From: an uncultured Actinomycetota bacterium
GTDB lineage: Bacteria > Actinomycetota > Actinomycetes > Mycobacteriales > Mycobacteriaceae
DNA: 32,000 nt
Reading direction: 5' to 3'
Assembly: GCA_963809515.1 (NCBI GenBank)
Contig: CAWEKA010000020.1
Coordinates: forward strand, 2,046 to 34,045
The position numbers and the translations under genes are program-made. Positions 1 through 32,000 of the stretch are shown in pieces. A model generated the notes under the pieces. It saw only the letters and a program-made list of their open reading frames with translations, was not told where the DNA came from and searched no databases. Position 1 is the stretch's first letter; every line of letters starts with the position of its first letter.

Positions 1-543
1 GTGTCCGGTCACGTGGAGCGTCCCGGCGTTTACTGCGTGCCGATGGGCACCACCATCCGCGACCTGCTCGACCTCGCCGGCGGGGTGGCCGGCGGGGCGG
101 CCCTCGAGTCGGTGCAGCCCGGCGGCGCCTCGTCGAACTTCCTCGGCCCGGATCACCTCGACGTGCCGCTCGACTTCGGCGCGCTCGCCGAGGCCGGCTC
201 GATGCTGGGCTCGGGCGCGGTGGTGGTGATCGCCGCGGGCACCGACTCGCTCGCGGCGGCCACGAATGTACTGCGCTTCTTCCGCAACGAGTCGTGCGGC
301 AAGTGCGTGCCGTGCCGGGTCGGCTCCACCAAGGCTCACGACCTGCTCACCGATACCCTGCGGGCCGGCGGCGAGCTCGACGAGGGTCGACGGGCCCGGC
401 TGCTGGAGCTGGAGCTGACCATGCGCAAGACGTCGATCTGCGGTCTGGGCCAGGTGGCGCTGGGCCCGGTGGTCAGCGTGTTGGGACGGCAGCGAGGTGG
501 CGCCGTGGCGCGCCCGCAGCCGCGGCAGTCACCGGATCAGTGA
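1..543 (+). CDS. NuoF/FdsB-like NAD(H)-dependent Fe-S flavoprotein subunit, C-terminal part (5' end lies upstream of the window)
   Basis: The reading frame is open from base 1 and stops at TGA 541-543. 'SGHVERPGVYCVPMGTTIRDLLDLAGG' resembles the NuoF 51-kDa subunit core. 'ESCGKCVPCR' plus the downstream 'SICGLGQ' form the NuoF-type 4Fe-4S cysteine motif. Confidence 0.75.
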   Translation: MSGHVERPGVYCVPMGTTIRDLLDLAGGVAGGAALESVQPGGASSNFLGPDHLDVPLDFGALAEAGSMLGSGAVVVIAAGTDSLAAATNVLRFFRNESCGKCVPCRVGSTKAHDLLTDTLRAGGELDEGRRARLLELELTMRKTSICGLGQVALGPVVSVLGRQRGGAVARPQPRQSPDQ

Positions 544-550
544 GGTTCGG

Positions 551-1786
551 GTGACGGGACGGGAGTTCTTCACGGCCCAATCGGTGTCGCAGGCGCTGGC
601 CGGGTTCCGGCCGTCGCGACGTACCCGCATAGAGACGGTTCCCCGCGAAGCGGCCCTCGGCCGGGTGCCGGTCTCGTCGGTAGTGTCGGGTTCGGCGCTG
701 CCCGGCTTCGCTCGGTCGACCGTGGACGGCTACGCGGTGCGCGCCGCCGACACCTACGGCGCCAGCGACTCCCTTCCGGCGTACCTCGACCTCGCCGGGG
801 CGGTGCGGATGGGTGCCGCCGCCGACATCGCCGTGCGCTCCGGAACTGCGGTGCAGATCCCGACCGGAGCGGCAATCCCCGCCGATGCCGACGCGGTGGT
901 CATGGTGGAGTACACCCAGGTCACCATGCCCGGCGTGATCGAGATGACCCGGCCGGTCGCCGTGGGCGAGGGTGTCGTGCGAGCCGACGAGGACGTCGCG
1001 GTCGGCGCTGAGATCGCGCCCGCCGGTCGGCCGCTGCGCGCCCAGGACATCGGCATGCTCGCCGCCGCCGGCGTCACCGAAGTGGCGGTCCACGCCCGCC
1101 CGCGGGTGGCGATCGTGTCCACCGGCGACGAGGTGGTGCCACCCGATACCGAGCGCCTGAGCTCCGGTCAGGTACGCGACGCCACCGCCTCGGCGCTGGC
1201 CGCGATGGTCACCGAGGCAGGCGGCGAGCCATCGCCGCGCGGGATCGTGACCGACGACGCCGAGGCGCTCGCCAAGACCCTGCAGGCCGCGCTGCACGAC
1301 TGCGACCTGGTGGTGGTCTCAGCCGGGTCGTCGGTCGGTGCCCGTGACCAGACCGCCGAGGCGGTGGAGTCGTTGGGTGCACCCGGCGTCTACTGCCACG
1401 GGCTGGCGATCAAGCCGGGCAAGCCGACGCTGCTGGCGGAGTGCGACGGAGTGCCGGTGATCGGGCTGCCCGGCAACCCGTTGTCGGCCCTGGTGGTGTT
1501 CCGGATGGTCGGGCTGCCTGTGCTGCGCCGCGTCGCCGGGATCACCGTCACTCCCCCGGAGCCGACCACCACGGCGGCGCTGTCCCGCGAGGTCGCCTCG
1601 GCTGCGGGCCGCCTCGACGTGGTACAGGTGCGGCTGAGCGACGGGCCCGAGCGCATCGCGACACCGCTGTTCGGGTTCTCGGCGCTGCTGTCCCTGCTTA
1701 CCAGCGCCGACGGCTACGTCGTGATCCCCGAGGCCGCCACGGGTCTCGACGCGGGGTCGGCCGTAACCGTGACGATGTACAGGTAG
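551..1786 (+). CDS. moeA: Molybdopterin molybdenumtransferase MoeA
   Basis: GTG at 551 lies 8 nt after the upstream stop, giving 411 aa, a typical MoeA length. MoeA-like blocks include 'GFARSTVDGYAVRA', 'IPTGAAIPADADAVVMVE', 'VAIVSTGDEVV' and 'VVVSAGSSVGARD' (MoCF domain), and 'GLPGNPLSALV'. Confidence 0.85.
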   Translation: MTGREFFTAQSVSQALAGFRPSRRTRIETVPREAALGRVPVSSVVSGSALPGFARSTVDGYAVRAADTYGASDSLPAYLDLAGAVRMGAAADIAVRSGTAVQIPTGAAIPADADAVVMVEYTQVTMPGVIEMTRPVAVGEGVVRADEDVAVGAEIAPAGRPLRAQDIGMLAAAGVTEVAVHARPRVAIVSTGDEVVPPDTERLSSGQVRDATASALAAMVTEAGGEPSPRGIVTDDAEALAKTLQAALHDCDLVVVSAGSSVGARDQTAEAVESLGAPGVYCHGLAIKPGKPTLLAECDGVPVIGLPGNPLSALVVFRMVGLPVLRRVAGITVTPPEPTTTAALSREVASAAGRLDVVQVRLSDGPERIATPLFGFSALLSLLTSADGYVVIPEAATGLDAGSAVTVTMYR

Positions 1787-1797
1787 GTTGACCACCC

Positions 1798-3765
1798 GTG
1801 CACGACCCGTCGAGTCCGGCCGCGCCGGACAACAGCCCCTTCATCAGCGACGTACCCGCCGACACCGCAATGCGGTCGTGGCTGGACGCCTGCGCCGCCG
1901 CCGGCTGTCCCGCGCGGGTAGGGGCCGTCACCGTGGCGCTGGCCGAGGCGGTCGGCCGGGTCACCGCCGAGCCGGTCTGGGCGACTCGTTCCTCGCCGGT
2001 CGGTGACGTTGCCGCGATGGACGGCATCGCCGTAGTCGCCCGGGACACCGCTGGCGCCTCTCCCACCACACCGCTGCAACTCCAACCCGGCAACTACAAG
2101 GTGGTCGACACCGGCGACCCTATGCCGGACGGGTTCGACGCGGTGGTGATGCGCGAGCACGTGCACTACGTGACCGGAGCCGCGGGGCCGGCGACATCAG
2201 GCGAAGTGGCCGCGGAGATCCTGGCCGCGGTCCCGCCATACCAGCACGTGCGTTCGATCGGCGAGGATGTCAGCGCCGGCGAGCTGCTGCTGCCGGAGGG
2301 GCACCGGCTGCGCCCCGTCGACGTCGCCGCCGCAGCCGCTGCGGGCGCGACCGAGCTGCAGGTACGCCGGAAACCGCGGGTGGTCGTGATCCCCACCGGG
2401 GACGAGATTGTGCCGGTCGGGTCGCCGCCGCAGCTGGGCGAGATCCTCGACACCAACTCGCTGATGCTGGTCGCGCAGGCCCAAGAGGCAGGCTGCGAGG
2501 CGTGGGCGACGCCGATCCAGCCCGACGTGGTGGGGCAGATCAGCGCTGCGGTGCGGAAGGCTGCCGCGGGCGCGGACCTGGTGATCGTGGTCGCCGGTTC
2601 CAGCGCAGGACGCGACGACTACACGGCCCGCATCGTGGCGGAACTCGGCGTGCTCGCGGTACACGGGGTCGCGGTCCGACCTGGCCACCCGGTGGTGTTG
2701 GGCGCCGTCGAGGCGACTCCGGTGGTGGGGGCACCCGGTTACCCGGTCTCGGCCGCCCTGACGTTCGACATTTTCGTCGCGCCGCTGCTAGCGGGGCTGG
2801 AGGGTGCGCCGCCGCCGCATCGGCCGGAGACGCCTGCCCGGCTCGCGCGCAAGCTTCCCTCCGTGGTGGGGATGGATGACTGGGTGCGGGTGCGGCTCGG
2901 ATCGGTGGGTGGCCGGGTGGTGGCGTCGCCGTTGCCCCGCGGTGCCGGGGTGCTGACCTCGCTGGTGCGCGCGGACGGGCTGCTGCTGGTCCCGGCCGGC
3001 GTTGAGGGGCACCATGCGGGTGAGGAGGTGTCGGTGCAGCTGCTGCGGCGGTTACCGGAGATCGAGCGCACGATCGTCGCGATCGGGTCGCACGACCTGG
3101 TGCTCGACCTGGCGGCGACGGCGCTACGGTCGTCCGATCCGACATTGAGCCTGGTCTCGACCAACGTCGGCTCACTCGGCGGGCTGGTGGCGTTGCGCGA
3201 CGGGCTGTGCCACCTCGCCGGCTCGCACCTGCTGCACCCGGCGACCGGGGAGTACACCCTGCCCTACCTCAACGAGATGATGGGCGACCGGGACTTGGCC
3301 GTGGTCCGGCTGGTGCATCGCGACCAGGGCCTGATCATCCCTTCAGGGAATCCGCGCGGCGTGACCGGGATCGCGGACCTGGCAAGCGGCGAGCTCTCCT
3401 ACGTGAACCGGCAACGTGGCGCCGGCACCCGGATGCTGCTCGACCAGGAGCTGCGGCGGCTCGGGATCGACCCGGTCACGGTCCACGGCTACGAGCGCGA
3501 GGAGCCCACCCACCTGGCGGTCGCCGCGGCGGTCGCGGCCGGGCGCGCCGACTGCGGGCTAGGCATCCTCGCGGCCGCGCGGGCGTTCGGGCTGGACTTC
3601 GTGCCGATGGTGCAGGAGCCCTACGACCTGGTGGTCGAGGCGGCGACCCTGACCGATCCACTGCTCGCCCCGCTGTGGCAGCTGCTGGATTCTCCGGAGT
3701 TCCAAGCCTCGGTGCGCCGGCTCGGTGGCTACGGCACGGAGGAGACTGGTCGCCGGATCCGGTGA
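1798..3765 (+). CDS. MoeA paralogue fused to a C-terminal PBP-like (periplasmic-binding-protein fold) oxyanion-binding domain
   Basis: GTG start at 1798, 655 aa. The N-terminal ~410 aa are MoeA-like ('AAMDGIAV', 'VVVIPTGDEIV', 'VIVVAGSSAGRDD', 'GAPGYPVSAAL'). The C-terminal ~230 aa ('IVAIGSHDLVLDL...VNRQRGAGTRMLLD...GRADCGLGI') are clearly homologous to the C-terminus of the next gene. Confidence 0.8.
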   Translation: MHDPSSPAAPDNSPFISDVPADTAMRSWLDACAAAGCPARVGAVTVALAEAVGRVTAEPVWATRSSPVGDVAAMDGIAVVARDTAGASPTTPLQLQPGNYKVVDTGDPMPDGFDAVVMREHVHYVTGAAGPATSGEVAAEILAAVPPYQHVRSIGEDVSAGELLLPEGHRLRPVDVAAAAAAGATELQVRRKPRVVVIPTGDEIVPVGSPPQLGEILDTNSLMLVAQAQEAGCEAWATPIQPDVVGQISAAVRKAAAGADLVIVVAGSSAGRDDYTARIVAELGVLAVHGVAVRPGHPVVLGAVEATPVVGAPGYPVSAALTFDIFVAPLLAGLEGAPPPHRPETPARLARKLPSVVGMDDWVRVRLGSVGGRVVASPLPRGAGVLTSLVRADGLLLVPAGVEGHHAGEEVSVQLLRRLPEIERTIVAIGSHDLVLDLAATALRSSDPTLSLVSTNVGSLGGLVALRDGLCHLAGSHLLHPATGEYTLPYLNEMMGDRDLAVVRLVHRDQGLIIPSGNPRGVTGIADLASGELSYVNRQRGAGTRMLLDQELRRLGIDPVTVHGYEREEPTHLAVAAAVAAGRADCGLGILAAARAFGLDFVPMVQEPYDLVVEAATLTDPLLAPLWQLLDSPEFQASVRRLGGYGTEETGRRIR

Positions 3766-3781
3766 TCTGTACCCTGTGCGG

Positions 3782-4702
3782 ATGATACAGAGGGCACAGG
3801 AGGTCGCCGAGGCGATCGCGGCCGACGTCCTCGCCGGCCGGCTGGATCCCGGCGATTCGGTGCCCACAGTCCGCGCGCTCGCCCGGCAGCTGGGCTGTGC
3901 GCCCGGCACTGCCGCGCGGGCACACGGCATCCTGCGCGACGCCGGGGTGATCGTCGGTGCGCCCAGGTCGCGCACGGTGGTGGCTGGCGACGGTGTCGCC
4001 GCAGCCCTGATGATGGGTTCCCGCCAAGGCGTGCTCCGGCTGTCGGGCAGCGATGACCCCGCTCTTGATCTGCTGCTATCCGCAGCCGGCGGAGGCGTCG
4101 AGCGGGCCCTCGGTGGCCGCGGCAGCGTGGCCGGGCTGGGGATGCTCGCTCAGGGGACGGTCGACGCCGCGGCGGTACACCTGCGTGATGCCCGCACCGG
4201 CCGGTACAACGACGTGTTCGCGCGCCGGGTGCTCGGCGGCGAGCCCGCCCGACTGGTGCATCTGTGGAGGCGCGAGCAGGGCATCGTGGTGCCGAAGGGT
4301 AACCCGTTGGGCATCCGCGCCACGGCCGACCTCGACGGCGTTCGGCTCGCCTGGCGCCCGTCCGGTACCGGGTCGCGGCTGCTGCTGAACCGGCTGCTGC
4401 TGGAAGCTGGTGCCGTCCCCGCGCCGGAGAGCGAGCTGTGCGATTCCCACTTAGGCGTCGCTGTGGCGGTGGCCGTCGGCGCGGTCGACGCGGGGCTGGC
4501 CGTTCGCGCGGTGGCCGAAGCGGTCGACGCGGACTTCCTCCCGGTGGAGTGGGAGGACTTCGAGCTCGCGGTCAGCCCGCGGGCGGTAGGGCTGCTCGCC
4601 CCCTTGCTCGACGTACTCGCCTCCACCTCGGTGCACCAGCGGGTGTCCCGGCTAAGCGGCTACGAGCTGAGCCGCAGCGGCGAGTCCCGGGTGGCGGCAT
4701 GA
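3782..4702 (+). CDS. Transcriptional regulator with a GntR-type winged HTH and a PBP-like ligand-binding domain (putative molybdate/tungstate-responsive)
   Basis: ATG at 3782 is the first start after the upstream stop at 3765. The N-terminal 'VPTVRALARQLGCAPGTAARAHGILRDAGVIV' matches the GntR HTH pattern. The C-terminal domain ('LRLSGSDDPALDLL...WRPSGTGSRLLLNRLL...GAVDAGLAV') is paralogous to the tail of the MoeA fusion. The stop overlaps the next gene's ATG (ATGA at 4699-4702). Confidence 0.7.
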   Translation: MIQRAQEVAEAIAADVLAGRLDPGDSVPTVRALARQLGCAPGTAARAHGILRDAGVIVGAPRSRTVVAGDGVAAALMMGSRQGVLRLSGSDDPALDLLLSAAGGGVERALGGRGSVAGLGMLAQGTVDAAAVHLRDARTGRYNDVFARRVLGGEPARLVHLWRREQGIVVPKGNPLGIRATADLDGVRLAWRPSGTGSRLLLNRLLLEAGAVPAPESELCDSHLGVAVAVAVGAVDAGLAVRAVAEAVDADFLPVEWEDFELAVSPRAVGLLAPLLDVLASTSVHQRVSRLSGYELSRSGESRVAA

Positions 4703-5619
4703 GTAAGCGAAGCTTGCGAGCGAATCATCTGCACGGAATGCGGAGGCCGAGCCTGCGAGGCGACTGCATGAGCCGGCCGGCACAGTTGCGGATGGCGGGT
4801 CTGCTCGTCGCGGCGGGCCTGCTGGTCACAGCTGGGTGCGGCAGCGAGCGGCCCCGTGACGCGGAAGGGGCCGCCGAGGCCACCGGGGACATGATTCTGG
4901 CCACCACGACGAGCACCCAGGACTCCGGGTTGCTCGATGCGATCCTGCCCACGTTCGAGCAGAACTCGGGCTGCGTGCCGAAGACCGTCGCGGTCGGCTC
5001 CGGGCAGGCGATGGCAATGGGCGAAAGCGGCGACGCCGACGTGCTTCTGGTGCACTCGCCGCAGGCCGAGGAAAAGTTCATGGCCGGGGGCCACGGCTCC
5101 AGCCGAGAGCCGGTAATGCACAACGACTTCGTGCTGGTCGGTCCGCCGGACGACCCCGCCCATGTCGGCGCGGCCAAACAGGCCGCGGAGGCGATGGGGC
5201 TCATCGCGCAGCAACAGGCGCCGTTCGCGTCCCGGGCCGACAACTCCGGCACGAACGCGAAGGAGCTGAGCCTGTGGGAGGCGGCCGGCATCAAGCCATC
5301 GGGTTCCTGGTACATCGAGACCGGACAGGGGATGGGCGAGACATTGACCATCGCCAGCCAGAAGCAGGCCTACACGCTGAGCGACCGCGGCACCTTCCTC
5401 GCGACCCACAATCTGCAGTCCAAGATCGAGTTCCAGGGATCACCCGACCTGCAGAATCCCTATCACGTGATCGTCGTGGACCACCGTGGCACCACCAACG
5501 TCGCCTGCGCCGAGGAGTTCTCGCAGTGGATCCGATCCGCGCCGGTGCAGCAGACAATCGCCCACTTCGGTGTCGAGGAGTACGGTCAGCCGCTGTTCTT
5601 CCCCGACGCGCCGAGTTGA
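4699..5619 (+). CDS. tupA: ABC transporter substrate-binding lipoprotein, TupA-like (tungstate/molybdate)
   Basis: Lipoprotein signal peptide 'MAGLLVAAGLLVTAGC' with a lipobox Cys. 'ILATTTSTQDSGLLDAILP' carries the TTTS motif I associate with TupA-type oxyanion binders. The start is ATG 4699 (ATGA overlap with the regulator). ATG 4768 (MSRPAQLRMAGLL...) is an equally plausible alternative. Confidence 0.7.
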   Translation: MSKRSLRANHLHGMRRPSLRGDCMSRPAQLRMAGLLVAAGLLVTAGCGSERPRDAEGAAEATGDMILATTTSTQDSGLLDAILPTFEQNSGCVPKTVAVGSGQAMAMGESGDADVLLVHSPQAEEKFMAGGHGSSREPVMHNDFVLVGPPDDPAHVGAAKQAAEAMGLIAQQQAPFASRADNSGTNAKELSLWEAAGIKPSGSWYIETGQGMGETLTIASQKQAYTLSDRGTFLATHNLQSKIEFQGSPDLQNPYHVIVVDHRGTTNVACAEEFSQWIRSAPVQQTIAHFGVEEYGQPLFFPDAPS

Positions 5620-5631
5620 GGTCGTGAGCCG

Positions 5632-6288
5632 ATGGCCGAGCCCATCTACGAAGTCCTGGCGCGGTCGGCATTCGTGTCGGTCACGGCGACGCTGATCGCA
5701 GCGGTGATCGGTATCGGGCTGGGCACCATACTCGCCCTGGCCCGACTGCCGGGGCGGCGGCTGATGACCGCGGTCGTCAACACCGGGATGGCGGTGCCGA
5801 CGGTCGTCGTCGGGCTCGTCGTCGCGCTGCTGCTCTGGCGCAGCGGACCCCTCGGGGACCTCGGCCTGATCTACACAGTGCAAGGCATGATCGTCGCGCA
5901 GGTGCTCATCGCCACCCCTTTGATCACCGGGATCACGATGGCCGCGATGCAGTTGCTTCCGGCCGCCCTTCCCGATCAGCTGCGCGCGCTCGGAGCCAAC
6001 TGGGCCCAGATGGTGTTGCGGATGTGGATCGAAGCCAGGGTCCTGCTGCTCGCGGCGGCGATGGCCGGATTCGGGCACGCGATCTCGGAAGTCGGCGCCG
6101 CAACCATCGTCGGTGGCAACATCCACCGGCACACCCAGGTGATGACGACCGCGATCGTGGAACACGTCAGTCGCGGGGAGTTCATGCCCGCGCTCATCTA
6201 CGGCGCGATCCTGGTCACGCTAGCCTTCCTAGTCAACGGGCTGCTGGCCTCGGTGCAGCATCGGGGGGCGTCGTGGGCGCGGACCTGA
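5632..6288 (+). CDS. tupB: ABC transporter permease, TupB-like
   Basis: 218 aa and strongly hydrophobic, with about 5 predicted TM segments. It lies between the binding protein and the ATPase, and its stop overlaps the ATPase start. Confidence 0.75.
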   Translation: MAEPIYEVLARSAFVSVTATLIAAVIGIGLGTILALARLPGRRLMTAVVNTGMAVPTVVVGLVVALLLWRSGPLGDLGLIYTVQGMIVAQVLIATPLITGITMAAMQLLPAALPDQLRALGANWAQMVLRMWIEARVLLLAAAMAGFGHAISEVGAATIVGGNIHRHTQVMTTAIVEHVSRGEFMPALIYGAILVTLAFLVNGLLASVQHRGASWART

Positions 6289-7436
6289 GCCTGCGCCAGG
6301 TGCGACAGATCCGTGGCGGCCGCGAGATCCTTCGGGTCGATGACCTCGACGTCTGCGACGGTGAGCATGTATCGGTGCTCGGCCCTAACGGCGCGGGCAA
6401 GACCACCTTGCTGCGGCTGCTCGCCGGTGTGGACCGCCCGGCCTCCGGCACAGTCACGCTGGACGGCGTCAGCACGGCCCGCGGCGGGGTGGAGCTGCGC
6501 CGGCGGGTGGCCTATGCGACTCAGCAGCCCGGACTGCTGAGCACCTCGGTGCGGCGCAATGTCGAGCTGCCGCTGCGCTGGCGGAAGGTGCCGCGCTTGG
6601 AACGCGCCCGAGTGGCGACGGCGGCCCTGGAGAGGCTACGGGTCGCGCATCTTGCCGATCGTCCGGCGCAGGCGCTGTCCGGAGGCGAGCAGCAGCGGGT
6701 CAACCTCGCCCGGGCGCTGGCGCTCGACCCGTCGGTGCTGCTGCTGGACGAACCGGCCGCCGGCCTGGACGCTGCGACCCGATCGGCCTTCTTCGCCGAT
6801 CTCGAGCAGGCGCTGGCAGACCGCACCAGCACGGTCGTGCATGTGTCGCACCGGGCGGAGGAGGCGCTGCGGTTCGCCGACCGGGTCGTCGTACTCGTGG
6901 ACGGCCGGGTGCACCAGGTCGGCGCCTCCGACGCCCTGACCCTCCGGCCCGCTGACGCGAGTGTCGCCGCGCTGGTCGGCTACGACAATCTGGTGGACGC
7001 GACGGTGCGGCTAGACGGCGCGGTGTTGGTAGGCGGCGCCCCGACCGGGCTCGTGCACCGGGGACCGGTCGGTGCGGCCACGGTGGCGGTGTTCGCCTGC
7101 GGCGTGCGCCTGATCTACGCCGATCGCACCGGCCTTCCGGTGCGGGTCACGCGTGTCACCCCCGGGCCCGGTCATCGCGTGCTCGCGCTCGAAGGCGCGG
7201 TGTCGCTGCTTGCTCAGGTGCCGATCGGCTGCCCGGCGCCGTTGCCCGGTGACACCGTGCGGGTGGTGTTCGAACCGGCCCTCAGCGCAGTGCTCCCGCG
7301 AGCTGCCGAGTTTCCGGTCGTCACCCCGTCCGGCTCTGCCAGCTCTCTCGGTGCAATCACGCCTCCTGCCGAGATCGCGCATTCGACCACGCCGACGCAT
7401 CGGCGCCGCCGGACGGTTATCTCACGCAGTTTCTGA
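6273..7436 (+). CDS. tupC: ABC transporter ATP-binding protein with a C-terminal TOBE-like extension, TupC/ModC-like
   Basis: GTG at 6273 overlaps the permease 3' end by 16 nt. It has Walker A 'GPNGAGKTT', signature 'LSGGEQQR', Walker B 'LLLDEP' and H-loop 'VSHR'. About 150 further residues ('VDATVRLDGAVLVGG...VTRVTPGPGHRVLALEG...GDTVRVVFEP') have a TOBE-like beta-barrel character. Confidence 0.8.
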   Translation: MGADLSLRQVRQIRGGREILRVDDLDVCDGEHVSVLGPNGAGKTTLLRLLAGVDRPASGTVTLDGVSTARGGVELRRRVAYATQQPGLLSTSVRRNVELPLRWRKVPRLERARVATAALERLRVAHLADRPAQALSGGEQQRVNLARALALDPSVLLLDEPAAGLDAATRSAFFADLEQALADRTSTVVHVSHRAEEALRFADRVVVLVDGRVHQVGASDALTLRPADASVAALVGYDNLVDATVRLDGAVLVGGAPTGLVHRGPVGAATVAVFACGVRLIYADRTGLPVRVTRVTPGPGHRVLALEGAVSLLAQVPIGCPAPLPGDTVRVVFEPALSAVLPRAAEFPVVTPSGSASSLGAITPPAEIAHSTTPTHRRRRTVISRSF

Positions 7437-8585
7437 TCCCCGAGGCTCCGCGTCACCCGCCGCGCCAGTGCTGTCGGGGAGATTGCGCGCCCGATGCAGG
7501 TGTTCCTCGGGAGTGACGACCTCGGCCGGCGGCACCCAGGTGAAGTTGCGCGACGCGTCCTTCAGGAGCACAAAGGCCAACGTTCCGAAGCAGAAGGGCA
7601 GCGTCAACGCGGGCAGGCCCCACGGTCCGAAGAACGAGGCGATCGCGCCGAAGAGCAATGCGGTGAATGCCGCACACGCGATGCCCAACAAGGCTGAGCG
7701 CCAGGTCAACACGTAGAACACGCCGGCGATCGCGAGCGCCGCGTCGAATGAGTTGAAGCCCCATAGTCCGTTGTAGATCGCCGCGCCGTCGGCGCCGAGC
7801 GCCATGCCGGTCAGCATGCCGACAATCGAACCGACCAGGGCGAAACCGGCGGCGATCCTGGAGCAGAACGCGATCCCGATGATGATCAGGACGCCAGCCA
7901 GGATGCTGTTGAGGAAGAACAGCTGGCCGATACCGCGGAAAACCGCGTTCACGATCGCCATCGCATCGGTGTTCCCCGCGGCGTCAGCACCGGGCCGCAG
8001 GGCGGTTTGGACGCCCGCCCCGCCGGACACCGGTGCCGCGGGTTCGACACCGACAGCGAGCCGGCCGTGCGCCGCGTGCAGTCCGGTGATCAAGAACAGC
8101 AAGGTAATGGTGTTGAACGCCAGGGTGAATGGGGGCACCCCCAATGCTCCAAGAAACACGGCGGCTAGAGCACCCATCAGCACCGAGGAGGCGGCGCTCA
8201 GCACGATGATCCACACGATGACGAGTACGTCCCAGGCAGGCGACAGAAACAGCCCCAGCCCCAGCCCGACGAGAACCCCGTTGAATCCGTACAGGCCGGC
8301 GTGGATGAGGTCACGATCGATACCCAGCACGTGCGCGGCCAGCGTCGACGCGACCACCCCGATCGTCCCGGCGAACCCGAACCACGGGTCGTAGATCCAG
8401 GCGGCCACCAAGATGAACAGTCCGGTGATCGGGCTGTTCATGAACACGACCTGCCCGACGCCGCGCAGACAATACTCCAAGAATCCCACCACGGGGATGT
8501 TGTGCGCCTTCTCGCCCACCCCCGGCATCGTGCCGTCCACCATTCGCAGCGGGCTTTGCCTCGGTGTTTGATGTTCCATCGTCAT
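7422..8585 (-). CDS. UT-family urea/short-chain-amide channel
   Basis: ATG at 8585-8583 is preceded by GGAGGAGG. 'CLRGVGQVVFMNSPITGLFILVA' and 'LYGFNGVLVGLGLGLF' are repeated as 'FRGIGQLFFLNSILAGVLIIIG' and 'LWGFNSFDAALAI'. This is the internally duplicated UT signature in a polytopic membrane protein. The gene lies immediately downstream of the amidase. Confidence 0.8.
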   Translation of the reverse strand: MTMEHQTPRQSPLRMVDGTMPGVGEKAHNIPVVGFLEYCLRGVGQVVFMNSPITGLFILVAAWIYDPWFGFAGTIGVVASTLAAHVLGIDRDLIHAGLYGFNGVLVGLGLGLFLSPAWDVLVIVWIIVLSAASSVLMGALAAVFLGALGVPPFTLAFNTITLLFLITGLHAAHGRLAVGVEPAAPVSGGAGVQTALRPGADAAGNTDAMAIVNAVFRGIGQLFFLNSILAGVLIIIGIAFCSRIAAGFALVGSIVGMLTGMALGADGAAIYNGLWGFNSFDAALAIAGVFYVLTWRSALLGIACAAFTALLFGAIASFFGPWGLPALTLPFCFGTLAFVLLKDASRNFTWVPPAEVVTPEEHLHRARNLPDSTGAAGDAEPRGSETA

Positions 8586-8746
8586 AACCGCCTCCTCCGT
8601 TGAATCAACGAAAGTCTCGATGCCTACGGGAGTCTCTAAACCCTGGCCGCGCGGGCCGGCGACGCAGCACGGACGCGACCTACCACCTGGAAGGCAGACG
8701 GGACCGCCGCGACGGCCCCGCCTCCCGATCGGATACCGACGCCGGT

Positions 8747-10003
8747 TCAGGCCCCACTTGACATCGGCACACCCATGCCGGGATCGATCTGCGCGGGTCC
8801 GTTGGCCGAGGGACGGACGTCGATGTCGAAGATCTCTGTAGGGATGTAGACCGTCGAACACGAGTTTGGGATGTCCACGACGCCGGACAGCCTGCCCTCG
8901 ATCGGCGCCGAACCCAGAATCATGTAGGCCTGGATACGGCTGTAGCCGAACTTTTCGAGGTAGTCGATGGCGTGCAGACAGGCCCGCTGGTAGGACAGGT
9001 GCGAGTCCAGATAGTGCTGGACGTCATCGAGCGTCACCGAGGTCCCGGAGAACGCCAGCCACCGGCTGAACTGCGGGTCGGTGGTGCCCGGCATGAAGAT
9101 CGCATTCTCGCCGACGCCGTAGGTCTCCATCCCGCCCTTGATCAGGTCGACGTGCAGGTCGATGAACCCACCCATCTCGATGGCGCCGCAGAACGTGATC
9201 TCGCCGTCTCCCTGCGAGAAGTGCAGGTCGCCCATCGAGAGGTTGGCGCCGTCGACGAAGACCGGGTAGAACACCCTGGTCCCCTTGGTGAAATTCTTGA
9301 TGTCCTGATTGCCGCCGTTCTCCCGCGGGGGGGCGGTGCGGGCGGCCTCGGCGGCAGCCCGCTTGAATTCCGCGCCGGAGAGACTGCCGAGGATCGCGGA
9401 ATCCGGCAGGGGCGGCAGCGCCAGCGGCGGCACCCGGTCCGGATCGGTGTCGATCAGAGCCTGCTCGCGGGCGTTCCACTTCGCGAGTAGGGCGGCCGAG
9501 GGCGCGGTCCCCATCAGCCCCGGGTGCACAATGCCGACATAGGAGACGCCCGGCACGTGGCGCGAGGTCGCGACCCCGCCCTGGAAGTCCCAAATCACCT
9601 TGTAGGCGTCGGGGAATTGCTCGGTGAGGAACCCACCACCGTTCTTGGTAGCGAACACGCCGGTGTAGCCCCAGCCCTGGCCGGCCAGCGGCCCCGAATC
9701 CTCCTGCGGGATCGGGCCGACGTCGAGGATGTCGACGATGAGCAGGTCGCCGGGCTTGGCGCCCTGCACGGCGATCGGCCCGCTGAGTACGTGCACAGAC
9801 GGCAGCGGCGCGTTGAGAACATCATCGGCTGAGTCGTCGTTGTGGATCGCGCCGTCGAACCATTCGCGGCAATGAACGCGGAACGAGTCACCAGGTTTGA
9901 CCTGTACTTGGGCCGGGATGTCCGGATGCCAGCGATTGTGGCCAACTATCTGCTGCTCGGTGAACTTCTTCGTGGAATCGAGTGGAAACACTACCTGCGG
10001 CAT
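8747..10003 (-). CDS. Acetamidase/formamidase-family amidase (FmdA/AmdA family)
   Basis: ATG at 10003-10001 has a GGGAGA RBS, giving 418 aa. 'GHNRWHPDIP', 'SGPIAVQGAKPGDLLIVDILD', 'GWGYTGVF', 'HPGLMGTAPS', 'GGNQDIKN' and 'LSMGDLHFSQGDGEITFCGAIEM' are the blocks I recognise from mycobacterial acetamidase and Methylophilus formamidase. Confidence 0.9.
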   Translation of the reverse strand: MPQVVFPLDSTKKFTEQQIVGHNRWHPDIPAQVQVKPGDSFRVHCREWFDGAIHNDDSADDVLNAPLPSVHVLSGPIAVQGAKPGDLLIVDILDVGPIPQEDSGPLAGQGWGYTGVFATKNGGGFLTEQFPDAYKVIWDFQGGVATSRHVPGVSYVGIVHPGLMGTAPSAALLAKWNAREQALIDTDPDRVPPLALPPLPDSAILGSLSGAEFKRAAAEAARTAPPRENGGNQDIKNFTKGTRVFYPVFVDGANLSMGDLHFSQGDGEITFCGAIEMGGFIDLHVDLIKGGMETYGVGENAIFMPGTTDPQFSRWLAFSGTSVTLDDVQHYLDSHLSYQRACLHAIDYLEKFGYSRIQAYMILGSAPIEGRLSGVVDIPNSCSTVYIPTEIFDIDVRPSANGPAQIDPGMGVPMSSGA

Positions 10004-10051
10004 CAGATCTCCCAACTGCCTAGTGGGCGCTCGACCATGAGTGGTCGCTCG

Positions 10052-10085
10052 AGACACATTATTCCCAAATGGGAATAATGTGTCT
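10052..10085. promoter_or_regulatory. Perfect AT-rich inverted repeat (16-nt arms, 2-nt centre); candidate operator overlapping the amidase promoter
   Basis: AGACACATTATTCCCA-AA-TGGGAATAATGTGTCT lies 49-82 nt upstream of the amidase ATG at 10003. It is AT-rich in a GC-rich genome, and one arm contains a TAATGT (-10-like) hexamer on the - strand. Confidence 0.6.
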
Positions 10086-10422
10086 GAACGTACTCTTTCG
10101 GCGGCGAGCGTCAAGCCCCCATGTCCAACTCGGCCGGTGAATAGACCCGTACTCACACACACTGCTCGGACGCCGTAGCGCACGGGCGAAAGTGCCAGCA
10201 GACTCCTACCCGACCGAGATGCACTCGCCGCCGTCTACGAGCGCGTCGGCGGCACTTCGTAAGGAGTTTCGCGTTTCATCTCGCACCGGTTTACTTCAAG
10301 ATGGCCGTCATCGCACGAGGAATCGACCCATTGGCACCCGCGGAGCCGGGGAGACCGAGGCTAGTGGCGCGTTTGGTGTGGGAAACGCATCGGAGAGGAC
10401 AGTTTCGCGAAACAGGGGCGCG

Positions 10423-11550
10423 TTATCGGACTCGGGCGATGACATCGAGCTGAACGCCGTGCGCTGCCGCGAGGTGCACGGGGTGGCGCGCCGACCCGTG
10501 CTCGAGGTCGACGGGCCCGTGCGGCGAATCCCAACCCCAGCCGTCGAATGCCCGGCGCGCATCCTGGACGGTAGGCACCGAGCTGCTGGCGATGCTGGCG
10601 AGCAATCGCACACCAGAATAAGTGGTTTCGGCCATCGTTCCCGGCGGCGGAGCCACCGACTCACCTATCGGCCCCACGCCGTTGAGCAGGTCGAAGGCAC
10701 GCGCGAAACCCGTGGAGAACTCAACGGCTGACGCGGTCCCGAGGCCGGCGAACCAGCCTGCCGAGATGAACAGATTCGCGGTCGCTTCGGGGCCACTCGC
10801 GATAATCACCGTCTCGTCGGTGAATGGACTGAACCGGGTGACTGTCGCGTCAAGCCCCCTGAGCGCAAAGGCCCGGTTGAACCGGACGGCGTCGGAACCC
10901 ACTAGGAGGGTTATGACGCCTTGCGCGCCACTGTAGACGAGCGCGTCGAGCACCCGTTCCCAGGCGGCAGGACTCTCAGTGCCCAACGGCAGGAAGACCT
11001 CGCCCAGAATTGCAATATCGGTGTAGCGCAGCCCGATTCGGGTTGCCGCGGCAGAGCCTCGCGGCCAGACGTAGTCGTTGCCCACAATAAACCACCGGCG
11101 GAGTCGCTGTTCTGTGCGCAACCATCGCAGCGACGCCACGATCTGATCGCCGGGGACCTCTCCGCTGCACAGCACGCCGTCGGATCGCTCACCGCCTTCG
11201 TATGCGGCCGCATACACGTAGGGCACCCGCCCGCGGACCACCTTGGCGATTGCCTGACGCGCATTCGACAAATGCCACCCGGTGACGGCGTCGATCGCCC
11301 CCGAATTCAGCAGTGCGCCGATGTTGGCGGCTACGGTCGACGGATCACCGCCGGCGTCGACGTGCACAAAGTCCACGGTTCGTCCTGCGACTCCGCCGGA
11401 AGCATCGATCTCGGCTGCGGCCAGCTCGGCCGCTGCCCGGCATTCGAGCCCGAACAGGCCCGCCGGACCGTGGCGCGGGAGTGCAAGAGCCACGCGAAAA
11501 CCGCTTGATCGGGATGTGTCAGGCTCGAATTCCGGCGCGCAATCTGGCAT
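10423..11550 (-). CDS. amiC: AmiC-like cytoplasmic amide-binding sensor (type 1 periplasmic-binding-protein fold, no signal peptide)
   Basis: ATG at 11550-11548, 375 aa. 'DAGGDP', 'AAAYEGGE', 'IVGNDYVWPRGS' and 'LLVGSDAVRFNRAF' parallel Pseudomonas AmiC blocks (GGDP, YEGFE, GSDYIYPRES). There is no N-terminal hydrophobic leader. Confidence 0.75.
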   Translation of the reverse strand: MPDCAPEFEPDTSRSSGFRVALALPRHGPAGLFGLECRAAAELAAAEIDASGGVAGRTVDFVHVDAGGDPSTVAANIGALLNSGAIDAVTGWHLSNARQAIAKVVRGRVPYVYAAAYEGGERSDGVLCSGEVPGDQIVASLRWLRTEQRLRRWFIVGNDYVWPRGSAAATRIGLRYTDIAILGEVFLPLGTESPAAWERVLDALVYSGAQGVITLLVGSDAVRFNRAFALRGLDATVTRFSPFTDETVIIASGPEATANLFISAGWFAGLGTASAVEFSTGFARAFDLLNGVGPIGESVAPPPGTMAETTYSGVRLLASIASSSVPTVQDARRAFDGWGWDSPHGPVDLEHGSARHPVHLAAAHGVQLDVIARVR

Positions 11551-11610
11551 GCTGAGGCTTCCCCAGGGACGGCTTGATGACACGTGGGGACTTGTTGCCG
11601 AAGGCGGTTT

Positions 11611-11982
11611 ATGGAAGAGGTCGAGGACATACTCGCGTTGCTCCGGCGGGCTTCCCTCGTCGGGTCGAGCATCGAGGACGCGCTGGCCGGTACCCAACTC
11701 TCTGTTGATCGCTGGCGCGCGCTCGCCTACATCAGGTCCAGCCCCGGGTGCTCGATGTCCGACGTGGTTGATGCCCTCGTCGTCGCCTCGACGTCCGCAA
11801 CAAGGATCGTTGACTCGCTCGTTGAGATCGGCGCCGTCTTCCGAACGATCTCTCAGCAGGATCGGCGTCGGGCCACCTTGCACTTGTCCTCGCATGGGTT
11901 GGCCCTCCTCGGTGATGTCGAGCCGGCGATAGCGCAGATCTGCAAGAGTATTCCGAGAGATTCCTTTCTACAGATCTCCTGA
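11611..11982 (+). CDS. MarR-family transcriptional regulator
   Basis: Divergent from the AmiC-like gene. 'LSVDRWRALAYIRSSPGCSMSDVVDALVVASTSATRIVDSLVEIGAVFR...DRRRATLHLSSHG' is a MarR winged-helix pattern. The start is ATG 11611, with GTG 11584 as an alternative. Confidence 0.7.
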   Translation: MEEVEDILALLRRASLVGSSIEDALAGTQLSVDRWRALAYIRSSPGCSMSDVVDALVVASTSATRIVDSLVEIGAVFRTISQQDRRRATLHLSSHGLALLGDVEPAIAQICKSIPRDSFLQIS

Positions 11983-12157
11983 CAAATTGTTAACGCTGGA
12001 CCAGCTGTGGTCGCTCGACCAGAAACGCAGGCGAAAGACCAGAGACTCGGGAGATTCACACCTCCTCTTCTCGGCGCCGCGCTTGGCGGCGGCCCCGCGA
12101 AAGCCTGTTACCGGCTAACCCCTGAGCCGTCCCGAAAGATCACCGACGGGGCGATGC

Positions 12158-12448
12158 TCACGGTCTCGGCAGGCGCTGCAAAGCCGGGTTCTGTGTCGCC
12201 ATTGGGCTCCGCGTCCGGCCATGACGTGGCGGCAATGACGTCACCACTTCGGGCTCATCGCTGGTTTTCTCGGTGCGGTCGATCGCGGCCACCAACGCGC
12301 GAGGCGCGAGCGAGAGCATCGGCGCGCGGAAGACCCGCGCTGACTCGTTGTTACACACTGGGCACTGCGACTGCGGCGCTGCCGTGCCCATCGGCAGGCT
12401 CACGTCGAAGACACCATCCTGGACACATCGGTATTGGTATGTGACCAT
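12158..12448 (-). CDS. FmdB-family zinc-ribbon putative regulatory protein
   Basis: ATG at 12448-12446 is preceded by GGAGGA, giving 96 aa. The N-terminal 'MVTYQYRCVQDG...CPVCNNESARVF' is the CxxC...CxxC zinc-ribbon signature (Y.YRC...CP.C) of FmdB-like proteins. Confidence 0.75.
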   Translation of the reverse strand: MVTYQYRCVQDGVFDVSLPMGTAAPQSQCPVCNNESARVFRAPMLSLAPRALVAAIDRTEKTSDEPEVVTSLPPRHGRTRSPMATQNPALQRLPRP

Positions 12449-12845
12449 ACGCAGCTGTCCTCCTACCCGCCTGATCCTTCTTGTGCGCGAGCGCAATAGC
12501 GCAAATGTCGCGAACCGTCCAGCCAGGCGCGAAGTGCCTTGCACCCTCGGCTGAGCATACGCACGAGGACCGCGGCGGTCTAGGCCGCTGGGCGAGGGGA
12601 CGCCGTGGAATCGTGTGGACGCCGAGGCGGCTGTCGTGCATGGCAGCCCGTAGCCGGGGTTCGACGCCGTGCCGGCGGTACTCTTCGCGTCGAACAGACC
12701 GACGGAGAATCCGAATGCTGCAGCGGCGGAGTGCAATAGCGGTTGCAGTGGCGGGGTGGAACCCTTGCGGCAGCGGCGGAATGGACGTGACGCTGTCGCC
12801 GCGTATGCGCCAACGAGGAAACCACGCGCTGAACGTCCAATGGAC

Positions 12846-14552
12846 TCAGTGACCGAGCGCATCCGCTGTTCGGGCCATCCCACGCTCCACAGCCGCGATG
12901 ATGCTCGGGCGCAATTCAGCCGCCGGAATGATCGAGTGGACCGAGCCAACCTGGCGGGCCCGCTCCACGTTATGAACAGCTTCAAACTCCGCTGCCACCT
13001 CGCCGAGCTTGTCCGAACGCACGGCCGTCCGGGTGGCGCCGAGCTTTACCCGCACGCTGGCACTCGCCGCGTCGTCCGTGCACGCGGCAAGTTGTGCCTC
13101 GAGCTCGCGGACGGCCGGGTCTGCTGCGGTACGTGCGTTCACGTCTCGCGTGAACACCACCGCTGCCGCGGGTGCACCACCGATAACCGAGGAAAACGAT
13201 CCCTCGACTGCGAGCACTTCCATGTTCGCGTTCAGCGCATTGGAGAACACCACGAAAGCTCCGCCGTGATAACGCGAGATCACGCAAAACACGATCGGTC
13301 CGTCAAAGTTGACGATGGCTCGGCCGATTTCGGCGCCGTTCTCGAGCTGGATGTTCCGAAGGGACTCGGGTGAACCGTCGAAGCCCGACAGGTTTGCCAG
13401 CACCACGAGGGGTCGGCTTCCGCTTGCGGCGTTGATCGCGCGCGCGGTCTTCTTGGAGGACTGCGGGAACAGAGTGCCCGACGTCCACTGGTCCGGCCCG
13501 TCGGCGGGCACCCACCCCTTACGCGGGATGACCCGCGATTCGATGCCGATGACAGACACCGGAATTCCGGCCATGTGCGCGTCGAACACCACGGAGGTAT
13601 CGGCGTCGGCCATATCGGCCCACCGCTCGAGTACCGGATGATCCTGGTCGACCACCGAACGCATGACCGTCCGAATGTCGAACGGCTTCTTGCGGTCTTT
13701 GTTGGTGCTGTCGGAGAAGATGTCGCCGACGGTCGTGAAGTCGCTGGACGGATGCACGTGCGGAAAGGTGCGGACGTCGCGGTCGACCGGGTCGGAAGTG
13801 TCGGCGCGGCGCGGGAAGCGTTCTCCGGGTGCGACATACGCGTGGTCGTAGTGGACAAACAGTATTTCGCAGGCTGCCTGAAGGTTCGGCGCCCAATACT
13901 GGGCCTGCCCATTGGGTCCCATCACGCGGTCATAGCCGCCGATGCCGAAGTTGTCCTCCGCCGAGACGCCACCGGAGTAATCGAGGGATTGCTTGCCGGT
14001 GAGGACCATCGCGCTGTCGGGCGTCATGACGAGAATGCCCTTGGTGTGCATCAGCATCGTCGCCTCGGCATTCCAATACGGCTGCGCGCCGACGTTGATT
14101 CCGGTGACGATGACGTTGATCTCACCGCCGTTCTGGGTAAAGGTGATGATTCGGCGCAGCGCGCGCGACACCCAGTCCATGTTCTCGGTGCCGCTCTCCA
14201 TCGAAATGGTGGCGCCGGAAGACAACGCGAACCACTCGACCGGTACCGACAGCTTCTCGGCGAGATCGATCGCCGCGACCACCCGAGCGCATTCGGCTTC
14301 GGCCACCGTGCCCAGCGCTTTCGTCGGGTCACCGAACAAGGCGATGCGTGTCATTCCCTCGGGGTAGCGGGTTGTCGGTCGCGACACCATGCCGACGATG
14401 ACGCCGGCGGTGTTGCGTCCATACGGACGGTCGACGGGTACCAGCGTGCCGGACGCGTCGAGGTCATATTCGACGAATGTGCCGTCGTTGCCGGTGAGAA
14501 GTGGGATCAGTTCGTACGGATAGACCAAGCCGCGAGCTTGTGAACGCTGCAC
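12846..14552 (-). CDS. Carboxyltransferase (N+C subdomains) of a eukaryote-type acetyl-CoA carboxylase; possibly the 3' part of one frameshifted gene
   Basis: 568 aa counted from GTG 14552, which has a poor RBS. 'GLVYPYELIPLL', 'RIALFGDPTKALGTVAEAE', 'EWFALSSGATISMESG', 'VTGINVGAQPYWNAEATM' and 'LANLSGFDGSPESLRNIQLENGAEI' are acyl-CoA carboxyltransferase blocks resembling the eukaryotic ACC CT. Confidence 0.8.
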   Translation of the reverse strand: MQRSQARGLVYPYELIPLLTGNDGTFVEYDLDASGTLVPVDRPYGRNTAGVIVGMVSRPTTRYPEGMTRIALFGDPTKALGTVAEAECARVVAAIDLAEKLSVPVEWFALSSGATISMESGTENMDWVSRALRRIITFTQNGGEINVIVTGINVGAQPYWNAEATMLMHTKGILVMTPDSAMVLTGKQSLDYSGGVSAEDNFGIGGYDRVMGPNGQAQYWAPNLQAACEILFVHYDHAYVAPGERFPRRADTSDPVDRDVRTFPHVHPSSDFTTVGDIFSDSTNKDRKKPFDIRTVMRSVVDQDHPVLERWADMADADTSVVFDAHMAGIPVSVIGIESRVIPRKGWVPADGPDQWTSGTLFPQSSKKTARAINAASGSRPLVVLANLSGFDGSPESLRNIQLENGAEIGRAIVNFDGPIVFCVISRYHGGAFVVFSNALNANMEVLAVEGSFSSVIGGAPAAAVVFTRDVNARTAADPAVRELEAQLAACTDDAASASVRVKLGATRTAVRSDKLGEVAAEFEAVHNVERARQVGSVHSIIPAAELRPSIIAAVERGMARTADALGH

Positions 14553-17500
14553 CTTCTGCGCGTACCGTCGAGTGGGCGCAACGGATCGGTCGGCGGCGCC
14601 GTCACATTCGCGACGACGCCGGCGCCCGGCGTGTACGAGAAGCGAATCGCCACTCGCCTCGGCTGCGACGTCTCGTCGTCCTTGACGCTCGCCAGGATCG
14701 TGATCTCCTCCAGCCCGGCATTGAGCGCCAGCGGTGCCATGCGTCGCACGACCGCGGGGGCACGAAGTGCCGGGATGTCGAGCAACGGCCAGACGTAAAG
14801 CGCGACGCGGTTGTTGTCGAGCCGCTTCTTACCCCGCTGGGTCTGCACCCGCCGAATGCCGTCGAGACACGCTGCGAGGGTGCGCTCGATGGCCGGGACC
14901 CCGATCATCTCGCCGGCTTCGTCTAGATGGGGGGTCACATCGCGAACCTCGGCCAGTGCGATGAGGCGCTCATCGGACGGATTCTCGTTGGCCACCACAT
15001 GGAAGAGGTACGTGCCTGCCGCGGCGGGTAAGCGAGTGCCGTTGAAGTTCTTCAGCCGCCACAAATCGAGGCGTTGCCCTGTGAGCGGGTGCATGTCGCG
15101 AATAGCCCGGTCCTCCGCCAGGCCACCCTCTTGCGCCGGACGGAATGTAAACTGACGCAGCTCGCGGCCGACCACCGTTACGGTCACTCGGCGCCAACTG
15201 GTCGCGCTGGGGTGCGCCGCAAGCGCGTCACGCAGCTGAGCAGACAGTTCGTCGCCGTCGGTGGGCGCGTCCGGCCAGCTCAGATAGATGTCGACAACGA
15301 GGTTGTCCACCTTCGGACCGGCGATGGCATCGACGGCGCCGAGCGTTGCCGACAACCGCTCGCGGTCTGCCACAGTCGATACCAGGTGCAGCTGCTCTCC
15401 GGCCAATTCGTAACTGCCGGTGACGAACTGGCAACCCGCCTGTTCGAAGGTCTTGACGTCTTCGAGCGCACGGATCTCGTAGCACTGACGCGTGACGACC
15501 TCCAGCAGTGGGCCGGGATTGGAAATGCGTTGTGCCAGGAGATCGATCAATAGAGCAGGCGTTGCGACAAGCGCATCGATGCGCGCCGCATAGTCCGGCG
15601 CGTCCGGATTGTCGGCGAGGTATTGAAGGGCGTCCCGCACGCTGTCGTGAATCTTCTCGCGCGCCTTATGGATCTGCGGTTCGTCGAACAAGCGGAACCG
15701 TAGGTTACGGGCGATGTCGCCGATAACCGGATAGCGCACCTGCGTCGCAATGATCAGGCGCTCCAGTACCTCACCCACCGCACTGGTAGAAGCGGATGGG
15801 ACCGCGTCGGCGGTGAGCCAGCGCCCGAGCATCGCGGTGATCACAGGGACCTGGTTCTCCATGCGCTGCAATGCGAGGAATAGCCGGTAGACCGCTTCTT
15901 CCAACTCGGGGCCGGGCTCGAGCGTGTCGATGTCGTAATTACCCAGCGCGCGAACGATTTTGGCGCGAAACGCCGGCGGCAGCCCCTCCACCTCGGCGTC
16001 GAGCGAATGCAGGAAAGAATGGAAGTGCTCGCGTGGGCTGTGGACGCGCTCGTCGGTGTCCTCTTCGTCGAGAGTGGGACGGTTGCGGGAAATCTCGCAG
16101 ATATCGGCGAAGGTGTCCAGCAGTCCGAGTTCGGCCTGGACCAGTTCCGGGTCGTCGAGAGGAAGGCTGCCACGAAGGGCGTGATACTCGGCAAGCAGGA
16201 TGCGTGCGCGGTCGGCGCTCACGTCGTAACCGGCAATTTGGGTGCGCAGTTCGCCGAGTCGCCCGAGGGCCTCGGTGCGCGGGTTCGCGTCAGCCTCCCT
16301 TGGCTGCGTACGGAACCGAACTCGCGGCGCAGCTTCGGTTTCCGTCGTTTCAGCGACCTGGTCGAAGCGCAGCAATGCCGCGCCCGCATCGACCTGGTTG
16401 TTGACCGTAGCGAAGATCTCACGAACGCGCCCCGGGGATTGTGCGCGCATCGCGGTTTCCATCTTCATGCTTTCCAGGACGACGAGCGTGGCACCCGCCT
16501 CGACTTCGTCGCCCACGGTCACGGGGATGGCAACAACCACGGCCGGAGCCGCGGCGCGCACGAGGCCCGCTTCGTCCTGGCTGATGCGGTGACTAACGCC
16601 GTCGACCTCGACAAGGAATCCAGTGGGGCCCGCGACGGTGACGATGTGGAAGCGCTGGTCGCCAAAGGAGAGTCGACTTTCGAATTCGCTGAGCCGTTCG
16701 ACGTCGACGACGAGTTCGCCACTGTCACCGTCGATTCGGTAGCTGCGCGGACCGATCTGTCCGACGGTGAGCTTGTAGGCCTGGCCCTGGTAGTTGAGTT
16801 CCACGGTCCGGCCGATGGCGTGCGTGGCGCGCGGTCGACCACCGCGTGCCGAGGCCAGGAAACCGGCACGTTCGAGGCTTTCTTCGGATTCGTACGCGTC
16901 GACCGCGGCGGCGATGAGCGCGATATCGGCCACCGGCGTGGGCCCGGTTGCCATTCCAGCGCCAGTGCGGTCGAGCCAGCCCGTGTCGGCCGAGGCGGAG
17001 ATGACCTCGTCGCGGTCGAGGAGATCGAGAAGGAAGGATTTGTTGGTAGTGCCTCCGTCGATGACGACAGTGGTCTCACGCAGGGCGGTGCGCAGCCGCG
17101 CCATGGCTTCGTTTCGGTCGCGACCCCAGGCGATGATCTTGGCGACCATCGAGTCGTAGTCGGGTGGGATGACGTCACCTTGCGCAATGCCGGTGTCAAC
17201 GCGAGTACCGGAACCGAGCGGGAACTTCAGCAGCCGCACAGTGCCTGGGGCGGGCGCAAATTCGTTGTCGGCGTCCTCGGCGTTGAGCCGGGCCTCGACG
17301 GCGTGGCCGAACTCGGGAGGGCATTCTCCGACGAGAGAACCGCCGCCGGCGACGAAGATCTGCAGCTTGACCAGGTCGATGCCAGTGGTGACTTCGGTGA
17401 TCGGGTGCTCGACCTGCAGCCGGGTGTTGACCTCGAGGAACGTGAAGGATTTCTGATCCGGTTGGTAAAGGTATTCCACGGTGCCGGCGCCGCGGTACCC

Positions 17501-18346
17501 GGCGGTGCGGACAAGTTCGGCCGACACGCCTCGCAGGTGATCGGCCTGCTCCTTTGTCAGCAGCGGGGAGCTGGATTCCTCGATCACCTTCTGGTTCCGG
17601 CGCTGGATGGAGCAGTCGCGCACTCCAGGGGCCCAGACATTGCCGTAGTTGTCGGCGATGACCTGGACCTCGACGTGGCGGGCATCGGTGACGAGGCGTT
17701 CGACGAATACGACAGGGTCGCCGAACGAGCGCTCGGCTTCGCCCTGCGTGCGCTCGAGGGCGACTTCGAGTTCGTCGGGGGAGAACACCTTGCGGATGCC
17801 GCGGCCGCCGCCGCCACTCCGGGCTTTGATGATCAGCGGATAGCCGATGGCCTCGGCGTGCCGGCGGGCGTCCTCGCGGGTCCCGACTGGGCCACCGCTC
17901 CACGGTGCGAGCGGTACGCCCACCTTCTCGGCCAGAAGTTTGGCCTCGACCTTGTCGCCCAGTGTCCGCATCGCGGCTGGGCTCGGCCCGATGAACGTGA
18001 GGTTCAGACGCGCGCAGAGCTCTGCGAAGGCGATGTCTTCGGCGACGAAACCCCAGCCCACCCACACCGCGTCGGCCTTGGATTCCAGCAGAGCGCGCTC
18101 GAGCTCGGCGTGGTCGAGGTACGCGATGCCCGCCGATGTTTTGCGAAGCGTCACGCCTTCGTCGGCTTGGCGTACGAACATGGCGCGACGCTCGGCGTCG
18201 GTGTGCAGTGCGATGGTTTTGATGCCGCAGTCGTACTCGGCATTCAGCTCACGTACGGCCCGAATCAGGCGTACCGCGGCCTCACCTCTGTTGACCACCG
18301 CAATTCGACTGGGGAACGTGATTGTCAACTCCTCGGCGTCAGACAT
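14507..18346 (-). CDS. Acetyl-CoA carboxylase, biotin carboxylase + BCCP + eukaryote-like central domain
   Basis: The start is ATG 18346, with TTG 18364 as an alternative. The BC domain shows 'IAVVNRGEAAVRLIRA', 'GGGGRGIR' and 'NTRLQVEHPITE'. The biotin attachment site is 'ESMKMET', with its Lys codon at 16463-16465. About 600 further residues are colinear with the ACC central domain ('IRDMHPLTGQRLDLWRLKNFNG...'). Confidence 0.85.
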   Translation of the reverse strand: MSDAEELTITFPSRIAVVNRGEAAVRLIRAVRELNAEYDCGIKTIALHTDAERRAMFVRQADEGVTLRKTSAGIAYLDHAELERALLESKADAVWVGWGFVAEDIAFAELCARLNLTFIGPSPAAMRTLGDKVEAKLLAEKVGVPLAPWSGGPVGTREDARRHAEAIGYPLIIKARSGGGGRGIRKVFSPDELEVALERTQGEAERSFGDPVVFVERLVTDARHVEVQVIADNYGNVWAPGVRDCSIQRRNQKVIEESSSPLLTKEQADHLRGVSAELVRTAGYRGAGTVEYLYQPDQKSFTFLEVNTRLQVEHPITEVTTGIDLVKLQIFVAGGGSLVGECPPEFGHAVEARLNAEDADNEFAPAPGTVRLLKFPLGSGTRVDTGIAQGDVIPPDYDSMVAKIIAWGRDRNEAMARLRTALRETTVVIDGGTTNKSFLLDLLDRDEVISASADTGWLDRTGAGMATGPTPVADIALIAAAVDAYESEESLERAGFLASARGGRPRATHAIGRTVELNYQGQAYKLTVGQIGPRSYRIDGDSGELVVDVERLSEFESRLSFGDQRFHIVTVAGPTGFLVEVDGVSHRISQDEAGLVRAAAPAVVVAIPVTVGDEVEAGATLVVLESMKMETAMRAQSPGRVREIFATVNNQVDAGAALLRFDQVAETTETEAAPRVRFRTQPREADANPRTEALGRLGELRTQIAGYDVSADRARILLAEYHALRGSLPLDDPELVQAELGLLDTFADICEISRNRPTLDEEDTDERVHSPREHFHSFLHSLDAEVEGLPPAFRAKIVRALGNYDIDTLEPGPELEEAVYRLFLALQRMENQVPVITAMLGRWLTADAVPSASTSAVGEVLERLIIATQVRYPVIGDIARNLRFRLFDEPQIHKAREKIHDSVRDALQYLADNPDAPDYAARIDALVATPALLIDLLAQRISNPGPLLEVVTRQCYEIRALEDVKTFEQAGCQFVTGSYELAGEQLHLVSTVADRERLSATLGAVDAIAGPKVDNLVVDIYLSWPDAPTDGDELSAQLRDALAAHPSATSWRRVTVTVVGRELRQFTFRPAQEGGLAEDRAIRDMHPLTGQRLDLWRLKNFNGTRLPAAAGTYLFHVVANENPSDERLIALAEVRDVTPHLDEAGEMIGVPAIERTLAACLDGIRRVQTQRGKKRLDNNRVALYVWPLLDIPALRAPAVVRRMAPLALNAGLEEITILASVKDDETSQPRRVAIRFSYTPGAGVVANVTAPPTDPLRPLDGTRRRCSVHKLAAWSIRTN

Positions 18347-18350
18347 CGGC

Positions 18351-20303
18351 TTATCCGAACGCAAGGGCCGCGTCGGACCCGGCTGTCATGGGAAGCGATT
18401 CAGCGTCGGCGACCGACTCGCGAATTGGCTCCGCCTCACCGGCGGGCGCGACGACGGCAGGGTCGATCCGCAGAATCGCATAGCCGGCAACAGCGCCAGC
18501 GCCGAACCCCGGGGCGAAAACCCGGGAGGGCGTGGTGATCACACCGTCGCGGACCGCGTCGTCGATCGCCAGCGGAATGCTCGCCGAGGAGGCGTTGCCC
18601 ACCCGTTCGATGTTGAAATACAGCTGATCTGGGGACAGACCGGCGCCCGTCGCGAGGTCGATCACCATGGTCTTGTTCGCCTGGTGCGGGACGATCAAGT
18701 CGATGCTTGCCAGAAGTGATTCTGCGACCCCATCCGGGTCGGGCAGGGCCCTGATGTCGTCGAGCATCTGCCTGAGGTAGCGCCCGGCGAGGGCCTTCAC
18801 CTCGGGGCCGAAGACGGTGACATTGTTGGCGAACGCGGGGTTGGGCCACAAGATCGAATTGACCTGACTCACCGGACCGCTGGCATATGTCTGCATGTAT
18901 TCGATATCCGGCGGTGCGCCCTCAGGTGCGACGCCGAGGACAATGGCGGACGCGCCGTCGCCGAAGATCATCCGGGACGGCCGGACGTTCCCGATCTTGT
19001 CGGAGAACTTTTCCGCGCAGACCACAAGCACCGGCCGCTGTACCAATTGCAGAATTCTCAGGGCCTCGGCCAGCCCGTAGCTGAGGCCCGCACACGCAGC
19101 GACGAGGTCGAACGAGCAGTGCGTCTGCTGGATGCCCAACGCGCCGGAAAGCCAGGTCGCGACTGACGGTAGCAGCCGAGAGCTGGTGCAGGTGCACACG
19201 ATAACCGCCCCGACTTGGTCTGGACCCACCTGAGCGTGAGCCAGCGCCGAACGGGCGGCTCGCAACGAGAGGTCCTCGAGGCTCTCCGACGTGTAACGAC
19301 GCTGCTCGATGCCGGTCTTGGCAAGGATGTCGTCCGCAGACATGGGGGACCAGTTGTAGGCGCTGTTGCGGATGAGGTCCTCGTTGGTGCACACCAGATC
19401 GCCATACGCCGCGGCGATCGCCTCGATGCGCGGTTGCACTGCCAAGTCGTTGCGCACGTCGATCGCAGGGTAGGGGCGAATCGGCTCGCAAATCTTGGGG
19501 GAGGCCGGGTGGGCCTTCTTCGGGACGTGCCCCGACGCGATGCGGGAAAGGAAATGTTGGACCTCGCTGTCACGCGGACGAAACACCACCACGTAATCGT
19601 CGTCGTGCAACTCTTCGACAGGGACCAAAGTGGCCTTGTCGCGAGCCCATGGGTACTGGTTGTGCAGGACCATCGACCAGCGCCGTAGCGCCTCCAGCTC
19701 GGCCACATCCTCATAGCAGTCGACGATCTCGGTGTAGCTGTACCGGCGGAAGTCGGGGTCGTATTCAGAAAGCCGCAGAGTCTGATTACGGGGATGAGAC
19801 AGCAGTTCGGCAACCGTGGGTACGACGGCCGATAGCTTCGTCGCGTGGTTTCTGCGATGGCCGAACACGTCGAAGAGGATCTCGAAGATGCTGTCTTCGA
19901 CCTCGGCGTCCCACTGCGCCGGAAGACCCGGATACGCGGACATCACCGCCGTCACCTTCGTTTCGCGGTCCTCCCACGGCGTCAGGATCGGTACGAAGAC
20001 GTCGTCGCGGCTACGCGGCACATCGGCCCACCGGGTGGGCTGGACGTCGTACATCGTTATCTTGAAACGATTGGCCCAGAACAGGTTCAGCGCCATATCC
20101 CGCATCAGCTCGAACTTGCTGGTGTAGGCGCCGGTCTTGATCCGCTCAAGGATGTCGGTCCCGGTGGGAGCCTTGGCGTCGAAGTCCCGCCGGACTACCG
20201 CATCGAGCTGCTCAAGGCTTTCGAAGGTGGAGAAGTCGAGATCAGGAAAACAATTCGATGGAAAGACGATCTTGCCATGCGTGTTGATTTCATAGGAATG
20301 CAT
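18351..20303 (-). CDS. KAS III (FabH-type) condensing enzyme fused to an unrecognised ~290-aa N-terminal domain
   Basis: ATG at 20303-20301 has an AGGTGA RBS, giving 650 aa. The C-terminal ~340 aa carry 'AKTGIEQRRY', the active-site Cys in 'DLVAACAGLSYG', His in 'VPHQANKTM' and Asn in 'IERVGNASSASIP'. I could assign no motif to the N-terminal ~290 aa. Confidence 0.85.
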   Translation of the reverse strand: MHSYEINTHGKIVFPSNCFPDLDFSTFESLEQLDAVVRRDFDAKAPTGTDILERIKTGAYTSKFELMRDMALNLFWANRFKITMYDVQPTRWADVPRSRDDVFVPILTPWEDRETKVTAVMSAYPGLPAQWDAEVEDSIFEILFDVFGHRRNHATKLSAVVPTVAELLSHPRNQTLRLSEYDPDFRRYSYTEIVDCYEDVAELEALRRWSMVLHNQYPWARDKATLVPVEELHDDDYVVVFRPRDSEVQHFLSRIASGHVPKKAHPASPKICEPIRPYPAIDVRNDLAVQPRIEAIAAAYGDLVCTNEDLIRNSAYNWSPMSADDILAKTGIEQRRYTSESLEDLSLRAARSALAHAQVGPDQVGAVIVCTCTSSRLLPSVATWLSGALGIQQTHCSFDLVAACAGLSYGLAEALRILQLVQRPVLVVCAEKFSDKIGNVRPSRMIFGDGASAIVLGVAPEGAPPDIEYMQTYASGPVSQVNSILWPNPAFANNVTVFGPEVKALAGRYLRQMLDDIRALPDPDGVAESLLASIDLIVPHQANKTMVIDLATGAGLSPDQLYFNIERVGNASSASIPLAIDDAVRDGVITTPSRVFAPGFGAGAVAGYAILRIDPAVVAPAGEAEPIRESVADAESLPMTAGSDAALAFG

Positions 20304-20379
20304 TGCCGATCACCTATTTCGCTGCGAAGTGTGCGAGTCGAAAAGAACGCGATGCGGCGGAGGACAAACCGAATGGGTC

Positions 20380-21225
20380 TCACATGTCCAGACCGCCGTT
20401 TACCCCCCAAACCTGTCCAGTGATGTAGCCCGAAGCGTCTGCGGCCAAGAAGTGCACCACTCGTGCGACCTCCCAGGGCTGGGCCAGCCGGCGCATCGGG
20501 ATGCTGCCCTTGATGCGGTCTAGGACTTTTTCGGGAATGCTCTCGACCATTTCGGTCGCTACGTACCCGGGTGTGATCGCGTTGACCGTGACGCCGATAC
20601 CTTCTTCCGTCAACTTGCCCGTACGTCCCTTCTGGAAGCACGCCTCGCGCGCGAGTGTCTTCGTCAGGCCGAACAACCCGGCCTTGGAAGCCGCATAGTT
20701 TGCCTGGCCGATGGCGCCCGTCTCACCAATCACCGAGGAGACCATCACGATCCGGCCGCTGCCGCGCTCGAGCATGTGCGCCAACGCGGCCTGGGCGAGG
20801 AAGAAGGCCCCGGACAGGTTGACTCCGATGACCTTGTTCCATTCGTCTTCGGTCATTTTGGCCACTGTCTTGTCGATCGTGATGCCGGCGTTGTTGATCA
20901 GGATGTCCAGGCGGCCGTGCAGGTCGATGACTTCCTGGATTGTTCGTCGACAGTCATCCGCGCTCGCGACATCGCCATGATGGATGCTGACCTCGGCGCC
21001 ATCGCTGGCCGCCGACAACTCGGCGAGGAACTTCCGCGCGTGTTCGCTATTCCTGCCGTAGCCCGCGGCCACCGTTGCGCCCTGGCTGACCAGGCTCTTA
21101 CTGATCGCCGCACCGATCCCGCGGGTACCACCGGTCACGAAAGCGACGCGCCCGCGGAGCTTTGTTCCACGAGTTGCCCCGAACCGAGACTCGCCGGCCT
21201 CCTCAATGGTCGTCGTGGCCGTCAT
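20380..21225 (-). CDS. Short-chain dehydrogenase/reductase, acetoacetyl-CoA reductase (PhaB)/FabG-like
   Basis: ATG at 21225-21223 has a GAAGGGGA RBS, giving 281 aa. It has 'VAFVTGGTRGIGAAI' (TGxxxGxG), 'NNAG' and 'YAASKAG' (YxxxK), and a C-terminal 'ITGQVWGVNGGLDM' typical of PhaB/FabG. Confidence 0.85.
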   Translation of the reverse strand: MTATTTIEEAGESRFGATRGTKLRGRVAFVTGGTRGIGAAISKSLVSQGATVAAGYGRNSEHARKFLAELSAASDGAEVSIHHGDVASADDCRRTIQEVIDLHGRLDILINNAGITIDKTVAKMTEDEWNKVIGVNLSGAFFLAQAALAHMLERGSGRIVMVSSVIGETGAIGQANYAASKAGLFGLTKTLAREACFQKGRTGKLTEEGIGVTVNAITPGYVATEMVESIPEKVLDRIKGSIPMRRLAQPWEVARVVHFLAADASGYITGQVWGVNGGLDM

Positions 21226-21769
21226 TGTGATCCCCTTCGCCGTCGTTCGATCGATTAATGGCCGGTCCTGTCGACAGGTTCTGCGCCGAACGTTGATTGA
21301 ACGAAAATGCTCGAGAATAAACGTCCGCGCCACTGGAACGCGCGAGGAGTCCACTGAGTGAAATAACCTAGTCCACCTTACGAATTGAAGCGCTGCCAAT
21401 GTGCACGGGTGTCCAGATGCCGCTTGGGTGGTGGGTGGCGGTGACCGATTTGTGTTTGGGTGACTCACGATCTGCCGAGGAGCCAGTGGTCGGACTGAGT
21501 TCAATTCGTTCAGCGGCCGCGAAGACAGCTGGCGCGCCGACGACCGCTGACGTTCGCGAATCAGCCGTCCGCGCCCGAGCGGTTCGACACACTCTTTGAG
21601 GAGCACGTTTCCGAGGAAGTATTACGAATCATCGAGCTCGATGAAATCGGACGCTACGTCCCACACTCACCGAGCGAACCCGCTGCGAATTATCCGAAGA
21701 CGTGCGCGCGCGCCAGCGAAGTCTCACAATATTGACGCAGGGGTCTGTGACTTCAGGCCGGAGGAACCG

Positions 21770-21940
21770 ATGTTCGGTAGCATGACCTGGCACGATTGGC
21801 CGACTTGCCCCTTCGGTGCGTTCGTCGTCGTCCGGATTCGTCCACCGGACGTCAGCGAATCCAGCGACGACGCCGGACCACTGCCCAGCCCGACTTCACG
21901 TCATCGCGTCGCTGGCTTGTCGGAAGTGGTTCGGTTGTGA
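21770..21940 (+). CDS. Hypothetical 56-aa upstream ORF, possibly translationally coupled to the PKS-NRPS
   Basis: ATG 21770 is preceded by GGAGGAA (21760-21766). Its TGA at 21938-21940 overlaps the GTG 21937 start of the megasynthase (GTGA). GC3 counted by hand is ~70%. I recognised no similarity to any family. Confidence 0.3.
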   Translation: MFGSMTWHDWPTCPFGAFVVVRIRPPDVSESSDDAGPLPSPTSRHRVAGLSEVVRL

Positions 21941-24900
21941 CGGCGACCCGGACCTTCGCGATGTTGGGGTACGCGCTTCGCTTCCCTGGCGCCACCGATG
22001 CCGGTGAATTCTGGCAGCTGATGGCGGATGGCCGAGACGCGGTGTCGGTTGTGCCCGCTGATCGGTGGGATGCCGACGAGTTCTTCGACCCCGATCCGGA
22101 TGCGCCTGGAAAGATGGTGGCCCGCCGGGCGGCCTTCGTCGATGACGTCTCGGGTTTCGACGCGCCATTCTTCGGGGTGTCGGCGCGCGAAGCCATGTTC
22201 ATGGATCCGCAGCACCGGTTGATGCTCGAGACCACGTGGTCCGCGATTGAGCACGCGGGGATGGCGCCTTCGGGATTGGCGGGCACTCAGACCGGTGTCT
22301 TCATGGGGCTGTCCACACACGAATTCGCGGGAATGATCGTCCGGTTGTCCCGGTTGGAGGACATCGACTTCTATTCGGGAACCGGCTGTTCCGCCGCGGC
22401 TGGTGCGGGACGAATCAGCTTCCGGCTGGGCTTGAAGGGGCCGGCCATGATCGTGGACACGGCCTGCAGCTCGTCGTTGGTGGCACTCCACCAGGCCTGC
22501 CAGGCGCTCGATTCTGGTGACTGCGATCTCGCGCTGGTCGGCGGGGTGAACGTGATCCTGACCCCGATCCCGATGATCAACTTCTCGCGCGCACGGATGT
22601 TGGCCCCCGATGGGCGGTGCAAGACGTTCGACGCAGCCGCCGACGGCTATGTGCGAGGCGAGGGTTGCGGCGTCGTGGTGCTCAAGCGCATCGACGACGC
22701 GGTGCGCGACTGTGATTCGATTCGGGCGGTTATTCGGGGTTCGGCCGTCAATCAGGACGGCGCGTCCGGCGGTCTGACGGTACCGAATGGCGTTGCACAG
22801 CAACAAGTCATCGCGACGGCGCTGCGACGGGCAGGCGTCGAGGCGGCCGACGTCGACTATCTGGAGGCGCACGGGACGGGGACCTCGCTGGGCGATCCGA
22901 TCGAAGTGCAGGCCGCCGGCGCAGTGTTCGGCGAGGGACGAGACCCGGACCGGCCGTTGCTGATCGGCTCTGTGAAGACGAACATAGGTCACCTGGAGGC
23001 CGCTTCCGGCATCGCCGGCGTGATCAAGGTCGCGCTCGCGCTCGAACACGAGGTACTGCCGAAGCATCTGCACTTCACCGAACCGTCGCCGTACATTCCC
23101 TGGGACAGCCTGCCGGTTCGAGTGGTCGATAAGGCCACGCCCTGGCCACGCACCCGGCGGCCGCGGATCGCCGGTGTGAGTTCGTTCGGGTTCTCGGGCA
23201 CGAATGCGCACGTCGTCGTCGAGGAGCCGCCTGACGTCGACTCCACCACGGACAGCGCCGCCGATTCTGGCCGCGGCGAGTACCGGCTGCTGCCACTTTC
23301 GGCACGCACGCCCGAGGCCCTGGCAGCGTTGGCGTCGCGGTATCGCGACTGGATGGACGCGAATCCGGATGTGACGCTTGCTGACATCTGCGCGACGGCC
23401 GGGGCCGGGCGTTCGCACTTCGAACACCGCGCAGCCTTGGTGGTGGATTCGCGCCGCCGAGCGCGACGGCTGCTCGGCGCACTTCACGAGGACCGTCCGG
23501 CTCCGGGCCTGACGCGGGGGAGTTCCAGCAATCGACCGAAGACCGCATGGCTGTTTCCGGGACAGGGCAGCCAGTTCCCGGGGATGGCGCGGACCCTGTT
23601 CGAGCGTGAACCCGTGTTTCGCGAGACCGCGCAGCGGTGCTCCGACGTCGTCGACGGGGTGCTGCCGCGGTCCTTGCTGGAGGTGATGTTCGACACCGGC
23701 CCGGACGGTGAAGAGGCGTTGCGCAACACCATCTTTGCCCAACCTGCGCTCTTTGCGGTGGAGATGGCACTGGCCCGGTTGTGGCAGTCTTGGGGCATCG
23801 AGCCCGATGTGGTGGTGGGGCACAGCGTCGGCCAGTACGCGGCGGCCTGTGTCGCGGGCGTCTTCGGCCTCGACGACGGCGCTCGGCTGATCGCGGAGCG
23901 TGGGCGCCTCTTCGGCAGCTTGCCGGCAGGCGGCCGCATGGTTGCGGTCTTCGCCGACGCCGACAAAGTCGAGCAGTGTGCTGCGGGGTACCCCCGGTTG
24001 TCGGTCGCCGCGTACAACGGCGCCAGCACCGTGCTGTCCGGGCCTGGAGAAGACACCGAACGCGCGGCGGCGGCGCTCTCGGATGCGGGCATCCGATGTG
24101 AGTGGCTGCAGACCAGCCACGCCTTCCACTCCGCACTGCTCGACCCCGTGCTCGACGAGTTCGAGTCGTACGCAAATAATGTCGAATACTCGCCGCCGCA
24201 GTTGACGTTCGTCTGCAATCGCACCGGAGAGGTGCTGACACGGCGAAGTCGCCTCGACGCTCAGTACTGGCGCAGGCACACACGCCAGCCGGTCCGCTTC
24301 GCGGACAGCGTGGCCACGCTCGCGGACCTGGGTTGCGCGGTGTTGATGGAGCTTGGCCCGCAACCGATTCTCACCGCGGCGGCTATGCAGATCTGGCCCG
24401 ACGTCGCGCCGACGCCGCAGACAATCGCGTCGCTGCGTCGCGCGATCGATGACCGCCGTTGCCTGACCGAGGCGCTCGCGGCCGCGTACGTATCCGGGCA
24501 TCGGCTGGACTTCGCCGGTCGGTGCCCTCGACCGAACCGGCCGGTCGACCTACCCACCTATCCGTTCCAACACCGCACCTATTGGTTCCCGGCGTACACC
24601 GCACCAGAATTGAACAGCCGCGCGCGCGCCGGAGCATCCTGGTCGGGCGACTCCGAGGTCGGCCTACCTCAGTCTTCGGAACCCGTCGAGGCTCCGTCGG
24701 TCCAGGCGGAAGCCACCGATTGGCTCACTAAGGAACCACCCGAGCAGCGGTTGACCCGCATCACCGACGTCATCGTCGCCGAGCTCGCCAACGCCCTGCG
24801 CACGTCCGTCGACGAGATCGACCCCGAGGCCGAATTCATCTCTCTGGGGATGGATTCCCTGACGGCGATGGACCTGCGTCGCCGACTCCAGAAAGCGCTC

Positions 24901-27900
24901 GGCATCGAGATTCCCGCATCCCTGTTCTTCGCTCACCCGACGGTGACGGCACTGGCCGAGGGGCTGCTAGCGGTGTGGCTCGACAACTCGTCCGATAAGG
25001 AAAAGCGCCACGTCGCCATTCCTCGGGCGGCCCGGGACGGCGAACTACCCCTTTCGCATGCACAGGAACAGTTGTGGTTTCTGCACGAACTGTTGCCGTC
25101 GTCGAGTGCCTACAACGTGGCCGCGCGGATAGACATCCCGGGCCCCGTGGATCGCCATGTGCTGCAAGTTAGCTTCGACGCGATGATGGCTAGGCACGAG
25201 GTTCTGCGCACGACGTGCCGCAGCGTGGAGGGTGTTCCGCAGGCGGTGCTCGGGACGCCCCAGCCGTTCGATTTGCCGTTCGAGCAGGTGTGTGATGCGG
25301 ATGTTTCCGCGGTCGCAGAGAGGGAAGCAGCTGTCCCCTTCGACATCGCAGAGGGGCCACTGTTGCGAGCCCGGCTCTTGGGGCTCGGCGAGCAACGCCA
25401 CGTGTTGGTGCTGACGATGCATCACATCGTCACCGACGGTTGGTCGTTCCGGGTCCTGCTGCGCGATCTCGGGCTCATCTACCAGGCCCTCGAGCGCGGC
25501 GAGCCGATGCCGCTCACCGACTTGCCGATCCAGTACCAGGACTACGCGCAATGGCAGCGAGATCGACTGCGCGGAGCGGACTTCGACGCGCATCTGGACT
25601 TCTGGCGCAACAATCTCGCTGGCGCACCCCCACTGGAGCTCGACACCGACCGGCCTAGACCGAAGACACCGACCTTTCGCGGTGCGCGGACGCAGTTCGC
25701 ACTTGGGTCCGAACGCGCCACCGCGCTGCGCGGCCTGTGCCGCGCCGAGAAGGTCACGGTATCGGTACCGCTGTTCGCGGCGTTCGCCGCAGTCCTGGCC
25801 CGCTATTCGGGTCAGGATGACGTCGTGGTCGGCACCCTGACCGCGAACCGCACCAGGGTCGAAACCGAAGACTTGATTGGGCTATTCGTCAATGCGCTTC
25901 CTGTGCGGATCCGCCTCGACGGCGATCCCGACGGCACGGAGTTGCTCTCTCGGGTTCGACAGGACATGGTCGAGGTCCTGGCGCACCAGGACGTACCGTT
26001 CGATCTGATCGTCAAGGCGACGGCCCCGGACCGGGACGCCAACCGCAACCCACTGTTCAGCGTTCAGCTCGTCGTGCAGCCCGGGGCGGGCGGCGCTGAA
26101 CTGAGCGGCCTCGGCCTCGAGATCGCCGAGATCGGCACGCATACGGCGAAGCGCGATCTCACATTCACGTTCTTCGACGACGACCTTCTGACCGGGCACG
26201 TCGAGTACGCGGCCGAGCTGTTCGACGCCGTGCGCATCGATCGACTGATCGCCCACTTCCGGGTGGTCCTCGACGCGATGGTGTCCGACCTCGGGCTACG
26301 AGTGTCCGAGCTCCCGATGCTGACCGAACCCGAATCGTCCTACTACCAGCCTATTTCGTCACCACGAGCGACGGCAGCAAGATCGATCTCGGAGCTCTTC
26401 GAGATGACGGTCGACCGGATGCCGGATGCCGTGGCGGTGACCGTGGCCGGCCGATCGCTGACCTACCGAGAACTCGACTCCGCAGCCAACAGACTCGCCC
26501 GGCGGTTGAGAAGTCGAGGTATCGACGTCGGTGCTGCCGTGGCGCTGTGTGTGGACCGAACGGCGGCGATGGCGATCGGCATGCTCGGAATCCTCAAGGC
26601 GGGCGGTGTCTACGTGCCGATCGATCCCTCGTACCCGAAGTGTCGTGTCGACGACATGCTCGCCGAGGCGGGCGCGGTGCTGATGCTCGGCGAGGGCGAC
26701 GTCGACGGTGGGGAATTACACCAGGAGTCTTCGGAACGACTCGAAACCGCAACGGGGCCTGACGCGGTCGCGTACGTCATGTATACCTCCGGGTCGACGG
26801 GTAGGCCGAAGGGGGTCGCGGTCAGCCACGGAAGCGTCGTGGAGTACGCCGAGACATTCGGCCGCGAGGTGGGCATATCCGCCGAGGACGTCTATCTCGA
26901 GACGGCGTCGATGTCGTTCTCATCGTCGATCCGGCAGCTGTTGGTGCCGTTCGCCGTCGGCGCGCAGGTCGTGATCGCCACCACCGAGGAGCGTGGCGAC
27001 CCGGCGGAGCTTCTGTGTCGAATCAGCGAATCAGACGTGACCGTCGCCGATCTCGTCCCCACGATGGTCCGAGGGCTAGTCGACGCAGCGGCGAACGACG
27101 CCGTACCACCGCCGAATCGACTGAGGCTGTTGCTCACCGCGAGTGAGCCGCTGCGGCTCGGTGTGGTGCGCGAGTGGCGTGATCGGTTCGGTAGCGGCGC
27201 CAGGTGGATCAACATGTACGGCCAGACCGAGACCACCGGCATCGTCAGCTTGCACCGGGTCGGTCAGCCAGATGGGGGCGATCAGTGCGTCGTACCGATC
27301 GGGCTTCCCCGTGGCAACGTGTCGATGTACATCCTGGACAAAGCGATGCGGCCCGTTCCGCCGGGTGTGTCCGGCGAACTGTTCATCGCGGGCCCTGCGT
27401 TGGCGCGCGGGTATCTCGGCGATCCGGAACTCACCGCCGAGCGGTTCGTGCGCGCGCCGTGGAATCCCGACGATCGCCTGTACGCCAGCGGCGACGTGGT
27501 ACGGCAGCACTGGGACGGCACGATCGGGTACCGCCACCGCACCGATCGGCAGGTCAAGATTCGCGGTCTGCGCGTGGAACCGGCCGAGATCGACAGGGTG
27601 CTCCTCGAGCATCCGGGGGTGGGCGAGGCCATCACTGTGGTCCAAAGCCCAGACGGGGTAGGGGGCGTGCTCGTCGCCTACTACGCACCGGAGGCGGCGC
27701 CGGTATCGATGCGCGAGTTGCGCACCCACGCGCGGCGCCAACTACCCGAGCACATGGTTCCCGCGGTATTCGTCGCCATGGACGGGTTGCCGCAGACACC
27801 CAATGGGAAGCTCGATCTGGCGGCCCTGCCGGACGTCGCGATCACGCGCGACCAGGACGTTGAGTACGTCGCACCCCGCGGGGATGTCGAAGAGGCGCTG

Positions 27901-29415
27901 GCCTCGATCTGGCGCAGCGCGCTGGACGTCGAGCAGATCGGAGCGGGCGACAACTTCTTTGCGCTTGGTGGGCATTCCCTGCTTGCGGCACAGGTGCGTT
28001 CGCGAATCCGTCAGTACCTCGGGGTCGAACTCCCGCTGAACGTACTGTTCGACGACCAGACGCTGGCCGACCTGGCCCGACGGATCGAGGAGACCGCGAC
28101 GGGCACTGTGGAGGCGCCGCCGCTTCGGCCGGCGTCTCGCACCCAGGAGCTGCCCGCTTCCCATGCGCAGGAAGCGATGTGGCGCGCCGAACGGGACGAC
28201 CCCGGATCCGCCGCGCACTGGATAGACGTGTCGATCAGGATCAACGGGCCGCTGGATGCGGCGGCGATCGTGCGTGGTGTCCAGGACACCGTGGCACGGA
28301 ACGAATTGTTGCGCACGATCTTTCGTCCCTCCGAGGATTCGTCGAGGGTGATGTTGACTCAGGTGATCCTCAAGTCGTACGTGCCCGAGGTCCCGATCCT
28401 GGAAAGCATTCCCGAGGCCGGCCCGACGCCCGACGCACGGGAATGGCGCGACCTCGGCACCCAGCCGCCATTTCGGGCCGACGTCACGCGATTCGACGAA
28501 GACCATCACGCTCTTCGGCTACGCGTCCATCGAATCCTGGTCGATGGGTATTCGATGCGGCTGCTACTGGGCGAGCTCGGCGGACTCGTGGCCAGTTCGA
28601 TGGGTTTCGACGACTTTCCCCTACTGGATGGGCAGTTGCAGTATGCCGACTACGCGGTCTGGGAGCGGTCCTGGCTGACCGGTGACGCGCTGACGAGGCG
28701 TATCGACCACTTCCGCCGTCAGTTCGGCGCTGCGGACCTCCCGCCTGCCCTACCCACCGACCACCCGCGTACCGATCAGCCGCACCGACGCGGACACCAG
28801 TTCGCTTTCGAGTTTCCGCCAGCGGTTGCGGCTGCGGCGCGGGCGCTGGCCGTGCACGAGCATGCGTCGCTGTACTCGGTACTGCTCGCGGCCTTCGCGA
28901 CGGCCTTGGGCACATACGCAGACCAGCGCACGGTCGTCATTGCCGCACCGCTGACCAGACGCACCGATCCGGCGACGCAGCTCATGATCGGGCCGTTCAT
29001 GAACACCGTCCCGCTGCGTATCGACCTCGATGCCGGGACGGAACTGCCCGCGCTCGTCCGAGACGTCAAGACCACAGTGCTCGGTGCGCTTTCGAACCAG
29101 GACGCGCCATGGCACCACGTGCTCGAAGCGCTGACGGAAGAGCACGGCCCGAGTGCGCTCGGCATCGGCGAGGTCGTGTTCCTGATGGACGACCCGGTGC
29201 CAGGGGAACTCGCCGCCGGTGGACTCGCGGTATCCCGCATCCCGGCCGACCCTATCGTCCTACGCCGGGAGCTGACGGTCGCGATGAATACCAGGGACGA
29301 CCAGATCACTGGAACGGTGACATACGATGGAACGCTGTTCGAAGCCCGGTCGATCGCGTCCGTCGTATCGAATTTCATTGCGGCCCTGCATGTATCAGGC
29401 GCCGAAAAAGTCTAG
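21937..29415 (+). CDS. Hybrid type I PKS-NRPS, domain order KS-AT-ACP-C-A-PCP-C
   Basis: The start is GTG 21937 with GGAAG 10 nt upstream; ATG 21961 is an alternative. Motifs, in order:
- KS: 'DTACSSS' (Cys 22465-22467), 'EAHGTGT', 'NIGHLEAASG'.
- AT: 'GQGSQ', 'GHSVGQ' (Ser 23824-23826), 'HAFHS'.
- ACP: 'LGMDSL' (Ser 24856-24858).
- C: 'MHHIVTDGWS'.
- A: 'YTSGSTGRPKG', 'NMYGQTE', 'YASGD', 'RQVKIRGLRVEPAEI', 'PNGKLD'.
- PCP: 'GGHSL' (Ser 27976-27978).
- Terminal C-like domain: 'HRILVDGYS'. Confidence 0.9.
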   Translation: MTATRTFAMLGYALRFPGATDAGEFWQLMADGRDAVSVVPADRWDADEFFDPDPDAPGKMVARRAAFVDDVSGFDAPFFGVSAREAMFMDPQHRLMLETTWSAIEHAGMAPSGLAGTQTGVFMGLSTHEFAGMIVRLSRLEDIDFYSGTGCSAAAGAGRISFRLGLKGPAMIVDTACSSSLVALHQACQALDSGDCDLALVGGVNVILTPIPMINFSRARMLAPDGRCKTFDAAADGYVRGEGCGVVVLKRIDDAVRDCDSIRAVIRGSAVNQDGASGGLTVPNGVAQQQVIATALRRAGVEAADVDYLEAHGTGTSLGDPIEVQAAGAVFGEGRDPDRPLLIGSVKTNIGHLEAASGIAGVIKVALALEHEVLPKHLHFTEPSPYIPWDSLPVRVVDKATPWPRTRRPRIAGVSSFGFSGTNAHVVVEEPPDVDSTTDSAADSGRGEYRLLPLSARTPEALAALASRYRDWMDANPDVTLADICATAGAGRSHFEHRAALVVDSRRRARRLLGALHEDRPAPGLTRGSSSNRPKTAWLFPGQGSQFPGMARTLFEREPVFRETAQRCSDVVDGVLPRSLLEVMFDTGPDGEEALRNTIFAQPALFAVEMALARLWQSWGIEPDVVVGHSVGQYAAACVAGVFGLDDGARLIAERGRLFGSLPAGGRMVAVFADADKVEQCAAGYPRLSVAAYNGASTVLSGPGEDTERAAAALSDAGIRCEWLQTSHAFHSALLDPVLDEFESYANNVEYSPPQLTFVCNRTGEVLTRRSRLDAQYWRRHTRQPVRFADSVATLADLGCAVLMELGPQPILTAAAMQIWPDVAPTPQTIASLRRAIDDRRCLTEALAAAYVSGHRLDFAGRCPRPNRPVDLPTYPFQHRTYWFPAYTAPELNSRARAGASWSGDSEVGLPQSSEPVEAPSVQAEATDWLTKEPPEQRLTRITDVIVAELANALRTSVDEIDPEAEFISLGMDSLTAMDLRRRLQKALGIEIPASLFFAHPTVTALAEGLLAVWLDNSSDKEKRHVAIPRAARDGELPLSHAQEQLWFLHELLPSSSAYNVAARIDIPGPVDRHVLQVSFDAMMARHEVLRTTCRSVEGVPQAVLGTPQPFDLPFEQVCDADVSAVAEREAAVPFDIAEGPLLRARLLGLGEQRHVLVLTMHHIVTDGWSFRVLLRDLGLIYQALERGEPMPLTDLPIQYQDYAQWQRDRLRGADFDAHLDFWRNNLAGAPPLELDTDRPRPKTPTFRGARTQFALGSERATALRGLCRAEKVTVSVPLFAAFAAVLARYSGQDDVVVGTLTANRTRVETEDLIGLFVNALPVRIRLDGDPDGTELLSRVRQDMVEVLAHQDVPFDLIVKATAPDRDANRNPLFSVQLVVQPGAGGAELSGLGLEIAEIGTHTAKRDLTFTFFDDDLLTGHVEYAAELFDAVRIDRLIAHFRVVLDAMVSDLGLRVSELPMLTEPESSYYQPISSPRATAARSISELFEMTVDRMPDAVAVTVAGRSLTYRELDSAANRLARRLRSRGIDVGAAVALCVDRTAAMAIGMLGILKAGGVYVPIDPSYPKCRVDDMLAEAGAVLMLGEGDVDGGELHQESSERLETATGPDAVAYVMYTSGSTGRPKGVAVSHGSVVEYAETFGREVGISAEDVYLETASMSFSSSIRQLLVPFAVGAQVVIATTEERGDPAELLCRISESDVTVADLVPTMVRGLVDAAANDAVPPPNRLRLLLTASEPLRLGVVREWRDRFGSGARWINMYGQTETTGIVSLHRVGQPDGGDQCVVPIGLPRGNVSMYILDKAMRPVPPGVSGELFIAGPALARGYLGDPELTAERFVRAPWNPDDRLYASGDVVRQHWDGTIGYRHRTDRQVKIRGLRVEPAEIDRVLLEHPGVGEAITVVQSPDGVGGVLVAYYAPEAAPVSMRELRTHARRQLPEHMVPAVFVAMDGLPQTPNGKLDLAALPDVAITRDQDVEYVAPRGDVEEALASIWRSALDVEQIGAGDNFFALGGHSLLAAQVRSRIRQYLGVELPLNVLFDDQTLADLARRIEETATGTVEAPPLRPASRTQELPASHAQEAMWRAERDDPGSAAHWIDVSIRINGPLDAAAIVRGVQDTVARNELLRTIFRPSEDSSRVMLTQVILKSYVPEVPILESIPEAGPTPDAREWRDLGTQPPFRADVTRFDEDHHALRLRVHRILVDGYSMRLLLGELGGLVASSMGFDDFPLLDGQLQYADYAVWERSWLTGDALTRRIDHFRRQFGAADLPPALPTDHPRTDQPHRRGHQFAFEFPPAVAAAARALAVHEHASLYSVLLAAFATALGTYADQRTVVIAAPLTRRTDPATQLMIGPFMNTVPLRIDLDAGTELPALVRDVKTTVLGALSNQDAPWHHVLEALTEEHGPSALGIGEVVFLMDDPVPGELAAGGLAVSRIPADPIVLRRELTVAMNTRDDQITGTVTYDGTLFEARSIASVVSNFIAALHVSGAEKV
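21955..23226 (+). other. Ketosynthase domain (catalytically competent Cys-His-His)
   Basis: The Cys in DTACSSS is at 22465-22467, the His in EAHGTGT at 22870-22872, and the His in NIGHLE at 22990-22992. The domain ends near 'GTNAHVVVEE'. Confidence 0.85.
23548..24380 (+). other. Acyltransferase domain, malonyl-CoA-type motifs
   Basis: It has 'FPGQGSQFPGM' and 'GHSVGQ' (not GHSQG), plus 'HAFH' at 24118-24129. HAFH is the motif classically associated with malonyl rather than methylmalonyl (YASH) specificity. Confidence 0.75.
24745..24981 (+). other. Acyl carrier protein domain
   Basis: 'EFISLGMDSLTAMDLRRRL' carries the phosphopantetheinyl Ser at 24856-24858. Confidence 0.8.
25045..26300 (+). 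other. NRPS condensation domain (canonical HHxxxDG)
   Basis: It has the C1 motif 'LSHAQEQLWFL' and the C3 motif 'MHHIVTDGWS' (25417-25446). Confidence 0.8.
26385..27830 (+). other. NRPS adenylation domain with a non-canonical A4 motif (FSSS in place of FDxS)
   Basis: The A3, A5, A7, A8 and A10 motifs are present as listed for the CDS. The A4 region reads 'ASMSFSSSIRQ', with a Ser codon (26920-26922) where the alpha-amino-binding Asp235 normally sits. Confidence 0.75.
27885..28092 (+). other. Peptidyl carrier protein domain
   Basis: 'DNFFALGGHSLLAAQV' carries the phosphopantetheinyl Ser at 27976-27978. Confidence 0.8.
28150..29412 (+). other. C-terminal condensation-like domain with variant active-site motif HRxxxDG
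   Basis: It has a C1-like 'ASHAQEAMW' and a C3 variant 'VHRILVDGYS' (28525-28554). It is the last domain of the protein, and no TE or R domain follows. Confidence 0.7.
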
Positions 29416-29429
29416 GCCGAGGACGACGG

Positions 29430-30563
29430 ATGGACAGTGTCAAGAACGCGGACTTCGAGCACACCGGACCGGGCCAGCCGGCCGGCCATCTGCTGCGGCA
29501 GTGCTGGCAACCGGTCTACCTCGGGGAGGACCTGCCGCCCGGGCGGGCGGTCCCACTGAAGATTCTGCACGAGGAGCTCACGCTCTACCGCGCCGAGGAC
29601 GGCGTCGCGCACGTCATCGCCGGCCGCTGCGCGCATCGAGGTGTGCTGCTTTCGGTCGGCATCGTCGAAGGCGACTGTGTGCGGTGTCGTTACCACGGTT
29701 GGCAGTACGACCAGTCCGGGCAGTGTGTGGACCAGCCAGCTGAGCCGAAGAGCTTTGCCGCCAAGGTGCGGATCGCGAGCTACCCGGTCGAGGAGTACTT
29801 CGGGTTCATCTGGGTGTACCTCGGTGATCCGCCGGTGCCGGAGCTGCCGCGGTGGCCGGAACTGGACGAGTACGGCCGATTTCACATCGTCGAGCTGCGC
29901 AAGTGGAACTACTTCCATGACCTGGAGAACACCGTTGACGACGTGCATCAATTCTGGGTGCACGCGACCGGCGTCTATCAGGACGCCGGCAACGCCGGCG
30001 AGATCCCCGAGATGACGGCGGAGTCAACGGATTTCGGACTCACGCAGTCCAGTCTGTTTGACAACGGATTCGTGCGTCGATTGGCGCTCATCATGCCGAA
30101 CACGCTCTACTTCAATGCCGGCGCGGGTGTGCTGCGCGGCTTCAAGAGCTTTCTCTGGAACGTGCCGGTTGACGACGAGAACCACATGATGTTCTTCCTC
30201 TTCATCGCCGCCCATCTGCCACCCGACGTCGGAGCCATTGTGGCGCAGGGCGTACGGGAGAGCCGCAATTATCTCACCCAACTGAGGCCGGTCGACGAGG
30301 TCGTCCGCGCGGTGCTCAGCGGCCGCGAGCGGTGGGAGGACGTCGAAGACCGACCGGACCGAGTGCTGATCGAGGACGGCATCGTCTTGCTAGGCCAGGG
30401 CGTACTGCCCGATCGGTCGCAGAACCGGCTCGGCAGCTCGGATGCAGCGATCATCATGCTGCGCAGGCTCTATGCGCGCGAACTCGCGGCGATCGAAGCT
30501 GGTCGTCCGCTCACCAAGTTCCCGACACCCGATGCAGCCGCGCTCGCGAGGCTGGACGGTTGA
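29430..30563 (+). CDS. Rieske [2Fe-2S] non-heme iron oxygenase, alpha-subunit-like
   Basis: ATG 29430 has a GAGGA RBS, giving 377 aa. The Rieske motif is 'CAHRG-x14-CRYHGW' (Cys 29628-29630, His 29634-29636, Cys 29685-29687, His 29694-29696). 'DDVHQFWVH' is a candidate mononuclear-iron H-x4-H motif. Confidence 0.85.
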   Translation: MDSVKNADFEHTGPGQPAGHLLRQCWQPVYLGEDLPPGRAVPLKILHEELTLYRAEDGVAHVIAGRCAHRGVLLSVGIVEGDCVRCRYHGWQYDQSGQCVDQPAEPKSFAAKVRIASYPVEEYFGFIWVYLGDPPVPELPRWPELDEYGRFHIVELRKWNYFHDLENTVDDVHQFWVHATGVYQDAGNAGEIPEMTAESTDFGLTQSSLFDNGFVRRLALIMPNTLYFNAGAGVLRGFKSFLWNVPVDDENHMMFFLFIAAHLPPDVGAIVAQGVRESRNYLTQLRPVDEVVRAVLSGRERWEDVEDRPDRVLIEDGIVLLGQGVLPDRSQNRLGSSDAAIIMLRRLYARELAAIEAGRPLTKFPTPDAAALARLDG

Positions 30564-30590
30564 CCACCCCCGACCGAAGGTCACGAGCCC

Positions 30591-30926
30591 ATGACGACAG
30601 TTCAAGATCTGATGGATCGAGCATCTGCGATGATCCGCGATGACCCGGACAAGGCGCGCAAGTTCGGTGGGGTGTGCAAGTTCGCGCTGAGCGGCGAGGG
30701 CGGGCGGACCTTCATCATCGACCTCACCGACGATCCGCGGGTGATCGACGGTGACGGCGACGCGCAGTGCACCATCAGCATGGCGCTACCCGATTTCATC
30801 AATTTGGTGGAGGGCCGAGCCGACCCGCGCGGATTGTTCTTCCTCGGAAGGCTGCGCATCAAGGGTGACTGGAAGCTCGCCATGAAGTTCAAGAAGCTCA
30901 GCGAGATCATGGGTGGCCGAAAGTGA
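30591..30926 (+). CDS. SCP2 (sterol carrier protein 2) domain protein
   Basis: 111 aa. 'FALSGEGGRTFIIDL', 'AQCTISMALPDFINLVEGRADPRGLFFLGRLRIKGDWKLAMKFKKL' matches the SCP2 fold consensus (..DF..L..GK..P..AF..GKLKI.GDM..A.K...). The stop overlaps the next gene's GTG start. Confidence 0.8.
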   Translation: MTTVQDLMDRASAMIRDDPDKARKFGGVCKFALSGEGGRTFIIDLTDDPRVIDGDGDAQCTISMALPDFINLVEGRADPRGLFFLGRLRIKGDWKLAMKFKKLSEIMGGRK

Positions 30927-32000
30927 CCGAGCTTCACGACGAGACGGAGGCGGAACTCGAGACGCTGCGGGCTCGGGTGCGCGAACTCGAGGGCGCAGGC
31001 CAAGGATTCGCCGTCGTCGGCTACGCGGTGCGCTTTCCCGGCGCCCCCGATATCGACGAGTTCTGGAACCTGTTGCAGCAGGGCCGCGATGCGATATCGG
31101 AGGTGCCAGGCGACCGATGGGACGTTGAGGAGTTTTACGATCCCGAACCGGGCGCCGCCGGCAAGATGGTGACCCGACGCGCGGGATTCCTCGACGACGT
31201 AGCGGGTTTCGACGCATCGTTCTTCGGGGTGTCGGCGCGCGAGGCCGTCTTCATGGACCCGCAACATCGGGTGTTGATGGAGACCGCGTGGCGGGCCGTG
31301 GAACACTCGGGCAGTGCACCGTCCGACCTGGCCGGCACCAAGACCGGGGTATTCATGGGGCTGTCCACGCAGGACTACCTCTGTCTGCTGACCAATGCGA
31401 TGAGCCTCGAGGACATCGAGGCCTACCTCGGGATCGGCACGTCGGCCGCCGCGGGTGCCGGCCGGATCAGTTACCGAATGGGGCTGCTGGGTCCCGCGAT
31501 CACGGTCGACACCGCGTGTAGTTCGTCGTTGGTGGCCGTCCACCAGGCGTGCCAGGCGCTGCGGCTGGGGGAGTGTGACATGGCCCTCGCCGGTGGGGTG
31601 AACCTGCTGATCAGCCCCGCGACGATGATCAACTTCTCGCGGGCGCACATGCTGGCTCCGGACGGGCGGTGCAAGACGTTCGACGCGGCCGCCGACGGCT
31701 ACGTCCGCGGTGAGGGCTGTGGCGTCGTCGTGGTGAAGCGGCTGGACGACGCGATCCGCGACGGCGACCGGATACGGGCCGTGATCCGGGGCAGCGCAGT
31801 GAACCAGGACGGCGCATCGGGTGGCCTGACAGTACCGAACGGCACTGCGCAGCAACGGGTCATCGCCGCGGCGCTGCAGAGCGCCGGTGTCGAAGCCTGC
31901 GACGTCGACTACCTGGAGGCGCACGGAACCGGGACATCGCTGGGCGACCCGATCGAAGTGCTGGCCGCAGGTGCGGCGTTCGGCGCGGGACGCGAGGCGA
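30923..32000 (+). CDS. Type I polyketide synthase, N-terminal docking-like helix and KS domain (3' end beyond the window)
   Basis: This ORF is absent from the supplied track because it has no stop inside the window, so I read it directly from the DNA. GTG 30923 overlaps the SCP2 stop (GTGA). The N-terminus reads 'VTELHDETEAELETLRARVRELEG', followed by 'FAVVGYAVRFPG'. 'TVDTACSSSLVAVHQAC' is at codons 31502 onward and 'EAHGTGTSLGDPIE' near 31924. Confidence 0.9.
   Translation, partial: MTELHDETEAELETLRARVRELEGAGQGFAVVGYAVRFPGAPDIDEFWNLLQQGRDAISEVPGDRWDVEEFYDPEPGAAGKMVTRRAGFLDDVAGFDASFFGVSAREAVFMDPQHRVLMETAWRAVEHSGSAPSDLAGTKTGVFMGLSTQDYLCLLTNAMSLEDIEAYLGIGTSAAAGAGRISYRMGLLGPAITVDTACSSSLVAVHQACQALRLGECDMALAGGVNLLISPATMINFSRAHMLAPDGRCKTFDAAADGYVRGEGCGVVVVKRLDDAIRDGDRIRAVIRGSAVNQDGASGGLTVPNGTAQQRVIAAALQSAGVEACDVDYLEAHGTGTSLGDPIEVLAAGAAFGAGREA

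Follow-up and report, generated by a model that had tools for sequence, protein, structure and literature searches.

Polyhydroxyalkanoate (PHA) synthesis is classically presented as a three-step pathway in which a thiolase, a reductase and a synthase act in turn, and of these reactions the thiolase one is reversible and unfavourable in its thermodynamics, with CoA as an inhibitor. Among the KAS III-type condensing enzymes, NphT7 is a single-domain protein of ~330 aa that supplies the mevalonate pathway, and the polyketide priming enzymes of the DpsC, ZhuH and CerJ types are likewise single-domain. Engineers have swapped the thiolase for NphT7 and provided an extra supply of malonyl-CoA to drive flux, giving a 'non-canonical' PHB pathway in which NphT7 irreversibly condenses acetyl-CoA with malonyl-CoA and is followed by PhaB and PhaC (PMC11539682). 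In Saccharopolyspora erythraea the product of SACE_4237 is an essential housekeeping multidomain acyl-CoA carboxylase (ACC) for fatty-acid synthesis (PMC6491548). Full-text searches of the literature yielded no account of a natural PHA route that combines an ACC with a KAS III enzyme, or of the KAS III fusion described here, and a malonyl-CoA-dependent PHA route was found described only as the engineered NphT7 pathway.

The window analysed here, a stretch of DNA of 32 kb, contains an ORF of 650 aa (18351..20303, minus strand) that starts with ATG and runs without interruption; its parts and neighbours are listed in Table 1. A reading of this DNA made without database searches (the sequence-only reading) had described a full FabH/KAS III catalytic set in the C-terminal part, an unassignable N-terminal region of ~290 aa, and an uninterrupted frame with a good ribosome binding site, and all of these descriptions hold. 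They can be refined in that the folded part of the N-terminal region extends over ~aa 1-258 only and is followed by a linker of ~35 aa.

Table 1. Coordinates of the KAS III fusion gene, its domains and its neighbours in the window
Feature	Position	Strand	Basis
Self-contained 8.6-kb module SDR + KAS III + ACC (synteny block)	12829..21394	.	blastn
Upstream SDR, acetoacetyl-CoA reductase (PhaB)/FabG-like, 281 aa	20380..21225	-	TIGR01829
Shine-Dalgarno-like AGGTGA, 6 nt upstream of the KAS III fusion ATG	20310..20315	-	Read from sequence
N-terminal domain (aa 1-258), unassigned family, mixed alpha/beta fold	19530..20303	-	AF2, conservation
Interdomain linker (aa ~259-295, ~35 aa)	19419..19529	-	AF2 pLDDT, conservation
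KAS III (FabH-like) condensing domain, variable C-terminal tail (aa ~296-650) and stop codon	18351..19418	-	Pfam, Foldseek
Catalytic codon, Cys404	19092-19094	-	FabH and orthologue alignment
Catalytic codon, His540	18684-18686	-	FabH and orthologue alignment
Catalytic codon, Asn570	18594-18596	-	FabH and orthologue alignment
Downstream single-chain eukaryote-type acyl-CoA carboxylase, BC-BCCP-central-CT	12846..18346	-	Pfam domains

The ORF belongs to a conserved family of two-domain enzymes that is found mostly in Actinomycetota and has a patchy distribution, being encoded in ~519 of 185,579 species genomes; one homologue sits on a plasmid of Mycolicibacterium fluoranthenivorans. There are more than 120 full-length homologues of ~650 aa and 420 representative clusters, and every full-length member scanned with Pfam combines the N-terminal domain (N-domain) with KAS III. 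Intact orthologues of this length were recovered from 75 independent genomes, including those of cultured type strains of Geodermatophilus, Modestobacter, Blastococcus and Mycolicibacterium; Geodermatophilus obscurus DSM 43160/43161 and Mycolicibacterium hodleri are among the carriers. The fusion architecture, whose recurrence the sequence-only reading had left to be checked, is thus widespread, and it co-occurs with genes for a PhaB-like short-chain reductase (SDR) and an ACC. An assembly error or frameshift that joined two genes might also yield an ORF of this kind, given that frameshift-type errors are present in the ACC gene of the window and its closest relatives and that one lineage truly encodes both parts as separate genes (see below). 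This explanation is effectively refuted by the 75 intact ORFs from independent genomes, type strains among them, and by conservation of the linker; the fusion is genuine.

The C-terminal half of the fusion is predicted to be a catalytically intact KAS III enzyme. The domain extends over residues ~291-615 and is recognized by the Pfam models ACP_syn_III (PF08545; aa 398-459, 39.6 bits against a gathering cut-off of 24) and ACP_syn_III_C (PF08541; aa 532-613, 70.6 bits against 26.6); NCBIfam FabH models cover aa 292-613, and PDB FabH chains recovered by sequence search cover solely aa 322-624. In Foldseek the full-length model matches the FabH fold with its C-terminal half only (E = 1e-23, TMt 0.76-0.86). 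Like E. coli FabH, Vibrio cholerae FabH2 (4wzu/4x0o) and Yersinia pestis FabH (4ylt), the domain has a thiolase fold with a Cys-His-Asn triad, at ~27-32% identity and TM-scores of 0.76-0.86 to FabH enzymes. The motifs singled out in the sequence-only reading correspond to Cys404 (AACAG), His540 (PHQAN) and Asn570 (GNAS), which align with the FabH triad and are retained in 74/74 scorable orthologues. The segment 474-499, which corresponds to the normal FabH cap region, has low AF2 confidence, and a shallow alignment may explain this.

Bona fide FabH enzymes are the top matches by both sequence and structure, and the public annotation name for these proteins is ketoacyl-ACP synthase III, as would be expected if the protein were a housekeeping-type FabH, initiating fatty-acid or mycolate synthesis with malonyl-ACP, to which the N-domain had been added as a lineage-specific decoration. 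We regard this interpretation as very unlikely. The protein scores below every NCBIfam FabH cut-off (NF006829, 179 versus 249 bits; TIGR00747, 156 versus 292 bits), and unlike FabH it is twice as long, owing to the ~260-aa N-domain plus linker. The Arg that is conserved in FabH five residues past the catalytic His, which we take to be the ACP-docking residue Arg249 of E. coli, is replaced by Thr545 in 74/74 family members (HQANKTM in the window versus HQAN(I/L/R)RI in the four FabH species aligned), and Asp325 occupies the position equivalent to FabH Trp32, both being changes to the FabH surface. No ACP or fab genes lie nearby; in their place is a CoA-thioester/PHA context, the neighbours (PhaB-like SDR, ACC and, in relatives, PhaC) all using CoA thioesters. 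The patchy distribution of the family and its presence on a plasmid also argue against a housekeeping role, and the name ketoacyl-ACP synthase III is here corrected for these proteins.

The N-domain is modelled by AF2 as an autonomously folding unit with a confident, compact fold (pLDDT 87, pTM 0.81) and belongs to no family that we could find. Residues 1-290 have zero matches in Pfam or NCBIfam, and comparison of the domain from 35 family members with Pfam at E<=10 gives no consistent match, with two isolated chance hits. The N-domain profile has 0 matches to PDB sequences at E<=10, and Foldseek finds no match to the fold in PDB or BFVD. The profile and structure searches proposed in the sequence-only reading thus return no known family and no PDB fold. 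Origin by internal duplication or from a degenerate thiolase half was also considered and rejected, with hhalign comparisons of the N-domain with the KAS domain and of N1 with N2 all giving <1% probability. The start of the linker is disordered (pLDDT <50 for aa 263-275), and its connection to the KAS domain is made by a conserved 'RPYPAxDVR' segment, the conserved linker residues being P274, P277, Y278, V283 and R284. As judged from substitution patterns, the extra N-terminal region is truly coding and subject to purifying selection; its median identity is 65% across 75 genomes, and nucleotide differences pile up at third codon positions, as in the comparison with the related locus L025 (33/22/97). 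There are 72 invariant positions in the N-domain among the 75 orthologues, including charged and polar clusters such as RDFxxKAP and MVLHNQYPW.

The N-domain invariably accompanies this KAS III clade as an obligate partner, and the two are not always encoded by a single gene. In one lineage they are specified by two overlapping genes, of which the first (P0388, 269 aa) matches the N-domain profile (hhalign 99.8% probability, E = 1e-27) and the other encodes a 363-aa KAS III that is 46% identical to the KAS domain of the window. The neighbours of this pair are genes for a condensation-domain protein, an adenylating enzyme and a thiolase, a context that is not PHA-like, and because the N-domain persists there, a role for it as a PHA-granule anchor is downgraded. 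In a further variant (P0246) the N-domain and KAS III are joined to a C-terminal SDR in a triple fusion.

The very high conservation of the N-domain in Actinomycetota and its confident, compact model would also suit a second catalytic domain with a new fold, for instance one with decarboxylase, thioesterase or acyltransferase activity towards malonyl- or acetoacetyl-CoA in the same pathway context. A second catalytic module was among the roles raised in the sequence-only reading, beside substrate selection and docking. We consider this unlikely for the N-domain. In deep branches the conservation of the N-domain falls off faster than that of the KAS domain, and most candidate catalytic residues vary: E takes the place of D40, P0339 lacks H214, and neither D101 nor E136 is retained. 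The residues that are invariant over the deep branches (N7, G10, P20, R39, L66, W76, R79, W92, D94, L127, A205, R208 and P243) are mainly Arg, Trp, Pro and Gly, and this comparison reveals no invariant Ser, Cys or His nucleophile, the Arg and Trp residues being those that are retained. Moreover, the domain resembles no enzyme family in Pfam, PDB sequence or Foldseek searches, and the pathway proposed below has no obvious missing chemical step. The natural split-gene form, together with the speed at which candidate catalytic residues are lost, favours an accessory or partner role, and the N-domain is probably an accessory, non-catalytic unit rather than a second catalytic centre. As such, it may aid binding of CoA-linked substrates, or may organize or regulate the enzyme.

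The fusion gene belongs to a self-contained three-gene module. The product of the upstream SDR gene scores 276 bits against the acetoacetyl-CoA reductase model TIGR01829 (AcAcCoA_reduct), slightly under the cut-off of 302, and the ACC gene begins with an ATG at 18346, 4 nt past the KAS III stop codon. The position between a PhaB-like reductase and a dedicated ACC had been recognized from the sequence alone; the ACC reading frame needs amending, since alignment to L005 shows that a single gene is split in the window by a 1-nt deletion at ~14566, where there is a G-run, into two ORFs of 1285 aa and 568 aa. In relatives the ACC is an intact ORF of 1831-1837 aa. Like SACE_4237, a eukaryote-type actinobacterial ACC, it has a BC-BCCP-central-CT arrangement in a single chain (~1830 aa in relatives); unlike SACE_4237, it is a dedicated copy, translationally coupled to KAS III within a small module, and is frameshifted in the window.

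The boundaries of the module are sharp. The closest five relatives (L034, L035, L020, L005 and L011) align by blastn over exactly 12829-21394, with 88-94% nucleotide identity, and none of them aligns with the flanks on either side, such that the alignment ends before the PKS-NRPS gene of the window. The synteny breakpoints share no direct or inverted repeats, a search for mobile-element signatures gives no tblastn match among PLSDB plasmids, and a promoter and terminator scan of 12000-22000 finds nothing over shuffled expectation.

The neighbourhoods of the fusion in other genomes were surveyed in 46 related loci whose flanks extend the full +-10 kb. A PhaB-like SDR gene is adjacent in 43 of these, a single-chain ACC is present in 39 and a PHA synthase (PhaC) in 34, and 15 of the 46 include a PHA-depolymerase-like hydrolase. 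Of ~90 loci, only 2 have a thiolase (PhaA) gene within +-10 kb, and the window has none. The PHA synthase genes of the mycobacterial relatives are class I-like, and the PhaC of locus L004 reaches 590 bits against the model for class I PHA synthases. PhaC is present likewise in the divergent-lineage loci L086 and L091. The triple fusion P0246 adjoins genes for a class III PhaC and for weakly PhaE-like, phasin-like and PhaR proteins, and P0277 lies in an operon of the order fusion-phaC-SDR-acyl-CoA synthetase in which the fusion gene and phaC overlap by 4 nt. The association of the fusion with PhaC recurs in at least four divergent lineages.

The sequence-only reading had placed the KAS III gene inside a PKS-NRPS cluster and suggested a function in starter-unit formation. 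On this interpretation the fusion makes or selects a starter unit for the adjacent PKS-NRPS, with a 3-hydroxybutyryl or acetoacetyl primer coming from the SDR and ACC, and with docking or selection as the task of the N-domain. The PKS-NRPS gene (21796..29415) is indeed close, divergently oriented at ~570 bp from the SDR gene, and its product opens with KS-AT-ACP and has no loading module, and therefore needs an external starter. The window is without PhaC, and the split-gene N-domain/KAS III pair adjoins a condensation-domain protein and an adenylating enzyme. Against this, a PKS-NRPS is present in 0/46 related loci, synteny with the closest relatives stops at 21394, short of the PKS-NRPS, and the strong recurrent partner genes are those for PHA synthases. 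The enzyme resembles the DpsC, ZhuH and CerJ-type priming enzymes in its KAS III fold and in lying near a PKS, and differs from them in that the PKS adjacency is conserved in no relative. Neither the placement within the cluster nor the starter-unit function is supported, and we regard a priming role as quite unlikely; the fusion gene is part of the three-gene module and not of the neighbouring PKS-NRPS.

We give slightly better than even odds to the interpretation that the fusion is the acetoacetyl-CoA-forming enzyme of a malonyl-CoA-dependent 3-hydroxybutyryl-CoA/PHA route, equipped with an accessory N-domain and encoded in a PKS-independent module. The substrates and product are assigned from gene context, namely the adjacent ACC and PhaB-like SDR genes and the triple fusion with an SDR. 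In this route the single-chain ACC would convert acetyl-CoA, ATP and bicarbonate to malonyl-CoA. Cys404 of KAS III would then be acylated by acetyl-CoA, and decarboxylative condensation with malonyl-CoA would give acetoacetyl-CoA, as with NphT7. The PhaB-like SDR would reduce this to (R)-3-hydroxybutyryl-CoA, which would be polymerized by a PHA synthase whose gene lies beside the module in most relatives, outside this window. With these steps the fusion would stand in for the PhaA thiolase, and the route to PHA would be driven by ATP and independent of a thiolase.

The locus resembles canonical phaCAB operons in the adjacent PhaB-like reductase gene and in the presence, at relatives' loci, of PhaC and often of depolymerase-like hydrolase, PhaR-like or phasin-like genes; unlike them it has no PhaA thiolase, which is replaced by the ACC and the two-domain KAS III, and no PhaC in the 32-kb window. 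The likeness to NphT7 of Streptomyces sp. CL190 (EC 2.3.1.194) lies in the predicted reaction, acetyl-CoA + malonyl-CoA -> acetoacetyl-CoA + CoA + CO2; unlike NphT7, the window enzyme has an extra domain and is encoded in a natural module together with an ACC of its own and a PhaB-like SDR, with a link to phaC.

That the neighbours in relatives are PHA genes and not a PKS-NRPS suggests that PHA precursors are made in nature by a route that is driven by ATP and needs no thiolase. In its broader form, to which we tentatively give somewhat less than an even chance, many soil Actinomycetota and some other bacteria would possess such a route, with a dedicated eukaryote-type ACC feeding a two-domain acetoacetyl-CoA synthase whose N-terminal domain, with an undescribed fold, would fit a FabH-type enzyme for work on CoA-linked substrates, or else have a coupling or regulatory role. 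If true, abundant soil actinobacteria would store carbon in a way that has been overlooked, and the route would be a natural counterpart of the engineered NphT7 pathway. It would also offer a ready-made ~8.6-kb ACC/synthase/reductase cassette for bioplastic and butanol-type engineering, and a link to function for a widespread domain (~519 species) with neither a family assignment nor a detectable structural relative.

The window and its closest relatives differ from most of the related loci in their relation to PhaC. No PhaC is found in the 32-kb window by tblastn at E<=1e-10, and PhaC is absent within +-10 kb in L005, L011, L020, L034 and L035. Within this subclade the 3-hydroxyacyl-CoA could be put to some other use, and an ACC acting on propionyl-CoA would give a different product.

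The minus-strand ORF is an uninterrupted run of 650 codons, with an ATG start preceded by AGGTGA at a spacing of 6 nt, in agreement with the sequence-only reading. In the 650-aa protein, Pfam matches are confined to a pair of KAS III domains (aa 398-459 and aa 532-613), NCBIfam FabH models span aa 292-613, and PDB FabH chains cover aa 322-624, with the first 290 residues never aligned. The motifs first quoted as a full KAS III catalytic set correspond to Cys404, His540 and Asn570, which superpose on the FabH triad in the alignment and are kept in all 74 scorable orthologues; ketoacyl-ACP synthase III is the public annotation name for these proteins. Thr545 is invariant at the position of FabH's conserved Arg, five residues past the catalytic His, which we take to be E. 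coli Arg249, a residue linked to ACP docking. In the alignment with FabH chains, Asp325 is the counterpart of FabH Trp32, which stacks on the CoA adenine. Both changes fit substrates carried by CoA better than substrates carried by ACP.

The N-terminal ~290 aa, initially described as unassignable, indeed have zero matches in Pfam or NCBIfam; nothing consistent was found when 35 members were scanned one by one against Pfam (E<=10), and the family profile had zero matches among all PDB sequences (E<=10). From 35 aligned sequences, AlphaFold2 models aa 1-258 with confidence as a compact alpha/beta structure (pLDDT 87, pTM 0.81), after which comes a low-confidence linker; the full-length model presents the same picture (pTM 0.77). 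The N-terminal stretch is a genuine, autonomous domain to which no family can be assigned (the N-domain). Its fusion to KAS III is genuine, recurring in more than 120 full-length public homologues of ~650 aa (77-100% identity). An exhaustive profile search yields 420 representative clusters, among which every full-length match that was Pfam-scanned consists of N-domain and KAS III. The N-domain is carried by 519 species genomes, and all 80 loci kept from this genome scan are from Actinomycetota, including Mycobacterium, Mycolicibacterium, Geodermatophilus, Blastococcus, Modestobacter, Nocardioidaceae and others; divergent members sit on lower-GC contigs (47-56% GC). Across 75 intact orthologues, mean column identity reaches 0.78 in the N-domain against 0.84 in the KAS domain, and nucleotide differences cluster at third codon positions. 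Full-length fusions this widespread rule out an assembly or frameshift artefact.

Two architectural variants are informative. The homologue P0246 (881 aa) has a C-terminal SDR after the N-domain and KAS III, and locus L089 encodes the N-domain on its own, as a 269-aa protein (hhalign probability 99.8%, E = 1e-27) whose gene shares a 4-nt overlap with that of a stand-alone 363-aa KAS III (46% identity to the KAS domain in the window). The N-domain is therefore the partner unit of one particular KAS III clade. Residues surviving across deep branches are mostly Arg, Trp, Pro and Gly (R39, W76, R79, W92, D94, R208); no invariant nucleophile is present across these branches, and H214, D40 and D101 are not constant. 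Given this residue pattern and the split-gene form, we favor an accessory function rather than a further catalytic center, a preference that is the weakest part of our account. The N-domain could complete a CoA-nucleotide binding surface, assist KAS-dimer or ACC assembly, or exert allosteric control. The L089 neighbors (a condensation-domain protein, S15 peptidase, SDR, thiolase and adenylating enzyme) form a context unrelated to PHA.

Features in the window and in related loci
Feature	Location	Coordinates	Strand	Remark
Urea transporter	window	7422..8861		left flank
Formamidase/acetamidase	window	8747..10183		left flank
Periplasmic binding protein (Peripla_BP_6)	window	10423..11895		left flank
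Zn_ribbon_8 ORF	window	within 12158..12985		left flank
ACC	window	12846-18364	-	one gene split into 1285-aa and 568-aa ORFs; indel at ~14566
N-domain-KAS III fusion	window	18351..20303	-
PKS-NRPS	window	start of 21796-32000	+	KS-AT-ACP-C-A-PCP-C, 2539 aa
Rieske oxygenase	window	29109..30563	+	after PKS-NRPS
SCP2-like small ORF	window	30591..30926	+	by eye
440-aa ORF	window	30602..31924	-	overlaps SCP2-like/second-KS region
Second KS	window	starts ~30995	+	runs off window end
N-domain and KAS III genes	L089	8001-9898
P0277 operon	L091	6549-10811
Triple-fusion loci	L086/L087	10001-12646
Thiolase locus	L007	~12738-13823
Small conserved ORF without family	L001; L004	15105-15392; 17577-17897		HTH genes adjacent

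The syntenic block that the window shares with its five closest relatives (88-94% nucleotide identity) coincides exactly with 12829-21394, containing the SDR, KAS III and ACC genes, and ends on both sides, the rest of the window not being syntenic with them. Because both flanks differ, this 8.6-kb module resides in differing genomic contexts; its breakpoints show no terminal repeats. In the 46 related loci whose +-10 kb flanks are complete, a PhaB-like SDR is present in 43, ACC in 39, PHA synthase in 34 (the mycobacterial PhaC matches the class I model at 590 bits) and a hydrolase whose best match is a PHA depolymerase model in 15. A thiolase lies within +-10 kb at only 2 of ~90 loci.

A PKS-NRPS occurs within +-10 kb at none of the 46 loci. 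The proposal that the ORF lies inside a PKS-NRPS cluster is not supported by these comparisons, and it is improbable that KAS III makes a starter unit for the neighboring PKS-NRPS, a role that would suit the absence of PhaC beside the module in the window and its closest relatives, but which the exclusion of the PKS-NRPS from the synteny block also opposes. The earlier observation is upheld in full and its interpretation in part, the PKS-NRPS context being the unsupported point. The second KS and the first KS of the PKS-NRPS share 74% identity, and the 440-aa ORF has no Pfam match.

The dedicated ACC described earlier is a single gene, broken in this window. It begins 4 nt from the KAS III stop codon and is a eukaryote-type single chain (BC-BCCP-central-CT) of the same kind as the characterized SACE_4237 (PMC6491548). 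Relatives have intact genes (1831-1837 aa); compared with L005, a single nucleotide is missing here from a GGG run. Sequencing error is likely because the closest relatives (L020, L034 and L035), from similar assemblies, have this gene interrupted by many frameshifts, a pattern that points to long-read homopolymer errors over pseudogenisation.

In the pathway that we propose, ACC would supply malonyl-CoA, the KAS III domain would join it with acetyl-CoA to form acetoacetyl-CoA, the SDR would convert this to 3-hydroxybutyryl-CoA, and PhaC would polymerise the product. The inferred logic mirrors the NphT7-PhaB-PhaC pathway, engineered and termed 'non-canonical' (PMC11539682), and this is apparently a natural module in which ACC and KAS III take the place of PhaA. 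No PhaC is encoded in the 32-kb window or near the module in its closest relatives, and this subclade may pass its product to a PhaC encoded elsewhere or use it otherwise. The PhaC link recurs in deep branches: the homologue P0277 (44% identical) is encoded in an operon that runs fusion gene, phaC, SDR, acyl-CoA synthetase, the first two genes overlapping, and class III PhaC, PhaR and weak PhaE- and phasin-like ORFs adjoin the triple fusions. We found no paper on this fusion or on a natural ACC and KAS III route to PHA; what looks new is the pairing of KAS III with a partner domain that is specific to this family and of unassigned fold, within a putative PHA-precursor module that lacks a thiolase.

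Of the related genome loci, only L007 has a thiolase near the SDR and KAS III pair (47% identity to the L089 thiolase); neither ACC nor PhaC was detected there within 10 kb. Mycobacterial loci have a conserved family-less ORF of 95-106 aa and an HTH_3/HTH_31 regulator, presumably XRE-type, always between phaC and ACC; the ORF may encode a phasin that the HTH protein regulates.

Window 1-12500 is a nitrogen and molybdenum block unrelated to the module; besides the left-flank genes tabulated above, it includes a pair of MoeA-like genes, one carrying a fused PBP-like domain, along with a GntR/PBP-like regulator and a PBP/ABC transporter. The Zn_ribbon_8 ORF, which we take to be FmdB-like, is over-extended and contains, directly past the ACC stop, an 18-nt motif (TGCTGCAGCGGCGGAGTG-like) that occurs three times in tandem at 12716-12783 with 25-nt spacing.
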